Part shown: piece after piece, positions 1-64,000 of the stretch
How the letters are laid out: each line of letters starts with the position of its first letter
Position numbering within the stretch: position 1 is the first letter of the stretch
Origin: Nanobdellota archaeon
Lineage (GTDB): Archaea; Nanobdellota; Nanobdellia; Pacearchaeales; GW2011-AR1
Assembly: GCA_030698805.1 (NCBI GenBank)
Contig: JAUYMA010000003.1
Coordinates: forward strand, 12,167-76,166
Direction of reading: 5' to 3'
DNA length: 64,000 nt
Position numbers and translations under genes: made by a program
The notes under the pieces: model-generated
The model's input: the letters and a program-made list of their open reading frames with translations, nothing else
The model's database searches: none
What the model was told of the DNA's origin: nothing

Positions 1-58
1 TTTTATATGGGATAATGAAAGGCAAGACACATTCAACAGACTGGCATTTTTCATTAAT

Positions 59-586
59 GTGTTGTTCTTCCTAATAGTCTTGAGTTTTTTAACCTCTATC
101 TTTGGAATCTGGGATATAATTTCTAGCCAACTTGTAGGAGATTTGTACCAAACATATTTTGTAATTGGATTTGCAGCCCTACATGGCGACATATTATCGA
201 AGGCCTTACGTAAAGAAGATTATCTTGATATGATAGTTTACCTAAACTACTTATTCATGGCCATAGTAGTCTTGATGTTACTTCCTATAATTTATCTAAA
301 TAACGCCACCCAGATTTTAGGAGAATTTTACTTTAGAGTCTTGGCTGCAGCAGGAATAATTGATGGTACCTTAAGTATTTTAACAATTATATTCTATAAA
401 ATTTATGCTCATAAGCATCCTAAAGCAGAGAATCTTCTTCAAGGAGGCTGGACTCCCGGACAACCGGTTCAAAAATCTGAGAAAAAGAAAGGACTCAGCA
501 TATGGGTTTGGATTTTGATAATATATTTAGCTGCTCAGATAGCTTTGCCTATTATTTTCCTTATTTTCAGTAAGGCCTTTTATTAG
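59..586 (+). CDS. hypothetical multi-pass membrane protein
   Basis: 175-codon ORF (GTG start) with several hydrophobic helices (LFFLIVLSFLTSIFGIW, FMAIVVLMLLPIIYL, IWVWILIIYLAAQIALPIIFLIF). No family motif recognised. Confidence 0.45.
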   Translation: MLFFLIVLSFLTSIFGIWDIISSQLVGDLYQTYFVIGFAALHGDILSKALRKEDYLDMIVYLNYLFMAIVVLMLLPIIYLNNATQILGEFYFRVLAAAGIIDGTLSILTIIFYKIYAHKHPKAENLLQGGWTPGQPVQKSEKKKGLSIWVWILIIYLAAQIALPIIFLIFSKAFY

Positions 587-591
587 ACTTG

Positions 592-1221
592 CTAAATTAA
601 TTTTTTCTTAAGAATCATAAAGATTGTTCTCTTTCTGGGATTATCCCTATTCTCTATTATTAATTGAGATTCAAAACCTGCTTTATCAAATATTTTTCTA
701 ATTTCATTTAACTCTTCTTCACTCTTGGGGTAAAATTGTATTGCAGCTTTGCCTTTGGATTTTAGTATATAATAGATTCCTTCTGCAACTGTTTTAATGT
801 CTTCCTTTTCCTTTACCCACTGCAATGCTGAGGCAGATACTACTGCGTCGAACTTCTTTGCTTTAAATAATGTCTTTAAATCTTTCATATCTCCCTGCAC
901 AACTTTGAATCCTTTCTCTTTTGCGCGTTCCAGCATTTTAGGGAGAATATCTATACCCTCTACTTTCAGACCCTCTGCATCGTAAACCTCCAACGTATGG
1001 CCGGGTCCACAGCCTATATCCAAGATTTTATTCCCTTCTTCTAGGGGAAGATAACTAATGATTGAATAAGCGATTCTTTGCTGGGCCTTTTTCATTCCCC
1101 CTGATCTGCAATACATTGCTATCTCCTCATCAGTATAATATTCACTCGGATGCGTATAGATTTCCTCAGGCCTATCTGATTTTATCTCCCATCCTGATTT
1201 TTTATGGTTTTTCCATCTCAT
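592..1221 (-). CDS. class I SAM-dependent methyltransferase (possibly Bud23/WBSCR22-like)
   Basis: Motif I ILDIGCGPGHT, then EGIDI and FDAVVSASALQW. The N-terminal YY-x-EE and QQR region resembles Bud23-type rRNA methyltransferases; that subfamily call is a guess from memory. Confidence 0.7.
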   Translation of the reverse strand: MRWKNHKKSGWEIKSDRPEEIYTHPSEYYTDEEIAMYCRSGGMKKAQQRIAYSIISYLPLEEGNKILDIGCGPGHTLEVYDAEGLKVEGIDILPKMLERAKEKGFKVVQGDMKDLKTLFKAKKFDAVVSASALQWVKEKEDIKTVAEGIYYILKSKGKAAIQFYPKSEEELNEIRKIFDKAGFESQLIIENRDNPRKRTIFMILKKKLI

Positions 1222-1291
1222 CTCAATAATAAGAAAATAGGGATATTAAACCTTTCACAATATTTAATAAGAACAATGCTTTTGCTATATT

Positions 1292-2005
1292 ATGTCTGGA
1301 GATATAAAGCTTCAGAGGTTCAAATATAACTTTGGGCCTTTGGTAGAGGTGATTAAAGGAGGAGGAAGCGGCCTCTCAAATGTTCAATCCAGAGAAGTTA
1401 TTGATACTGTCCTTACTGGATTAAGAAGAAAAGGAATTGTTCCCGCCATCGGTGTTTTCCAACCATTCTATTATTCAAATGATGACGGAGAGTTGAGGGA
1501 AGCGATAGCTACGACATCGCAAAGAATAATCGAAAGAGCATATAGCTCTCAAGAGAGCATCTCTCCTTTTCTTACTGCGCTTATTTATGAGTCGACTGGA
1601 GACATAACTGAAATGAAACAGGCTTTGCCCCATAGTCCTATAGAAAGAATTACTTTTTACCCAGCTAATAGCATTCCTAAATTTGAGGCAAAGGCAAAAT
1701 TTAACTTAAATCAAGAATCCCTATCCAGAGCAATTTATGGATGTTCGATGGGAGAGCATACATCACATTTGCAACAGCAAGCCAATGTTATGCGGGCTTC
1801 TGGAACAATGTACGGGTTAACACTTCCGGAGTTTATTACTTTAGAAGTTATCGGGCCCAAATCTAGATTATTTGACTGTGGTGAAAATAGATTATTGGAA
1901 CAAAAAACTGATTTGGGATTACTTTTCTTGCTCTTATCAGGAGCTCAAACAAATCTTGAAGATTGTCAAGCCTCTCTTTCTAGGGAAACTGAAACCGCTG
2001 TTTAA
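1292..2005 (+). CDS. hypothetical protein
   Basis: 237-codon ORF with no competing ORF; no motif recognised. Confidence 0.4.
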   Translation: MSGDIKLQRFKYNFGPLVEVIKGGGSGLSNVQSREVIDTVLTGLRRKGIVPAIGVFQPFYYSNDDGELREAIATTSQRIIERAYSSQESISPFLTALIYESTGDITEMKQALPHSPIERITFYPANSIPKFEAKAKFNLNQESLSRAIYGCSMGEHTSHLQQQANVMRASGTMYGLTLPEFITLEVIGPKSRLFDCGENRLLEQKTDLGLLFLLLSGAQTNLEDCQASLSRETETAV

Positions 2006-2096
2006 TATACCCAATACTAATATTTCTCAAATCTTTTTGATACTGGGGGCTGGGAATACGTAAATTTAAAAGCTTCTAAAAGTAATTTTTATTAGG

Positions 2097-2957
2097 GTGA
2101 TTCGGCCCTCAGCGAATTCTGAGCAAAATAACATGGTCAAATATCATTTTGTTCAACAAGAATTAAAAGACGATCCTGAAAGACTGTTGCCGGAAGATAG
2201 AATTACTGTTGAATATGGCAAATTTGAATACGATCCTTTTTTTGGCATATTTGCAAAATCAGAACATTTCAGAGGCAATAAAAGAAATATGATTGTAGGA
2301 AATTGCGAGGGAAGCCTTATGGTTATTGATACGGGCAGAGATGTTTCAACTAATCCTATCAATAAGTTACATATCGGAGAGCTTGAGATTAGAAGGCCCC
2401 ATGCAGAATCATATGAAAATAAAGGGGCTGGCGGAGTTAGAATTGACCTAGCTTGGTTTGATACTCATTATGCCAAAAAAATGTTAGAAGAATTAAAATT
2501 ATGGAGAGAGGATAGTTACCGGCAAGGATTATTGGAAGTGTATAATGCGCGAAGAAAACCTGATGGGGAATTTAAGTGGTACTGCATACCTTTCAGAATT
2601 GAACAACTCAAAATATCTCCTGAAGGATTAGAAGAGAAGATAGATGAGTTAAAGTCCAGGATAGACTGGCTAAGACAACCTCAACAAAGAGAAACCCGAA
2701 GGCTGGTCTATGAAAATTGCCATGTTATTGAAGATAAATCTCGCCAAATGGTTATTCTAATGAATAGTACTGTTAAGGGATATACCCATTTAAAGAAAAG
2801 AAAATTGCCTAAAGTAATAGTGAGCCCTGATGTTTTTGGCATTGCAAGCGAAGTCCAAAGTCGTTTAGTGAAGGTATTGGATCATATTTGTCCCAATATT
2901 AATGTCGAAGAAGCCAGAAATTATTGGCAAGAAGTAGCTGCATGGGGAAAAATTTAA
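2097..2957 (+). CDS. hypothetical protein
   Basis: 286-codon ORF with a GTG start in the track; an ATG at 2133 (MVKYHF...) is a plausible alternative start. No motif recognised. Confidence 0.4.
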   Translation: MIRPSANSEQNNMVKYHFVQQELKDDPERLLPEDRITVEYGKFEYDPFFGIFAKSEHFRGNKRNMIVGNCEGSLMVIDTGRDVSTNPINKLHIGELEIRRPHAESYENKGAGGVRIDLAWFDTHYAKKMLEELKLWREDSYRQGLLEVYNARRKPDGEFKWYCIPFRIEQLKISPEGLEEKIDELKSRIDWLRQPQQRETRRLVYENCHVIEDKSRQMVILMNSTVKGYTHLKKRKLPKVIVSPDVFGIASEVQSRLVKVLDHICPNINVEEARNYWQEVAAWGKI

Positions 2958-2958
2958 A

Positions 2959-3450
2959 ATGAAATATAATTTTAATAAATATCATAGAGGTTTTATGGAA
3001 CATGTTAAAATACATCTGCCAGGCAGCCATACATCCGGATCTATCTTCACTCATCCTAAATTTAGGACTGCTAGGAATGTTGCCGACTATGCTTACGATC
3101 AAATAAGTGGCATTTACAAAGGCCAGAGATTAGTTTTAACTGTGGATTTTGGAGAGATGGTGGGATTAGAGGGAGTTATAGCTATAAAAGAGATCCCAAA
3201 ACACATCCCTGTAAAAAGAGTAGGCAGAGAGAGAAAATCTTATGGCAAACGGCCACATAGCTATACTGTTCCTGTTGCGTACGGAATCAAAAGAACCCCC
3301 ACTAATAAGATAACCATTATAGCTGAGCCTGTAGTGGATAATGGTAACCTACACGCCTTTTCCTCTATCTTCCCGGGAAATTATGCCCCTGACTTTAGCG
3401 ATGTAAAGTTTTGGAATCAGCATGCTTTGATATCTGAAAGAAGATCATAA
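2959..3450 (+). CDS. hypothetical protein
   Basis: 163-codon ORF starting 1 nt after the previous stop, so probably co-transcribed. No motif recognised. Confidence 0.4.
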   Translation: MKYNFNKYHRGFMEHVKIHLPGSHTSGSIFTHPKFRTARNVADYAYDQISGIYKGQRLVLTVDFGEMVGLEGVIAIKEIPKHIPVKRVGRERKSYGKRPHSYTVPVAYGIKRTPTNKITIIAEPVVDNGNLHAFSSIFPGNYAPDFSDVKFWNQHALISERRS

Positions 3451-4821
3451 TTTAACAAAAGTGTGTTGATGCAACATATTCCCAAAATCTTTTCCAGTCT
3501 TGTCGCATAATTGCTTAATAAAAGTTTTAGCCAGTTGATTTATGTTAGAAAAGACTTTCTCTCCTGCCAATTGGAGGCCATGGGCGATTATTGACATATC
3601 TCTTGCTCTGATAACGCCAAACATTTTTTTTAAGTCTCCTACTGAATAGCCTTCAATTAAATAATCCTGAAGCAGAAACAGCAAAATGTAGCCATCTTTC
3701 AATCCTATTTCCGCGGGCAATTCTTTTTCAAACCCATAAATTTCCTTGACCAGTGCTTTGTAAGCGAGCTCATATTTTTTTATCTCTGGACTTGAGGTAA
3801 CGATGCCATACGCTGCCAACCTATATTGGGAGATAAGCTCTAAAACCCTATAAAGTCTGCTGATAGAGTCTTCAAAAAGTCCGACTTCCGCTTTCCTTAG
3901 GGCATTCGAATAAAGATCGATGATGACATGCAAATTGAATTGTTCAGAATTCTTACTTTCTGTATCATTCTGAGAGATTAATATTTGCAAAGCTTGAATG
4001 TTTGCTATAAGATGAGGATTTACTTTCATCCGATATTGGCCTAGCTTATCTCTTGCCGATTCCAATTTTATCAGTGCAGCTTTAAAATTAAATGAATTCC
4101 AATGCAAATATGACTCTGCCAATAATTCCTCAATTTCTACATTTCTTGGATCATCAATTTTTTGATGTATTCTTTTGTAGAGAGAAAGCGCAGCCCCGTG
4201 ATTGTTATGATTGAAAAAATCTCTGGCTTCCTTTAGCTCCAAATCCCCAAAAACGTCAAATGGATTTTTTACCATGACTAATCTTTCTGTTCCAGGCATG
4301 CCTCTTTTGATATCATCTAACCATTCCTCATCAATATAAACTAGATCAAAACCGAAGAATGCGCCAACTATTCCTGCACCAACTGACATTATTCTCTTAC
4401 CTCTTGTAAGATCCATCAACACCTTCTTATCAATAAATGAGCTTAGATGGGATCTGATTTTCTGATAAACATCTGCTATTTCTAGCCCTTCATAACTTAC
4501 TGTATCGATGATATACTGGGAAGGTTTAAGTCCTGTTTTCTCGACTATGAAGTTAAGGAAATTCTCCTTAAATTCCTTGGTCCCTATAAAATAGACATTT
4601 TTCGGCTTAATTGCGTTTATTAAAAGAATGTAATAAGAAGATTCTAAACCACATGGCAAAACTAGCCATTCATATTGTTCTTTAGACTTACTAATTTTTA
4701 TAAAATTGTCCTCAACTAATGGAAAAATAGACTTCCAATACATTTCTTCTGCTTTCTCTATACTGGCTTTTTTAACCAAATCTAACCATTCTTCTCTTAA
4801 CTTTTCAAGGGGCTCAGCCAT
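3445..4821 (-). CDS. CARF-HEPN protein (Csx1/Csm6/Cas02710-like), orphan
   Basis: The N-terminal Rossmann-like part has a CARF-type motif DLTRGKRIMSVGAG (compare D-x-T-x-G-x-K/R). The C-terminal helical part has a HEPN R-x(4-6)-H motif in IRARDMSIIAHG (compare RN-x-S-x-x-AHG). Motifs are recalled from memory, not searched. Confidence 0.55.
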   Translation of the reverse strand: MAEPLEKLREEWLDLVKKASIEKAEEMYWKSIFPLVEDNFIKISKSKEQYEWLVLPCGLESSYYILLINAIKPKNVYFIGTKEFKENFLNFIVEKTGLKPSQYIIDTVSYEGLEIADVYQKIRSHLSSFIDKKVLMDLTRGKRIMSVGAGIVGAFFGFDLVYIDEEWLDDIKRGMPGTERLVMVKNPFDVFGDLELKEARDFFNHNNHGAALSLYKRIHQKIDDPRNVEIEELLAESYLHWNSFNFKAALIKLESARDKLGQYRMKVNPHLIANIQALQILISQNDTESKNSEQFNLHVIIDLYSNALRKAEVGLFEDSISRLYRVLELISQYRLAAYGIVTSSPEIKKYELAYKALVKEIYGFEKELPAEIGLKDGYILLFLLQDYLIEGYSVGDLKKMFGVIRARDMSIIAHGLQLAGEKVFSNINQLAKTFIKQLCDKTGKDFGNMLHQHTFVKL

Positions 4822-4927
4822 ACTTTTGTCAAAATTAGCTATCTTAAATAAATTTGCTTTTGGGCAAATCTTTAAAAAGCTATTTTTACATCAAAACTTA
4901 TTCTCACTTCGTGAGAAAAATAGACAA

Positions 4928-7117
4928 ATGGTAGAAAAAGAATCAAGCTTCGAAAAAATTAAGAGACTGATTACTAATCAGCAGAATATCAGAAACGTAG
5001 CTACATCTGCGCACATTCACCACGGAAAAACTGCCTTTACTGATAACTTGTTAGCTGCGGCTGGAATGATGGCTTCAAAGAATGCAGGTAGCCTTGAAGA
5101 AGGAATGACCACCTGGCAACATGCAGATGAACAAGAGAGATTAATGACTGTTGACGCTGCAAACGTGAGCATGGCCCATGAATATTTAGGGAAAGAATAT
5201 TTGATCAACCTTATTGATACTCCTGGACACGTTGACTTTGGAGGAAACGTCACCAGAGCAATGAGGGCCATTGACGGCACTTTCGTTCTTATTTGCGCAG
5301 TTGAAGGCATAATGCCTCAGACAGAAACTGTTCTAAAGCAGGCATTAAGGGAAAGAGTAAAGCCTGTTTTATTCATAAATAAAGTTGATAGGCTCATAAA
5401 GGAATTAAAAGTTACTCCAGAACAAATGCAAGAAAGGTTTATGAAACTTATAGCTGCTTTCAATAACCTTATCATGCAGATTGCTGAGCCTGAATATAAA
5501 GAGAAATGGAAAGTCAATGTTCAAGATGGAAGCGTTGCCTTTGGCTCTGCAAGAGAGAACTGGGCAGTATCTGTACCTTTCATGCAAAAGAGAGGAGTAA
5601 GCTTCAAAGATATTTACAAGATTTATGAGTTAGAAGGAGAGGAAAGAAAGAAATGGGTTTGGGAGAAAGCTCCCTTGCATGAAGTTATTCTAGATATGGC
5701 TGTAAAGCACCTTCCTAATCCGTTAGATGCTCAAAAATATAGAATCCCAAAAATCTGGAAAGGCGACATTGACAGCAAGTTTGGCCAAGATTTAATTAAT
5801 TGCAATAAAGATGGAGAAGTCGCTTTCGTAATCACTAATATTGTCATAGAACCGAGATCTGGGAAGGAGATTGCTGCGGGGAGACTTTATTCTGGAACAA
5901 TTGTTAATGGAATGGAAGCTTATGCCAATAACGCCAAGAAAAAAGCCAGAGTTCAACAAGTTCTTGTATATAATGGAATTAAGCCTGAACAGATGGAGTC
6001 GGTTCCTTCAGGAAATGTTCTGGCAATAACAGGATTAAACGCAGATGTGGGAGACACTATCACCTTTGCGCCTCAAACACCCTTTGAAGAAATAAAACAC
6101 ATATTCCAGCCAGTTATTACAAAGTCCATAGAAGTAACCAAGTCTGCTGACTTGCCTAAATTAATTGAAGTTCTAAGAAAAGTTGGAAAAGAAGATCCTA
6201 GCATTAAGATTGAGATTAATGAAGAGACTGGAGAGAACTTACTTTCTGGTATGGGGGAACTGCACTTAGAAATAATTGAAGGCAGAATCAAGAATGAGAA
6301 AGGCCTAGAAGTTAAGACTGGGGCCCCAATTGTAGTTTATAGAGAGGCATTAACTAAGGATTCTGGAAAGACTGAGGTACGAACTCCTAACGGCCACAAC
6401 ATCTTATGGGTAAGTGTAGAACCGTTAGAAGATGAGGTCTACAATGCAATAGAAAGGGGAGAAATACCTGAGATCAGATTAAAGAAAAAACCTGAAGAAG
6501 TTTGGAAGAGACTATCTGAACTTGGAATCTCAAATGAAGAATCCAGGCAATATCGAGAGATTTACAAAGGCAATGTTTTTGAGGACAGAACAAGAGGAGT
6601 TGTATTAATCGGGGAGATTATAGACTCAATTATGGATGGATGGAAACTTGTTGTGGATGGTGGGCCTTTAGCAAAAGAGCCTTTGATGAAGACTAAATTT
6701 GTATTGCACGATATTAAGATTCACGTAGATAATGTTCACAGAGGGCCTGCACAGATATATCCTGCTGTAAGACTGGGCATACATGAATGTCTAAAGAAAG
6801 GAGGGGCGGCTATATTGGAGCCAGTTCAGACTCATCTAATTGAAGCCCCTATAGATTTCATGGGTGCAGTGACTCAGTTAATTGGAAGCAAGAGGGGTGT
6901 ATTAATTGATGTACAACAAGAAGGCATAGATACTCACATTAAAGCGAAAATTCCGGTGGCTGAAATGATTGGATGGAGCAATGACTTGAGAAGTTCCACT
7001 GAAGGAAGAGGCATTAGCAGCCTTATGGACCAAAACTTCCAGAAACTTCCTGCAGAATTACAAAGTGAAGTAATTAGAAAGATTAGGCAAAGAAAGGGCT
7101 TAGCTGAGAACCAATAA
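4928..7117 (+). CDS. fusA: translation elongation factor 2 (aEF-2)
   Basis: GTPase motifs AHIHHGKT, DTPGH and NKVD, plus the diphthamide-site motif VHRGPAQ. Start moved to ATG 4928 (MVEKESSFEKIK...). The 74 upstream codons of the track ORF overlap the divergent CARF gene and have no EF-2 counterpart. 729 aa. Confidence 0.95.
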   Translation: MVEKESSFEKIKRLITNQQNIRNVATSAHIHHGKTAFTDNLLAAAGMMASKNAGSLEEGMTTWQHADEQERLMTVDAANVSMAHEYLGKEYLINLIDTPGHVDFGGNVTRAMRAIDGTFVLICAVEGIMPQTETVLKQALRERVKPVLFINKVDRLIKELKVTPEQMQERFMKLIAAFNNLIMQIAEPEYKEKWKVNVQDGSVAFGSARENWAVSVPFMQKRGVSFKDIYKIYELEGEERKKWVWEKAPLHEVILDMAVKHLPNPLDAQKYRIPKIWKGDIDSKFGQDLINCNKDGEVAFVITNIVIEPRSGKEIAAGRLYSGTIVNGMEAYANNAKKKARVQQVLVYNGIKPEQMESVPSGNVLAITGLNADVGDTITFAPQTPFEEIKHIFQPVITKSIEVTKSADLPKLIEVLRKVGKEDPSIKIEINEETGENLLSGMGELHLEIIEGRIKNEKGLEVKTGAPIVVYREALTKDSGKTEVRTPNGHNILWVSVEPLEDEVYNAIERGEIPEIRLKKKPEEVWKRLSELGISNEESRQYREIYKGNVFEDRTRGVVLIGEIIDSIMDGWKLVVDGGPLAKEPLMKTKFVLHDIKIHVDNVHRGPAQIYPAVRLGIHECLKKGGAAILEPVQTHLIEAPIDFMGAVTQLIGSKRGVLIDVQQEGIDTHIKAKIPVAEMIGWSNDLRSSTEGRGISSLMDQNFQKLPAELQSEVIRKIRQRKGLAENQ

Positions 7118-7145
7118 ATTCTTATTTTGTGAACATTCAAAGACC

Positions 7146-7760
7146 ATGTCTGATAAACCATTTAACCTTTTAATTGTATGTCGTGGAAACGTCAATCGCA
7201 GTCCTGCTTTGGAAGCTTTATTTGCGAGAGAAGCAAGGAAATATCTTGATTTAAAAGTCTCCTCTGCCGGATTAAATCCTTCGGATTATCCCAGGGGAAT
7301 GTCTGATGAGATGTATGACATTCTAGTGGGAAGAGGCTTCTATTATGAAGCTAGAAAAATATGGGAAAGGCCCGGCCCAACGATATTGCAGCCTGAAATG
7401 ATCGAACAAAACGATTTGATATTGTGCTCTGACCCCGATCATGTTTTGAGAATAAGACAATCATTCGTTGAAGAAGCCTTTAAAGGAAAAATTCATACTC
7501 TGCCTGAATATGCGGGATTTGCCGGAGAAACTATTCCAGATCCTTCAAAGAAGTTAAAGAATATTTCCTATGCTGCGCGCCTGGGCATCTGGGCCGTAAA
7601 TAAATTTGATCCTGAAAAAGCGCACCAGCTTAAGATAAAAAAGACTTCCAATTTCAAAAGGGTTAATAGAATCTATCAAGAAAATGTTGACCAGATGATG
7701 AGATATATTCCTGGCGCCTTGGAAAGACTGGAAAGAGAAGATAAAATACATCGATTTTAA
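7146..7760 (+). CDS. low-molecular-weight protein-tyrosine phosphatase / ArsC-like
   Basis: Active-site loop C-x5-R-S in LLIVCRGNVNRSPA, with a downstream DP (IPDPS) as general-acid candidate. About 50 aa of C-terminal extension. Confidence 0.8.
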   Translation: MSDKPFNLLIVCRGNVNRSPALEALFAREARKYLDLKVSSAGLNPSDYPRGMSDEMYDILVGRGFYYEARKIWERPGPTILQPEMIEQNDLILCSDPDHVLRIRQSFVEEAFKGKIHTLPEYAGFAGETIPDPSKKLKNISYAARLGIWAVNKFDPEKAHQLKIKKTSNFKRVNRIYQENVDQMMRYIPGALERLEREDKIHRF

Positions 7761-7761
7761 T

Positions 7762-8400
7762 TTACTTTTTGCCTTTTCTTTTATGCCTGATATATTCCCA
7801 GATTATTGGAATGAATGATAAGATGACTATAAGATAGATCGCCATTGTAAGATTCTCAGCTACCAACTTAATATTTCCAAAGAAATATCCTGCTAACAGG
7901 AAAAGCGCAATCCAAGATACGCCCCCGATAATATTGTAAGTTAAAAATCTAGGATAATTCATCTTGCCGATTCCGGCGACAAATGGGGCAAATGTCCTTA
8001 TTATGGGAACAAACCTTGCCAAGATAATGGTCTTGCCCCCATGCTTCTTATAAAACTCCTGAGTCCTTTCTAGATGCTCTTTCTTAAAGAATCGTGATTT
8101 TGCAAATACTTTCTCTCCAAAGTAACTGCCTATCCAATAATTTACGCTGTCTCCCAATATTGCTGCGATAGTGAGAAGAAAGAAAAGAAGAATGAGGTTG
8201 AATGTTCCCTGGGCTGAAAAAGCTCCCAGAACAAATAGCAATGAATCTCCTGGTAAGAAGGGAGTTATTACCAATCCAGTCTCTAAGAAGATGATGAAGA
8301 AAAGAACGACGTATGTAAAGGCACCATAATCTTGCGCAATCGATCCAATATACCTATCTATATGCAATACAAAGTCAATGAGAAAAGATATCACGCTCAT
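7762..8400 (-). CDS. DedA-family membrane protein
   Basis: Polytopic membrane protein with the DedA hallmark region LVITPFLPGDSLLF and ...ILARFVPIIRTFAPFVAG. Confidence 0.8.
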   Translation of the reverse strand: MSVISFLIDFVLHIDRYIGSIAQDYGAFTYVVLFFIIFLETGLVITPFLPGDSLLFVLGAFSAQGTFNLILLFFLLTIAAILGDSVNYWIGSYFGEKVFAKSRFFKKEHLERTQEFYKKHGGKTIILARFVPIIRTFAPFVAGIGKMNYPRFLTYNIIGGVSWIALFLLAGYFFGNIKLVAENLTMAIYLIVILSFIPIIWEYIRHKRKGKK

Positions 8401-8475
8401 TTTATTTTATATTCTAAGAGGTTTATAAATTTAGCCTGGGGAAAGGATTTTAACTTCCCAGATCTCATAAATTAC

Positions 8476-8973
8476 ATGAGCAAACCTTATTACATCATCA
8501 TGCGGGGGCCTTTGGGTTCTGGAAAATCCACTATTTCTGGACAGCTAGCTAGAGAAATAAATGCGACCCATATTTCTATAGATAGAATACTTGATGAATT
8601 TGGACTTACTAAAGACAAAGAGGCCGGATATATTTCTCAGAAGAGCTTTCTCAAAGCCAATCAAATTGCAGTTGAAAGAATCTTGCCCATGCTAAAAGAA
8701 GGCAAGATAATTATTTTTGATGGAAACTTTTACTGGAAATCTCAATTAGAGGATTTGTTGAATAAACTTAAGTTTAAACATTTTGTATTTACTTTAAAAA
8801 TTTCCTTAGAAGAATGCATTAAAAGAGATAGTGGGAGAAACCCTCCTCATGGAGAAGGTGCTGCGCGAGCAGTCTATAAAAAGACTACTGAATTTAGCCA
8901 TGGAATTGAGATCGATGCAACAAAACCTTTGAAGGAAATTGTCAAAGAAATTATTACTTATCTGCCGAAATGA
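8476..8973 (+). CDS. P-loop NTPase / small-molecule kinase-like protein
   Basis: Walker A GPLGSGKST right after ATG 8476 (MSKPYYIIMRGPLGSGKST). The upstream part of the track ORF overlaps the DedA gene and was trimmed. Confidence 0.6.
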   Translation: MSKPYYIIMRGPLGSGKSTISGQLAREINATHISIDRILDEFGLTKDKEAGYISQKSFLKANQIAVERILPMLKEGKIIIFDGNFYWKSQLEDLLNKLKFKHFVFTLKISLEECIKRDSGRNPPHGEGAARAVYKKTTEFSHGIEIDATKPLKEIVKEIITYLPK

Positions 8974-9503
8974 TATCCTATGAATCTAGACTAAATAGGC
9001 TCAGAGATAGACCTGAATTAGCGACTAGGTTATTTAGAGGGCAATATTGGGAGGAGAGGGCAAATTGTTTCGGCACAGTAGCTTGGTTATTAGATATAGA
9101 AAAACAGGTAGAAAAGTTTTGGAGACAAGCTTGTCAAGAAAAAAGAGCTATTGAAACTAATGGAGATGGAAATTATATCTCATTTCCTGAAGCATTTAGA
9201 CCAGGTTACATCGGCCATAGGCCTATGGAAATCTTTATTCAAACTAGCCCCATAATTAAGCCAATTGTTTCTCTTGAGGCAGGAAGTATTTTTACTTTAC
9301 AATATTCTCAAGAAAATAATGAACTTTGTGGATTTGTCTTAAGGCATGCAGGCTTAATTCTTCCGAGTGGGAGAGTATTTGAAAAAGAAGGAATAGATAA
9401 AGAAGATATAATTCGTGAGGATAGAACTGCTGAAGAGATAGTAAAAGGTTTATCTGATTCTGTAAAGGATGTAGAGGTAAAATATTACCAAGTCCAGAAA
9501 TAG
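8970..9503 (+). CDS. hypothetical protein (possible papain-like Cys/His hydrolase)
   Basis: ATGA overlap with the upstream P-loop gene. Candidate Cys (ANCFGTVAW) and His (LRHAGLIL) are arranged as in NlpC/P60-like folds; weak. Confidence 0.35.
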   Translation: MISYESRLNRLRDRPELATRLFRGQYWEERANCFGTVAWLLDIEKQVEKFWRQACQEKRAIETNGDGNYISFPEAFRPGYIGHRPMEIFIQTSPIIKPIVSLEAGSIFTLQYSQENNELCGFVLRHAGLILPSGRVFEKEGIDKEDIIREDRTAEEIVKGLSDSVKDVEVKYYQVQK

Positions 9504-9504
9504 A

Positions 9505-9750
9505 TTATTTGTATACCCTTCCCCTTTTATCAAATACCCTAACCCAAATTATCATCTGCTCGGAATCTATGTCTACCAATGCACGAAAATCTCCTATTCT
9601 AATTTTGTAATAATCTCCCTCGAAATGTTCTAGGAATCTGAAAGGGTCCAGGACTATTTCTTCAAATTTATCTTTTATTCTCTCTTTAATATCTCTTTGA
9701 AGCTTCCGAATAAACTTAGTCGCTTGAGGAGAGAAATGAACCTTGTACAT
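9505..9750 (-). CDS. RelE/ParE-family type II toxin
   Basis: 81 aa. The pattern ...FIRKL...IKERI...L...P...KIRIGDFRALVDID...IIWVRVFDKRGRVYK is typical of RelE/ParE mRNA interferases. Confidence 0.8.
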   Translation of the reverse strand: MYKVHFSPQATKFIRKLQRDIKERIKDKFEEIVLDPFRFLEHFEGDYYKIRIGDFRALVDIDSEQMIIWVRVFDKRGRVYK

Positions 9751-9752
9751 CT

Positions 9753-9929
9753 CTATAATTCTTCTAAGGATGTATAAAGGCTAGGATCTTCTTTCCTTGC
9801 TTTTGCTAACTGCTTTTTTGCCCAAGGAGTTAATTTGCCATCATTTAATAGGGCCCTTTTTATTATTTCCAAGTCCCTTTGTATTATCCGTATATCTTCT
9901 CTCAGAGTATTTTGATTAGTTTCTTCCAT
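9753..9929 (-). CDS. putative antitoxin partner of the RelE-like toxin
   Basis: Hand-translated 58-codon ORF, absent from the track (MEETNQNTLREDIRIIQRDLEIIKRALLNDGKLTPWAKKQLAKARKEDPSLYTSLEEL). Its stop lies 2 nt before the toxin ATG. Small helical protein in the classic upstream-antitoxin position. Confidence 0.5.
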   Translation of the reverse strand: MEETNQNTLREDIRIIQRDLEIIKRALLNDGKLTPWAKKQLAKARKEDPSLYTSLEEL

Positions 9930-9986
9930 GATATTATTATTGCTTGATAATTTAAATAATTATCGAAAGATGAATCTTAAGATGAA

Positions 9987-10114
9987 TGGGGCTGCCCGGA
10001 TTTGAACCGGGGACGCGAGTAATTCAGGAAGGCTCTCGAAATTCAAAATTATATTTTGTCTCAAGACTTCCTTCACCCTAAACTCGAAGGATAACCAGGC
10101 TTCCCCACAGCCCC
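9987..10114 (-). tRNA. tRNA-Pro with a 54-nt canonical (37/38) intron; apparent anticodon AGG
   Basis: Hand-folded cloverleaf. Acceptor GGGGCUG/CAGCCCC with A73, D arm GGGA-AGCCUGGUUA-UCCU, anticodon stem CGAGU/ACUCG, loop UUAGGG|intron|U, T arm CCCGG-UUCAAAU-CCGGG. Acceptor and D arm resemble archaeal tRNA-Pro. No encoded CCA. Confidence 0.85.
10022..10075 (-). other. tRNA intron with hBHBh' splicing motif
   Basis: Central 4-bp helix UUAG/CUGA flanked by 3-nt bulges GGU and AUU on opposite strands. The inner helix GAAGG/CCUUC and the anticodon stem act as flanking helices. Cleavage after the second bulge nucleotide gives a 37/38 junction. Confidence 0.75.
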
Positions 10115-10136
10115 TCCTTGATACAAACTAGATTTA

Positions 10137-10146
10137 ATTTTTAAAC
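10137..10146 (-). promoter_or_regulatory. TATA-like box for tRNA-Pro
   Basis: GTTTAAAAAT on the minus strand, 23-32 nt upstream of the tRNA 5' end. This is the usual archaeal TATA-to-start spacing. Confidence 0.5.
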
Positions 10147-10188
10147 TTTTTTACATAAGTTTATTTAATTGAAAATGTAGCTAGGATT

Positions 10189-10716
10189 ATGGCTGATGAT
10201 TATGATTTAATGAAAAAGATCCTGAGATTAAAAAGGAAAGGAAAGGCAATTGACCTTGGCTGTGGATATGGTGATGATGCTATATTTCTTGCAAAACACG
10301 GGCTAGAAGTAACCTGTGTGGACAACTCTGATTCGGCGATTTATGAAACAAAAAATTCAGCCGCCATTCATAACGTTTTTATCAGGATATTCAAGAAAGA
10401 TTTGAGAGATTTTTCTTTAGATGAAAAGTTTGATGTTGCATTATGCTCTGGAGTTATGCATTTTTTATCTAAAGATGAATGTTTTAGATTGATTGAATAT
10501 ATGAAAAAAATAGCAGGTTTAAATGGCCTAAATGTAATTGACGGTTTATTAATTAAAAATTATGTCAAGGAAAAAAATTTAGGTTACTTTAAGAAAAATG
10601 AACTACTAAAATCTTATAAGAACTGGGAAATTGTCGAATACAAAGAAATTTCTGATCCAAATTTAACGTCGAGACATACAAAATTTTTGTTAATTGCGAG
10701 AAAATCCGCTCGGTGA
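10189..10716 (+). CDS. class I SAM-dependent methyltransferase (TehB-like)
   Basis: Motif I AIDLGCGYGDDA, then VTCVDNS and FDVALCSGVMHFL. Confidence 0.7.
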   Translation: MADDYDLMKKILRLKRKGKAIDLGCGYGDDAIFLAKHGLEVTCVDNSDSAIYETKNSAAIHNVFIRIFKKDLRDFSLDEKFDVALCSGVMHFLSKDECFRLIEYMKKIAGLNGLNVIDGLLIKNYVKEKNLGYFKKNELLKSYKNWEIVEYKEISDPNLTSRHTKFLLIARKSAR

Positions 10717-10758
10717 AAAGATGAAAATACCCTCAATAATTAGGCAGGAAAAGAAAGA

Positions 10759-10766
10759 TTTAAATA
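10759..10766 (+). promoter_or_regulatory. TATA-like box upstream of the EF-1alpha gene
   Basis: TTTAAATA about 40 nt upstream of ATG 10802. The same TTTAAA(T/A)A element recurs upstream of many genes in this window. Confidence 0.45.
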
Positions 10767-10801
10767 CCCCTTAGTTTAGAAAATATTACATAATTATTAA
10801 A

Positions 10802-12082
10802 ATGGCTAAACAAAAAACAATATTGAATGCAGTTTTCGTTGGTCACGTTGACCATGGAAAATCGACAACTATCGGAAGATTGATGTTCGATGCTGGAAAA
10901 ATCTCTCCTGAAGAAATGGAGAAGTTAAAGGCAGAAGCCCAGAAGCACGGAAAAGCTGGATTTGAATTCGCATTCGTTATGGATAAATTCAAAGAAGAGA
11001 GAGAAAGAGGAGTTACAATTGACTTATCTTATCAAAAATTAATGACTAATAAATATGAAGTTACTATAATTGACGCCCCTGGTCACAAAGACTTCGTTAA
11101 AAATATGATCACTGGTGCTTCCCAAGCAGATGTAGCTTTCTTGACAATCTCTGCAAAAGACGGAGTTCAACCTCAAACTAAAGAACATGTATGGCTATTA
11201 AGAACAATGGGTGTAACTCAAATAGCAGTCAATATCAATAAAATGGACTCTGTTGATTACAAAGAAGATGTTTTCAATAAAACAAAGGAAGAAGTTTCTG
11301 CAGTTCTAAAGATGGCGGGATACAAGCCTGACACAATTACATTCCTAGCTATCTCTGGATTCAAGGGAGACAATGTTGCAAAGAAATCAACAAATATGCC
11401 TTGGTACAAAGGTCCAACTGTATTGGAGCAACTTGACTTATTCAATCCTCCTGAGAAACCTACTAATTTACCATTGAGAATGCCTTTGCAAGATGTTTAT
11501 GAAATTACTGGTATTGGAACAGTTCCAGTAGGAAAGATTGAAACAGGAGTTATGAAAGTAGCTCAGAAAATAGTAGTTCTTCCTGGAAGATCTGGAAAAG
11601 GAATTCAAGGAGAAGTTAGAAGCATTGAAATGCATCATGAACAATTACCTCAGGCTGAAGCAGGAGACAATGTAGGCATTAACTTGAGAGGTATTGGTAA
11701 AAAAGATGTTGCTCGTGGAGATGTAATCTGTGACGCAGCTAAACCAGCTACTATCGCTGAAGAATTCGTAGCCCAAGTAGCAGTCATTTCACACCCTACT
11801 GTTATTGCTAAAGGATATACTCCAGTATTTCACGTACACACTGCACAAGTTCCATGCCAATTCATTGAATTGATAGAAAAAACAAGTCCTGATGGGCAGA
11901 CTGCCAAGAATCCAGACTTCTTGAAGAATGGAGATGTTGCGAAAGTAAGAATCAAACCTATAGGAAATCTTGTATTAGAAACACAAGCAGCCAATCCTCA
12001 TATGGCTAGATTTGCTATCAGAGATGCTGGAGCAACAGTTGCAGCAGGCGTCTGCATTGAAATTAAGGCCAAGGTACTTTAA
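10802..12082 (+). CDS. tuf: translation elongation factor 1-alpha (aEF-1alpha)
   Basis: [14 protein letters not shown] and NKMD GTPase motifs. 426 aa, collinear with archaeal EF-1alpha. Confidence 0.97.
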
Positions 12083-12093
12083 TTTTATTTTTT
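12083..12093 (+). terminator. T-rich tract after the EF-1alpha gene
   Basis: TTTTATTTTTT immediately after the stop codon, between convergent genes. Archaeal terminators are oligo-T tracts. Confidence 0.4.
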
Positions 12094-12108
12094 AGATTAG
12101 TTTAGAGG

Positions 12109-12729
12109 TTATTTTCTCTTTATATCGTTTTTTATTATTTGTATAAGCTCGGGAAATTCCTGGACTTTAAAATGCCCATTTTTGCTTTCATAGATAATTA
12201 TTTTGGCATTTTTGAGCTTTCGTGCATATTTTTCTGCATGAGAAATAGGTACAACATTGTCATCTTCTGAAAATAATAAATATAGATTCTTAGAGCTTTC
12301 TTCCAGCATGCAAAGATCTGATTTAAGCTTAAATCCGCCTACCAAATCCTCCCCTGGAATAGTGTTATCAAAAGGCGCACAAATAATATAAATTGATAAA
12401 ATCTTCTTTGGGAATTTGTTCTCAGAAAGATATTTAGCGAGGAATATTCCACCTAGTGAAAAGCCTATTAAAATTGAATTGCTTTTAAAATAAGGAAAGT
12501 GCCTCTCAAAATGAATCTTCCACTCTTTGTACTTTGCATTCTCTTTCAAAGGCATAGCAAGTCTAATAATATCAATATCTCTACCTAGTTTATTATCTAA
12601 ATAGTCATCGGTCCATCTTATCTTTTTCTCAATAGAAATTCTTCTCTTTCTTAAAAATTTTAGATAATCTTTATTACTCTTGAAAGTTGTTCCACCGTGG
12701 ATTATAATAATTTGTAGTTTCTTATTCAT
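12109..12729 (-). CDS. alpha/beta-fold serine hydrolase (YdeN/RBBP9-like)
   Basis: IIIIHGG start, nucleophile elbow GFSLGG, late D (SEDDNVV) and H (KNGHF) candidates. Confidence 0.6.
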   Translation of the reverse strand: MNKKLQIIIIHGGTTFKSNKDYLKFLRKRRISIEKKIRWTDDYLDNKLGRDIDIIRLAMPLKENAKYKEWKIHFERHFPYFKSNSILIGFSLGGIFLAKYLSENKFPKKILSIYIICAPFDNTIPGEDLVGGFKLKSDLCMLEESSKNLYLLFSEDDNVVPISHAEKYARKLKNAKIIIYESKNGHFKVQEFPELIQIIKNDIKRK

Positions 12730-12744
12730 CTGAATATAAATTTT

Positions 12745-14550
12745 TTATTGTATCTTTACGTTGTCAACTCCAGGAGGAGTTACTGGTCCTAATTTGGCTG
12801 AAGGAGAGTTTGCAGGATCATATCCTTTTTTATTTGATTTTATTAGGTAAAGGATCAACATTGTTATTGCTACTAAGATTATCAGAATTACCAGTCCGAT
12901 AATAATATGGGGGAGGATGCTCTTACCAGATTTACTTGATTTGGAAGCACATACTTGAAGTTCGGAGGGTTTTCCATCTGGAATGCCGCAACTATTTGAA
13001 TCAGTGCATAACCTTGTTTGATTCCCATTCTTTCCACATGAAGACCAATTACCACAAATCCAATTAGGAGAACATGGGGCGACGCAGGCCTGCAACTCCA
13101 AAGGCTCAACAGTTAAATTGTTGCAATTGTTGGCATCTACGCAAGTTCTTATTTGATTCCCATTCATACACAGACTCCATTCAGTGCAATTCCAGCTTGC
13201 GATGCAAGATAATTCAGAGGCGCTTTGCGATGCCTCTTTGACAGCAGAATGGGCCAAACCTGAGATTGAGAATCTAGAACCTGATATTGCACAATTATAA
13301 GTTGAGTTGCTGCCGGGGCAAGGAACAATTAATTCAGAAGCAGCATCACACAATGGAGATATTTCTGAAATGGAAGAAATTGTGGCATCTTTTATGCAGA
13401 CTGCATTTGAAGCCGCATCAATTTTATCGAGGTAGGCTGTTTTAGAAACGTCTAATCCTGAGATGATGAGATAACTAAAGAGAGAGGTTGAATTCTGTTT
13501 CTCTATCTTTATTTCCGAGAAATTTAAGCCCAGGGAGAAATTATAAGTTAGGCTAATCAAGGTTGTGGAATTCTCCTTAAACTCTAAAGGCAAATTCTCT
13601 CTGTAAATTTGAGTATCATTTAATGGAATATTGTTTACGTAGATAGATAAATTGCCCAGGTTAACTTTGGTAACTGAATCCTGATTTCCATGTAGCAAAT
13701 CTGAAGAGGCAGCACAGGAAAGAGTGAGATTTTCAGGAGCCACATAATTATTTGCAGGGAAGAAAGCCTTGCAGTTGTTACTATCATTAAACCATGCTGT
13801 TAAGTTATTGGTGGTCTCGTTACAAGTCATATTTGTCTGTGTCCAAATCGGACTGCAGCTAGAAATAGTGGAATTCTGATAACCAAACATTACTAGCGAG
13901 TGATTTGCAGCAACACTTACCATGGATCCTTCTTGCAGATCAATAGTAGAAGACTTGTAGACAGTCATATTATCATAGAAGTTGTAATATGTCTGCCCAT
14001 CTTGCTGTTTAGCCTCATAAGAAGGGACGGTTATCTTGAATACTGATCTAAATTCAGTATCAGCTCCAAAGGAAGAAGTTATAGTAGTTATATTTTCATA
14101 AGGCGCTAATGCCACTGACAATAATATCCAAATACCTGGAATACTTTCATTTGACAGCATACTTGAGAAATTCGTAGCAAGGTCGCTAGAGATATTTCCC
14201 TTGAACGCATAAATCTGGGAAGAGTTGAAAGAAATATTTATTCCACTTATTGGCAACGAGTATCCGGCCAAAATAAAGAATTGATTACTTTTGTTCTTAA
14301 AAGCTCTGAATTCTGAACAGTTATTTGATTCATTAACAATTATCCTAAGATTTGTCGACGGCTCTTGGAAAAGCGCATTCCATTTAGCGATAATATTTTG
14401 ATTTGTGCAATTAAGAGAAGATGGATGGGAATAAATCGCATTTCCAGTAAGATTAATACCTCCTAGCTTAGAATCTCTAGTAAAGAAATAAATCAAAGAG
14501 GCACATATTAGAATAAGCAAAATTAATACTAACACCTTCCCTTTTTTCAT
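12745..14550 (-). CDS. membrane-anchored surface glycoprotein with Cys/Trp-rich repeats
   Basis: N-terminal signal or anchor (VLVLILLILICASLIYFF) and very many N-x-S/T sequons. Two tandem roughly 40-aa Cys/Trp repeats, then a C-terminal TM (IIIGLVILIILVAITMLILYLI) and a short cytoplasmic tail. Confidence 0.6.
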   Translation of the reverse strand: MKKGKVLVLILLILICASLIYFFTRDSKLGGINLTGNAIYSHPSSLNCTNQNIIAKWNALFQEPSTNLRIIVNESNNCSEFRAFKNKSNQFFILAGYSLPISGINISFNSSQIYAFKGNISSDLATNFSSMLSNESIPGIWILLSVALAPYENITTITSSFGADTEFRSVFKITVPSYEAKQQDGQTYYNFYDNMTVYKSSTIDLQEGSMVSVAANHSLVMFGYQNSTISSCSPIWTQTNMTCNETTNNLTAWFNDSNNCKAFFPANNYVAPENLTLSCAASSDLLHGNQDSVTKVNLGNLSIYVNNIPLNDTQIYRENLPLEFKENSTTLISLTYNFSLGLNFSEIKIEKQNSTSLFSYLIISGLDVSKTAYLDKIDAASNAVCIKDATISSISEISPLCDAASELIVPCPGSNSTYNCAISGSRFSISGLAHSAVKEASQSASELSCIASWNCTEWSLCMNGNQIRTCVDANNCNNLTVEPLELQACVAPCSPNWICGNWSSCGKNGNQTRLCTDSNSCGIPDGKPSELQVCASKSSKSGKSILPHIIIGLVILIILVAITMLILYLIKSNKKGYDPANSPSAKLGPVTPPGVDNVKIQ

Positions 14551-14651
14551 TTCAAAGTGAACTCGGAGACAAATATAAAGGTTTCTTTTTTATCTCTGAT
14601 ATCTTTTTGATCATAGTAATGCTTATAAATAAAGACAGATGATAAAATTAG

Positions 14652-15329
14652 ATGATAAATAGAGAGAGTGTGACAAGAAGAGAGATGGAAGCCAAATTAG
14701 CCAATTCTGGTGACTATGTCAAGATGGATTATCTTCAGAGATGCTTAAAAATGCAATTGGATTTTGATACAAAAAAATATGCACTTGTTAAACTAGCCGG
14801 AATATATGAAGGGAGGAAGATGTTTTTAGAAGCCGGGAGAATGATGAGAAATGCTGCTGACATAAATGCCACAGTTGATTCTAAATTCAATGATTTTGTT
14901 AGAGCTCTTGAATTTTTTGTTAAGGCTGGAAACTTTGAAGAAGCTGAGATTACCTATAAGAAAGCCTTGGCTATAGCAAATTCAAAGCAAAAGGTAGGGC
15001 TAAAGATCAAAACAAAAGATATGTACAAAACCCAGGCTCAAGGATTCCTTAACCGGGATAAAAGAAAGCATGCTTTGGAGATTTATGAGAAAATGCTGGA
15101 TCTTGACCTCGATTCTATGGAAAGAAAAGAAATTCAAAATGCTATGATGCCTTTGTATCAGAAATTGGGCAAGATAAGAGAATATGCTGATATGGAGAGA
15201 ACCCTGAAGAATCCTGCTCAGACCCTGCCTAAAAAAGAAAACAAAGCAGAGAGGCAAGAAGAAAGACCATTATCAAAGGGCTCTGGAAACGCTCGATTTG
15301 ATGAAGATCTTGGAATAGAATTCTATTAA
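14652..15329 (+). CDS. hypothetical helical (TPR-like?) protein
   Basis: 225-codon ORF with helix-repeat-like composition (ALVKLAGIYEGRKMFLEAGRMM..., ALEFFVKAGNFEEAEITYKKALAI). No firm motif. Confidence 0.4.
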   Translation: MINRESVTRREMEAKLANSGDYVKMDYLQRCLKMQLDFDTKKYALVKLAGIYEGRKMFLEAGRMMRNAADINATVDSKFNDFVRALEFFVKAGNFEEAEITYKKALAIANSKQKVGLKIKTKDMYKTQAQGFLNRDKRKHALEIYEKMLDLDLDSMERKEIQNAMMPLYQKLGKIREYADMERTLKNPAQTLPKKENKAERQEERPLSKGSGNARFDEDLGIEFY

Positions 15330-15382
15330 AATTTCCCAATCTTTCATTAAAGGATACTTCTGTCTGAACTTAAAAAAATAAA

Positions 15383-15397
15383 GCCTTTAGAAAAGGC
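15383..15397. terminator. short hairpin flanked by A/T runs
   Basis: GCCTTT-aga-AAAGGC (6-bp stem) with A-runs on both sides, downstream of the 14652-15329 gene. Confidence 0.3.
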
Positions 15398-15706
15398 AAA
15401 AAAATAAGATTGATTTATTCATTCATCGATTCTAGGCCATCCAGAATCGCATCGTCAAACTCTTCTACTTCTTCTATGACGTCTTCCTCTTTTATGTTTA
15501 CCCCTTTTGGCGCCATCTTTATTTCTGTATCATGAAGCTATATAAATCTTTTTGCAAAAAATCGTGCTGGAAAGGAGAGCCTGCATAAGAGAAATCTTTA
15601 AATAAAAAAGATAACTAGTTTTTTTCCGCCAGAAGTAAAGAATACGGCTAAAATTTATTCTATGGGCTAATGTAAAATTTAAAAAGGATATTTCTTATCA
15701 TTAAAC

Positions 15707-15868
15707 ATGGCAGTTCCAAGCCGAAGGCACAGATCAGGATTGGTAGACATTAAAAACAAAGCTATCGAACAGAAAAAAAATGCTTTCAAAGAAGAGAAGA
15801 GCGAAATAACTTCTGAGGAGCATGAGGCTAGATTGAAGGTTTTGAGGGATCTAGGATTAATTAAATGA
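15707..15868 (+). CDS. small basic hypothetical protein (53 aa)
   Basis: Hand-translated ORF absent from the track (MAVPSRRHRSGLVDIKNKAIEQKKNAFKEEKSEITSEEHEARLKVLRDLGLIK). TTTAAAAA lies about 30 nt upstream. No family recognised. Confidence 0.3.
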   Translation: MAVPSRRHRSGLVDIKNKAIEQKKNAFKEEKSEITSEEHEARLKVLRDLGLIK

Positions 15869-15953
15869 TATGCTTAAGCATCTTCTAAGAAACTTTTTGC
15901 AAGGCTAGAGACTTGCAAAGATTTAAATAGAGAAACCTGCTCTTTAGATAATA

Positions 15954-16020
15954 GAAAGAAGTATTTCGCAATACTATCATATTCACGTCCGTGTTGGACA
16001 TAATTTCGTTACTTTCTTTC
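15954..16020 (+). ncRNA. candidate structured RNA or 5' leader upstream of dnaG
   Basis: 10-bp terminal stem GAAAGAAGTA / TACTT(T)CTTTC with one bulged T, enclosing an inner hairpin GTCC-gtgtt-GGAC. ATTTAAATA at 15921-15929 sits about 25 nt before the stem base. No class assigned. Confidence 0.25.
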
Positions 16021-16107
16021 TAGACTGAGAAAATCTTTGGTTTTCAAGGTGCTCAAGAACTATGTTCTTGACAAGCCGAAAGGCAATTATTAGGAGTATA
16101 AAACAGA

Positions 16108-17280
16108 ATGGCAAAAGTAAGCCCAGTATCAATTAAGTATATGATCTATGCTTCATTCAAAGCAGAAGGTCCATTAGAAAAACCAGATGTAATCGGAGCC
16201 ATATTTGGGCAGACTGAGGGACTTCTTGGTGCTGAATTAGAGATGAGGGAATTGCAAAAAGAAGGTAAAATAGGCAGAATTGAAGTTAATTTAGAAATGA
16301 TTGATGGAAAGAGCATTGGAGAAATTCTAGTGCCTACTGCTTTAGATAAATCTGAGACCACTATAATTGCTGCCGCTCTTGAAACTATTGACCGAATTGG
16401 ACCAACTGAAGCTGGAATCCAAATAACCAAGATAGAAGATGTACGAGGTGGGAAGAGAGATTATATTATAGAAAGAGCAAAAAAGCTTTTAGCCGGCCTC
16501 GATAGCGAAGGTGGAGAGATTGAAGAGATGAGCCGAGTTCTAAAAGAAGAGTCTAGAGCAGCCAGGATACAGGAATATGGAGATGAAAAATTACCTGCTG
16601 GAGAAATCTCTGGAAGTGAAATTATAGTTGTTGAGGGAAGAGCAGATGTTGTCAATCTTTTGAAAAATAGAGTAAACAATGTTATAGGGATGAATGGAAC
16701 CAAACTGCCTTATACTATTGCCAAATTAGGAGAATCTAAGGAAATAACCTTGTTTGTTGATGGCGATAGAGGTGGAAAATTAATCGCCAAGAATGTTATC
16801 GATAATGCTAGAATCGGCTATGTTGCAGTTGCTCCTGATGGAAAAGAAGTGGAAGAATTACAAGGCAAGGAAATATTGATGGCTTTAAGAAAAAGAGTTC
16901 CTGTTGGAGAATTTATCAGAAGATTGAGATATGGGGGAGATTCTTTTGAAGAGCCTTCTGCTCCTTCTGTATCGTCTGCGCCTGTATCAAATGTGAATCC
17001 TGAAAAAGCTAAAGAAATGGTGAAATCTGCTTATGAAAAGATAAGAGGCACCAAGATGGCTGCCATCTTGGATGAAACTGGGGATGTGATAAGAAGAGTC
17101 TCTTCCAGGGAAGTTGTGAGAAGTGTTAAAGACGCGCGAAAGAGAGTATTTGCAATTGTGATTGACGGCACTGCCACTTCTACAATTATTGCTGTTTGTG
17201 ATGAATCTGGAATTCCTTACCTTGGAGCTACAAACTTCTCTGCAGTAGACAATGCTAGAGTAAAACTAATTAGTTTGTAA
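16108..17280 (+). CDS. dnaG: archaeal DnaG (Toprim-domain primase-like, exosome-associated)
   Basis: Archaeal DnaG N-terminus IKYMIYASFKAEGPLEKPDVIGAIFGQTEGLLG and Toprim core IIVVEGRADVVNLL ... TLFVDGDRGGKLIAK. Confidence 0.9.
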   Translation: MAKVSPVSIKYMIYASFKAEGPLEKPDVIGAIFGQTEGLLGAELEMRELQKEGKIGRIEVNLEMIDGKSIGEILVPTALDKSETTIIAAALETIDRIGPTEAGIQITKIEDVRGGKRDYIIERAKKLLAGLDSEGGEIEEMSRVLKEESRAARIQEYGDEKLPAGEISGSEIIVVEGRADVVNLLKNRVNNVIGMNGTKLPYTIAKLGESKEITLFVDGDRGGKLIAKNVIDNARIGYVAVAPDGKEVEELQGKEILMALRKRVPVGEFIRRLRYGGDSFEEPSAPSVSSAPVSNVNPEKAKEMVKSAYEKIRGTKMAAILDETGDVIRRVSSREVVRSVKDARKRVFAIVIDGTATSTIIAVCDESGIPYLGATNFSAVDNARVKLISL

Positions 17281-17341
17281 AGAAAATTCTAATATATTCT
17301 AAAACCAATAATTCTATTAATGCTTTTTTTATGCTAATTTT

Positions 17342-18025
17342 ATGAATTTAGACTTAGGATTGCTGACTAAAAAATCATTTCAGGCATTGAGCGCAAGAGT
17401 AAATTCTATACAACCTAACGCACGTTTAACAATTGATAAGCGTTTTGAATTTACCCCTGATAAAGGTTATTCTGCTAAAGCTTCAACAAATGTTGAAGAA
17501 TCTGGAGGCAGGCCTCTGGGATCTGGAACAGCAACACTAATTATGTTTAGACAAGGAGATGGCACGGGAAATGCCCAAGATTATCAAATTGAAGGCTTAG
17601 AAGCTAAACATACTCCAAGAAATAAAGAAGGTGCAGCAGAACTATACATTTCTATTGGCACTTTTTTTAATGGATCCTGGATTCCAGGAATTACCTGTCT
17701 TTCCTGTTATGGCCTAGACGCAAGAGGCCAGATATTAGGGTATAAAGGACTAGGAAGTTCTGCAACAGGTTTTGAAGCAAATCTTGCGGCGTTTAAAGAA
17801 AGAAAAAGTCCTTTCCCCATTTTTCATTACGACTTTACATTCGATAGAAATCCTACTTATCACGAGCCAAACCCCATTGTTCCTTATGGGAATCCTCATG
17901 CAATTTTATGGCCCCATTCCTTGCAAATAGAACATACTGGAGAATTCTTTCAAATAGGGGCATTTTTGCCTTTTCCCGAAGAGACAGAAAGCCTTGTCAG
18001 GATAAGAGAGCTAGTCAAGAGTTAA
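17342..18025 (+). CDS. hypothetical protein
   Basis: 227-codon ORF; no motif recognised. Confidence 0.4.
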   Translation: MNLDLGLLTKKSFQALSARVNSIQPNARLTIDKRFEFTPDKGYSAKASTNVEESGGRPLGSGTATLIMFRQGDGTGNAQDYQIEGLEAKHTPRNKEGAAELYISIGTFFNGSWIPGITCLSCYGLDARGQILGYKGLGSSATGFEANLAAFKERKSPFPIFHYDFTFDRNPTYHEPNPIVPYGNPHAILWPHSLQIEHTGEFFQIGAFLPFPEETESLVRIRELVKS

Positions 18026-18038
18026 CTGCAATATTAGT

Positions 18039-18079
18039 GTAACTATAAAGTAATTACAAATAGTAAGTTTTATATATGC
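18039..18079 (+). promoter_or_regulatory. conserved 41-nt promoter element (copy A) with TATA box
   Basis: gtaactataaagtaattacaaatagtaagttttatatatgc. It matches 36083-36123 at 38 of 41 positions (my count). TTTATATAT lies 21-29 nt upstream of ATG 18098. Confidence 0.6.
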
Positions 18080-18097
18080 AGAAAGTATGTATAAAAT

Positions 18098-18262
18098 ATG
18101 CAGAATTCAAGCATAAGAAGGCAAATTGTCATTACAAAGAAAATTGCCAAGCATGGCAAGCAATCAGTAGTTGTTATTCCCAGGGCTGTGGAAAGTCAAT
18201 TGAAACCTGGCACCTTAGCTAAATTTACCATTGATGTATTGGAGGAATCAAAAAATGATTAA
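18098..18262 (+). CDS. small AbrB/SpoVT/MazE-like protein (module copy 1)
   Basis: Hand-translated 54-aa ORF absent from the track (MQNSSIRRQIVITKKIAKHGKQSVVVIPRAVESQLKPGTLAKFTIDVLEESKND). It has a swapped-hairpin-like pattern (K..S..V.IP......L.PG). Paralogues lie at 35880-36047 and 36154-36312. Confidence 0.6.
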   Translation: MQNSSIRRQIVITKKIAKHGKQSVVVIPRAVESQLKPGTLAKFTIDVLEESKND

Positions 18263-19859
18263 TTCTTTACAAACTCAAAGAGCTACATTAGAAGGAGTAA
18301 TCAATTCTGAGAGATATACTGTTAAATCTTTGCTTGGCAAGGGCACATGGGGAAGAGTTTATCGAGCTGAGGATTCTCAATTGAGAATAGATGTAGCAGT
18401 CAAGGTATTGGACCCCTCTCCTTTGGCTGAAGATCAGATGAGGCATCGCCAACTTACTGAAGAACGCATCATAAAGAATGAAGCTCTTGAATTAACTGCT
18501 TGTTCTCATGTTGTGCCTAGAATGTTTGCAGTTGATAAAAATGGAAAGCCTTTCATTGTCATGCCATTATACAAAAATTTTCTCTCTGACAAGATTGAGC
18601 AAGATGGATCGCAATTATTCTTTAGGCAAGGTCTGCAGGAAAGCGATATTGTGCATTATATGAGAGATATCTCCTTAGGACTGGGAGAGTTGCACACCAA
18701 ATTAAGCAGGGTGCATGGAGATTTGAAACCAGATAATCTTGCTTTAGATTCTGAAGGCAATGTTCTTGTAAATGATCTCGGAACTTCCACTTGTGCGTCT
18801 TTAGGCTGGAGCTTGTCGCCAAGAGATAATATGGGGTTTATCTATACCCGCGCCCCAGAATGTTTTGCTAAAGATAATCAGAGGCTAAGCCATCCTACTA
18901 AAGAATCAGATGTGTGGGGATTTGGAGCATTAGCATACAGATTGTTTACTGGCAGTTATCCTTTAGAACCTGAATTTGATGGGAATAATCCAAACAAAGT
19001 CATAGAAGAGCTTGGTGTAGATGGAGGAAACAGGCTCATGAAAAATAAAGTCAGAAATGTGCCTGAAAAATTTAGAAAATACTTAAGAGAATGTTTGAAC
19101 TTTACTCCTTACTTAAGATTTCACGATGGAATACACGCTAACCAGTCCCTTCAAACACTTATTGAAAGCCGCACTCCTGCTGCAATTTTAAAGAAGAGCT
19201 TGCAAAGGGCGGCTTATATTACCGTGCCTTCTGCTCTTGTGGGATTGGGATTATATATGGGAATGGTCCATGAGCCTCAAGACTTAACCATGCCGCAAGT
19301 GAAGATGGAGGGTTACCTTTCAGTAGACAATGATATGCTTGCTGAGGGGGAGAGAATTGTTTTTGATAAAGAAAACATACCTCGTCTTCCTGTTCCTAAA
19401 CTATTTCAAGTGGGCCACCAAGCAGAAATGCGAAAAGCAACAAAAAATAGATACGCGGCATATTTGCTAAAGACTTATGTGCAGACATTTCAAGATATCC
19501 GGCAAGCTTTTGAAGTTCCATTCGTGATAACCGCTCAACATGATACCTGGAGCGGCTATACAACTGATGCAGAAAAACAAGTCCGAGGAATGTATAATGG
19601 TATTTTCTTTGTTATAGCTAGAAACATTGAAGTGGCATTAACTCAAAGCAAGACTCCTAAAGGTACAGTCGATTTGGAAGACGTATGCGCTATAAGCCGT
19701 GTTGGCATTGATAAAGTAAATGAAGCGAGAAGGGCAGCCAATAGTTTTGATTTTAATGACTATATTTATGCAAGGAACAAACATGGGGATAGAATTATAG
19801 GGGAAAGAGATGAAGAATTTGTAAAAACCTGGTTAAGTTATATTAATTTAAATCTTTAA
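18255..19859 (+). CDS. membrane-spanning Hanks-type Ser/Thr protein kinase (module copy 1)
   Basis: LLGKGTWGRVY (Gly loop), VAVKVL, HGDLKPDNLAL, VNDLGTS and TRAPE. One TM (ITVPSALVGLGLYMGMV) followed by a roughly 190-aa C-terminal domain. Start set to ATG 18255, in an 8-nt overlap (ATGATTAA) with the small ORF. Confidence 0.85.
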   Translation: MINSLQTQRATLEGVINSERYTVKSLLGKGTWGRVYRAEDSQLRIDVAVKVLDPSPLAEDQMRHRQLTEERIIKNEALELTACSHVVPRMFAVDKNGKPFIVMPLYKNFLSDKIEQDGSQLFFRQGLQESDIVHYMRDISLGLGELHTKLSRVHGDLKPDNLALDSEGNVLVNDLGTSTCASLGWSLSPRDNMGFIYTRAPECFAKDNQRLSHPTKESDVWGFGALAYRLFTGSYPLEPEFDGNNPNKVIEELGVDGGNRLMKNKVRNVPEKFRKYLRECLNFTPYLRFHDGIHANQSLQTLIESRTPAAILKKSLQRAAYITVPSALVGLGLYMGMVHEPQDLTMPQVKMEGYLSVDNDMLAEGERIVFDKENIPRLPVPKLFQVGHQAEMRKATKNRYAAYLLKTYVQTFQDIRQAFEVPFVITAQHDTWSGYTTDAEKQVRGMYNGIFFVIARNIEVALTQSKTPKGTVDLEDVCAISRVGIDKVNEARRAANSFDFNDYIYARNKHGDRIIGERDEEFVKTWLSYINLNL

Positions 19860-20772
19860 CTTCTTTCGCTATAAGCAGTTCGCTGAATAAGGGACTTGTT
19901 CCTATCTGAATTAAACGGTAAATCTCTCTAATGTAAGAAAGTAAAACTGCCTCTTCTCCCCTTGCAGATTTTATAGCTTCTAGACATTTACCAAAATGAT
20001 ATTTCTCTTTTCCTGAATTTATCTTATGAATTGCATTCTCATCTTTTCTTAAATAAGCCTCGTAATAAAGCGAGAAATAATTCTGCAATTCTTTTACGAG
20101 ATTTTTTGTTTCTTTTCCACATTTAACTTTTTTACTGGCAGCGTGAAGATAAGTATAAGATATTGCATGCCCTATATGAGTTAAAAAAGTTAGCAATTCC
20201 CAAGCTAATGCAGGATTTCTTTCCTCCTGCTCTTTCGTTAATATACGCCTACAGAAAAGAACAAATTTATCATGCTGGTCTCTCAACTCAGTTATATCTT
20301 GGAGATGTTTAAACTCTCCTTTTTCAGTGTCTCTATTTAAGATTTCAATAGTCTCCTGGATGATTATGAAAAGTCTTCTTAGGAGCACATCATATTTTTG
20401 GTCTGTTGGCTCAGAGAGATTTTCCAGAGTGCATTTATTCGCGGTTCTATCAGTCAGCTCAAATCCTAGTAAAAGGGGTAAAGTTGCTTTAATTTCTTTA
20501 AATGACTTTTCATCCAGATTTTCTATGGTAATTGCATCAAATCCTCTTCTGTAAAGATGAGTTAAGAGTGCCCTTACATCTGATCTTGCCTCATTATCTA
20601 AGACAACTAAGGTCATCTTCTTTTTTAGCACTGCTGATTGAATAATTAAAGAAGTATCTTTCTCCTGCAACCGAATTTTATCTCCTTCTTTAAGGCCTTT
20701 TTTATCCACCCATGATTTAGGAAGATAAATAGTGTAACCTCCTCCCCCTTGTTTGATGAGTGTTCTTTCCAT
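19843..20772 (-). CDS. AbrB/SpoVT-domain plus PhoU-like regulator (module copy 1)
   Basis: N-terminus MERTLIKQGGGGYTIYLPKSWVDKKGLKEGDKIRL is an AbrB/SpoVT fold pattern. It is followed by a helical, PhoU-like body with the ...FCRRIL... motif shared by all three copies. The 3' end overlaps the kinase 3' end by 17 nt. Confidence 0.75.
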   Translation of the reverse strand: MERTLIKQGGGGYTIYLPKSWVDKKGLKEGDKIRLQEKDTSLIIQSAVLKKKMTLVVLDNEARSDVRALLTHLYRRGFDAITIENLDEKSFKEIKATLPLLLGFELTDRTANKCTLENLSEPTDQKYDVLLRRLFIIIQETIEILNRDTEKGEFKHLQDITELRDQHDKFVLFCRRILTKEQEERNPALAWELLTFLTHIGHAISYTYLHAASKKVKCGKETKNLVKELQNYFSLYYEAYLRKDENAIHKINSGKEKYHFGKCLEAIKSARGEEAVLLSYIREIYRLIQIGTSPLFSELLIAKEVKDLN

Positions 20773-20806
20773 TTTATAGAGAATATTCTAGGCTATATAA
20801 GGCTTT

Positions 20807-20832
20807 TGATATCACTCATATCAATAATATCA
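20807..20832. promoter_or_regulatory. operator-like inverted/direct repeat in the divergent AbrB-PhoU / AAA intergenic region
   Basis: TGATAT-cactc-ATATCA-ata-ATATCA. Read on the minus strand, 20832-20818 is TGATATTATTGATAT, matching 32761-32775 (TGATATTATTAATAT) at 14 of 15 positions. It lies about 45 nt upstream of the AbrB-PhoU ATG. Confidence 0.45.
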
Positions 20833-20986
20833 GTTAAATATTAAAGACATTATTGTTGTTACTTTATTATGATAACAGAAAAAATGTACTGTCCTATCGG
20901 AGTTACAATGACTGTCAGAGCTTTCAGGGTGAAAAAATATCTGGCTATTCTGTTTTATGTAAATAAGAAATTCGGAGAAAGACACA

Positions 20987-22468
20987 ATGGCTAAAAATGA
21001 AGCAATGGAAGCCCTGCAGAGGGAGAATCTGCTCTTAAAATCAGAAGTAGAGAGATTATCATCTCCACCGTTTAGAGCAGGGACAGTGCTAGACACTGGA
21101 AAAAAGACAGTCAGGGTATTTGTTGATGGCTCTGGCACTTATGAAATCGGACATAATGAATCTCTCAATGGAAAAGTTAAGAGGGGTTGCAGAGTGACAT
21201 TGAATAAAGACCTCGCAATAGTGGACTCTTCGGAATTTAGCGACTTAGGAAGTCAGGTAGCGACAGTTGATGAAGTTGAGCCAAACAGAATAAGAGTTGA
21301 ACTAAAAGGCGAACATAAATATGTATTGAGTATATCTCCCGATGTCCGGGCCGGAGATGAGGTTGTTCTTGATTCTTCTGGACTGCTTGCTATAGAAAAA
21401 CTTTCTAGGAAGAAGACGAAATATAATCTTGAGAGAGTTCCTCAAATACCTTGGGACCGAATTGGAGGATTAGAAGAAACTATCAAGAGTATACGTTCTG
21501 AGATTGAGCATCCTTTTGTTCATCGAGAAGTATATGCAAGATATGGCAGTTCTCCTATCAAAGGAGCTTTGCTTTTTGGCCCTCCAGGATGTGGGAAGAC
21601 TCTTGTAGCCAAGGCTATTGCATACAATCTTGCAAAAACTACGGGACACGAAGATGGCCATTTCATTAGCATAAAGGGACCTGAAATCCTTAATATGTGG
21701 CTTGGTAATAGCGAGGCAAATGTGAGGAGAATTTATCAGTCTGCTCGTGAAGTTGCAAATGGGGCTCTAGTGGTTATCTTTATCGATGAAGCGGAATCTA
21801 TCTTTAGAGTAAGAGGAAGCAGCGTGTCTACTGATGCTTATGATTCTATTGTGCCTCAGCTCTTAACTGAAATGGATGGATTAGAGGAGAATCATAATAT
21901 TATCACTTTGCTTGCTACCAATAGAGAAGACTCTATTGATCCTGCAGTCTTAAGACCTGGCAGAATAGACCGAAAAATAAAGATACCTCGCCCTTCAAGG
22001 GAAGGTGCTTACGAGATTTTTGGAATCTATCTTAAGGATAAACCTGTCCAAGGATTGTTTAAAGGCAGCAAAAGAGAGAGCCTGACACATGAAGCTGTTG
22101 AGAGAATCTATTCTCCAGAGCCAGTTTGTACTGTTGTCAATCCTCATGGCGAGGCCTTAGGCTCATTCACATATAGAAATATGATTAGTGGAGCGATGAT
22201 CAAAGGAATCGTAGATCGCGCTTGCAGATATGCTATCGAAAGAGAAACTGTCGGCGGCACAATCGGGATTGGTAAAGAAGATATTTCGAGAGCATTAGAT
22301 ACTGAACTTAGAGAAAACTTAGAATTAGATCAATTTTTTGTCGAGAGCGATTGGAATGATGTTTTCGGAGATAAAGGGAAGCAGATGTATGAGGCTCACA
22401 AACGCGGCTATTTACAATTTAGAAAAGGACCCGGTCAAATTCAAACAGCTGAAAGGGGGCAACAGTAA
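20987..22468 (+). CDS. ARC/Mpa-type AAA+ ATPase (coiled coil, two OB-like segments, AAA module)
   Basis: N-terminal coiled coil (EALQRENLLLKSEVERL) and two beta-rich OB-like stretches. Walker A GPPGCGKT, Walker B VVIFIDEAE, then SIFRVRGSSVSTDAYDSIVPQLLTEMDG and NREDSIDPAVLRPGRIDRKIKIPRP. These closely resemble mycobacterial Mpa / Rhodococcus ARC as I recall them. The C-terminus ...AERGQQ has no HbYX-type tail. Confidence 0.85.
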   Translation: MAKNEAMEALQRENLLLKSEVERLSSPPFRAGTVLDTGKKTVRVFVDGSGTYEIGHNESLNGKVKRGCRVTLNKDLAIVDSSEFSDLGSQVATVDEVEPNRIRVELKGEHKYVLSISPDVRAGDEVVLDSSGLLAIEKLSRKKTKYNLERVPQIPWDRIGGLEETIKSIRSEIEHPFVHREVYARYGSSPIKGALLFGPPGCGKTLVAKAIAYNLAKTTGHEDGHFISIKGPEILNMWLGNSEANVRRIYQSAREVANGALVVIFIDEAESIFRVRGSSVSTDAYDSIVPQLLTEMDGLEENHNIITLLATNREDSIDPAVLRPGRIDRKIKIPRPSREGAYEIFGIYLKDKPVQGLFKGSKRESLTHEAVERIYSPEPVCTVVNPHGEALGSFTYRNMISGAMIKGIVDRACRYAIERETVGGTIGIGKEDISRALDTELRENLELDQFFVESDWNDVFGDKGKQMYEAHKRGYLQFRKGPGQIQTAERGQQ

Positions 22469-22469
22469 G

Positions 22470-22895
22470 ATGAGAACATTAGAACAAACCCCTGAAAATC
22501 AGAAGTCTGGAGATCAGAAAGAATCGGGATTATCATCTATGGATGTAATGCCAATTATAGTTACTGCCAGACCTAGCTTGTCTGAAGCAGAGAATGCATT
22601 AATGAGAAGACTTCCTGCTTCCTATACGGAAAGAACTGTAAGAGATGTCTTAAGTTATATCATGGGATCTGCTGTAGCTGATACAGAAGCTTCAACAATG
22701 AAGAGTTTAAGAAACGAACTTGGAGCGGCTGGTAGCTATATCCTTGTTAATGGGAAAGAAGCAAAGCTGACTGACAGAGTAGAAGGATATCTTGTTGATA
22801 GAACTGAAACTGTCGAAGGCAGACCAATAAAATATCGACAGCTTGAGATAGAAATTTCTGCGGTTCAACAGGGAGGTTATCAGAGAAGATTCTAG
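22470..22895 (+). CDS. ubiquitin-like (beta-grasp, ThiS/MoaD/SAMP-like) protein precursor with GG plus 5-aa tail
   Basis: 141 aa starting 1 nt after the AAA stop. The N-terminal roughly 40 aa are polar and disordered-looking. The C-terminal part reads ...SYILVNGKEAKLTDRVEGYL...QLEIEISAVQQGG-YQRRF. The diglycine is at codons 135-136 (22872-22877). Confidence 0.6.
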   Translation: MRTLEQTPENQKSGDQKESGLSSMDVMPIIVTARPSLSEAENALMRRLPASYTERTVRDVLSYIMGSAVADTEASTMKSLRNELGAAGSYILVNGKEAKLTDRVEGYLVDRTETVEGRPIKYRQLEIEISAVQQGGYQRRF

Positions 22896-22922
22896 GAAAG
22901 AATTCTTCAGTGATGCAAGAAA

Positions 22923-23900
22923 ATGAAAAATTTAAATTTACTTTTAATTGGAGAAGAACCTTCAGAGAGGCCAATAGTAGAAAAAGGCCTTGGCCTCGAT
23001 GAAGTGCATATCTCTAGCTATGCACATGATAAAGCATTCAAATATGCTGAATTAATAATACAAAGAAAGGGAAGAAGTCTTGAAGTTGGAGGCTTTTTAA
23101 CCACGCCTAAAGAAGCAAGAGACCGAGTTGCCAGAGATGCATTTCTTGCCCGAGATCAAGAAGTTACTTCTGTTTCTTATATATTGAGTCCTCAAGATGT
23201 TAAAAAAGCTAAACAAGAGCTTGACAAAATGGGACAGAGAATTGTGGGGTGGTGGCATAGTCACGGACGTATGAGAACTTTCCACTCTGATATTGATGAT
23301 AAAAATCAGATGGTCTTGCTTAATCAAATAGCGCCTTCTAATTATTCTGTAATAAGACAAGAAGAAACAAGAGGTTTACAAAGCAGGTTAGAAGGGAACT
23401 CTCTTATTTTCTGGGATCCTGCTAATCCAAGAAAAGTATACTCTCTAGATATCAAGAATGATAATCCTGAGCTTATAGCTAAGCGATTACGCATAACTAA
23501 AGAGGAGCAGATTGGATTCGCTTATAGCTTTGTTGTTAATCATCATAGATGGTTAAATTTTAGAGTACCTTATTGTGAAATAGCCACTAGGGAAGTGTGT
23601 TCTGGATGCTTAAATGATAATGCTAAAAGTAAGACAACTGGATACAAAATATTTGATGAAGGAGATTTTGAAATTGATGAAGAACAACTTATCGTAGAAA
23701 TAGATGAACGAGTACATTTAGCTGGGACAAGGAGGAAGTATTTCTTGCCTGAAGATTTTGAAAGGGAAAGGGCTGCAGGCACGCTGACGAAACCTGAATT
23801 TGCCTTAGGCACCTCTCCAATTTACCCTGCTCATGCAAGCAATCTTGATTTGACTCAGTCTCCACCTATAAATTATGCTAAGAGGTATTGGAAAAAATGA
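22923..23900 (+). CDS. JAMM/MPN+ metalloprotease (JAB domain)
   Basis: Complete JAMM signature: E in LEVGGFL, then H-x-H-x7-S-x2-D in WWHSHGRMRTFHSDID (23256-23297). The C-terminal extension has a Cys cluster, CEIATREVCSGC. Confidence 0.85.
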   Translation: MKNLNLLLIGEEPSERPIVEKGLGLDEVHISSYAHDKAFKYAELIIQRKGRSLEVGGFLTTPKEARDRVARDAFLARDQEVTSVSYILSPQDVKKAKQELDKMGQRIVGWWHSHGRMRTFHSDIDDKNQMVLLNQIAPSNYSVIRQEETRGLQSRLEGNSLIFWDPANPRKVYSLDIKNDNPELIAKRLRITKEEQIGFAYSFVVNHHRWLNFRVPYCEIATREVCSGCLNDNAKSKTTGYKIFDEGDFEIDEEQLIVEIDERVHLAGTRRKYFLPEDFERERAAGTLTKPEFALGTSPIYPAHASNLDLTQSPPINYAKRYWKK

Positions 23901-25306
23901 TAGAAAAAAATATTAGATATGATCGACAAGAAAGAATCCAAAATTGGGACCAAAGTAAATTAACCAAAGCGAGAGCAATACTTATTGGCGGAGCACAATT
24001 AACTCATTTTACTGCGGCATCGCTAGCGGCTCTTGGAATAGGAAATATAGAAGTGTATATTCCTCAAGGAGAAAAAACACAGGGATTCCTGACACCTTTA
24101 GGGGGAGAACCTAGAGATCTTGAAAGCAAATTAAGGCAAATGAATCCCTCCTCCTCTATAAAAGTAGGAACATTTGATACAGAGCTTAACTTGACTCAGA
24201 ACCGCCCAGATATATTGCTTGATCTTACTAACTCGCCAGAGATGAAAGATAAATCAATTGGAATTTCTTCTTTGTATGGTATTCCAATAATCTCTGCTTC
24301 GAATGGTAAAACTGGAGGAGCATTCTACTTAGGGACACTGGGAGAGATACCTGCTAGTGCACGACTAGAAGATTATGCAGGTTCTACCCAAGGGGGATTT
24401 TCAAGTGAGATTATGGCTGGAATGATAACTGAAGAAGTAAGAAAAAGTTTAATGCCTTTAAGAGAAGGAGAAAAACCAGTTAAAAGCTTGGCATATCAGG
24501 GCACTGCTGAAAGAAGATTTGCTAGAGAAGGAGATTTTGAAGCAGACCCTTATGAAAACATTTCAGAAAAAAGAATATTAATCGTTGGTGCAGGAGCATT
24601 AGGCAACTTTACAGCACTGGGGGCTGCTCTTGAAGGAATAGGAAATATAGATATATTAGACTTTGATGAGGTTGAGGCCCACAACCTTAATAGACAAATA
24701 CTATTTTACGATGCAGTTGGAAGAAAGAAAGCAGAGGCTTTGGCCGCAAAGGTAAGAGAAATTAATCCTCATGCAGAGGTAAGAAGTCTTGTAGGAAAGC
24801 TTGATGAGAATACTATTTATTTTGAGAAAAATAGACCTGACGTGATATTAGATTGTGTGGATAATTTTGCGACAAGAGCCCTAATTAATTACTTTGCCGT
24901 GAGATATGGCATACCTCTCGTTTCAGGAGGCACAAATTCTCAATCTGGACAAGTTGTAGTATACGAACCTGGAATGAGTTCGTGCCTTCAATGTAAATTA
25001 GATGTGGAGAAAACTCTTGCCCTCTCATTACAAGGAAGCAAATGTACAAACTCTCCTGATCCTAGCGTAATTATGACAAACGAAATCGTTGGGGGTATGA
25101 TGATTGGAGAGACACTCAAAGTCATGGACAAAGGATATGGCACGCCTGTCTCCAAGATTCTTAAATATGATTCGAATGTCCCTATCCGGGGCGGATTAAT
25201 TGGAGCAGGAGACCCCTGCGATTGTACGCGCGGAGATATGAAGAAGTGGTTGACAGGAGTCAAAGAGAGACTTGAAGATATTTCGGAGGCATCTCATGGC
25301 GTTTAG
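23897..25306 (+). CDS. E1-like activating enzyme with two fused ThiF/MoeB-type domains
   Basis: First half has RYDRQ plus a degenerate nucleotide loop (ILIGGAQLT). Second half is a canonical adenylation domain: ILIVGAGALGN, DFDEVEAHNLNRQILF and DCVDNFATR, with paired Cys motifs CLQC and CDC. ATG 23897 forms an ATGA overlap with the JAB stop; the track start at 23888 is TTG. Confidence 0.85.
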   Translation: MIEKNIRYDRQERIQNWDQSKLTKARAILIGGAQLTHFTAASLAALGIGNIEVYIPQGEKTQGFLTPLGGEPRDLESKLRQMNPSSSIKVGTFDTELNLTQNRPDILLDLTNSPEMKDKSIGISSLYGIPIISASNGKTGGAFYLGTLGEIPASARLEDYAGSTQGGFSSEIMAGMITEEVRKSLMPLREGEKPVKSLAYQGTAERRFAREGDFEADPYENISEKRILIVGAGALGNFTALGAALEGIGNIDILDFDEVEAHNLNRQILFYDAVGRKKAEALAAKVREINPHAEVRSLVGKLDENTIYFEKNRPDVILDCVDNFATRALINYFAVRYGIPLVSGGTNSQSGQVVVYEPGMSSCLQCKLDVEKTLALSLQGSKCTNSPDPSVIMTNEIVGGMMIGETLKVMDKGYGTPVSKILKYDSNVPIRGGLIGAGDPCDCTRGDMKKWLTGVKERLEDISEASHGV

Positions 25307-26114
25307 ATTAGGAGAAGAAGTTATTATCAGAAAAGCATCGGCAGGTCAAGGTAATTATTATCATGGTGGGACAGTAAAACAAGTTCCTCTCGGATCTCGC
25401 GGAAGAATAGTTGAGATGGATGCTCCTGAATCCATTAGGCTTTTTTTGGAAGCCAACCCTAAAGCCGAAGTAAATCCTAGAAAGAGAAATTTTTGGGATA
25501 AAGTAATAGAATATCTTGGCATAAAGGAAAAGTTCCTTGAAAAGTCTTCGTACTGGCTTGTTCATCCTGCGGAGATTTCTCCAAGATCCGATCCTTCTCC
25601 AAAACCCCAGATTTCAACATCAAATCTACAGCTACTCTTGAGCAATAATACTATTGAGGCAGTTAACGATGCAGACAAATCTGCTTTTCAACCTGGATTT
25701 AACGTTAGAGAAGAATTTGCAGTGTGGGTAAGAAAACAATTCCCTCAATTAGAAGATTATGTGAAAAGAAAGGAGAAATATAAAGAATTAGAAGAAAGAA
25801 GAGATGAAGTTATGTCCGGAGCTAGAAAAGCATATGATCATGCTATGCAAACTGCTGGAGGTTGTGCAAGAACTGGATTTCAAGTTTCTTTTGCAAGACT
25901 GATAGGCGATAAAAACACTCTCACAGGTCTTGAAGGATCTGCTTTAGATGCCCCTGATCGTTCAGTAAAATATTTTACTATGAAAGAGGAAGATACCGAA
26001 GGAAGCGAATCAGAGCTATTTCCCTCTAATTTGAATAAATTTGTAATAACTATAGAACGCTCTTCTCTCAGTCTCGGTAGTAAAGATAAACACTATGGGA
26101 CAAGGAGGAAATAA
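25296..26114 (+). CDS. unknown-family protein P1 (Ubl-operon paralogue family)
   Basis: 272 aa, with a GGAGG SD-like site 7 nt upstream and an 11-nt overlap with the E1 stop. Shares GNYYHGGTVKQVPLGS, FQPGFNVREEF-x-VWVR-x-QFP and EERRDEV-x9-H-x7-C with P2 (and P3). Confidence 0.6.
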   Translation: MAFRLGEEVIIRKASAGQGNYYHGGTVKQVPLGSRGRIVEMDAPESIRLFLEANPKAEVNPRKRNFWDKVIEYLGIKEKFLEKSSYWLVHPAEISPRSDPSPKPQISTSNLQLLLSNNTIEAVNDADKSAFQPGFNVREEFAVWVRKQFPQLEDYVKRKEKYKELEERRDEVMSGARKAYDHAMQTAGGCARTGFQVSFARLIGDKNTLTGLEGSALDAPDRSVKYFTMKEEDTEGSESELFPSNLNKFVITIERSSLSLGSKDKHYGTRRK

Positions 26115-26115
26115 A

Positions 26116-26910
26116 ATGAATGGAAATACTTTGGGTGAGATGTTATTGGCTGCAGAACCTTTTGATATAGGTCAAGAAGTCGCTATAAGGAGAGCCTTGA
26201 ATGGGAAAGGCAATTATTATCATGGTGGGACAGTAAAACAAGTTCCCTTAGGTTCAAAGGGCACTATCATTGAATTAGGAGGACAGAGCATAAAACTTCT
26301 TTTAGCGAGAAAGCCTAATATTGAAGCTATTCCTGAAAAGAAAACATTATGGAATACGATAAGAAGCTACTTCGGCCTGAAAGAGATAAGAGCTGAGCGT
26401 CCTGATAATGAAAATTATTGGACAGTACATCCTGACGAAATTGCTTCAAAAAATCCTTCTATTCCAAGACCCAAAGTTGAAGAAGCAAATCTTGAAAATC
26501 TCCTAAAAGGAAATGTTGTTGAAACAGTGAATGAATCTGGCAGCACTGCTTTTCAACCTGGATTTAACGTTAGAGAAGAATTCGTAGTGTGGGTAAGGGA
26601 ACAGTTTCCTGATTTAGAAAAATATGCAGGGGGAAGAAAGTCTTATTCAGAGCTCGATGAACGTAGAGAGGAAGTAAGACTCGCTGCGATAAAAGCCTGC
26701 CAACACGGAGTTAAGACCACTAATAGTTGTGTTAAAGGATATTTTGAAGATCATCTCTCTTATTTCAGAGGCTCTGACGGTGGGAGATTCTATAATAATT
26801 TGTGCGCATTAACCCAGCTTATTGAACAAGTTGCAGTCAATATAGGCCGGTCGTCTAATTGGCATTACGGAACTAATTTGAAAAGAGGGAGGAGAAAAAA
26901 CAATGAATAA
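26116..26910 (+). CDS. unknown-family protein P2 (paralogue of P1)
   Basis: 264 aa from ATG 26116, with AGGAGG upstream and 1 nt after the P1 stop. An alternative ATG is at 26095. Same motif set as P1. Confidence 0.6.
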   Translation: MNGNTLGEMLLAAEPFDIGQEVAIRRALNGKGNYYHGGTVKQVPLGSKGTIIELGGQSIKLLLARKPNIEAIPEKKTLWNTIRSYFGLKEIRAERPDNENYWTVHPDEIASKNPSIPRPKVEEANLENLLKGNVVETVNESGSTAFQPGFNVREEFVVWVREQFPDLEKYAGGRKSYSELDERREEVRLAAIKACQHGVKTTNSCVKGYFEDHLSYFRGSDGGRFYNNLCALTQLIEQVAVNIGRSSNWHYGTNLKRGRRKNNE

Positions 26911-27676
26911 AAAGATTTTAGATAAAATGCTGTTGGCTCCTGAGCCTGAAGTCGGACACTCTTCTGAAAAGGGATTTAATCCTATTTTTAATGTGAGGGA
27001 GGAGTTCCCCCTATGGGTGCAAGAACAATTTAAGCATTTAACCAAACATGCAAAGAGAAAAATGGCTTATGAGGAACTTGAAAAGCGTAGAGATGAGGTC
27101 TATCAGGCTGCGCTTGGGGTGGTTAAACATGGTTTGATGTCTACTGATGCCTGTGCAACAGCAAGGTTGCGAGAAGGATGGGAAGATTTTGAAAGAGGAT
27201 TTGGCGAACAAAGTAATCCCGCGGGAAGAGCTGGAAGTCTAGAGAAATTTGTAGAAGCAATAAAAGACTTGTCAGTAAGTCTTGGTGGGAATTCCCACTA
27301 TACTGAAGCAGGCATTTTCTTAGGAGGCAATAATTATAAAACTGGGAACCTTAAAGCATTTGTTTATAGAATAGGCGATAAAAACGGAGAGAACTCTGAA
27401 TATTTTATTCTTGAGGAACCTCAGACATTTGAGGGAGATATTCAGCCCGCCCTCATCGGAGAACTTACTCATTTAACAAATAAAGATGTAACTATTCTTA
27501 GAAGGCTTGCTGACTACTTCAAAGGTCCCGAAATTGATTTTATTGAGCGTGCTGATCGCATTGTACCTGAAGAAGGAAGCAGACCTTGGGCAAGCTCATT
27601 TTACGGAGTTGCTGAAAGATTAAAGGGCTATGGAAGGGGTTTATCTTCATGGCTGGGAGGGGAAGATGAACTTTGA
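26903..27676 (+). CDS. unknown-family protein P3 (paralogue lacking the N-terminal GNYYHGG domain)
   Basis: 257 aa with an 8-nt overlap (ATGAATAA) with P2. Keeps MLLAPEP, GFNPIFNVREEFPLWVQEQF and EKRRDEV-x9-H-x7-C. The RIGDKN motif sits in a different order than in P1. Confidence 0.6.
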   Translation: MNKKILDKMLLAPEPEVGHSSEKGFNPIFNVREEFPLWVQEQFKHLTKHAKRKMAYEELEKRRDEVYQAALGVVKHGLMSTDACATARLREGWEDFERGFGEQSNPAGRAGSLEKFVEAIKDLSVSLGGNSHYTEAGIFLGGNNYKTGNLKAFVYRIGDKNGENSEYFILEEPQTFEGDIQPALIGELTHLTNKDVTILRRLADYFKGPEIDFIERADRIVPEEGSRPWASSFYGVAERLKGYGRGLSSWLGGEDEL

Positions 27677-27998
27677 ATATCAATTTTTTCTGGGCAATGA
27701 TGAATATGGCCTGGATATTGCCCTAAAATATAATGCTTTTAGAGAAGAAAATTCTGCTAGAGAAGACATGAAATTATCAGATAGAATGAATTATATGGGA
27801 AGATTTTGTGCTGAAGCGGGATTAAGACACCCTGATGTTTTTTTGGAAATTGAGGATGCAAGAGAAAAGCAAAGATTGAAGGAAATGAGGAAGAGTGCTA
27901 TTGCTGGAATAATGGTAAGGGGAGGAAGCGTTGCTGCTGGAGATTCTCTTAGGAGGAGAGTTGAGCAGAAAATTAAAGAAAATGGCAAATTTGATTGA
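27666..27998 (+). CDS. hypothetical protein (110 aa), Ubl operon
   Basis: ATG 27666 overlaps the P3 stop by 11 nt. No family recognised. Confidence 0.45.
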   Translation: MNFEYQFFLGNDEYGLDIALKYNAFREENSAREDMKLSDRMNYMGRFCAEAGLRHPDVFLEIEDAREKQRLKEMRKSAIAGIMVRGGSVAAGDSLRRRVEQKIKENGKFD

Positions 27999-29103
27999 TA
28001 GAACCGTAGAAGGAAGAATGGCTTATATTCAGAGGTTAGAAGCTAAAGTTAAGAAAGCTGTTAGCGGGGATGTTGATGAGGATTATAGAAAGCTTATTGC
28101 TGAACCGTTAGAAAAAGCTAGAGGCATACCATATTTTGATGATAAACATGCAGCCGTATCTGGAAAACCATTCACATGGGGAAATTTATCAGTAATTCCT
28201 GAAATTGCTGGAATTAGGAATATACACCACCATACTCTTGCAGGGCAGATAGAGCAAGTTAAGGCTTGTGTTGATAATTATTTTAGAATGCTGTTAGAAC
28301 CAATCGCATCCATGCCTTTCTTTTATGCTGATCCTGCATACGATGTTGAGCCAAATTGTGTTGGAGCCAGCCAAATTGTTAGTCGTATTTATGGTTATGA
28401 GCACCCCATTGATGATTTAGAGATGCTTGTAGTTAATTCATCTAAAAGGCGAGATATCTTGCTTGATAAGTTGAGGAACTTTGATAAGCTACCTGGAGCA
28501 ATTGTAGCTGGAGAGAGATGGGTTAGCAGCAATTTTGATGCTTTTAGCAAGGATTTCAGAGAGGAAGAATTAAGAGATAAATTACTTGACCAGGTCTTAT
28601 TGATAGAAGAGAGCAATCATGTTGTTGTGAAAAAAAGAGGGGGAGAAGTATTTGACTTTCCTATTGAAAGGGATAATATAAAGAGGCATGAGGTATGCGG
28701 AATTAGGGAGGGCCTTTGGGTTGCCGGAGTATCTAGCCTTATTGCTCTATACCAATACTTGAATCAGGATGTGGAGAGCCAGTGGAAAGAAATTAGGAAT
28801 AGAGTTGGAGAGGTCAGCAAATCTGCACGAGTTACCGTAGATTATTCTTTAGGGAGAGAGTGCTTTGATGAATTAAGGGAAATTTTTGGAGAGGACTTGC
28901 CTGCAAGATATGTTATGGTTGAATTAAGCTCGAGAAGAAATGAAATGGATTTTGTCAGATATGCATTGGATAGAGTGAGAAGAGAATATCCTTATCCTAA
29001 GGCCCTGGAAGTTATTGGAAAAAGGTATCTTGGGGAAGAAGGATATGGTGAACTTGCTGCAGAAATTTTGAAAGCTGAAAAAGGAGGGGAAGATGAAAAA
29101 TAA
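27982..29103 (+). CDS. hypothetical protein (373 aa), Ubl operon
   Basis: ATG 27982 overlaps the previous stop by 17 nt. No family recognised; it contains a possible nucleophile context, EPNCVGASQ. Confidence 0.5.
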   Translation: MANLIDRTVEGRMAYIQRLEAKVKKAVSGDVDEDYRKLIAEPLEKARGIPYFDDKHAAVSGKPFTWGNLSVIPEIAGIRNIHHHTLAGQIEQVKACVDNYFRMLLEPIASMPFFYADPAYDVEPNCVGASQIVSRIYGYEHPIDDLEMLVVNSSKRRDILLDKLRNFDKLPGAIVAGERWVSSNFDAFSKDFREEELRDKLLDQVLLIEESNHVVVKKRGGEVFDFPIERDNIKRHEVCGIREGLWVAGVSSLIALYQYLNQDVESQWKEIRNRVGEVSKSARVTVDYSLGRECFDELREIFGEDLPARYVMVELSSRRNEMDFVRYALDRVRREYPYPKALEVIGKRYLGEEGYGELAAEILKAEKGGEDEK

Positions 29104-29419
29104 AATAGAAAGAAAACCTTTTGTAATCACTAACTGCCATAAACGCAACTTTAGGGATTGGGTGCAAGATCAGTTTCCTGAAATAAAAAAACATTCTTTT
29201 AGTGATAGTCCTCCTTATACTGCCTTAGAAGAACGCTTTGATGAAGTCCATGCCGCAGCACGACAAGTCTTCAATATTATTTTCTCACGTTCTGATCATG
29301 ATTTACAACGCTATTATTCCCAAGATCGAACTGCTTTAGGTCAAGCTCATCAAAGAAGAGACATCCGAGCGTATGCTTGTGCACTTGATGCTTTTCTTGG
29401 GGCGATTAAGGAGGAATAA
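29093..29419 (+). CDS. unknown-family protein P4 (short paralogue, no H/C pair)
   Basis: 108 aa with an 11-nt overlap. NFRDWVQDQFPEI ... ALEERFDEV aligns without gaps to the P1-P3 core, but the conserved His and Cys are absent. Confidence 0.5.
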   Translation: MKNKIERKPFVITNCHKRNFRDWVQDQFPEIKKHSFSDSPPYTALEERFDEVHAAARQVFNIIFSRSDHDLQRYYSQDRTALGQAHQRRDIRAYACALDAFLGAIKEE

Positions 29420-29420
29420 A

Positions 29421-30467
29421 ATGGACTTATATCAATTAATTACTCAGGCAGTTGGAGGATTCTCGGTTGGTTTAGGGGCCTCTTTGAATTACAAAAGATA
29501 TAATGAAGCAGTGAATAGCATGGAATATGCAAAATTAATTGATGAATCTAGATTGGGAAAAGAATTAGAAAGCAAGGGTTTGACTGAGGAAAAATTAAAA
29601 AATTGGCATGAAGCAAATCGCAGACTTAATATCTTATCTCCTTATCTTTATGGCTTTGGATTTTCAGTAGCCACTAGCATAGCCTCGTTTGCCCAATGGA
29701 ATTTTGGTGAAAATGTTTTGATTTCAGTACCATCTGCTTACCTCGGCTTTGCTGCTGGAGTCTTGACTCATAGAATTAAAAATATGAAATTTAGGGAGGA
29801 GATGCAAATAGCCCAAGAGATGAAGAGAAATCCAGATTCTATTGAAGCTCTTCTTACTGAAAATGAAAGATCAACTATCAGGACTTCCTTGGAACAAATT
29901 GAGCAAGGAATGTTTGAAGGAAGCTTTAACCCTCTTACTTCAAAGCCGCTTTTCCTAATCTACTCTACTGTAATCGAGAGAAATAAAGTTTACACGCCTT
30001 TAGTTACCCAATGGAGCTTAAAGGAAATTGAAAAAGCAATATCTTCCGGCAAATTACAAAAAGATCTTAAAGATTTCTATGAAACTCCTCTTCCCATTGG
30101 GGGGAGCATTGCTACTGCCTCCCTTAACTCTCTTGTAATAGAAAGGCCGACTCGTGTCTTTGTAAGGGAAGGGGATAAGTTTTATTCTCTAGATGTTTCC
30201 TGGAAGAATATTCGAATTATAGAACAAGATGAGACTAAAGAAGTAAGCATATGTGGCACTGCTCCGGATCTAAGAAAGATCCAAGAAGAATCTTGGAATC
30301 CTGATTACAAAACCCTGGCGCATATTGTTGAAGAGCATGGCAAAGATGCAAATAGAGTTATAATGCTCGCTCCTGAGAATACTTCTCTGGGACTTCAGGG
30401 AGCGATATTAACACAAAATTATGTGGAAGAACTAGTAAGAAGACTGAAGAATGAGAAAAAGAACTAA
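29421..30467 (+). CDS. membrane protein with C-terminal soluble domain, last gene of the Ubl operon
   Basis: ATG 29421 is 1 nt after the P4 stop, with AAGGAGG upstream. Hydrophobic segments are LITQAVGGFSVGLGASL, YLYGFGFSVATSIASFAQW and LISVPSAYLGFAAGVLT, followed by about 220 soluble residues. No family recognised. Confidence 0.5.
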   Translation: MDLYQLITQAVGGFSVGLGASLNYKRYNEAVNSMEYAKLIDESRLGKELESKGLTEEKLKNWHEANRRLNILSPYLYGFGFSVATSIASFAQWNFGENVLISVPSAYLGFAAGVLTHRIKNMKFREEMQIAQEMKRNPDSIEALLTENERSTIRTSLEQIEQGMFEGSFNPLTSKPLFLIYSTVIERNKVYTPLVTQWSLKEIEKAISSGKLQKDLKDFYETPLPIGGSIATASLNSLVIERPTRVFVREGDKFYSLDVSWKNIRIIEQDETKEVSICGTAPDLRKIQEESWNPDYKTLAHIVEEHGKDANRVIMLAPENTSLGLQGAILTQNYVEELVRRLKNEKKN

Positions 30468-31174
30468 TTATTCTTAGGGCCTAGCAAAACAAAAATATAA
30501 TCTCCATAAGTACCTTCTTCGCTATGCTCGGGCCAGGTTTTTGTAATTCCATGATGATCAAAGTGTCTTTTTACTTTAGGCAAGCGTTTTCCCAGAGAAG
30601 TCTTAAATTCATCCTTAAGAACATCATTAGCAATAATGTCTGTGCATGCTTCTATTACCTCATCTGGAGCGCCGTTTCTTATTGTGGCTGCTAAGTATTC
30701 ATATCCTAATTTGGCAGCACCCAGTTTTCTTTCAAGCTCATTAGAATAATCGTCAATATAACAATCAGAAAGAATAGCGGTTCCGGAAGGATTTAACCAG
30801 GAAGCCATGTTATGGATTAATTCTCCTTGTCTTTCATAAGGAAGATGATGTAAAGCTCCTGTACATGTTATAACATCAAATTTTCTTTGTGGTTTCCAAG
30901 TTAGAACATCTCCAACTTCAAAATGGGCTTGAGGATATTTTTTCATCCCGTGCTCGACATAACTTTGTTCAATATCCACACCATGCAAAGATAAGTCTGG
31001 TCTTTGCTGTAATAATTGGCCTTGCAAGTATCCTGGGCCGCACATTAAATCAAGAACCTTCGCACTTTTCTGGGCTACTGCACAAAGTATTTGAACAACT
31101 GTCTTGATTGATTCTCTATAAGGCCAATAAACTAATTCTTGTTCGTATGTTTCTGGAGGAGGTAAAGGTTTCAT
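30464..31174 (-). CDS. class I SAM-dependent methyltransferase (left arm, M2)
   Basis: Motif I VLDLMCGPGYL, then HGVDIE and FDVITCTGALHHLP. Confidence 0.7.
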   Translation of the reverse strand: MKPLPPPETYEQELVYWPYRESIKTVVQILCAVAQKSAKVLDLMCGPGYLQGQLLQQRPDLSLHGVDIEQSYVEHGMKKYPQAHFEVGDVLTWKPQRKFDVITCTGALHHLPYERQGELIHNMASWLNPSGTAILSDCYIDDYSNELERKLGAAKLGYEYLAATIRNGAPDEVIEACTDIIANDVLKDEFKTSLGKRLPKVKRHFDHHGITKTWPEHSEEGTYGDYIFVLLGPKNN

Positions 31175-31175
31175 T

Positions 31176-31904
31176 TTATTTTTTATAAGCTATAACCAGT
31201 GCATCTCTTTCGATGCGCTTGACAATTCTAGGCTTGGAAAATCCTGCATCTCTCAAATCTTGCAGAGCTTCGTTTTCTCTCATGACAAAGGGTTCCTGAT
31301 GATCTTGGACTTCATGCTCAATGATTGCTTCGGCCAATCCTGCAGGCCATTTATTTTTCTGACTTATTGATCTATATCTGTCAACTGCAACTTGCAATGA
31401 ACGTCTCTCTTTTCTTGGATCATCTGATACGAATTTGTCCATGCATAAATAAAGTGCCCCAGGAAACATGGCTTCATATCCTGTCTTTAGAATCTTCCTG
31501 CGCTCTTCTCTTGGAAAATTATGCAAAGCCCAGGCTGAAGCGAGCACATCCATTTGTCCAGCACATAGTTCTAGACAGTCCAGGACTTTAGTTCTTATAG
31601 GAAATAAACGGCCTTGAGAAATATAAGATTTAAAATTAGTAGCTAACTCCTCTTGCATTCTGTCGCTAGGATCTATGGCTATCACTTTGGATCTCTGCTC
31701 GTATTCTAAGATATACTTTGTGGCCTCTCCTCTACCGCTTCCTATTTCAACAACGTTTATTGCCTTACCCTTATGTTTTCTGAAGTGAGTAGCAATTGTC
31801 TTGCCCAATCTTCTATGCATCTCTCCACTATGCGGCCAAGCCTGAAGAAGAGTATCGTAATTATCTACTAAAATTCCCGAATATCGTGGTTCTCGAGTTG
31901 CCAT
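31176..31904 (-). CDS. class I SAM-dependent methyltransferase (left arm, M1)
   Basis: Motif I VVEIGSGRGEAT, then VIAIDPS and DVLASAWALHNF. Confidence 0.7.
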   Translation of the reverse strand: MATREPRYSGILVDNYDTLLQAWPHSGEMHRRLGKTIATHFRKHKGKAINVVEIGSGRGEATKYILEYEQRSKVIAIDPSDRMQEELATNFKSYISQGRLFPIRTKVLDCLELCAGQMDVLASAWALHNFPREERRKILKTGYEAMFPGALYLCMDKFVSDDPRKERRSLQVAVDRYRSISQKNKWPAGLAEAIIEHEVQDHQEPFVMRENEALQDLRDAGFSKPRIVKRIERDALVIAYKK

Positions 31905-31906
31905 AT

Positions 31907-32689
31907 TTACCAGCTCTTTCTAAGAGAAAGATCAAAGGTGGCAGCATGATCTTTGAAAACTCCATGCATATCATCAATTGCTTTTTGGGCTCTGACTCCT
32001 GCATTTAATGAATATCCCCTTCCTAGATCTGCCCCCACATTTAGTCCAATAGCGGCAACTGAAAATCCAGAATCAGGTACGAAGTATCTATTATTGTAGG
32101 AGAGTCTGCTTTCCACTCCAAGAGTTAATCTATCTGTTAATGGAAAATTCTTGCTTAGCTTTAATTGGAATAATTGACCTTCGTGGCTTATTTCTCCATA
32201 AGACTGAACAGCTGTAAAAGTGACATCTACTGGCAACTTCTTTGTTTGCACACTTACTCCCAGAGTATATGCATCTTCCAATTCAGTATTTGGAAATGTG
32301 AACCAGTAAAATTCAGGCCTTATCCTGAAGTTCTCTGTTTCAAGATTGAGAGTTAGAGAGTTGTCTAATTCGTTCAATCCATTCTTCATATCATAATTAC
32401 CCCAGAGATTGTAAGATAGTTTTCCTATATTAAATCCCATATCACTTTGAATGACTGGTCCTTCTGATAAGGTAAAACCATATGTTCCCATATATCTTGA
32501 ATGCCAACTTGTGCCTACAGAGAAATTGCTAGGTTTTAGAGAGAAGGTTTCTTTTTCTACTGACACATCTGCAGCTCCTGCTGAAGGACTTTCTCCATCA
32601 TCTGCCTTTGTGCTTACTGTAGTAGTTGCAAGAATACCTGCAAGTCCTAACGATGCTATCTTTCCTATTGTTCTTGTTGTGTTTTTCAT
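31907..32689 (-). CDS. secreted beta-rich protein, outer-membrane beta-barrel-like (left arm)
   Basis: Start trimmed to ATG 32689 (MKNTTRTIGKIASLGLAGILATTTVSTKADD is a signal peptide). Amphipathic alternating beta-strand patterns throughout. The C-terminus ...ATFDLSLRKSW ends in an aromatic residue. Confidence 0.5.
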   Translation of the reverse strand: MKNTTRTIGKIASLGLAGILATTTVSTKADDGESPSAGAADVSVEKETFSLKPSNFSVGTSWHSRYMGTYGFTLSEGPVIQSDMGFNIGKLSYNLWGNYDMKNGLNELDNSLTLNLETENFRIRPEFYWFTFPNTELEDAYTLGVSVQTKKLPVDVTFTAVQSYGEISHEGQLFQLKLSKNFPLTDRLTLGVESRLSYNNRYFVPDSGFSVAAIGLNVGADLGRGYSLNAGVRAQKAIDDMHGVFKDHAATFDLSLRKSW

Positions 32690-32760
32690 TTCGTGTTTTC
32701 CTTTTGTAACCACTTTATGATTACAATAATATAATGAAAAATTAGCTATTAATATTTTAT

Positions 32761-32777
32761 TGATATTATTAATATTA
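32761..32777. promoter_or_regulatory. operator-like TGATAT-N5-ATATTA upstream of AbrB-PhoU copy 2
   Basis: TGATATTATTAATATTA, followed by GTAAGATTTAAAAT (a TATA region resembling the 41-nt element), about 43 nt upstream of ATG 32819. Confidence 0.4.
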
Positions 32778-32818
32778 ATAATAGTAAGATTTAAAATGGG
32801 GGGAAACTTAGAAAAGAG

Positions 32819-33730
32819 ATGCAAAGAAAGCTTATTGGCCAGGGTTTAGGAGGAATTACTGTTCACTTACCTAAAAGATGGATCGATGCTCATCACTTGA
32901 AGAAAGGAAATGAGATAGACATAGAAGATTCTGAAGGAAAATTGATAATATCCCCTAAAAAGATAAATAAAGATAAAAAAGAAACTTCTATCAGGCTCTC
33001 AGGATTAGAAGAATCTCTTATTAGAACACTTATTGCAAATACTTACAGGTTAGGATACGACTCTATCAAGGTAGATTTTGAAAATGAAAAACAATTTCAA
33101 ATATTAAATGAGATAATTCAAAAAAGATTAATTGGTTTTGAGATAATCAAAAAAGATTCCGGAAGCTGCATTGTAGAAAATGTGACTGAACCCGAAGAAG
33201 ATCAGTTTGGTAATATTATGCAGAAGCTCTTTCTTAATATAGATACATTGCTGGAAAATATTAATCAACTATGCTCCTCGGATAAAGCTCAGATTAGCGA
33301 GAGTATTGATGAACTAGATGATAGGATACTGAAATATGACAATTTCTGCAGGAGGATATTATTAAGAAGGAGATTTGATGAAAAATCTGCTTTGCATTTA
33401 GCTTTCTTGACTATGATTATACATGGAGAAAGAGAATTATATTATCTTTCTAAGTCTATTGGCAAAGGTATGAAGTGCTCTTCAGAAACTCTTAAGATTA
33501 TAGGTGGTATTGCTCAAATTAACAAACTTATTCAAGAAGCCTATAATAAGAAAAAATTTGATAATCTAGCAGATATTAATGCTATTGGAAGGAGAATTAT
33601 CTATAAAGAAGGCTATAAATTAATGGAAAATAAAAAAGGAAAGGAGCTTATTGTGATACATCATCTCTTAGCATGCACCAGGGATTTTTACCAAGCAGTC
33701 AGCCCATTGAGCGGATTATTGTTCACGTGA
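32819..33730 (+). CDS. AbrB/SpoVT-domain plus PhoU-like regulator (module copy 2)
   Basis: MQRKLIGQGLGGITVHLPKRWIDAHHLKKGNEIDI N-terminus and a helical body with YDNFCRRILLR. The 3' end overlaps the kinase 3' end by 15 nt. Confidence 0.75.
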   Translation: MQRKLIGQGLGGITVHLPKRWIDAHHLKKGNEIDIEDSEGKLIISPKKINKDKKETSIRLSGLEESLIRTLIANTYRLGYDSIKVDFENEKQFQILNEIIQKRLIGFEIIKKDSGSCIVENVTEPEEDQFGNIMQKLFLNIDTLLENINQLCSSDKAQISESIDELDDRILKYDNFCRRILLRRRFDEKSALHLAFLTMIIHGERELYYLSKSIGKGMKCSSETLKIIGGIAQINKLIQEAYNKKKFDNLADINAIGRRIIYKEGYKLMENKKGKELIVIHHLLACTRDFYQAVSPLSGLLFT

Positions 33731-35887
33731 CCTATATTCTATGACCTTCTCTGCGAAATCCTGAGAAGGCACTGAAATATTCCAATCAAGCAGTTTATAT
33801 CCATTATTGTTTGTTCCGTGATATATTGGATAGGCGGTAGAGAAGTTAGTCTCCCCCGTCTTATTGTTTATCAAGTCGATAAGCAGAGTATATTCTCCAT
33901 GGGGTGTTTCATTGCCTGGAAGGGGAATGTAATGAATATACTTATTAGTTTCAGAGAATCCTAATTCAGGTATTGAATAAGTTGCAGATAAATCTCCTTT
34001 TTCATTTAAATGATATGTTCTTTCTTCTTCGAAAATTCCATTAGTATGAATATATGTACTTACCCCAACATCATTGTCCCCATATGAAAACCTAAGCCCT
34101 GTGATTCGTGCATGTCTGTTAGGTATATCTCCTACTACTATGGGAATTCTTTGTTGCGCTAAGATATTGTTTGTATTGCAATTTATTATAAATTCTCCCT
34201 CATCTTTAGGGTTTGCAGCTCTTGGTGGGAGAGAATCGACAAGGAGAGTATAATTTCCAGAAGGGAAATTAGTGGGGATTTTTATTGTGGTTGAAGAAGG
34301 ATACCCTGATCCAAAAGGCAAGTTTTTAGGAGGAACTAACTTAGGATCTCTAGAAGATGTATTGAATATCTCTGGAGAGATATTGGTATTGCCTTCTACT
34401 GCAACTTCGATAGGATAAATTAAATAAGGAACCCTAAATTGTTTTGATTGAAGAGGTTTCTGAATAATATTTGCGAATACTCTCACCTCATCTCCTTGTT
34501 GTAGATGCAATATTGATGTTTTTTCTGGATATCTTTGACCTGGAGCAACTGCCCAAGTACTCAATTCATAAAGAGCTGAGGGCTGGAGATTATTATTACC
34601 GTCCCAATCCGAATTAATCTCAATTGTTCTTTCTTTATCGTTCAATTGCTTTTCTGCATCTTTAAGTTTGGCATTATCTAAATGAGCATAGTAGCCAAGC
34701 GCAGAGATTGCTAAAGCACTTGCGGCTGCTGCAACAGTATTTCTTGGGGAAGAAGGTTTTTCCCAAAATGATGGACTAGAGGCTTCCTCAAATTTTTCTA
34801 GAAGTTTACCTAAATTATTTATGCGACTCGAACCTAAAGTCAATCCATGATAAAGGAGGTCTCTAAATTTTCTTGCATTTTTTGGTAGCTTACTCAATGC
34901 CTTATTTAGTTGTGATTCATATTGATTGACATCGAGGTGCTCTGGACTATAAGGGTCAACTATGAGGAAATCTTTTCCTAAAAGCATCATACCAAACATT
35001 TTCGTTAGAGAGTAAACTTCAGAAGCCTCATCATAATGTGAGGGCTTACCTGTTCTTGAACTCATTAGTCTAGGATCGCAAGTGGTTCTTCCTGGGCAGG
35101 AATGAGTATAGCTATCCACTACTTCTCCGTCGACTCCTGCTGCAGAAGTATCAGTTATCACTATCTCTCCTAATCTGTCTTCCAAAGAAACTAAAACATT
35201 AGAAGGTTTTAAGTCTCTGTGAAGATGGCCTGTCTTCTGCCTGAATCTCTGAGCCGAACTAAACATTTGCTCTGCAAATGAAGAAGCAATTGGCAAAGGA
35301 ACCTTCTCCTTTTGGTCTAATATGTCTTGAAGAGAAACTGATGGAATAAAAGTTTCAGCATAAGCATAGCTTCCTGCATATCCGACATCGGATAGTTCCT
35401 TGCAGGCTATCGGGGCTGAAAATCCTGGCATTCGCTGAAGATTTAGCGCCATATTTGCTTCTCTCCTAGCATTATAGCCCTTCCTAAAATGTTTAAGCAT
35501 AGCTGGAGAAGGATTATTCAGCATAATCTCTCCCTCGGGTTTATCCATCTTAACTGCAAGGCGAAGATTATTGCCTGAACCATCAAATACCGATTCTGCT
35601 ACAAATACTGTTTTAATGTTCCCCTCCGCACAATAGGCCCAATTAGTGTAATCTGGGAATTTTTTCTTTAGAGCATCTACCTTTGTCTTTAATTCTAAGG
35701 AAAGATCATTATAAGGAGTAATTCTAGGCCCTTGTATTTCTTGGAGAAATTCCTTGAGAGTCATGGTCCTTTGAGGCTTCTCAAATAAAGATTTTATGCC
35801 TCTCCATACATACCCAATATAATCTGGTCCTGGAAATTGACTTTGGCCCTTTCTTACCTTAACAAGTGCTACCTCTAATTCAGGCAT
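33716..35887 (-). CDS. membrane-spanning Hanks-type Ser/Thr protein kinase (module copy 2)
   Basis: LAVKM, HLHRDLKPSNVLV and ITDTSAAG. One TM (VAAAASALAISALGYYAHL) and a roughly 330-aa C-terminal ectodomain homologous to that of copy 3. Start set at ATG 35887 (8-nt overlap ATGCCTGA); the track start is 35911. Confidence 0.8.
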   Translation of the reverse strand: MPELEVALVKVRKGQSQFPGPDYIGYVWRGIKSLFEKPQRTMTLKEFLQEIQGPRITPYNDLSLELKTKVDALKKKFPDYTNWAYCAEGNIKTVFVAESVFDGSGNNLRLAVKMDKPEGEIMLNNPSPAMLKHFRKGYNARREANMALNLQRMPGFSAPIACKELSDVGYAGSYAYAETFIPSVSLQDILDQKEKVPLPIASSFAEQMFSSAQRFRQKTGHLHRDLKPSNVLVSLEDRLGEIVITDTSAAGVDGEVVDSYTHSCPGRTTCDPRLMSSRTGKPSHYDEASEVYSLTKMFGMMLLGKDFLIVDPYSPEHLDVNQYESQLNKALSKLPKNARKFRDLLYHGLTLGSSRINNLGKLLEKFEEASSPSFWEKPSSPRNTVAAAASALAISALGYYAHLDNAKLKDAEKQLNDKERTIEINSDWDGNNNLQPSALYELSTWAVAPGQRYPEKTSILHLQQGDEVRVFANIIQKPLQSKQFRVPYLIYPIEVAVEGNTNISPEIFNTSSRDPKLVPPKNLPFGSGYPSSTTIKIPTNFPSGNYTLLVDSLPPRAANPKDEGEFIINCNTNNILAQQRIPIVVGDIPNRHARITGLRFSYGDNDVGVSTYIHTNGIFEEERTYHLNEKGDLSATYSIPELGFSETNKYIHYIPLPGNETPHGEYTLLIDLINNKTGETNFSTAYPIYHGTNNNGYKLLDWNISVPSQDFAEKVIEYRSREQ

Positions 35888-36047
35888 TTTCTTTCTCCTC
35901 CAGATTTTCATGAATGAGATCTATCTTCAATTGAGTAAGCATGCCTGGCTTAATTATTCCTTCAAGATCTTTTGGAATTACAATTACTGATTGCCTGCCG
36001 TGTTTTGCAATTCTTTTAGTTATAATAATTGATTTTGGGCCTTTCAT
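35880..36047 (-). CDS. small AbrB/SpoVT/MazE-like protein (module copy 2)
   Basis: Hand-translated 55-aa ORF absent from the track (MKGPKSIIITKRIAKHGRQSVIVIPKDLEGIIKPGMLTQLKIDLIHENLEEKENA). Confidence 0.6.
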   Translation of the reverse strand: MKGPKSIIITKRIAKHGRQSVIVIPKDLEGIIKPGMLTQLKIDLIHENLEEKENA

Positions 36048-36049
36048 TT

Positions 36050-36068
36050 GATACATCAGAGATGTATC
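36050..36068. promoter_or_regulatory. perfect palindrome gATACATc-aga-gATGTATc (ATACAT-N5-ATGTAT), left operator
   Basis: 8-bp arms with a 3-nt spacer, 3 nt upstream of the minus-strand small-ORF ATG (36047). Confidence 0.55.
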
Positions 36069-36082
36069 AGGTATATTTAAAT

Positions 36083-36123
36083 GTAACTATAAAGTAATAA
36101 CAAATCGTAAGATTTATATATGC
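36083..36123 (+). promoter_or_regulatory. conserved 41-nt promoter element (copy B) with TATA box
   Basis: gtaactataaagtaataacaaatcgtaagatttatatatgc, matching 18039-18079 at 38 of 41 positions. TTTATATAT is at 36113-36121. Confidence 0.6.
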
Positions 36124-36125
36124 CT

Positions 36126-36144
36126 TATACATACTTTATGTATA
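36126..36144. promoter_or_regulatory. perfect palindrome tATACATa-ctt-tATGTATa (ATACAT-N5-ATGTAT), right operator
   Basis: 8-bp arms with a 3-nt spacer, between the TATA box and ATG 36154. Confidence 0.55.
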
Positions 36145-36153
36145 ATTAGAACT

Positions 36154-36312
36154 ATGGAAAGCAAAAAATTCGTTATAACGAAAAAAGTCGCCAAGCATGG
36201 AAGCCAGGCCATCATAGTTATCCCTAGAATTCTTGAATCTGAGCTTAAACCTGGCACTATTGCTCAAGTGACTATTGAAATTATAGAAAGCCAAGGAGGA
36301 CAAAATGAGTGA
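36154..36312 (+). CDS. small AbrB/SpoVT/MazE-like protein (module copy 3)
   Basis: Hand-translated 52-aa ORF absent from the track (MESKKFVITKKVAKHGSQAIIVIPRILESELKPGTIAQVTIEIIESQGGQNE). Confidence 0.6.
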   Translation: MESKKFVITKKVAKHGSQAIIVIPRILESELKPGTIAQVTIEIIESQGGQNE

Positions 36313-38434
36313 GACTGGGGTTTCTACAAGAGAGGAAATAATAAAAATAGCCAGAGGCGTTTTGCCCCGAGGTAAATATCATGATTTGAAGTCTTTTGAC
36401 GAAGAAGAAGGCGCCCAACGAATTTGTTTGACTGCAAATAGAGGTATACCTCCTCATACTCAAGAGGTTTTTATTAAAATTGATAAGGAGCCTGTCGGAG
36501 AAGCAGCCTCTAGATTAAAAGAAGGGGGATATACCACACATCAAGAAGTAAAAACTCTTCTAGAAATTCCAGTGGATGAGGCTATTCATAATCATTTGAG
36601 CCCGGTAGTAGATTTCTATATGAGTGCATCTACTGGCTCTACAATATCTGTAGAACCCAGATTTAAAGGTGCCAAGTCTTTGAAGAGAAGGGTGGCAGAG
36701 CAAGGCCCGTTAGACACTAAAGAATTTGAAGATTTTATGCGCCAATATGTTCAGGCCAATGTATATTTAATTAAAAATAGAAGAATGGTGCATCGAGACC
36801 AGCACCCTAAGAATATTTTGATAGGGCCTTCTATAAATGGAAAGGGATTGGAAGCAAGACTTACTGATATGACTACTGCGACAACTTTGGATTCTATTGA
36901 CCAAAGCAGTTCTACAACTTGGGGGGCCAGATCGATAAGGCACTTTGCATATGGCAATTCTTCATTTGAGAAGAGAATCGGAGCAGAACAAGCTGAGATA
37001 TATTCTATTGGTATGAATGCTATCTTCTCTTTGACCGGCATGTTCCCGGTTTATTATGATAATCTTAATGGAACTGGGATTAGCGCATTTACTGGTGAAA
37101 ATCTTCTAAATAAAGATGGAACAGTCAACATAGAGAAACATAATGAGGCTATAGAACAAGCCCTCTCTAAATTCCCGAAGAAAGCTAGAAAGCACACTGG
37201 ATGGATAAAGAAATGTGTAAATGGAGATGTGGATAAGCAGTACAGGTCTATTGATAGTCTTGTTAGAGATTTTGAAAGAACAGTTACCCCTACCCTAATT
37301 GATAGAATGAGAAGTATTCCTAAGAAAGTTAAAGCAGGATTAGCTGCAGGTCTTGCCGCTTTGACAATAGGGGGCGGTGCGCTTACCTATGAGATTATTG
37401 AAAAAAATAAGGAACATTCTGTCCAACTTGCAGAAGCAAGTAGATACAAAATTACTGCAGAATGGAATGGACTTAACCCTCAGATAAGAAATAATTTATT
37501 TGAAATGAAGGCAAGCTTATACGGCAAAGATTATAGTAAGGGATATCCTAGAAATAAATTCTTAAGAGTTGAAAGAGGACAAGAGCTTAGCGGACATATA
37601 GAATGCAAAGAATATCCTCGTCAGCAAAATTCTAGATTAGGAGATTTCTATTCCTATTCGGGCCAGGCTTATATAGAGGGTTATCCCCTTGAAGAAGGAA
37701 TCTCTGATACTTTTGGAGTGACCCCCATACCTTCAAATGAAGCTGGCGCTTACGCAGAAGGGGCTTACTTTGGAGGAGACTTTAGGATAAAGATACCTAA
37801 AGATCTAAGAGATGGTGTATATAGCTTGGCTATTGCCACTTATGCTCCCACTGAAGAAGTAATAGCTAAAAAAGAATCTGAAAATAGAAGGACTGCAACT
37901 TCTGTTAATATAAAATTTACCGCCCCTGGAAAGGCCTTAACATTAAAAACTATTCCACTCATAGTTGGAGATCCTAAACCTGCTTTAGCACAGCACGAAT
38001 TTAATATTAACAGCTTTGATGATAATATCTCCCTTGATGAAGTACAAGGAAGAGATGAATTCGGAGGAGGGCTCTCACCTCGAAGCAGTTATTTCGCTTC
38101 CACCTCTTTAGTTAATGATGAAAAGATTTCCATTTTAGGGAGAGGGATAAATAGAAGTACCTTAGGGATAAAATTACCTGAAGGAACAAATTATTTGGAG
38201 GGAGTTGCTGAAGTGGGAGTTTATTCCCTAGAGTCTAAGCAAATAATTTTCTACACCGCATTTCCAATTAGGAGAACTGAATATCCCTCACAATTGCAAT
38301 CCCCTCTTTATTTCTGGGGATTAGGCCTGCCTGGGAAAGATTTTCCTGAAAAGTTGATAGAACATAGACAGAATTTAGAGATAAAAGCTGCAGAAGCCTT
38401 TGCTAGAACTAATTATTCATTACCTAAAGAATAA
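36305..38434 (+). CDS. membrane-spanning kinase-like protein with divergent catalytic motifs (module copy 3)
   Basis: VFIKI, MVHRDQHPKNILI (HRD-x4-N kept, Lys replaced by His) and RLTDMTTA; no clear Gly-rich loop. One TM (AGLAAGLAALTIGGGALTY) and an ectodomain homologous to copy 2. 8-nt overlap ATGAGTGA with the small ORF. Confidence 0.75.
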   Translation: MSETGVSTREEIIKIARGVLPRGKYHDLKSFDEEEGAQRICLTANRGIPPHTQEVFIKIDKEPVGEAASRLKEGGYTTHQEVKTLLEIPVDEAIHNHLSPVVDFYMSASTGSTISVEPRFKGAKSLKRRVAEQGPLDTKEFEDFMRQYVQANVYLIKNRRMVHRDQHPKNILIGPSINGKGLEARLTDMTTATTLDSIDQSSSTTWGARSIRHFAYGNSSFEKRIGAEQAEIYSIGMNAIFSLTGMFPVYYDNLNGTGISAFTGENLLNKDGTVNIEKHNEAIEQALSKFPKKARKHTGWIKKCVNGDVDKQYRSIDSLVRDFERTVTPTLIDRMRSIPKKVKAGLAAGLAALTIGGGALTYEIIEKNKEHSVQLAEASRYKITAEWNGLNPQIRNNLFEMKASLYGKDYSKGYPRNKFLRVERGQELSGHIECKEYPRQQNSRLGDFYSYSGQAYIEGYPLEEGISDTFGVTPIPSNEAGAYAEGAYFGGDFRIKIPKDLRDGVYSLAIATYAPTEEVIAKKESENRRTATSVNIKFTAPGKALTLKTIPLIVGDPKPALAQHEFNINSFDDNISLDEVQGRDEFGGGLSPRSSYFASTSLVNDEKISILGRGINRSTLGIKLPEGTNYLEGVAEVGVYSLESKQIIFYTAFPIRRTEYPSQLQSPLYFWGLGLPGKDFPEKLIEHRQNLEIKAAEAFARTNYSLPKE

Positions 38435-39297
38435 ACTAGCAAATAATTATTGAGTATTATTATTTTGTTTAACAATTGCATTAAAAGAGCATCTGAAACG
38501 CTTTTTCCTTTTATTTCTTTCTTGAGTGTTTCATAAAGTCTTGCATTTTTTACTAATTTCTCCTTATCAAAAGAAAAAATAATCTCTCGGAAATTTGCCA
38601 GAAGCTCTCTACTTCCTCTTATTGTTTCTATTTGAGACTTTGAAGACTTTTCTTTTTCTGCTTCTCCTGCAATTGCCTTGTATGTGTCCCCTATCTGTTC
38701 AAGAGAATTAATAATTGCATATATCTGATTTGTTCTCGAGTAGATAGGATAACCTTTTTTATTTAGAACTCTTAGGCAGAAATGACTTAATCTATTTACA
38801 CTGGTATCTGCCTCTATTACCTGATCCATTTTTTGTTTTTTTTCACAGGCTTGCACAAGTTCCTCTGCAATGGAATCTAGAATAAGAAAGATTCTCTTGA
38901 TGAGCTCATCAATCTCTTGTTTTTCACATCCCGTGACATCTTTTAAGATAAAGCTTGAACTTGTTTGTTTTACAATCTCAAAGCCAAGAAGCTCTGGCAG
39001 AACGCGCTTATGGAAATCCTTAACTTCACTGTAATCTTTAAACTTTACCTCTATTTCGTCCAATCCTTTTTCATATAATGCCAATAATGATCTGTTAATT
39101 AATGGAGAAAGGTCAATTACATCTATAGAGGTCCTGCTTGCTTTTTCTTTGACAGATAATGGAGAAATTTTCAGCAAATCTTCCTCCTCGATCATATTTA
39201 CTTCGTCTCCTTTATCGAGCTTATATTTTTGCACCCATTTTGCAGGCAGACTTATCATTAAAGTTGCTGCGCCTTGCTTTACTAACTTCCTCTGCAT
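38413..39297 (-). CDS. AbrB/SpoVT-domain plus PhoU-like regulator (module copy 3)
   Basis: MQRKLVKQGAATLMISLPAKWVQKYKLDKGDEVNM N-terminus and a helical body with LSHFCLRVLNK. The 3' end overlaps the kinase 3' end by 22 nt. Confidence 0.75.
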   Translation of the reverse strand: MQRKLVKQGAATLMISLPAKWVQKYKLDKGDEVNMIEEEDLLKISPLSVKEKASRTSIDVIDLSPLINRSLLALYEKGLDEIEVKFKDYSEVKDFHKRVLPELLGFEIVKQTSSSFILKDVTGCEKQEIDELIKRIFLILDSIAEELVQACEKKQKMDQVIEADTSVNRLSHFCLRVLNKKGYPIYSRTNQIYAIINSLEQIGDTYKAIAGEAEKEKSSKSQIETIRGSRELLANFREIIFSFDKEKLVKNARLYETLKKEIKGKSVSDALLMQLLNKIIILNNYLLVYSLGNE

Positions 39298-39430
39298 CTC
39301 TTTTTCAGCCTTTCATAATATATAAGCTTTTTCTTTTTTATATATACTTTATACTAATATATATAGTTTAATAACAAGGTTTAAACCTATCTTTTCTTCA
39401 TATTATTAACTAAATAGTAGTTACAATAAA

Positions 39431-40693
39431 ATGAAAGAAAAAATAATAAAGGGTCTGACAGGATTGATCGCAGCTGCAGCTCTTACAAATAGTGTTGAAG
39501 CTCAGAATGGTTCAGTATGGAATAATATTCAAGAAGCGGGCCTGGATGGAAGAGCAAAAGTTGAATATAATGGTAATTTTGATACTTCTCACACTTTGAG
39601 AGAAACTATTGCTTTTGGAAGAGAAGGAGTTTACGATGGCAGAACCTCAGTAAAGGGGCAGTTTTTTGATATTGGACGTTTGACACTTGCCCAATATCCG
39701 GATCAGGCCAGATCTCAGGAAATGTTTGGCCTCAGACTAGAACCTCAGAAGACTTTTGGACTGACTAATAATTTAATTCCTGCAAGCACGATTGTGTTTG
39801 GAAGCGTTACTCATAATGAAAATGATAGTGTAGAGGCCATAGCTTCTGAAGCTAAATGGTCATTAGACAAAAAGACTTTTTATTTAAGGGGAGAATTGCA
39901 GAATGGAAATCAATCTCTTTCCCACTTAGGGGGAACTTTTAGATACGATGCTGGGAACTGGGCTTTCCAGTTAGGAGAAGAGTATGTTTCTCAAAATTCT
40001 GGAGATTTCAATCAGATATTAGTAAATGCCTCCATAATGCCGACTCAAAATGACTTTTATGCGCTGACCTTTGCACATCAGAATTTACCAGATAATACTG
40101 ATAACAACAGAGTGAGATTCACAACTGCCCATTTCGGGAAAGATGCTTCCTGGGGACATAGAAGTTTTTTTGAATATTCATTTAATCCAGAGAAAGATCA
40201 AGAAATTATTTCTGGTCAGCTTGCCATAGTTCCTTTTGGACCCTCAACTTATGGAAAAATAGCTGCAAGACTTTTTACTGAAGATGTTTGGGAAAATGAT
40301 AGCATATTCAAGGTTATGAGAACTCCTTTCGGACTTTTTACTGAAGGAGTACCTCACTTTGATAGAATTGTTGGCGGGCAAGGCATAGAAGGATTAGGTT
40401 TTGTTGTAAATGCCTCTTCTGCAAGAACGGGGGATCAAAATTCTAAGAATATCTCCGGGCAGGTTCACTATATTGGGCGACTGCCTGGAAGCCTTTTGGG
40501 TCAGAATGAATATGGAGTTTACGCCGGTTCCAGCTACATAGATAATAATGGAAACTCTGCAACTTACCTCGATACTGGAACTACTTTGAGATTCGGAAAA
40601 CATTTCTCATTAAGGGCCGGATTTGGCATACCTATTCAGACTGAAACTAAACAGAATCTTCAGGGAGTTTTAGAAGCTGAATTTAAATTTTAA
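39431..40693 (+). CDS. secreted beta-rich protein, outer-membrane beta-barrel-like (right arm)
   Basis: Signal peptide MKEKIIKGLTGLIAAAALTNSVEAQ. Long run of alternating-polarity strands rich in G, Y, F, N and T. C-terminus ...LQGVLEAEFKF, with terminal Phe and alternating hydrophobics. Confidence 0.5.
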   Translation: MKEKIIKGLTGLIAAAALTNSVEAQNGSVWNNIQEAGLDGRAKVEYNGNFDTSHTLRETIAFGREGVYDGRTSVKGQFFDIGRLTLAQYPDQARSQEMFGLRLEPQKTFGLTNNLIPASTIVFGSVTHNENDSVEAIASEAKWSLDKKTFYLRGELQNGNQSLSHLGGTFRYDAGNWAFQLGEEYVSQNSGDFNQILVNASIMPTQNDFYALTFAHQNLPDNTDNNRVRFTTAHFGKDASWGHRSFFEYSFNPEKDQEIISGQLAIVPFGPSTYGKIAARLFTEDVWENDSIFKVMRTPFGLFTEGVPHFDRIVGGQGIEGLGFVVNASSARTGDQNSKNISGQVHYIGRLPGSLLGQNEYGVYAGSSYIDNNGNSATYLDTGTTLRFGKHFSLRAGFGIPIQTETKQNLQGVLEAEFKF

Positions 40694-40694
40694 C

Positions 40695-41435
40695 ATGGAA
40701 GGATACGAGACACAAGCCGGATTCTGGGATAAAACTGCACCAAGGGTAATGGGGGATTTAATCGGAAGGCCAAGTGCTGTTGAGTTAATGGGGAAAGGAA
40801 GGGTTAGGAGAGAAAAAATACTTGAAGCTGGATGCGGTACTGGATATACTGCTAGAATGCTTGTAGGAGAAGAGGCGATAGTTAGTGGATGTGATTCCTC
40901 TCGTGAAATGCTTGAGAAAGCAATTAAAGAAGAAAAAGATGCTCCTGGAATAGAATACAAGCTTGCAAATATAATAAGCACTGGATATGAAGGCGATAGA
41001 TTTTATGGAGTAATGTCTATAGGCGTTTTGATACATAATAATCCAAGTTTTGTCAATTTAGCATATCGTGAAGCATTCAGAGTATTAAAGCCTCAAGGAA
41101 CAATGGTTGTTTCAGTTACACACCCTTACTTATTCACTTCAGGAAGTCCTTCTATGAAGAAAGGAAAGAATTGGGTTAAGCATAGATTCCTTGGTAAAGA
41201 GAATGCAGGAAGTCGCGTGTTTGAAGAAGAATACTATGATTTAAATGGAAATAAATTTGTTTCTGAAGTGTGGGATCATTCAATTGGATTTTATTTAAAC
41301 GGGGCTGTTCAAGCAGGATTTAAACTTGAGGAAATTAGAGAACCTAAAGTAGAAGAAAAACATCTACTTCATCCTTCTTGGGGAAAAGAATACGGGTATC
41401 CTGCTTTCTTACAATTTAGGATGGTGAAAAAATGA
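40695..41435 (+). CDS. class I SAM-dependent methyltransferase (right arm, M3)
   Basis: Motif I ILEAGCGTGYTA, then VSGCDSS and FYGVMSIGVLIH. Starts 1 nt after the beta-rich gene. Confidence 0.7.
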   Translation: MEGYETQAGFWDKTAPRVMGDLIGRPSAVELMGKGRVRREKILEAGCGTGYTARMLVGEEAIVSGCDSSREMLEKAIKEEKDAPGIEYKLANIISTGYEGDRFYGVMSIGVLIHNNPSFVNLAYREAFRVLKPQGTMVVSVTHPYLFTSGSPSMKKGKNWVKHRFLGKENAGSRVFEEEYYDLNGNKFVSEVWDHSIGFYLNGAVQAGFKLEEIREPKVEEKHLLHPSWGKEYGYPAFLQFRMVKK

Positions 41436-42193
41436 ACTCTCGTGAAGGACTAAACCTTGCAGTGAGAATACTCGAAGATGAAGAAATAATAACAGGCGAC
41501 GAAGCAAACAAATATGCGGACAGACGAGATAATAGGGCATTGACTACTCGCTTAGTTGCCTTAGACATTTTAGAAAAGATTCCTATTAAAAAAGTTACTG
41601 GCAGAGTTTTGGAGGTTTGCTGTGGAGCAGGAGATTTAGCGAATAAATTATACCGTTTAACTGATAACCCAAATATTCGTGCTACTGATGGGAGTCCTGG
41701 TCTTATTGAAACTGCAAAAGTAAAATATCCTCATATTAATTTCTCAGTTGCGAATGTGCACAACCATCTCGGAAGAGGAAAGAATGATCTTGTTATCTGC
41801 AAAGATGCTTTTCACCATTTTAGTGATCCTCAAAAGAGTCTTGGAGAATTGCTAGATTTAGTTTCTCCCGGCGGATATTTGTATATCTTTGACCTTAATA
41901 GAGACTGTTCTCCAAATCATTTCCAAAGAAGAGAACAAGTCATTGTAGATCCTAATGAGAAAAGAAGATTTATACGATCTTTAAACGCCTCTTTGACTGC
42001 TGTAGAGTTCGCTGAACTTCTAAGGAAGCCTGAGATTTATGAAATAATTTCTTCAGCATTTATACATTACCCTTTTAGTTTCTCTGATGAAGCTCTGGCA
42101 AAGAGTCAAGATTTAATTGCAAAAGATGAAACTAGTGAATACAAATTGAATACCCTATCTGCAGTTTATGTCTTGCAAAGGAGGAAAAGATGA
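41432..42193 (+). CDS. class I SAM-dependent methyltransferase (right arm, M4)
   Basis: Motif I VLEVCCGAGDLA, then IRATDGS and DLVICKDAFHHFS (compare GALHHLP in M2). ATGA overlap with M3. Confidence 0.7.
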   Translation: MNSREGLNLAVRILEDEEIITGDEANKYADRRDNRALTTRLVALDILEKIPIKKVTGRVLEVCCGAGDLANKLYRLTDNPNIRATDGSPGLIETAKVKYPHINFSVANVHNHLGRGKNDLVICKDAFHHFSDPQKSLGELLDLVSPGGYLYIFDLNRDCSPNHFQRREQVIVDPNEKRRFIRSLNASLTAVEFAELLRKPEIYEIISSAFIHYPFSFSDEALAKSQDLIAKDETSEYKLNTLSAVYVLQRRKR

Positions 42194-42275
42194 AACCTGA
42201 ATTAAAATGCTTAAATTTGATTATAATGATTCCATCAATCAAATGCTTAAATATGGAATTTAGGATATATTAGAT

Positions 42276-43232
42276 ATGGATTCTCACATTGATTTACAAA
42301 TGAAACCGAGAGAAAGTATAGGTTGGGATAAATTCCTGGCTGAAACTCCCAAGGCATCTATAGCCTTGGATGGTTATGTTCTTGGAGGCCCGAACTGGGA
42401 CGAGAGAACTCTGCACGTTAACTTTGACCATCATGATAACGTGATAAGGGAAGCTACAATGTCGACTTGCATGCAAGTTTATTATGCCATTAAGGGAGGA
42501 TTTATGAAAAGATTTCTTGCAGGAAGCGAAGATGGAAAAGTCCATGTCTTCATGAACGATACTGATCAAGATAGTACTCTAGCTTACCTTCTTCTAAATA
42601 ATCACAAATTATTTGAGGGTACTGCAAGCAATCCTGCCGTGAATAGAATGCTTGAATTAATTAACAGGGCAGATATTACTGGCGGAGGATTCCCTATGAA
42701 TATCCGGGCGAAAGTTGTAAGACAGAGAAATTGGTTATTTCAACCCTACACTTCCTTGAGAAAATCGGGAAAATTGGCAGTTGCCGATGCTGGAATGCTT
42801 AGAGATAATATTGGGTCTATGGAAGAAAGATTTGCAAAGTTCTTAATGGGAGAAGCAGGAGAAGTCGAACCTGATTTAAGACATGAAATACTTTACCAAT
42901 CTCCCCATGGATGGTGGCTTGTTAATGAAATAGGGGGTACTGACGCCCGAGAATATTTATTTAGCACAGGTATGGATGCCTTTATTGCTATAGTTGCTAC
43001 TCGTCCAGATGGAAGAAGAGTTTCAACTGTGGGAAGAAGAACACGATATGTTGATTATCCTGTTCCTGAATTATATCCAGTTTATAATAAATTAGAAGGG
43101 TTGACTTTAGAGACTGGTTGGAATGGGAGCGATATTGTTGGAGGGTCTTCACGTTCATTGGGAACTGCACTTACGAACGAGCAGCTAATTTCTTCAACCG
43201 ATAGTCATTTAGCACAAAGAAAGTCTGCATGA
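42276..43232 (+). CDS. hypothetical protein
   Basis: 318-codon ORF. His/Asp-rich patches (HVNFDHHDNV, NDTDQDST) hint at a metal-dependent hydrolase, but no family is assigned. Confidence 0.4.
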   Translation: MDSHIDLQMKPRESIGWDKFLAETPKASIALDGYVLGGPNWDERTLHVNFDHHDNVIREATMSTCMQVYYAIKGGFMKRFLAGSEDGKVHVFMNDTDQDSTLAYLLLNNHKLFEGTASNPAVNRMLELINRADITGGGFPMNIRAKVVRQRNWLFQPYTSLRKSGKLAVADAGMLRDNIGSMEERFAKFLMGEAGEVEPDLRHEILYQSPHGWWLVNEIGGTDAREYLFSTGMDAFIAIVATRPDGRRVSTVGRRTRYVDYPVPELYPVYNKLEGLTLETGWNGSDIVGGSSRSLGTALTNEQLISSTDSHLAQRKSA

Positions 43233-43285
43233 AGATTGCTTTCTCATAAATAAATCTTTAAAAAAGAAGATATCTTGCTTGCAAG

Positions 43286-44017
43286 GTGGAAATACAAAGA
43301 GAGTTAGAGGAGATGGCGTATCAAACTGTTACCTGCTATCCTGGAAGCTCACTTCCAAGAAGAGTTATTCTAAATGTGACCTATGATGGATTTGAAAAGG
43401 ACATTGAAGCTACAAGGCGAGAATTTCAACATTCAAGAAAAGGAAAAAAGGTGCAACCCTTGCCAACGAACAGGTTTTTACCTGTTACAAAAGAAACCAC
43501 CATCTACTCTATAAGAAGAAATCGGCCCAATATAGACGTCCCCCATCCTTTGCAAGAACTGGATTTTACATTATTAATGGAAAATGGAGAATTATCTGGA
43601 TTTACCACCTTTAATGTTCACCCCTTAGGAGATGTGCGGGAAGAACTTTCTGCAAATTTAGAGAGAGAAGCGCAAAAAAGAAATTTTATTTGGGCCTCTG
43701 GAGGATCAGAAGAGGGAAAAGGTTACCTAGTATCTCAATTTCAGCTTGAACAGGGCCTTGCCTCGGAGAGCCTTGCAGTTCTAGGAACTTATACGACAGC
43801 TGATAACCTCCTAGGATATTCTGTTGCGGTTGGCCTAGAAAATGCTTGTAGAAAACTCTCTCCTTTGAGAAATATGGGCGATGTGATAACTCATGTTTCT
43901 CCATTAGAATGGATTACTGAAGTTGTCATTAATACTTATATGAAAATTGCGGAAAGGCAAGGCGTCCCAACTTTAGATGCCAGAGTACCATCAATAAAGT
44001 TAAATATCTCCCTTTAG
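43286..44017 (+). CDS. hypothetical protein
   Basis: 243-codon ORF (GTG start); no motif recognised. Confidence 0.4.
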   Translation: MEIQRELEEMAYQTVTCYPGSSLPRRVILNVTYDGFEKDIEATRREFQHSRKGKKVQPLPTNRFLPVTKETTIYSIRRNRPNIDVPHPLQELDFTLLMENGELSGFTTFNVHPLGDVREELSANLEREAQKRNFIWASGGSEEGKGYLVSQFQLEQGLASESLAVLGTYTTADNLLGYSVAVGLENACRKLSPLRNMGDVITHVSPLEWITEVVINTYMKIAERQGVPTLDARVPSIKLNISL

Positions 44018-44037
44018 TCCTCATTTCATTATTAAAA

Positions 44038-44805
44038 ATGGAAGTGTGCGCTTTAACATCTGGATCATCGGGAAATTGCTTTTACATTGAAAATCAAGGC
44101 CAGGCAATTTTGGTAGATGTAGGCATCAGCACAAAGAAAGTTTGTGAAAGGCTGGAAATGATTGGAAAAAAACCTGAAAATATCAAAGGAATATTTGTAA
44201 GCCATGAACACTCGGACCATATTAGGGGTGTAGATGTGCTTGCCAGAAAGTTTAATATTCCTATTTTTGCTACAGAAAAAACTGTAAAGAGTCGTTTCCT
44301 CTGCTCAAATGAAAAATTAATTAACTACATCAATAAAAAGGATGACATAAAAATTGCTGGGATGGAAATTGAAGTCTTTTCTAAATTTCATAGCGCAATT
44401 GATCCTGTCTCCTTCACCATAGTAAATGGAAAAAGAGTCTCAGTCATCACTGATGTAGGACATGCGTGCAAAAATGTATGCTCAAATGTAAGCGATGCGG
44501 ACTTCTTATTCTTGGAATCTAATCATGATATTGAAATGCTTGAAAAAGGGCCTTACCCTTATCATCTAAAGAGATGGATCAAGAGTGATGAGGGCCACCT
44601 CTCAAATGTACAAGCGGCTTTATGCGTCTTAGAATATGCGAATCCCAGACTGCAACATGTTATTTTGTCTCACTTGAGCGATGTCAATAATGAACCTGCC
44701 CAAGCTTTGAGAACTTTCAATTCTTTAGTAAAAGAAAGAAAGGATCTAAAATTGAAAAGTCAAGTATCTGGAAGACATAAACCAACAGAAGTGTTTAGGG
44801 TTTGA
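44038..44805 (+). CDS. MBL-fold metallo-hydrolase
   Basis: H-x-H-x-D-H motif in FVSHEHSDHIRG, with later His and Asp ligand candidates (FSKFH, ITDVGH, SHLS). Confidence 0.8.
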   Translation: MEVCALTSGSSGNCFYIENQGQAILVDVGISTKKVCERLEMIGKKPENIKGIFVSHEHSDHIRGVDVLARKFNIPIFATEKTVKSRFLCSNEKLINYINKKDDIKIAGMEIEVFSKFHSAIDPVSFTIVNGKRVSVITDVGHACKNVCSNVSDADFLFLESNHDIEMLEKGPYPYHLKRWIKSDEGHLSNVQAALCVLEYANPRLQHVILSHLSDVNNEPAQALRTFNSLVKERKDLKLKSQVSGRHKPTEVFRV

Positions 44806-44832
44806 TTTCAATCATAATAAATAAGAAATTAA

Positions 44833-45732
44833 TTAATATCGTTTAAACTGACCATGAAGTCTTTCTGCTTCTCTATCAAAAGGACTTTTGGCTGCTTCTG
44901 CGGCTTGTCTTTGCCTTAATATATCCTGTTTTTGCCTTTCTTGTTCTTGGCCATATGCATTTACTCTTTCACCATACATTCTTAAGCCCTGTGCAGCCAG
45001 GTGCTCTGGTGCCGGATGAGATGAAGGATTGCCAACAACATATGCGTTGACTCCTGGGACTAAAGATTTAGCTCTAAATGCCTCTAGCCAATCCGAACTC
45101 CTAAAAGACGATGCCTTCAGATAAGGAACTTCAGCAACATTTCTCATTATTTCTCCAGTCCTAGCAACATATCCATTTCCTGAAGATCCTAATTGCAAGT
45201 GAGCACTGAAAACTTTTTCTCCTCGCGTAATATAAAGTTGTAGTTGCTGATTATTATAATCTGCAGGGGATAATTCGTCTAAAGTGGTCAATCTCATAAC
45301 TGCTGAGAAAAAGTCTTGTTCAGCTCGAGTTAGTTCTCTCGCCTTGTCTTGATAAATTCTTACCTCATCCCCCATTTTTCTTGCAAAATCCGTTTGGGCA
45401 TCTTCATATGCTCTTTCAGTTGTAACATCTCCTCTTCTTATTAATACTGCTAAGCCTGATACCTTGGATCTTCCTACTGTAACACCTTCAAGTTCAATAG
45501 GGCGTGTGAAATCAGGTAAGCGTTCAAAGCTTGTTATGCCTCTTGTCTTTAGGGCTTCTTCCATTTTGGATCCTGCAGTAGAGGCCCATGTTTGAAATTC
45601 ATTGCCTAGTGTCGTAAATAATCCATGAATATCTGCCAACCCTCCTTCAAGCTTTGCAACATAATCAGCAGAACCGGGGGTAAGATTATTTATTTGAGGA
45701 ATAGACGAGCTTAAACTTGATTTTTTACTCAT
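44833..45732 (-). CDS. hypothetical protein
   Basis: 299-codon ORF; no motif recognised. Confidence 0.4.
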   Translation of the reverse strand: MSKKSSLSSSIPQINNLTPGSADYVAKLEGGLADIHGLFTTLGNEFQTWASTAGSKMEEALKTRGITSFERLPDFTRPIELEGVTVGRSKVSGLAVLIRRGDVTTERAYEDAQTDFARKMGDEVRIYQDKARELTRAEQDFFSAVMRLTTLDELSPADYNNQQLQLYITRGEKVFSAHLQLGSSGNGYVARTGEIMRNVAEVPYLKASSFRSSDWLEAFRAKSLVPGVNAYVVGNPSSHPAPEHLAAQGLRMYGERVNAYGQEQERQKQDILRQRQAAEAAKSPFDREAERLHGQFKRY

Positions 45733-45809
45733 GCTATTTAGTGCCGGTCCAGATTTAAAAGGTTTGTGGCCATTTTTTATTTCTATCTAAGTGGTGAAAA
45801 ATAGAAAGA

Positions 45810-46265
45810 TTAGATCTTAAGAATCATATTGGCAGTTCTTTCTTTAAAACCGAATTGATGGTAATATTCTATAAGCTCAAGAAGATTTTTACTTACTGCC
45901 CTAAGGCGGATTATCTTTACTTTTTCTTTTTTCATATCATCAAGACATTTTTTTATTAATAAGGAACCGATGCCTTTATTCCTGTATTTTTTTATTACAT
46001 AAACTGATTTTAGATCTCCGAAACACTGGCCTTTTTTAACATCTAAGGAAGTCATGTATCGCGTTGAAAGAATTATCTCCGCGTTTGCATAAGCAATAAT
46101 TTTTGTATCCTGTTCTGCAACATACCAAATTTCTTTGCTTAGAGATTTCTCCAAATCTTTTTCTGGAGTTAGCTTCAATCCCCAGCTTATCTTCTCTTTT
46201 ATCCAGAGTTTCTCTAATTTTACTATTGATCTCAGATCGTTGAGATTCGCCTTTCTTATTTTCAT
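45810..46265 (-). CDS. GNAT-family N-acetyltransferase
   Basis: Acetyl-CoA motif A in VYVIKKYRNKGIGSLLIKKCL; about 150 aa. Confidence 0.8.
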   Translation of the reverse strand: MKIRKANLNDLRSIVKLEKLWIKEKISWGLKLTPEKDLEKSLSKEIWYVAEQDTKIIAYANAEIILSTRYMTSLDVKKGQCFGDLKSVYVIKKYRNKGIGSLLIKKCLDDMKKEKVKIIRLRAVSKNLLELIEYYHQFGFKERTANMILKI

Positions 46266-46296
46266 GTTTGTAATAGTGGATTATAGCTTATAAACC

Positions 46297-46770
46297 TTAG
46301 ATAGAAAGAAAATTAAGCACTGCTGCGAAGCACACCCAAATCAGGTAAGGGAGAATTAGCCAGAAGGAAACTCTAGACATATTCCAGTTTACTTTCATTA
46401 TTGCAACTATAGAAATTATTAAGGCTAATATATCAATAAATGCTAGGAGGGGATTGTGCAGGCCGAAATAGAAAAAACTCCAAAGTAAATTTAACAATAA
46501 ATTTATCCCATATACCCAAATAACTTTCTGCTTCTGATTTTTAGTATGGGCAAATATCCAGGAGAAAGTCATGGACAAAGCGAGAAGGAAAAAAAGAATA
46601 TTCCAAACTGCTGGGAAGACAAAGTCTGGAGGCGTGATGCCTGGTTTTATCGATTTATACCAATCGCTTTCTACTTGCTCCTGAGTGATAAGACTTCCTA
46701 TAAAAGCGACTCCAAATGAAATGGCTAAAGCAATAATAAAGACAAAGAACCTGTCTCCTCTAGATTTCAT
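46297..46770 (-). CDS. TspO/MBR-family tryptophan-rich membrane protein
   Basis: WYKSIKPGITPPDFVFPAVWNILFFLLALS plus 5 TM helices and many Trp. Start trimmed to ATG 46770 (MKSRGDRFFVF...) to avoid overlapping the upstream gene. Confidence 0.75.
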   Translation of the reverse strand: MKSRGDRFFVFIIALAISFGVAFIGSLITQEQVESDWYKSIKPGITPPDFVFPAVWNILFFLLALSMTFSWIFAHTKNQKQKVIWVYGINLLLNLLWSFFYFGLHNPLLAFIDILALIISIVAIMKVNWNMSRVSFWLILPYLIWVCFAAVLNFLSI

Positions 46771-46792
46771 GTTTATATGATGTCTAGAGTAT

Positions 46793-48142
46793 TTAAAATT
46801 CTTTCTTAGTTTCTGCAGGATCAATGCCTATTGGCGGGAAACCTTTTTTAGCCAACTCTCCGAAAAGAATTCCGACAGGCTGAATTTTTCCACGATAAAA
46901 GAGCCCCACATGATTTTCTTCTCTGCTCCTTGGGCCTACAAGAGCGTGATGCCAACCAACTTGGTATTCGTCACCATACCAACCCATGCCTAATATTTGG
47001 TATCCCTCTGTTCTAAGCTGTGCAATAACATCGTACGTCTTTTGACATATAGATAGCGCATGGTCTGGCCATCCATTTGTTTCTGTGTGGAGCAAGGGCA
47101 ATTTATACCTTTGAGAGTATTCGACCACCAAAGTATAAAGCTGGTAAGGGTGTAAAGGATCACAATTAATAGTATTTTTTTCTTCGAGAATATGAACACA
47201 CGTGGGATAATGATCTATTCCTAGGATAGTATTTCCTTTATACCCATTCACCATAAACCATGAATATTCTTCTTCAGTCATTCCTTGAGATATAAGATAA
47301 TTTCTCATCCTTTCATCTTCTTTGCCCAATATTAAATCCAATGCTGCAAAACGCCTTAAATTAAATCTTAATGCTTCTTCCTGCCGGGAAGGGTGCTCTG
47401 CCAATGAAACTTCGAAGCTTTCATTTTGTACAAACACTGGCATTCCGGGCCTTTGCTCTTCCTTCCAAATTCGTTCTATTTCTTTTCTTCCCAATATCGC
47501 TGCTTTTGCAATATTTTTAACTGCTTTAATAAAATCTCGGTCATCTGCCCACAAACTTCTCTTATGCTCGTTCCATATCCCTATTTTTGCTGAGAAAAAA
47601 GCCGCGATATAAGGCTCATTAATCAGAGTAAAAAAAATTATTTTAGGATAACGGAGGCTGAATTCTCTAACATACCTTGCAAACTCTTCTGGAAATTTAG
47701 GATTCTGGAAAAATGGTGCTGATTCATTATCTCCATGCAACCACCTAGGCAATCCGAAATGCAACATGTCTGCTAGGATATTTATCTCCAACTCATTACA
47801 TTTTGCAATCACTTTGTCACAAAAGCTGAAATCATAATTATCTGGGCCCTTATGAGTTTGAGAATAGGCTGGTCCAAACCTAAGCCATTTTATTCCTAAA
47901 AAAGATATATTTTTCAGACGCAACTCATAATGAGTATAAAAATCAAAAGCTTCTTTTAACTGATCCCTTCTTTCGCCGTCAACCCAGGGATCTGAGTTTT
48001 CTATTCCTGTGAGAAATATACCTTTAGCTGGTACCCTGAGGGACTTTAAATCTAGAGGATCATAAACAAGGTCTCCGACATTCGATTCCATTTGAAGAGG
48101 AATATTTACTTCGGTAGGTGTTAGATCAGAATCATCTTCCAT
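46793..48142 (-). CDS. glycoside hydrolase, GH1-like TIM barrel
   Basis: Acid/base motif TLINEP and nucleophile-like HTETNG (compare NEP and ITENG in GH1). 449 aa. Confidence 0.55.
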   Translation of the reverse strand: MEDDSDLTPTEVNIPLQMESNVGDLVYDPLDLKSLRVPAKGIFLTGIENSDPWVDGERRDQLKEAFDFYTHYELRLKNISFLGIKWLRFGPAYSQTHKGPDNYDFSFCDKVIAKCNELEINILADMLHFGLPRWLHGDNESAPFFQNPKFPEEFARYVREFSLRYPKIIFFTLINEPYIAAFFSAKIGIWNEHKRSLWADDRDFIKAVKNIAKAAILGRKEIERIWKEEQRPGMPVFVQNESFEVSLAEHPSRQEEALRFNLRRFAALDLILGKEDERMRNYLISQGMTEEEYSWFMVNGYKGNTILGIDHYPTCVHILEEKNTINCDPLHPYQLYTLVVEYSQRYKLPLLHTETNGWPDHALSICQKTYDVIAQLRTEGYQILGMGWYGDEYQVGWHHALVGPRSREENHVGLFYRGKIQPVGILFGELAKKGFPPIGIDPAETKKEF

Positions 48143-48203
48143 AAGAATTTAGAATAGGTTTAAACTTATATTGATTGTGAACTTCAACTAGTATTTATTA
48201 GGT

Positions 48204-48485
48204 TTAGGATAAAAAAGATCTCTCTTCCGCATGTATCTCTGCTAAAGTAGGAGTTATTAACTGCAAGAAGCCTCTGACTAAAGGAGAATAGACTCCATCT
48301 TCTAAGAATGATGTACAACTTTCTCTGCCATACCTATAAGCCGACTTCAATTCTTCATGAAATAAAGCTATATCTCCTAAGGGAATAAGTCTTGAACTCC
48401 CCTCAAGAATTGAGGCTGCCCTTTGAGCCTCAGCTAGATAATTTGACACTTGCATATGCCTGTGATCTGAATTGTAATCTGCCAT
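48204..48485 (-). CDS. hypothetical protein
   Basis: 93-codon ORF; no motif. Confidence 0.35.
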   Translation of the reverse strand: MADYNSDHRHMQVSNYLAEAQRAASILEGSSRLIPLGDIALFHEELKSAYRYGRESCTSFLEDGVYSPLVRGFLQLITPTLAEIHAEERSFLS

Positions 48486-48560
48486 TGTAGGAAAATAAGT
48501 GCACTAAGAAGCGCTGAATTGAACCGCGCTGACCCTATTTAAAGCTACCTAATTTTATTT

Positions 48561-48995
48561 TCAGCGAATAATTTCTTTCCTTGAACTCAAAATTGAAAGA
48601 GCAAAAGCACCCATTGCCATTACTATATCTCTTACTGCGATATCATTATATGTTGGTAGATTGGGATAGAAATTAAGACTTAGCAGATTTATAGCTATAA
48701 ACAAAAGCCATACTCCTACAGCTGCCCCGCCGATTCTAGGATTAGTAAACACTAAAATTCCGGCGAGAATTTCTATTGCTCCCACAATCATCATAAATCC
48801 CTCTGGACTTATCGGGACTATCGCTGTTGCTAAAGGACTTAGATATTTTTCCCAATAAGTAAGAATGCCTAAGAATTTATCTGCACCTGCTAGAATACCA
48901 AGCAATCCAAAAGTTATGAGTAATATGAGCCAAGTCCTATGAACCTCCGGCCTAATTATTATACTCTCTTCAGTAACGATCCTAGACCTTACCAT
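48561..48995 (-). CDS. DoxX-like 4-TM membrane protein
   Basis: Four hydrophobic helices, with LLGILAGADKFLG resembling the DoxX G-x-x-K-F region. Confidence 0.5.
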   Translation of the reverse strand: MVRSRIVTEESIIIRPEVHRTWLILLITFGLLGILAGADKFLGILTYWEKYLSPLATAIVPISPEGFMMIVGAIEILAGILVFTNPRIGGAAVGVWLLFIAINLLSLNFYPNLPTYNDIAVRDIVMAMGAFALSILSSRKEIIR

Positions 48996-49066
48996 ATGAA
49001 TGTTAATAAAAAATAATATTTATACAAATGGTGTACCTTTTTATACTACTTTTTCTAATTAATAAT

Positions 49067-49843
49067 ATGGGGGATGTAAGATTCGGCCCTGCTGGATTGG
49101 GGCCTGTTAAAACTGCTTTAGAAACTCTTAAAGAATATCATAAGTTGGGATTGCGAGCATGTGAAATTGCATTTACTTACAGTTGCTATATTAAACCAGG
49201 AGAATGCCCTGCAATTCGAGAAAAAGCGAGAGAACTTGGAATTGACTTAAGCATTCATGCCCAGTATTGGGTAAACCTTAACTCTAAAGAAAAAGAAAAA
49301 AGAGAGTCTACGAAAAAGAGAATATTAGATTGCTGTGAAATTGGAGAATTACTGGGGGCCAAATTAGTAGTTTTTCATCCTGGCTATTATACAAATGATA
49401 AGGAAGAAAGCTATCAGACAATAAAAAAGGGAGTTATAGAGATTATGGCTGAGATAAAGAAGAAAGGGTGGAAGATCAGGATTTCTCCTGAAACTATGGG
49501 GAAAGTAAACGTCTTTGGGAGTATTGAAGAGATTTCAAGGCTAGCAAAAGAAACTGGCTCTGCATTCTGCATTGATTTTGCCCATATTCTTGCGAGAGAT
49601 AAGGAAGTGGATTATCAAAAAGTAGAGAAGTTATTTCCTCAAAAAGAATGGCATGTTCACTTTTCAGGCATCGTATATGGGGATAAAGGAGAGAAACATC
49701 ATATCAGTACAGAAAAAAATGAATGGAAAAAGCTGCTAAAAAATTTGCCTAAAGATAAAGACATCCGAATAATCAATGAAAGCCCCACTTTAGTTAAAGA
49801 TAGTGTTGAAGGACTGCAGATCTGGCAGAAATTAATAAGTTAA
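49067..49843 (+). CDS. AP-endonuclease-2 / xylose-isomerase-like TIM-barrel protein (endonuclease IV-like)
   Basis: From ATG 49067: MGDVRFGPAG..., LSIHAQYWVNL, LVVFHPGYY, ISPETMG, IDFAHILA and VHFSG. This metal-ligand pattern is typical of the family. Confidence 0.65.
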   Translation: MGDVRFGPAGLGPVKTALETLKEYHKLGLRACEIAFTYSCYIKPGECPAIREKARELGIDLSIHAQYWVNLNSKEKEKRESTKKRILDCCEIGELLGAKLVVFHPGYYTNDKEESYQTIKKGVIEIMAEIKKKGWKIRISPETMGKVNVFGSIEEISRLAKETGSAFCIDFAHILARDKEVDYQKVEKLFPQKEWHVHFSGIVYGDKGEKHHISTEKNEWKKLLKNLPKDKDIRIINESPTLVKDSVEGLQIWQKLIS

Positions 49844-50275
49844 TCCTTCCAGTATCCTTACACTAAGTTTTCTATTTTTAAGGTTACGGATCGTGAAACC
49901 CAAGCACCCTAAATCTTTATTCACCCCATCAAGATAGCCTCCGGCCACATTTACTTCTTGGGAATTGAAAGGCTGCAAGGCATTGTATAGCTCTTGCCAT
50001 CCTTTCAGAGGTAGAGGCCCCCAACGATGTGTAGGGATAAAAGTAGTATTTTTGTGAGATCTGCCATATACTTGAAATACTGCTTGAGTTCTTTCAAGAA
50101 TTAAAGAGCTTTCTAAAGTAATAATGGGGCCCTCAAAAGTTGATAGAAAAACTTTCATATTTTCCGCATATGTTCTCAAGTGTTCTCCAATGTTGGGCCA
50201 CATTCCCAACATATAGGGGATAACTCTTTTTGGAAAAAAAGGATGCATTATAACTGTAGGAGTTCTTTCGATCAT
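49832..50275 (-). CDS. hypothetical protein
   Basis: 147-codon ORF; no motif. Confidence 0.4.
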   Translation of the reverse strand: MIERTPTVIMHPFFPKRVIPYMLGMWPNIGEHLRTYAENMKVFLSTFEGPIITLESSLILERTQAVFQVYGRSHKNTTFIPTHRWGPLPLKGWQELYNALQPFNSQEVNVAGGYLDGVNKDLGCLGFTIRNLKNRKLSVRILEGLTY

Positions 50276-50277
50276 CT

Positions 50278-50646
50278 TTACTTTTTCTGGATTAAGTATC
50301 TTAATTCCGCTTGCTTTAAATTCTCATTATCTTCTACAAAAAAGTAGAATGAATTTCTTTCCTGAGAGACCATCACTTGAGAGGACCCTCCCGCAACGTG
50401 CCTATAAGTTCTAAGGATAAATCTTGGAAGCCTGGCCGAAGATAGAGGCGCCACATTAAAACCATTTTCTGAATAAAATTTATCGAGTAATTCGGATAAA
50501 GAACTTAGGGAAGCATTTCCCAAGGTAACCTTAAGAGCGGAATAGTTGAGCCTTCTGTCTTCTTTCTCCACAATTACTTTTGCCCCTGCAGATTGTGATA
50601 AAAATTTCACTAAGCCATTAGAAGGCTGACCTATTTCTTCTTTCAT
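50278..50646 (-). CDS. hypothetical protein
   Basis: 122-codon ORF, 2 nt from the next gene. Confidence 0.4.
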   Translation of the reverse strand: MKEEIGQPSNGLVKFLSQSAGAKVIVEKEDRRLNYSALKVTLGNASLSSLSELLDKFYSENGFNVAPLSSARLPRFILRTYRHVAGGSSQVMVSQERNSFYFFVEDNENLKQAELRYLIQKK

Positions 50647-50843
50647 TTTATTTCTTCCTTTCTTAGATTATCTATTTTGATTAATTGCATCTTTGCACGA
50701 AGTGGATTGATGATGCATAAATTAAGTATCTCCAACATCCTTTGCAACACCTCTTCATAGGTTTCTCTGGGATGAATCTTCAGATTGTCCAATCTATTTT
50801 TTGTTCCTTTTGACAATTTTATAGTCGTTATTTTCTTTTCCAT
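50643..50843 (-). CDS. small ribbon-helix-helix-like protein
   Basis: 66 aa. TIKLSKGTKNRLDNLKIHPRETYEEVLQRMLEIL follows a beta-strand-helix-helix pattern seen in CopG/antitoxin-like proteins. ATGA overlap with the downstream gene. Confidence 0.45.
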   Translation of the reverse strand: MEKKITTIKLSKGTKNRLDNLKIHPRETYEEVLQRMLEILNLCIINPLRAKMQLIKIDNLRKEEIK

Positions 50844-50967
50844 TAGAGTATATCCTGGTATACCAGTTTAAATATTTTATTACTTTAGAATGGTGTCTTA
50901 TAAGTTGTCACCATAAAGTTTATAAACTACTGAAAATTAAGATGTTTAACTAAATTTATTTAACACC

Positions 50968-52212
50968 ATGAAAACCGAAAAATTTGTGGTTTTGCTTGTT
51001 GCAATTTTTGCATTGGCAATAGCCTCTTTGGGTAATGTAAGCGCTTATGCAGACATTCGCAGCGTTGAAATCAACGATGTTAGCGTCTCGCAGAATTCTG
51101 TCAATAATTTTGTTGGTATGGCTGGAGATACTCTTAATGTAAGAGTAACTTTTGCTGCTACTGACAATGTTGCTGATGTCAGAATCAGAGCTGAAATTTC
51201 TGGTGCTAGGGATTATTCTGCTGTAACCGAAAGATTTGATGTGGTTTCTGGCGGCATATATACAAAACATATGACTGTTAGAGTTCCTTCAAATATAGAT
51301 CCAGATGAAGCTTTGGATCTAGACATATCTGTTACTAGTAGAAATAATGGCGAAGGAGATAGCGAAACTATCTCCCTATTGGCACAAAGAGAATCCTACC
51401 TTGTAGAAATTCTCGATGTTGATGCCGATAGTAGAGTCGTCAGTGGAGAAACCCTCTCTTTAGACGTTGTTCTAAAGAACAGAGGAAGACACTTTGCTGA
51501 AGATACTTTTGTCAGAGCAAGAATACCTGCCCTTGGCATTGAAGAAAGAGCTTACTTCGGAGATTTATCTGCTGTTGACCAACCTATCATTGATGGACAT
51601 GAAGATAGATTGGATAAAGAAGACTCTGCTGCAAGAAGAATTCTCTTGAGAATTCCTTCTAACGCAAAGCCTGGCGTCTACACTATTGAAGTAGAAGCTT
51701 ACAACGCAGACTCAACTACAACTGTAACCAAAAAAGTTGCAGTAGTTGGATCCGGAGATGAAAGTATGGTTGTTTCACCAGCTAAGAGCAAGACGTTCAG
51801 AGCAGGTGGATCAGCTGAATACAGTCTTACATTGGTTAACTCAGGGAATAAGGTAAAGGTATACACTGTTACTATAGACGCTCCTAGCGGATTAGTAGCT
51901 AATACCAACTCACCTATCCTTGCAATTCCTGCCGGTTCAACTGACACTGTTAAAGTCGATGTTTCTGCTGCTAAAGCAGGCGTCTATGATTTTACAGTTA
52001 CAGTTCAATCTGACGGAGAACTAGTTAGCAAAGAGAGCTTTATTGCGAATGTAGAGAAGAGCGGCGTAGGCGGTACAACAATTGGAGGGAATACAACTGT
52101 TTTATTGACAGTTATCCTTGCAATTATATTTATTGTATTGCTCGTAGTTCTTATCGTTTTGTTAACAAGAAAACCTGAAAGACAGAGAGAAGTAGGCGAA
52201 AGTTACTACTAA
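50968..52212 (+). CDS. surface (S-layer-like / CARDB-like repeat) protein with C-terminal membrane anchor
   Basis: Signal peptide VVLLVAIFALAIASLGNVSAYA and repeated beta-sandwich-like units (LSLDVVLKNRG..., PGVYTIEVEAYN..., AGVYDFTVTVQS...). C-terminal TM TVLLTVILAIIFIVLLVVLIVLL plus a basic tail. Confidence 0.65.
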   Translation: MKTEKFVVLLVAIFALAIASLGNVSAYADIRSVEINDVSVSQNSVNNFVGMAGDTLNVRVTFAATDNVADVRIRAEISGARDYSAVTERFDVVSGGIYTKHMTVRVPSNIDPDEALDLDISVTSRNNGEGDSETISLLAQRESYLVEILDVDADSRVVSGETLSLDVVLKNRGRHFAEDTFVRARIPALGIEERAYFGDLSAVDQPIIDGHEDRLDKEDSAARRILLRIPSNAKPGVYTIEVEAYNADSTTTVTKKVAVVGSGDESMVVSPAKSKTFRAGGSAEYSLTLVNSGNKVKVYTVTIDAPSGLVANTNSPILAIPAGSTDTVKVDVSAAKAGVYDFTVTVQSDGELVSKESFIANVEKSGVGGTTIGGNTTVLLTVILAIIFIVLLVVLIVLLTRKPERQREVGESYY

Positions 52213-52217
52213 AAATA

Positions 52218-52231
52218 TTTTTTTATTTTTT
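52218..52231 (+). terminator. T-rich tract after the surface-protein gene
   Basis: TTTTTTTATTTTTT starting 6 nt after the stop codon. Confidence 0.4.
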
Positions 52232-52358
52232 AATTAAGTAGTAAAAATTGAAGGGTTGATGAAAAAAACGGCCTTAAATGGCCAAGAGGGGGATAGATAG
52301 AAAAAGGCAATGTGGCCAATAATGATTTAAAGGAATTAAAAGTCATATTTGCAACAAA

Positions 52359-52760
52359 ATGAAAAGAGAAAATTTGTTTTACCTCCTGATACTTCTAACC
52401 ATCCTTATATCCAGATTTGCTATAATGATCTGGCCAGAAATCGATATAAAAGTCTTTGGCATGATAATTCATCATTTTTGGTTCGGAATTGTTCTTGTAA
52501 TAGGGGGATTTATAATCCCAAAATCTGCACATTATCCAAAACTTTTACTATATGGAATTGGAGCAGGACTCATAATTGACCAATTAATATTCATAATGTT
52601 AGGGGCAGGAAAAGATAAAGAATATTGGTCAATTTATTCTTTATTAGGCACTCTTATCATTGTATCCATAATTTATCCATTTAGAATGAAACTAATAAAT
52701 TTCCTCGCACTTAATCGAAAAGATAGAACTAAATTTTCCTTTCAACATAACTTCACTTAG
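52359..52760 (+). CDS. hypothetical 4-TM membrane protein
   Basis: 133 aa with four hydrophobic helices. Preferred over the overlapping frame at 52349-52579. Confidence 0.45.
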   Translation: MKRENLFYLLILLTILISRFAIMIWPEIDIKVFGMIIHHFWFGIVLVIGGFIIPKSAHYPKLLLYGIGAGLIIDQLIFIMLGAGKDKEYWSIYSLLGTLIIVSIIYPFRMKLINFLALNRKDRTKFSFQHNFT

Positions 52761-52804
52761 TGCGAGAGGGCCCTCGAGTTTTAGTCTTATAACTCTCCGA
52801 CAAC

Positions 52805-52814
52805 TTTTAAATAT
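52805..52814 (+). promoter_or_regulatory. TATA-like box upstream of the SMC-like gene
   Basis: TTTTAAATAT about 25 nt upstream of ATG 52835, consistent with a leaderless or very short-leader mRNA. Confidence 0.45.
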
Positions 52815-52834
52815 CTGAAAAATCTCGATATTAT

Positions 52835-55834
52835 ATGGTTTTTATAAAAAAACTGGTGATGCACGGTTTCAAATCTTTTGCCAGAAAGACAGAAATTATC
52901 TTTGACAGGGGCATAAATGTAATTATAGGCCCTAATGGATCGGGTAAAAGTAATGTTTCTGATGCACTTTGCTTTGTTTTAGGAAGGCTATCTATCAAAT
53001 CTATCAGGGCTGCTAAATCCAAGAATCTTCTCTTTATGGGCTCTAAATATATTAAACCTGCCCGAGAGGCTTCAGTAGAGCTCGTATTTGATAATACTGA
53101 CCGGGCTTTCTCTATAGACCAAGATGAAGTTACAATAAAAAGGGCTGTAAAATATAACGGCCAGAGTGTATACAAGATCAATGATGAATTAAAGACAAGG
53201 ATTGAGATCATTGAGATGCTCGCCCAGGCAGGCATTGATCCTCATGGCTTCAACCTTATTCTACAAGGCCAGATTCAAGCAGTAGTTAAAATGCACCCTG
53301 AGGAAAGGAGAAAGATTATAGAAGAAGTGGCTGGAATCTCCATATACGAGTTAAGAAAAGAGAAATCTCTGCACGAACTCGAAAAAACAGAAGAAAAACT
53401 TAAGGAAGTTTCTGCAATACTAAGAGAAAGGACAGTTTATATGAGAAATCTTGACAAGGAAAGATCCCAAGCTTTAAGATTTAAGGAGCTTGAATCTAGT
53501 GTTAAGAGAATTAAGGGTTCAATTGTACATAAAAAACTTGAAGATAAGCAAAGAGAGCTTGAATCTATAGAGAAGTCTATTGCCACTAAAACAGAGCAAA
53601 AAGATAAAATTAAGGCTGGATGGGAAAAAGCAAAGCAGATGATTGAAGAAATATCTGAGAAAATAAATCAGATTAACAAAGACATTCAACAATCAACTGG
53701 GATAGAACAAGAAACGCTGCACAATCAGATTGCCAACTTAAAGGCTGAGATAGAAGGGCTCAAGGTAAGAAAGGAGAACTATGAGCATAGAAAAGCGGAG
53801 ATAGAAAGAAGAATAGAAGAGATGAGCAGATCTATTCCAGATATAGAGTCTGAAGTAAAAGGATTGAAAGAGAAGTCTCCTTTAATGGCCAAGAAAGCCC
53901 AAGAATTAAAGAAGAAGAAAGATGAGCTCGCCCAAATAGAAGAAGAGAGAAAAAGAGTTCTGACCTTCAAGTCGGAATTGTCCTCTTTACATGAAAGGAT
54001 TAAGGATAGAGAAAGACAGATAACCCACAATTCGGTTGAATCTGAATCTGTTCTAAAACAATTAGAAGAATATTCAAGAAATTTGGTTTACCACAATGAG
54101 GAAGAATGTAACAATAAGCTCAAAGAACTAAAGGACCATCTTGCTCGAAAAAGGGATGAAATAGATTCTTTACATCAGAGTGAATTAGAAAATGAAAGGG
54201 CCATCTCAGTTTCTGAATCTGAAATAGACCGTCACGGGAAAACTGTTAGTGATGTACAAAAGATTGATATTTGCCCCCTCTGCCAGAGCAAAATAACCCA
54301 AGAACACATTAGCCATGTATTAAAAGATGCAAGTGAGAAAACGAAAATTTCTAGGACAAAGCTATTTGAAGCCCAGCAGCAACTAGAAGAAATAAAGTCC
54401 AATAGGGAAAAAATCTGGAAAGAGATACAGGAAATTGGTGATAAAATATCTAAGGGAGATATTGAGCTTATCAAGCACAGAAATATAAAAGAGAAGAAAG
54501 AGCATTTGAAAAGGATTGTGGAAAGAGAGCAAGCCCTTAAAGATGAAATTAAAAACCTGCAGGAAAAAACTAAGAACCTTGAAAATAAGACTTTTGATTT
54601 CTCAAAGATCGATGAGAATTATAATTCTAAGATACTTGAAATAGAGGAGATATCTTCCAGAACAGAAGAAGATGTTGATACCACACTTCTCTATAAAGAG
54701 CGGGAGCTTGAGAAGATAAGGAACATTATTACAAGAAGCAGCCTAGATATAAAGGATCTTGAATCTTATATTAAAGATCTTTCTGGAAACCTTCACAGAA
54801 AAATAGGAGAGCTTGAGAATAAGGAAGATCTTGAGAGAAAGCTTAATGAGAAATTCAAGAAGATGTTTGAAAGAAGAGATGGATTACAAAAAGAAATACA
54901 AGAAAAAAGCGTCGAGTCCTCAGACATACAGAATAATGTTAGGCAGATTGAGGATCAAATAAATTACCTTAAGATAGGCAAGGCTAAAATTGATGCGGAG
55001 AGAGAATCATTAGACATGGAAATGAGCGATTATTCTGGAGTAGAATATATCCAAGCGAGTATTAACGCCTTAGAAGAGAGATTGGTAAAAACTCAGGAGG
55101 CGCTGAGAGAGATAGGTTCAATTAATATGCGGGCTCTGGAAATTTACGATGAAATAAAGAAAGAATATGATGAAGTACAAGAAAAAGTCAACACTATTGA
55201 AAAAGAAAGGCAAGAGATCCTAAAGATTATTGATGAAATTGACGCAAAAAAGAGGAGATCGTTCATGAAAGCCTTCAAGGGAATAAATGAACTCTTTACC
55301 CGTAACTTTGCCCAACTCTATAATAAAGGAATTGCTTTCCTGGAGCTTGAGAATAAGGAAGACATTTTTGCAGGAGGGGTGAATATTGTCGTGAGACTTG
55401 CTAAGGGCAAATACTTTGATGTTACCTCTTTATCTGGAGGCGAGCAAACTCTTGTTGCCTTGTCCCTGCTTTTTGCAATACAGGAATACAAACCTTATCA
55501 CTTCTACATTTTTGATGAAATTGACGCGGCATTAGACAAAAGAAATTCTGAAAGGCTTGCGGCTCTGCTGGGGCAATATATGAAATCAGGCCAATATATA
55601 GTTATCACCCACAATGATGCGATCATTATGAATTCTAATATCCTTTATGGGGTAAGCATGCATGAAGGAGTATCTAAAGTGTTGAGTCTCAAGATGGATG
55701 AGCCTCTTCCTCCTGAAATTATTGCAAGAGAAGAGAATTCCTCTCCGCTTGAAGAAAATAACGCTAAAGAAGAAATCTTAGATGAAGCTCCTTTGGCTGC
55801 TGAGACTTTGGAGGAACCGAAAGAGAATGAGTAA
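52835..55834 (+). CDS. smc: SMC-family chromosome ATPase with central CxxC (hook-like) instead of an obvious hinge
   Basis: SMC head motifs: HGFKSFA, Walker A GPNGSGKSN, signature LSGGEQTLVALSLLFAIQ, Walker B FYIFDEIDAALD. Long charged coiled-coil arms. CPLC at codons 480-483 of 999. Confidence 0.8.
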   Translation: MVFIKKLVMHGFKSFARKTEIIFDRGINVIIGPNGSGKSNVSDALCFVLGRLSIKSIRAAKSKNLLFMGSKYIKPAREASVELVFDNTDRAFSIDQDEVTIKRAVKYNGQSVYKINDELKTRIEIIEMLAQAGIDPHGFNLILQGQIQAVVKMHPEERRKIIEEVAGISIYELRKEKSLHELEKTEEKLKEVSAILRERTVYMRNLDKERSQALRFKELESSVKRIKGSIVHKKLEDKQRELESIEKSIATKTEQKDKIKAGWEKAKQMIEEISEKINQINKDIQQSTGIEQETLHNQIANLKAEIEGLKVRKENYEHRKAEIERRIEEMSRSIPDIESEVKGLKEKSPLMAKKAQELKKKKDELAQIEEERKRVLTFKSELSSLHERIKDRERQITHNSVESESVLKQLEEYSRNLVYHNEEECNNKLKELKDHLARKRDEIDSLHQSELENERAISVSESEIDRHGKTVSDVQKIDICPLCQSKITQEHISHVLKDASEKTKISRTKLFEAQQQLEEIKSNREKIWKEIQEIGDKISKGDIELIKHRNIKEKKEHLKRIVEREQALKDEIKNLQEKTKNLENKTFDFSKIDENYNSKILEIEEISSRTEEDVDTTLLYKERELEKIRNIITRSSLDIKDLESYIKDLSGNLHRKIGELENKEDLERKLNEKFKKMFERRDGLQKEIQEKSVESSDIQNNVRQIEDQINYLKIGKAKIDAERESLDMEMSDYSGVEYIQASINALEERLVKTQEALREIGSINMRALEIYDEIKKEYDEVQEKVNTIEKERQEILKIIDEIDAKKRRSFMKAFKGINELFTRNFAQLYNKGIAFLELENKEDIFAGGVNIVVRLAKGKYFDVTSLSGGEQTLVALSLLFAIQEYKPYHFYIFDEIDAALDKRNSERLAALLGQYMKSGQYIVITHNDAIIMNSNILYGVSMHEGVSKVLSLKMDEPLPPEIIAREENSSPLEENNAKEEILDEAPLAAETLEEPKENE

Positions 55835-56321
55835 TTATCCTTCTCAGAAATTTAGTTTAAAAAACGAAACTTACATGATAAGCGTTGCTGACTTATTTAA
55901 TAGCCGTCTATTGGATGCGTTCGCAAAGGGAGATTTCCCCATAAATCCTTTAGAAAGCACTATGAAGATTAGATATTTCCCTCGGGAGAGCACTAAAGAC
56001 CGCATTAGAGAAACTATTGTCCCTGTATCCACTGTTTTCCCAGAGGGCATCGAGACTCTCGCTATGAGCTATGAAATTAGGGTTCCTTTGATACAAATGT
56101 CTATGAAGAATAATTTTCTACCGGATGAAAGATTTAAAACAGGTAGAGATGGACCTCTTTTTTTGCTCCATCCTGATTATAGCATATCCTGCGAAATCAT
56201 TGGGAGCCATGAGGAAGAAAGAGAAAGAGTAAATTCTGTAGATTCTATTAAACGAATTATAACAAGATTATATGATGAAGTTGCCCTTTTAGGTTCAGCA
56301 GTCAGAATTCCCCAAGCGTAG
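55827..56321 (+). CDS. hypothetical protein translationally coupled to the SMC-like gene
   Basis: ATG 55827 lies in an 8-nt overlap (ATGAGTAA) with the SMC stop. 164 aa; no motif recognised. Confidence 0.4.
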   Translation: MSNYPSQKFSLKNETYMISVADLFNSRLLDAFAKGDFPINPLESTMKIRYFPRESTKDRIRETIVPVSTVFPEGIETLAMSYEIRVPLIQMSMKNNFLPDERFKTGRDGPLFLLHPDYSISCEIIGSHEEERERVNSVDSIKRIITRLYDEVALLGSAVRIPQA

Positions 56322-56991
56322 ATTGTTTTTTAATTTTCTCCTCAAATAATTCTTTCCAAGTCATCCAACTTTTTCTAAATATTCCTGAATTTTCAAGTGC
56401 CTGACCATTCTTTTTAAGAAATAGCTTTGTGGCAGGATCTGAAGGATAACCTGAGCCAATATTACCATATTTTTCATATTCATCTCTTATTTTTTCTACA
56501 CTTTCTTCTCGAGCTACTTTTGCCAAGATCGAGGCTGCTGAAACAGAAGGGTGATTTACATCAGCTTTATGCTCACATATTATCTCTAAATTGTCTTTGT
56601 TCTTGATATAATTAAGAAGTGTCAGTCTCCAGGCTTTAGTGTTTACAGAGGGACAATCAACAATCACCTGAATCTTGTCCTTTATTCCCAGGCAAATTTC
56701 ATTTATTATCTCTGCTGTTTTAATGGCTTCTAGAGTGTTAAGATTGATCCCTGAAGCAATGGACTTGTCTATTTGGGAAGGTGTTGATTGGACTACTTTA
56801 TACTTTATCGCAGTATCTTTGATTAGTCCTGCTAATTTTATTCTTGCTGGATGAAGTAATTTTTTTGAGTCTTTAACACCCTCACTTTTCAACATAATTT
56901 CATTTTCTTTTTTTAATAAAACTCCTCCAAGAAACATACTCCCTATGATCGGGCCCCTGCCTGCATCGTCTATGCCTAATATGAGTGCCAT
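56302..56991 (-). CDS. rnhB: ribonuclease HII
   Basis: N-terminal ILGIDDAGRGPIIGSM (the DEDD-type first Asp motif of RNase HII), DSKKL and later SAASILAKV. Confidence 0.9.
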   Translation of the reverse strand: MALILGIDDAGRGPIIGSMFLGGVLLKKENEIMLKSEGVKDSKKLLHPARIKLAGLIKDTAIKYKVVQSTPSQIDKSIASGINLNTLEAIKTAEIINEICLGIKDKIQVIVDCPSVNTKAWRLTLLNYIKNKDNLEIICEHKADVNHPSVSAASILAKVAREESVEKIRDEYEKYGNIGSGYPSDPATKLFLKKNGQALENSGIFRKSWMTWKELFEEKIKKQSTLGEF

Positions 56992-57031
56992 CTATTCATA
57001 AAAAAAGAGGATTATAAAAATGTGATGATTG

Positions 57032-58267
57032 CTAAGCAGGAAAATCTCCTGGGCTAATTGTTACAATAGTGGGTTCCCGTATATTGGCTACATATCTGAT
57101 CTGATCTAAACTAATTCTTTCATAATCTTCATTTATCCTGAAAAAAGATTCTGCTCCGCGCCCGTCATCCTCCCTTCTAAGCAGATGAGTCATTAGATCT
57201 TCTTTATCAAACTCAGTGTTATCTTCCCGGCCCCTTGCCATTATCTTTAATCTGTCTAGTTCTCGTTCTTCCATGTGTATAGCAGAGTTAAATCCCTCCC
57301 TTATGAGATCGTATATTTCTTTTACTTTATGAGGAGAGATTCCCGCCTTAACAACGTACAACCCATATCCTCTTCCACAATCCAACTCTCCTTCGACCCC
57401 GTATGCTTCTCCCCTTCTTTCCCTTATTGTGTAATTTAACTCTGAAAAAGTTCCCTCTGTTAGATAAGTATCTAATAAGATAAATGCATTGAATAAGTGG
57501 TCTGAAGGGAAAGGTGTATGCGTAGCAAATCCAAAATGGCATTGTTCTAAACCTTCTTTTATCACTGTCCTACAACCTTTTTCCTGCGGCTGAATGATTA
57601 TTCCTTCTGAATCTCCTTGACCGTTTCCATTCAGAGAGCTTTTTTCTAACCTTGATTCAAACTCTCCAGCCAGGTCATTAAAATTTACTTTCCCTACCGC
57701 AACAATAGTGAAGTGGGAAGGCGAATAACCTTTCTGCCACAGATGTAGCATATCAGTGGTAGTCATTCTTTCTACCGATTCTTTTGTTCCTAAGATTGGG
57801 CCTGCGAATGGTGGCAGGTATAATTCGTTATGGGCCAAAGAGGATACTAGCTCTGCAGGATCATCATTGGCCCTTTCTATCTCTCTGTAGATTACCTTCC
57901 TTTCTATACCTAGATTTTGGGGCGAGAACTCTGGAGACCTATTGGCAAGTTCAGTTAAAAAAGAAACTCCTATGTCTGCCTGGTCTTGAGCAAGAGTGCA
58001 ATGCACAACAGTATGCAGATAATCTGTCCAGGCATTCCAGTTTCCACCGTGGTCTTCTATCATTCTTGCAAGCTCATTCCTTAGGCTGTTTTGTTTGCTC
58101 TTGAATAATAAGTGCTCTAAGAAATGATGTGATCCTTCTAGCTCTGCAGGATCATGCGCTGAACCTCGAGGCACTAAAAGGCCCAAGGCTAGATTTGGTT
58201 TTGTTCCTGCAAAATCACACCCTATAAATTTTGCCCCGCAAGATAAAGTCTTCCGATACAGTTCCAT
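57032..58267 (-). CDS. M16-family (pitrilysin/insulinase-like) zinc peptidase
   Basis: Inverted zincin motif H-x-x-E-H in GSHHFLEHLLF, with downstream E candidates. 411 aa. Confidence 0.8.
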   Translation of the reverse strand: MELYRKTLSCGAKFIGCDFAGTKPNLALGLLVPRGSAHDPAELEGSHHFLEHLLFKSKQNSLRNELARMIEDHGGNWNAWTDYLHTVVHCTLAQDQADIGVSFLTELANRSPEFSPQNLGIERKVIYREIERANDDPAELVSSLAHNELYLPPFAGPILGTKESVERMTTTDMLHLWQKGYSPSHFTIVAVGKVNFNDLAGEFESRLEKSSLNGNGQGDSEGIIIQPQEKGCRTVIKEGLEQCHFGFATHTPFPSDHLFNAFILLDTYLTEGTFSELNYTIRERRGEAYGVEGELDCGRGYGLYVVKAGISPHKVKEIYDLIREGFNSAIHMEERELDRLKIMARGREDNTEFDKEDLMTHLLRREDDGRGAESFFRINEDYERISLDQIRYVANIREPTIVTISPGDFPA

Positions 58268-58320
58268 GGGAAAAAGTCATCTATTGAACTTTAATAAACT
58301 TTATGTATATTTATTTTTAC

Positions 58321-58629
58321 TCAAAGTTTAGAGATAATTTGGGAAAAATCTTCTATTTTTCCCTCTTTAACCTTTATTCCTTCTCTTTTCAACATTTTAA
58401 TTTTCCTTTTCACTCCAAAAGCGAATCCTCCTATTCTTCCATCGGAACAAACCACTCTATGGCAGGGCACTATCGGTGCATAGGGATTGCAGTGCATTGC
58501 CTGCCCAACTGCTCGATATGCTTTTGTGCCCAAGGCTTCAGCTAAGGCCTTATAGGTAGTTACCTTTCCTTTTGGGACTTGCCTGAGAAAAGAATAACAT
58601 CTTTCTGCAAAAGAATCTTTTTTTGTCAT
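58321..58629 (-). CDS. ogt: methylated-DNA-protein-cysteine methyltransferase (MGMT/Ogt C-terminal domain only)
   Basis: Active-site PCHRV in IVPCHRVVCSDGRIGGF, preceded by the helix-turn-helix TTYKALAEALG. Confidence 0.85.
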   Translation of the reverse strand: MTKKDSFAERCYSFLRQVPKGKVTTYKALAEALGTKAYRAVGQAMHCNPYAPIVPCHRVVCSDGRIGGFAFGVKRKIKMLKREGIKVKEGKIEDFSQIISKL

Positions 58630-58724
58630 GCTATATCTAATTTGGAGAGATTTTAATATTTAATGCATGCTCCCTTCTTTCATAAAGTTTTTATACCCCT
58701 AATCTAAATAAATAGGGTGGCAAA

Positions 58725-59150
58725 ATGAAAGAAGGAAAATTAGATTGGGGTTTTTTTGCAGTTAGAATTATTCTAGGAGCAATGTTCTTTTTAGCTGGCT
58801 TGGGTAAATTCTTAATGGTTCAAAAAGTTGGAAATGCCGGAATTGCCACTATGATTGGGAACATAGGTTTTCCTGTTCCTGGAATTTTCGCTTGGATTCT
58901 TATATTCTCTGAACTTATCTTTGGCCTATTATTAATAATTGGTTGGAAGACTAAGTATATAGTCTGGCCTTTGATAATCATTTTAGCAGTTGCAACATTA
59001 GGAGTGCTTATTCCGGGGGCAGTGAAATCTGGAGGAGACATATTTAGAATATTAAGCTCTAACTTATTCTTCCATATATTGGGGATTGCAGTATTAGTCT
59101 TGCTTTTCCTACGAGGCCCTGGAAAGATTGCCCTGGATAAAAAAGAATAA
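58725..59150 (+). CDS. DoxX-family membrane protein
   Basis: FAVRIILGAMFFLAGLGKFL is typical of DoxX; four TM helices. Confidence 0.7.
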   Translation: MKEGKLDWGFFAVRIILGAMFFLAGLGKFLMVQKVGNAGIATMIGNIGFPVPGIFAWILIFSELIFGLLLIIGWKTKYIVWPLIIILAVATLGVLIPGAVKSGGDIFRILSSNLFFHILGIAVLVLLFLRGPGKIALDKKE

Positions 59151-59154
59151 TTCT

Positions 59155-60204
59155 ATGATTAGAATCGTTATTATTGGAGGAGGTTTTGCTGGAGCTATCG
59201 CGGCCAAGTATCTTGAGAAAGATAAAAGATTACAGATAACTTTAATTGATACCAAATCTTATTTTGAATTTACTCCCGGAATATTAAGAACTATTGTCCA
59301 TCCTGAACATTTTGAAAAAATGAGGGTTTTGCATTCACATTATCTTAAAAGGTCAAAAATTATTTGCGGAGAAGTGATTGAATTAAAAAATAACTCTCTC
59401 TTTGTTAAATCAAAGAACAAGAAAGAAATGATTGATTTTGACTATTGCTTGATCGCTTCTGGATCAAAATATGAAACTCCTATTAAAGACTACAAATTGG
59501 TTATTGCGTCTAGATCTGAAGAACTGATATCTTATCACAAAAAATTAGAATCTGCGCAAGAAGTGTTAATTATTGGAGGAGGGCTAGTAGGGGTAGAGCT
59601 TGCTGCAGAGATATTGGATGAATATAAGGATAAGAAAATAACTATGATTGACCCGAATAATTGTTTGATGGCAAGACAAGGCCATAAAGCTCAGAGGCAT
59701 GTTAAAGAATTTTTGGAGAGATATGTAAAAATAGTTCTCGAAGATAAAGTAACCCATGTTAAAGATGGAACATATTTCACCCAAAAAGGATCTCGCTTGA
59801 GGCCGGATATTGCTTTCTTCTGCACTGGGATTAAACCTAATTTTTCATTCCTCAGCAAGAATTTTAACAATCAATTGGATAAAAACGGCCGGATTAAAGT
59901 TAATTCTTCCTTGCAGGTAGAGAATTGTAAAAGAATTTTTGCAGCAGGAGATATATGCAATATAAACCAAGAGGCCCTAGCTCAAAATGCTGAGATAATG
60001 GGAAGACTTGCTGCAAAAAATATTATAAGGCAAATAGATAAAATTCCCCTTTTAGAGTATAAGCCTAAACCCCGAGTGATGGTTATAAGTCTGGGAAAAT
60101 TTAATGGATTAATTACTTATAAAAAAATAGTTATTACTGGAATCCCGGCTGCTTTTATGAAATGGGCTGTTGAAAAATGGGCAATGTTCGGAATTAGAAA
60201 CTAA
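59155..60204 (+). CDS. FAD-dependent pyridine nucleotide-disulfide oxidoreductase (NDH-2 / AIF-like)
   Basis: From ATG 59155: IVIIGGGFAGAIAA (FAD), VLIIGGGLVGVELAAE (NAD(P)H) and IFAAGDIC. Confidence 0.8.
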   Translation: MIRIVIIGGGFAGAIAAKYLEKDKRLQITLIDTKSYFEFTPGILRTIVHPEHFEKMRVLHSHYLKRSKIICGEVIELKNNSLFVKSKNKKEMIDFDYCLIASGSKYETPIKDYKLVIASRSEELISYHKKLESAQEVLIIGGGLVGVELAAEILDEYKDKKITMIDPNNCLMARQGHKAQRHVKEFLERYVKIVLEDKVTHVKDGTYFTQKGSRLRPDIAFFCTGIKPNFSFLSKNFNNQLDKNGRIKVNSSLQVENCKRIFAAGDICNINQEALAQNAEIMGRLAAKNIIRQIDKIPLLEYKPKPRVMVISLGKFNGLITYKKIVITGIPAAFMKWAVEKWAMFGIRN

Positions 60205-61077
60205 TTAAGTTAGAAATGTAGAGAGCAGGATGGCTGAGATTATAGCCAAAACTATTCCAATCTTCTGATGGTACTTGAGCCTTTCTTTATTTACATATAT
60301 CCCCAATAGGACTGCGATTATTATATAGCTCTCAGATATGGCTACTGCTATTGCGATAGGGGTCAGAACCATTGCAAAACCAAAAGCCAGCCAAGCTGAA
60401 TTATCGAGCAGGGACATTATTAAAGCAAACTTTTTATTTGTCATTACATCTTTTCTTAATTTTCTAAATTTACCTTGACAAAATAATACAATAGAAGCAA
60501 CTATGACAAATACTAAATCAAAGAAGAATTTTGCCAGTAATGGATTAGTCTCCCTGGATCCTATGCCTATAAAGAAATTGGCAAATCCCATAGTGACTGC
60601 CGCTAGTATTGCTATGAAGACAGATCTTTCCAACCAGATGTGTTTCTTAAATTTTATAGACTTTAAAGAAACTAAGACTAAGCCTATAATAAGGCCAGAT
60701 ATGAGGCCTATTTCATAAGAGCTTATTGTCTCCGATATTATAAAGAAAGCTGCGAGGGCTGAGACTGGAATCTCTAAAGACCATAAAGGCTCAACAACTG
60801 CGAGCTTGCCTCTTTTGAGAGCCTCTAAATCTAAAATTCCCGCCGCGAGATAGATTAGGGATGCTGCCAATAACAGAACTGTGTGGTCAAAAGAGGAAAA
60901 TAAGTCAATAAAGTCTTTGTAAACAAACGGCAATAATACCAAGGCCCCAAAAAGAGTAATGATAAATAAAGTTTCCCAATTTCCAAACTTCCTAGTAGAC
61001 TTCTGTATCAGAAAATCACCAAAACCCCAACATAACATTGCAATAAAAGCAAAAATTATTCCTAATTCCAAACCCAT
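60205..61077 (-). CDS. EamA/DMT-superfamily transporter
   Basis: About 10 TM helices in a duplicated 5+5 arrangement; 290 aa. Assignment by architecture only. Confidence 0.55.
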   Translation of the reverse strand: MGLELGIIFAFIAMLCWGFGDFLIQKSTRKFGNWETLFIITLFGALVLLPFVYKDFIDLFSSFDHTVLLLAASLIYLAAGILDLEALKRGKLAVVEPLWSLEIPVSALAAFFIISETISSYEIGLISGLIIGLVLVSLKSIKFKKHIWLERSVFIAILAAVTMGFANFFIGIGSRETNPLLAKFFFDLVFVIVASIVLFCQGKFRKLRKDVMTNKKFALIMSLLDNSAWLAFGFAMVLTPIAIAVAISESYIIIAVLLGIYVNKERLKYHQKIGIVLAIISAILLSTFLT

Positions 61078-61124
61078 TTAACTTTTAAGAAAATTAATCA
61101 TTTAAAGCTTACTTAAAATAAAAA

Positions 61125-61200
61125 TAGCGCGGGTGGGATTTGAACCGCACGACCTCGAGGTTATGGGCCTCGCGAGCACTCCAGGCTGCTCTACCGCGCT
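61125..61200 (-). tRNA. tRNA-Met (CAU), initiator-like (A1:U72), with C33 and a bulged T stem
   Basis: Hand-folded. AGCGCGG-UA-GAGC-AGCCUGGAGU-GCUC-G-CGAGG-CCCAUAA-CCUCG-AGGUC-GUG(C)GG-UUCAAAU-CCCAC-CCGCGCU-A. No encoded CCA. Confidence 0.75.
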
Positions 61201-61224
61201 ATACTTATAGGGGTATGGGAGGAC

Positions 61225-61232
61225 TTTTAAAG
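61225..61232 (-). promoter_or_regulatory. TATA-like box for tRNA-Met
   Basis: TTTAAAAG on the minus strand, 25-32 nt upstream of the tRNA 5' end. Confidence 0.5.
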
Positions 61233-61252
61233 TTTGCCATCGTATAATTGAC

Positions 61253-61873
61253 ATGGTAAAAACGCAAACTCATCAGAATACGAGACTGCTTATTCTTTCA
61301 AACATCCCAAATTTCTTGAGTATTAGCAGGATTATACTTACATTTATTATAATTTATATGATATTCACTAATTTTAAGATTAGCACGATTATTGTTGTTT
61401 TTGTAGTTGCGGCACTAACTGACTGGTTTGATGGGCAACTAGCAAGAAAATTCAAGTGGGTTAGCGAATTCGGGAGAAAAGCAGATATGATCGCCGATAG
61501 ATTCTTATGGATGGGGACGGCAACTGCTTTTGTTGTAGTCTTTGGAATCAAGGGTTATTTGACAGGTTTCCATGGAATTATGCTGCTCTTAACAATGACT
61601 CGAGAAGTTATTACCGCACCTTTTGCTTTGATTGCTTTTGTTTCAGGAAAGGAGATCCCTCAGGCAAGATATGTTGCTAAAGTTACTACCTTCGTCCAAG
61701 GCTTTGCTTTGCCTGCTATTATGATAGCTGTACTTTACCCAATATGGAATTACTTAGCTTTGCCTTTGTCTATTGCCTGCTGTGGCCTGGGATTTCTGTC
61801 TGCAATGCATTATATTAATGATATAAGAATTCAGGAGCAGAAAAATGTCCGGACCAAGCGAAGGAAAAATTAA
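61253..61873 (+). CDS. CDP-alcohol phosphatidyltransferase (archaeal polar-lipid head-group synthase)
   Basis: Signature D-x2-D-G-x2-A-R-x8-G-x3-D-x3-D in LTDWFDGQLARKFKWVSEFGRKADMIADR; multiple TM helices. Confidence 0.85.
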   Translation: MVKTQTHQNTRLLILSNIPNFLSISRIILTFIIIYMIFTNFKISTIIVVFVVAALTDWFDGQLARKFKWVSEFGRKADMIADRFLWMGTATAFVVVFGIKGYLTGFHGIMLLLTMTREVITAPFALIAFVSGKEIPQARYVAKVTTFVQGFALPAIMIAVLYPIWNYLALPLSIACCGLGFLSAMHYINDIRIQEQKNVRTKRRKN

Positions 61874-62081
61874 TCTGGGAAAGGCAGATGTCTACATTCA
61901 TTTGAAAGGCAAGTCCGGAGCGAGTGTCACTCATATTGATATAGAATTAGAAAGTTTAAATAAGATAATAAAGCCTGGTGAAAGCAGTTATGTCGGTGGC
62001 AAAGAAGGGGGAGTTTTTCTTGGGTTGAAGAAAGAGATGATTGAAAAAGCTGAGAAGATTGCTAAAAATTCTAATAAGTAG
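61845..62081 (+). CDS. hypothetical small protein
   Basis: 78-codon ORF overlapping the upstream gene end by 29 nt; no motif. Confidence 0.3.
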   Translation: MSGPSEGKINLGKADVYIHLKGKSGASVTHIDIELESLNKIIKPGESSYVGGKEGGVFLGLKKEMIEKAEKIAKNSNK

Positions 62082-62249
62082 ACTCGAGTGTAGAAAGGAA
62101 TAAATACTATTAACACCTCTATAAATTATCTGACGGATTTAGTGATATTAATAGGTTCTTCCTATGTAATTGTCACCTTATCCAGTAACAAAAAAATCAC
62201 GGCAAAGTTTATATAGGATTTTGCTTTGTATTAACTATACAATTACAAA

Positions 62250-63236
62250 ATGATGAGCGGTTATAAAAATTCTACTATTGATCTGGCGTCCGATGGTTCA
62301 AGGGTAGTTAGCAAACAGAATAGAAGCTTTGGAGCGAGGGCCGCTGCTTTGGCTACTGGCGCATTTCTAGCTTTTGGAGCATATAATTCATATGGTCAAG
62401 ATGCAAGTTCTAATAATTCTCAAGCCAATAGCACAACTAATACTCAAATAACCACTACAATTACTATTCAAAACGCGGATACAAATACCGTCTCTCTACA
62501 AAAATATAACCTTCTAAAAAGCGAAAGAGATTCTTTAGAAGACCAACTAGAATGTATGAATATTAGTTACTCAAGTTTGGAAGACAGATTTACTGCTACT
62601 CAGACTTCTAATAATGTCTTAAGTTCTGATGTAAAACGAAGTGCGCAAGAGATCTCAATTCTTCAAAAACAAATTAAAGATCTAGATAATGAGATCAATA
62701 GTTATCGGGCTGAATTAAGTGAATTAAATGCGAGAGATCTTGCCGGAAGAGTTGCTGAAGAAAGAGCCATGAAGGAAGGAGCATTAGTCTATCAATTAAT
62801 AACGAGTTCTGCATTTACCGCACCGGCATATCCCTGGGCAACAACTGAATTTGACGATTCTACAAGAACATTTGGAAATATCGGAGAAGTGCCATTTTTA
62901 TCAAGTCCGGAAGGCAGATTCATCGATAATATTGCTGAACTTAAAGCCCTAGGCAAGGGTATTGCCGCAGTTTACCAGCCTACTTTTCCAAATAGCAAGG
63001 CTTTTGAACAGTTATGCGCAAGCGCAGGATTAGAAGCTTCATTTGCTTATAGTGTTGAAGGCTATATGCCTGGCTTCACTTATATGGATGCGCTTGCTCA
63101 ATTTGTAGGTGATTTTGGCAAGGCGCAGAAATCTAATCCAAAAAATCCAGTGGTTTTATCTATAAATACTGCAGATAAGGCACTTTTACTCGGCAATTAC
63201 GAGACTCTTAAAAGAATCAAAGGAGGATCATTATGA
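62250..63236 (+). CDS. hypothetical membrane-anchored coiled-coil protein
   Basis: N-terminal hydrophobic anchor (AAALATGAFLAFGAY), a Ser/Thr/Asn-rich linker, then a coiled coil (LEDQLECMN...ISILQKQIKDLDNEINSYRAELSELN). Confidence 0.45.
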   Translation: MMSGYKNSTIDLASDGSRVVSKQNRSFGARAAALATGAFLAFGAYNSYGQDASSNNSQANSTTNTQITTTITIQNADTNTVSLQKYNLLKSERDSLEDQLECMNISYSSLEDRFTATQTSNNVLSSDVKRSAQEISILQKQIKDLDNEINSYRAELSELNARDLAGRVAEERAMKEGALVYQLITSSAFTAPAYPWATTEFDDSTRTFGNIGEVPFLSSPEGRFIDNIAELKALGKGIAAVYQPTFPNSKAFEQLCASAGLEASFAYSVEGYMPGFTYMDALAQFVGDFGKAQKSNPKNPVVLSINTADKALLLGNYETLKRIKGGSL

Positions 63237-64000
63237 AATTTGGTAAAATAGCCGCACTTGGAGGACTTGCAGCAATACTCTCAGGTTGCATGACTACACA
63301 AAATCATGATCTTAAAGATATTTCCAGAGTTAATAGAAGCAGTGCAAGAGTCTTAACAGAAGGAATAAATGCAGTTAAAGCGACTAACGAGGTGATCCGA
63401 GCAAGCGGGATGACTAATAATTATAATATTACTTATCCTACAGGCACTCAAAATCCTTTAAGTTATTCCGAGAGCAAGCGGCTCTCTGAGACATATAGTG
63501 GAATTTTGCCAAAACTAAATGCGAATTTCTATTTCCCGACCAACGATACTGTAATAACTGAGAATAGTACTAATCGAGTCTATGGATTTGATATGCAAGA
63601 AGTTAACACAACTGGCCCCCTAAATTCTTACCTCGATGAAATTAAGCGCGTCGAGGATAAAGTAAGGCAAGATCGCCCCGGATATGTTTTCCTAGATGTT
63701 GGTAATGCCGATCGCAACTTTGCAAGCGACAGATCTGCAGATAATCAATTTTCAAGACAGAAAGGAATATTGGGAGTAGAATTTCATTCGCAGGATTTAA
63801 CAAACAAATTCGCAAGTTATGTGGCTCATGAATCTGCCAACGGCGATCTAAGCATAACTCTTGATTTTGCTTCTCCAGAATTTAACGGCAAATTTAGAAG
63901 AAATGTTGTTCCAGCCATTGGAGTAATGGCAGGGCAAGCAGGTACTGCCTATGTAATATTAAGAGAGACTATTAATAGCAATGCAGGGCTTGCTGGAGCA
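63233..64000 (+). CDS. putative lipoprotein (partial, runs off the window end)
   Basis: Hand-translated open frame of 256 codons with no stop. ATGA overlap with the previous gene. N-terminus MKFGKIAALGGLAAILSGCMTTQ, i.e. a signal peptide plus lipobox-like LSGC. Confidence 0.5.
   Translation, partial: MKFGKIAALGGLAAILSGCMTTQNHDLKDISRVNRSSARVLTEGINAVKATNEVIRASGMTNNYNITYPTGTQNPLSYSESKRLSETYSGILPKLNANFYFPTNDTVITENSTNRVYGFDMQEVNTTGPLNSYLDEIKRVEDKVRQDRPGYVFLDVGNADRNFASDRSADNQFSRQKGILGVEFHSQDLTNKFASYVAHESANGDLSITLDFASPEFNGKFRRNVVPAIGVMAGQAGTAYVILRETINSNAGLAGA

Follow-up and report, generated by a model that had tools for sequence, protein, structure and literature searches.

The intergenic region at 36048-36153 carries two palindromes with the same half-sites, one in front of each of two divergently read small genes, and it raises the question of which protein might read them and to what end. 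The window, by which we mean the whole stretch of DNA that was analyzed (64 kb), is archaeal, as shown by the aEF-1alpha (with an eEF1A C-domain) and aEF-2 that it encodes, and has a GC content of about 37%. It contains three paralogous modules, each consisting of a protein of 52 to 58 aa, a Hanks-type kinase whose gene overlaps that of the small protein, and a convergent AbrB-PhoU regulator. In module 3, the small gene (36154..36312, plus strand) encodes a 52-aa protein of the AKHG-Q-IVIP family and overlaps by 8 nt (36305-36312) the gene for a Hanks-type Ser/Thr kinase of 709 aa (36305..38434, plus strand). A hydrophobic segment rich in Ala and Gly occupies the middle of this kinase, a large domain forms its C-terminal part, and the orthologue in the relative L201 carries a PF00069 annotation. 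The AbrB-PhoU gene of the module lies on the minus strand (38413..39297), convergent with the kinase gene. Module 2 faces the other way, with a small gene at 35880..36047 (minus strand; 55 aa if read from the ATG at 36047, 58 aa if read from that at 36056), a kinase gene for 731 aa at 33716..35911 (minus strand), and the regulator at 32819-33730 (plus strand). The small gene of module 1 (18098..18259, plus strand) encodes 53 aa and likewise overlaps its kinase gene, and the AbrB-PhoU regulator of this module is found at 19843-20772 on the minus strand.

All three AbrB-PhoU proteins score above the Pfam gathering score for PF04014, and the three small proteins share pairwise identities of 44 to 54%. 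Modules 2 and 3 belong to a mirror duplication of 11.7 kb (30464-42193) that also includes, on each side, an unknown secreted protein and two methyltransferases. At the DNA level, likeness among the modules is confined to the promoter and the small open reading frame (ORF): between copies 1 and 3 the small ORFs are about 62 to 67% identical and the kinase genes cannot be aligned. TATA boxes and start codons were assigned by rule throughout, and the sequences compared were MAGs.

As read from its sequence, 36048-36153 is a compact bidirectional archaeal promoter of a DPANN (Woesearchaeota-type) genome, and each of the divergent genes is preceded, at the distance to be expected, by a BRE/TATA core promoter. 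The TATA box of module 3, TTTATATA (36113..36120, plus strand), lies 33 nt before the ATG and is preceded by the BRE-like CGTAAGA (36106-36112; the clade consensus is aGAAAGn-TTTAWAWA), while that of module 2, TTTAAATA (36074..36081, minus strand), fits the clade consensus TTTAWAWA and lies 26 nt before its ATG. The two core promoters are 31 bp apart, the two TATA boxes and the two palindromes occupy mirror-symmetric positions about 36097, and the entire intergenic region reads as an imperfect mirror repeat of 40 nt with 75% complementarity. Given the TATA-to-start distance usual in archaea, we infer that transcription begins near 36051 for module 2 and near 36143 for module 3, so that the module 2 transcript would be leaderless or nearly so.

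The first-pass annotation had pointed to ATACAT-N5-ATGTAT palindromes with equal 5-nt spacing, and the window indeed contains this pattern two times and no more, at 36051-36067 and 36127-36143, compared with 0.01 occurrences expected from shuffles of the 64 kb. Both palindromes are longer than was claimed then, extending to perfect 9-N3-9 repeats. The putative operator 1 in the module 2 promoter (36049..36069, unstranded; TGATACATC-AGA-GATGTATCA) begins 4 nt 3' of its TATA box on the minus strand and stops 1 nt short of the ATG at 36047; it consists of the boxes GATACATC and GATGTATC, 11 bp apart, with G and C in the flanks where the consensus has T and A. The putative operator 2 in the module 3 promoter (36125..36145, unstranded; TTATACATA-CTT-TATGTATAA) begins 4 nt 3' of the plus-strand TATA box, ends 8 nt before the ATG at 36154, and consists of two consensus boxes, TATACATA and TATGTATA, again 11 bp apart. 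The close relative L201 retains operator 2 as GTACAT-ACTTT-ATGTAT. The palindromes thus do sit between TATA box and start codon, as had been noted, and both this position and their sequence are conserved clade-wide; the distances of 3 and 9 nt given earlier from palindrome to ATG are right provided that the minus-strand gene starts at 36047, the in-frame ATG at 36056-36054 falling within palindrome 1.

The duplicated promoters of modules 2 and 3 are about 62 to 75% alike, but all 12 of the 12 hexamer positions are identical and the spacers differ. Together with the 93% identity of the 41-mer discussed below, and set against the coding background of about 62 to 67%, this identity argues for constraint. 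Of the four 8-mers in the window, three belong to module promoters. A solitary TATGTATA at 58302 was taken to be an isolated box and is probably a TATA variant. A third box in phase, TATATATG, overlaps the TATA box of module 3. The heptamer ACTTTAT, also considered as a signal, was only mildly enriched in the window (29 occurrences versus 16 expected).

Module 1 had been described as keeping only the right half-site. Instead, its promoter holds three boxes at an 11-bp period, TATGCAGA at 18075-82, TATGTATA at 18086-93, and TATGCAGA at 18097-104, which make up a putative operator at 18075..18104 (plus strand) whose first box overlaps the TATA box and whose last overlaps the ATG at 18098. The ATGTAT of this copy, formerly placed at 18086-18091, occupies 18087-18092 within the 8-mer 18086-18093, i.e., one base rightward. 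The relative L208 shows TATAGAG, TATGTATA, and TATAGAG at spacing identical to that of module 1.

The wider distribution of these boxes was followed through relatives of the modules. A kinase-based search of genomes for related loci returned no relatives, but a search with the small protein succeeded and yielded 187 genomic relatives, all of them in Woesearchaeota, Pacearchaeota, or Nanoarchaeia MAGs; from the MAGs of these groups more than 150 related loci were compared. The conserved unit in this set is an 8-base box, TATGTATA or its complement TATACATA, present in two and sometimes three copies 11 bp apart and located 3' of the TATA box of genes for the 50-aa AKHG-Q-IVIP protein. When a pair is defined as two ATGTAT or ATACAT hexamers exactly 11 bp apart with at most one mismatch, it is found in 40 of 72 small-gene promoters (27 of these being exact), compared with 0.48 in shuffles, so that the site is conserved in orthologous and paralogous promoters beyond background. 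The other 32 promoters lack a pair, and in the subset checked many of the small genes concerned are operon internal. The spacing profile peaks solely at 11 bp (40 promoters) and 22 bp (12 promoters), and the gaps from TATA box to pair cluster at 6, 17, and 26 to 29 nt, both window promoters having a gap of 6. Flanking bases that played no part in box selection are conserved as well: position -1 is T in 79 of 95 cases and position +6 is A in 71 of 95, which extends the unit to TATGTATA(A).

All four relative orientations of the two boxes occur (FF, 14; RF, 14; RR, 14; FR, 8), which favors recognition of DNA by a symmetric protein over an RNA hairpin. Judged across these promoters, the palindromy of the pair is incidental, and the functional unit is a quasi-symmetric 8-mer box repeated with an 11-bp period in any orientation. 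The rest of the related loci (390 kb) yields 31 further pairs, about half of them upstream of a small gene, which is consistent with an operon promoter. A scan beyond the window was run on 185,579 genomes with the exact pattern TATACATA-N3-TATGTATA and matched at least 120 stretches. Among the 120 matches listed, 11 are in DPANN archaea, and 10 of these 11 have a small-protein gene within 1.3 kb (8 of the 10 confirmed by tblastn), compared with none of the 109 bacterial or other matches listed; among these matches, then, the pair tracks the small-protein gene in DPANN. Since the pair is present with kinase, AlaE-like, or unknown downstream genes alike, calling it an element of the kinase module is no longer tenable, and it belongs with the small-protein gene family instead.

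Between the two palindromes, the first-pass annotation had singled out a 41-nt element, and 36083-36123 (plus strand) does match 18039-18079 (plus strand), upstream of module 1, at 38 of 41 positions and nothing else in the window. Its suspicion that this stretch is too conserved was likewise borne out: 93% identity is real overconservation, because the coding DNA of copies 1 and 3 is merely about 62 to 67% identical in the small ORF and unalignable in the kinase gene. The 41-mer is not one element. A palindromic upstream element (UE) comes first, followed by a 4-nt linker, a generic BRE, an equally generic TATA box, and 3 nt more; where copy 1 or L201 departs from this sequence, the substitution is in the spacer of the UE, in the linker, or in the flanks. 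The UE itself (GTAACTATAAAGTAATAAC, 36083..36101, unstranded) has the palindromic core ACT-N4-AGT at 36086-36095, and its counterpart in module 1 has the core at 18042-18051, with the TATA box of that copy at 18069-18076. The proposal that the 41-mer binds a shared activator or serves as a transcribed leader survives in part. Its place upstream of both TATA boxes rules out a leader, and it showed no RNA structure (z = -0.15); an activator is plausible for the upstream element only.

The position of the UE differs between the two divergent promoters. Its core starts 27 nt before the TATA box of module 3, the canonical position, which is also that in module 1 (-27). With respect to module 2, the distance to the TATA box is only 14 nt, and the core overlaps the BRE of that promoter. 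Such asymmetric sharing between divergent promoters recurs in L190. Upstream of small genes ACT-N4-AGT is enriched 12-fold, with controls near 1, and in 21 of 84 promoters the core begins at a constant -26 to -28 relative to the TATA box. Two UE-like sites just precede the neighboring X-methyltransferase operons: TTAACTAAATAGTAGTTAC at 39406..39424 (unstranded), 6 nt before the ATG at 39431 of gene X3 and over its predicted start, and GTAATCATAAAGTGGTTAC at 32706..32724 on the minus strand, 17 nt before the ATG at 32689 of gene X2. Two other motifs were set aside. The palindrome GTAAY-N9-RTTAC, considered for the 41-mer, was replaced by the ACT-N4-AGT core once relatives were compared, and TTACT-N4-AGTAA with two mismatches was barely above chance in the window (73 versus 51 expected).

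The small ORFs that follow these promoters are real genes, as had been presumed. We found 389 homologues, nearly all annotated as hypothetical and none with a Pfam domain, which form a tight family, isolated in sequence, that amounts to only 155 clusters (at 50% identity) among 1.84 billion proteins. In the N-terminal half, whose basic character is an indirect hint of DNA binding, K10, K14, H15, and R25 are invariant or nearly so; T9, S17, and T35 of the small protein are conserved as well. The label AbrB-like attached to these ORFs holds at the level of the cradle-loop barrel fold group, according to a structural model, but not at that of the domain family, as PF04014 is unmatched. The small proteins matched nothing in Pfam or NCBIfam, none of 55 family members matched PF04014 even at E values up to 10, and two distant members reached it only below threshold (E, 0.05 to 0.09). 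Alignment of the small family with the AbrB domains of the window by hhalign gave an E value of 0.036 over 12 columns, which is not significant.

The structural evidence comes from P0121, a natural tandem fusion of two domains, whose model (pLDDT, 88.6; pTM, 0.78) shows two beta-alpha-beta halves forming a cradle-loop barrel. In Foldseek its best match is the RIFT barrel PhS018 (2glw; E, 3.4e-4; TM, 0.67/0.73), and with the single-domain profile 2glw came first among the relevant chains of the PDB sequences (E, 0.62). The monomer model was uninformative, with MazE (1mvf) appearing there only at an E value of 3.5. The P0121 model thus supports the fold group, not the swapped-hairpin topology itself. 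We know of no PhS018-type RIFT barrel for which DNA binding has been demonstrated. PhS018 itself has been classed as a cradle-loop barrel alongside AbrB and MazE and predicted to bind DNA like MazE (PMC4333400, PMC11258233).

Linkage, covariation, and predicted fold together point to the small protein itself as the candidate binder of the boxes. The operator travels with the small-protein gene, and it changes with it. In the subfamily HG-x-Q-[AS]-IIVIP the pair is found in 31 of 36 TATA-bearing promoters, and in other subfamilies it is found in none (0/10 for QSVILIP, 0/4 for QNVIVIP, and 0/2 for the D-T variants). Small-protein subfamilies with different residues have different palindromes at the same promoter position: the module 2 orthologue in L190 and its relative L207, both with HG-[KR]-D-T, carry CTGTAGC-N3-GCTACAG 8 nt past the TATA box, with spacers that differ. 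The upstream element is unchanged across all the small-protein subfamilies compared. As the covariation spans few clades, it represents few independent events, and the D-T variant is one lineage with two members. The suggestion that a dimeric or tetrameric AbrB-type repressor could block initiation is supported as to position, which fits, and as to the operator, which covaries with the small protein; its assignment to the AbrB type holds only at fold-group level.

Other readings of the boxes have to be weighed against this one. They may be operators for another regulator, either the convergent AbrB-PhoU protein or an unlinked factor, with the small protein acting, for example, as a partner or substrate of the kinase. 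AbrB-PhoU has a bona fide PF04014 DNA-binding domain and accompanies about half of the loci, and the small protein matches no recognized DNA-binding model. However, the promoters of AbrB-PhoU genes have conserved motifs of their own (GATATCA repeats or AAACTATATATATTAGTATAAA) and lack the box pair, the gene is absent within 3 kb at about 40% of pair-bearing loci, and the operator type switches with the small-protein subfamily, which together make this reading unlikely. We give still less weight to the view that the boxes are core-promoter features of highly expressed genes, i.e., weak TATA or initiator-region elements used by TBP/TFB or RNA polymerase. While it is true that TATGTATA and TATACATA are one or two changes away from TATATATA, that quasi-symmetric TATA boxes function in both orientations, and that an in-phase box lies over the TATA box of module 3, the pairs are confined to the small-protein gene family, with three of the four 8-mers of the window at module promoters. 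Moreover, other promoters of the same loci have the same BRE/TATA and lack the boxes, and neither the strict 11-bp period nor the subfamily-specific replacements would be expected of general promoter elements. We consider this view quite improbable.

It is highly improbable that the palindromes work as hairpins of a 5' leader RNA and so influence its stability or translation. If transcribed, the palindromes would fold at -9.8 and -5.7 kcal/mol (z-scores, -6.0 and -2.9), but the predicted transcription starts lie inside or after them, and among homologues the direct repeats (FF and RR), unable to pair, match the inverted ones in frequency. Conserved pairing was not found, and neither the palindromes nor the 41-mer had a match in Rfam at E values up to 1. 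Equally little credence can be given to the idea that the twin repeats bound a promoter segment (36070-36124) able to invert, or that the 11.7-kb mirror duplication left them behind by chance. Inverted repeats around a promoter are the hallmark of an inverton, and the region does lie within a large inverted duplication. Yet the repeats are merely 9 bp long, no recombinase domain was found in the module genes, and in relatives a single promoter with one pair is what one typically sees; the chance-relic reading is ruled out by the clade-wide conservation of the site, and all 12 hexamer positions have survived against a background identity of about 62%. A type II toxin-antitoxin system of the MazEF kind was considered as well. 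Here, too, a small first gene overlaps the second, but the downstream genes encode Hanks kinases of 530 to 730 aa (with a hydrophobic segment and a sizable C-terminal domain), AlaE-like proteins, or unknowns and not a toxin family, and this candidate was rejected. None of the rival readings explains gene-family specificity, freedom of orientation, and covariation together.

We therefore return to the small protein as the reader of its own promoter. Each palindrome is most likely the site at which the small protein shuts off its own operon by negative autoregulation, a reading that is probable but well short of secure. In this scenario, the 50-aa protein would be a half-barrel of the cradle-loop fold group (RIFT, PhS018, AbrB, MazE), and each quasi-symmetric box would bind one dimer of the protein encoded directly downstream. 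Two or three dimers would come to lie side by side, with the 11-bp start-to-start distance placing both boxes on one face of the helix. Counted from the predicted transcription start, the boxes span about -20 to -2. Bound dimers may stop the recruitment of RNA polymerase or the opening of the promoter, and the small protein would thus repress its own operon, including the cotranslated receptor-type Ser/Thr kinase. The UE may be a second binding site for a different factor, one that would be invariant across small-protein subfamilies. It lies at the position of archaeal activator sites for modules 3 and 1, and its overlap with the BRE of module 2 means that a single occupant could favor one divergent operon over the other.

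A bolder version can be put forward. The AKHG-Q-IVIP proteins might be an unrecognized, DPANN-only family of transcription factors of about 50 aa, working as half-barrels on subfamily-specific, TATA-phased operators, with phosphorylation by the kinase releasing repression and the UE wiring these promoters to the AbrB-PhoU and methyltransferase operons. We regard this version as doubtful. Control of the repressor by the kinase is conjecture, for which the only precedent is the phosphorylation of Bacillus AbrB by Hanks kinases. If the bolder version is true, the modules would be a minimal eukaryote-like signaling unit of kinase plus repressor, and they would amount to dedicated, multiplied signal transduction in organisms thought to have very little regulation.

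Independently of this version, the conserved pairing of a candidate operator with a small candidate regulator is, on the comparisons made here, real, previously undescribed, and of an ordinary mechanistic kind. Our literature searches returned no description of this operator/small-protein system, and the principle of an autoregulated repressor acting between TATA box and start site is itself ordinary. DPANN archaea are uncultivated, with tiny genomes, and their gene regulation is almost wholly uncharted. What these promoters offer is a candidate cis-regulatory code of box, spacing, and phase with the TATA box, together with a second upstream element at a fixed position and, on the protein side, several hundred unannotated candidate regulators, each subfamily of which comes with an operator that can be tested. 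As the operator is short and the protein has only 50 aa, they can be tested in vitro without cultivation, and the pair could become the first characterized transcription factor and operator system of this lineage. It may also help to reveal the signals to which the linked receptor kinases respond.

The arrangement proposed here has counterparts among known systems. In archaea, repressors such as MDR1, LrpA, Phr, and those of the TrmB type bind between TATA box and start and exclude RNA polymerase, and several of them autoregulate; they are winged helix-turn-helix, Lrp, or TrmB proteins of 15 to 40 kDa. Like theirs, the putative operators described here lie directly 3' of the TATA box, over the region of promoter opening, but the candidate regulator, a half-barrel, would have a mass of 6 kDa, and the operator would consist of an array of 8-mers that may point either way. 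Archaeal activators such as Ptr2 and TFB-RF1 recruit TBP or TFB from sites just upstream of the BRE. The UE resembles these sites in its fixed distance just upstream of the BRE and differs from them in that it is also found over the predicted starts of neighboring operons (39406-39424) and, at module 2, over the BRE, a location from which it is predicted to repress.

A further parallel is bacterial. The AbrB-type proteins MazE and VapB2 recognize, as dimers, the short palindrome ATATAT, which they occupy at several neighboring operator sites within their own promoters (PMC4333400). As with Escherichia coli MazE and Rickettsia VapB2, we find a small first gene that overlaps the next gene, a cradle-loop barrel domain, expected to be an obligate dimer, with a short AT-rich quasi-palindrome (ATATAT there, ATGTAT or ATACAT here, where binding is predicted), and several adjacent sites in the gene's own promoter, for which we propose negative autoregulation. 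Unlike in these systems, the promoter is an archaeal BRE/TATA rather than a sigma-70 promoter, PF04014 is unmatched and the nearest fold is the RIFT barrel PhS018, the downstream gene encodes a large receptor-type kinase or another nontoxin, and the box period is a strict 11 bp in phase with the TATA box.

As to structure, Pyrococcus horikoshii PhS018 (2GLW), the best match of the fusion model, is unlike the small family a single-chain protein of two repeats, of unknown function. Sulfolobus Sso7c4 is a 7-kDa archaeal homodimeric DNA binder of the SpoVT-AbrB-like type and was described as a chromatin protein (PMC3159460). In contrast to both, the present family is tied to a specific operator and is isolated in sequence. 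Finally, Bacillus subtilis AbrB is reported, in the account of Kobir et al. 2014 given in PMC6333020, to be phosphorylated by Hanks kinases, which modulates its DNA binding. There a small barrel-type regulator and Hanks-type Ser/Thr kinases share one circuit, as may be the case here; unlike in B. subtilis, the genes for regulator and kinase overlap in these archaea and are predicted to be cotranscribed.

The divergent promoter region of modules 2 and 3 lies at the centre (36097) of a mirror-image gene arrangement of 11.7 kb (window 30464-42193). One arm of the mirror carries two successive methyltransferase genes, the gene for the secreted protein X, and the AbrB-PhoU, kinase and small-protein genes, while the other arm carries the same series in reversed order; amino acid identity between the paralogues of the two arms is down to about 40-55%. 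In the nearest relative (L201-L203, about 1170-2800), whose small protein is 88% identical, a DDE transposase gene (PF01609) occupies the place of the module 2 side; the point at which similarity to the window stops has the minus-strand TATA box on one side and palindrome 1, the box pair nearest the module 2 gene, on the other.

The operator varies with the subfamily of the small protein. Where the small proteins carry HG-[KR]-D-T rather than HG-x-Q-[AS], the pair of TATGTATA boxes is replaced by CTGTAGC-N3-GCTACAG, a variant operator found upstream of the small gene in the DPANN loci L190 (1195-1225) and L207. The "KSYTITKRIAKHGKQSVILIPKYLQ" subfamily (L224, L226, L231, L238, L240, L243, L246, L247, L250 and L252) retains the upstream element and has another conserved element, …ATAACAGAAAACACATAAA, downstream of the TATA box. 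With respect to the small protein itself, two of its domains occur naturally fused in tandem within a single chain in the 101-aa metagenomic protein P0121, an architecture consistent with single-domain members acting as dimers.

The AbrB-PhoU genes have conserved promoter motifs of their own (window 20807-20846, 32748-32783 and 39338-39375), which are also present in related loci. These fall into two types, type A (TAATATTTAACTGATATTATTGATATCAcTGATATCA) in modules 1 and 2 and type B (TTATTAAACTATATATATTAGTATAAAt) in module 3, both of which recur in many MAGs.

Within the window, ATAAAGTA (36089-36096), which forms the right half of the upstream element, is the exact complement of TACTTTAT (36132-36139) at the centre of palindrome 2. 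ACTTTAT is also present at 20861, 32712 and 39346, in the intergenic regions of the AbrB-PhoU genes. A lone TATGTATA box at 58302-58309, about 35 nt upstream of an M16 peptidase gene on the minus strand (start 58267), is probably a TATA-box variant.

Upstream of module 1, a plus-strand gene (17342-18025) ending 13 nt before the 41-mer encodes a 227-aa protein without a match in Pfam or NCBIfam. Several relatives have a similarly sized gene (220-280 aa) that separates the small gene from the box-pair promoter. Elsewhere, this DPANN genome encodes on the minus strand (3445-4821) a Csm6-type HEPN protein with CRISPR ancillary nuclease domains (PF09670 and PF22205). Consecutive genes at 20987-25306 encode an AAA ATPase, a Prok-JAB protein and a ThiF-family E1-like protein, a juxtaposition that suggests a ubiquitin-like modifier system.
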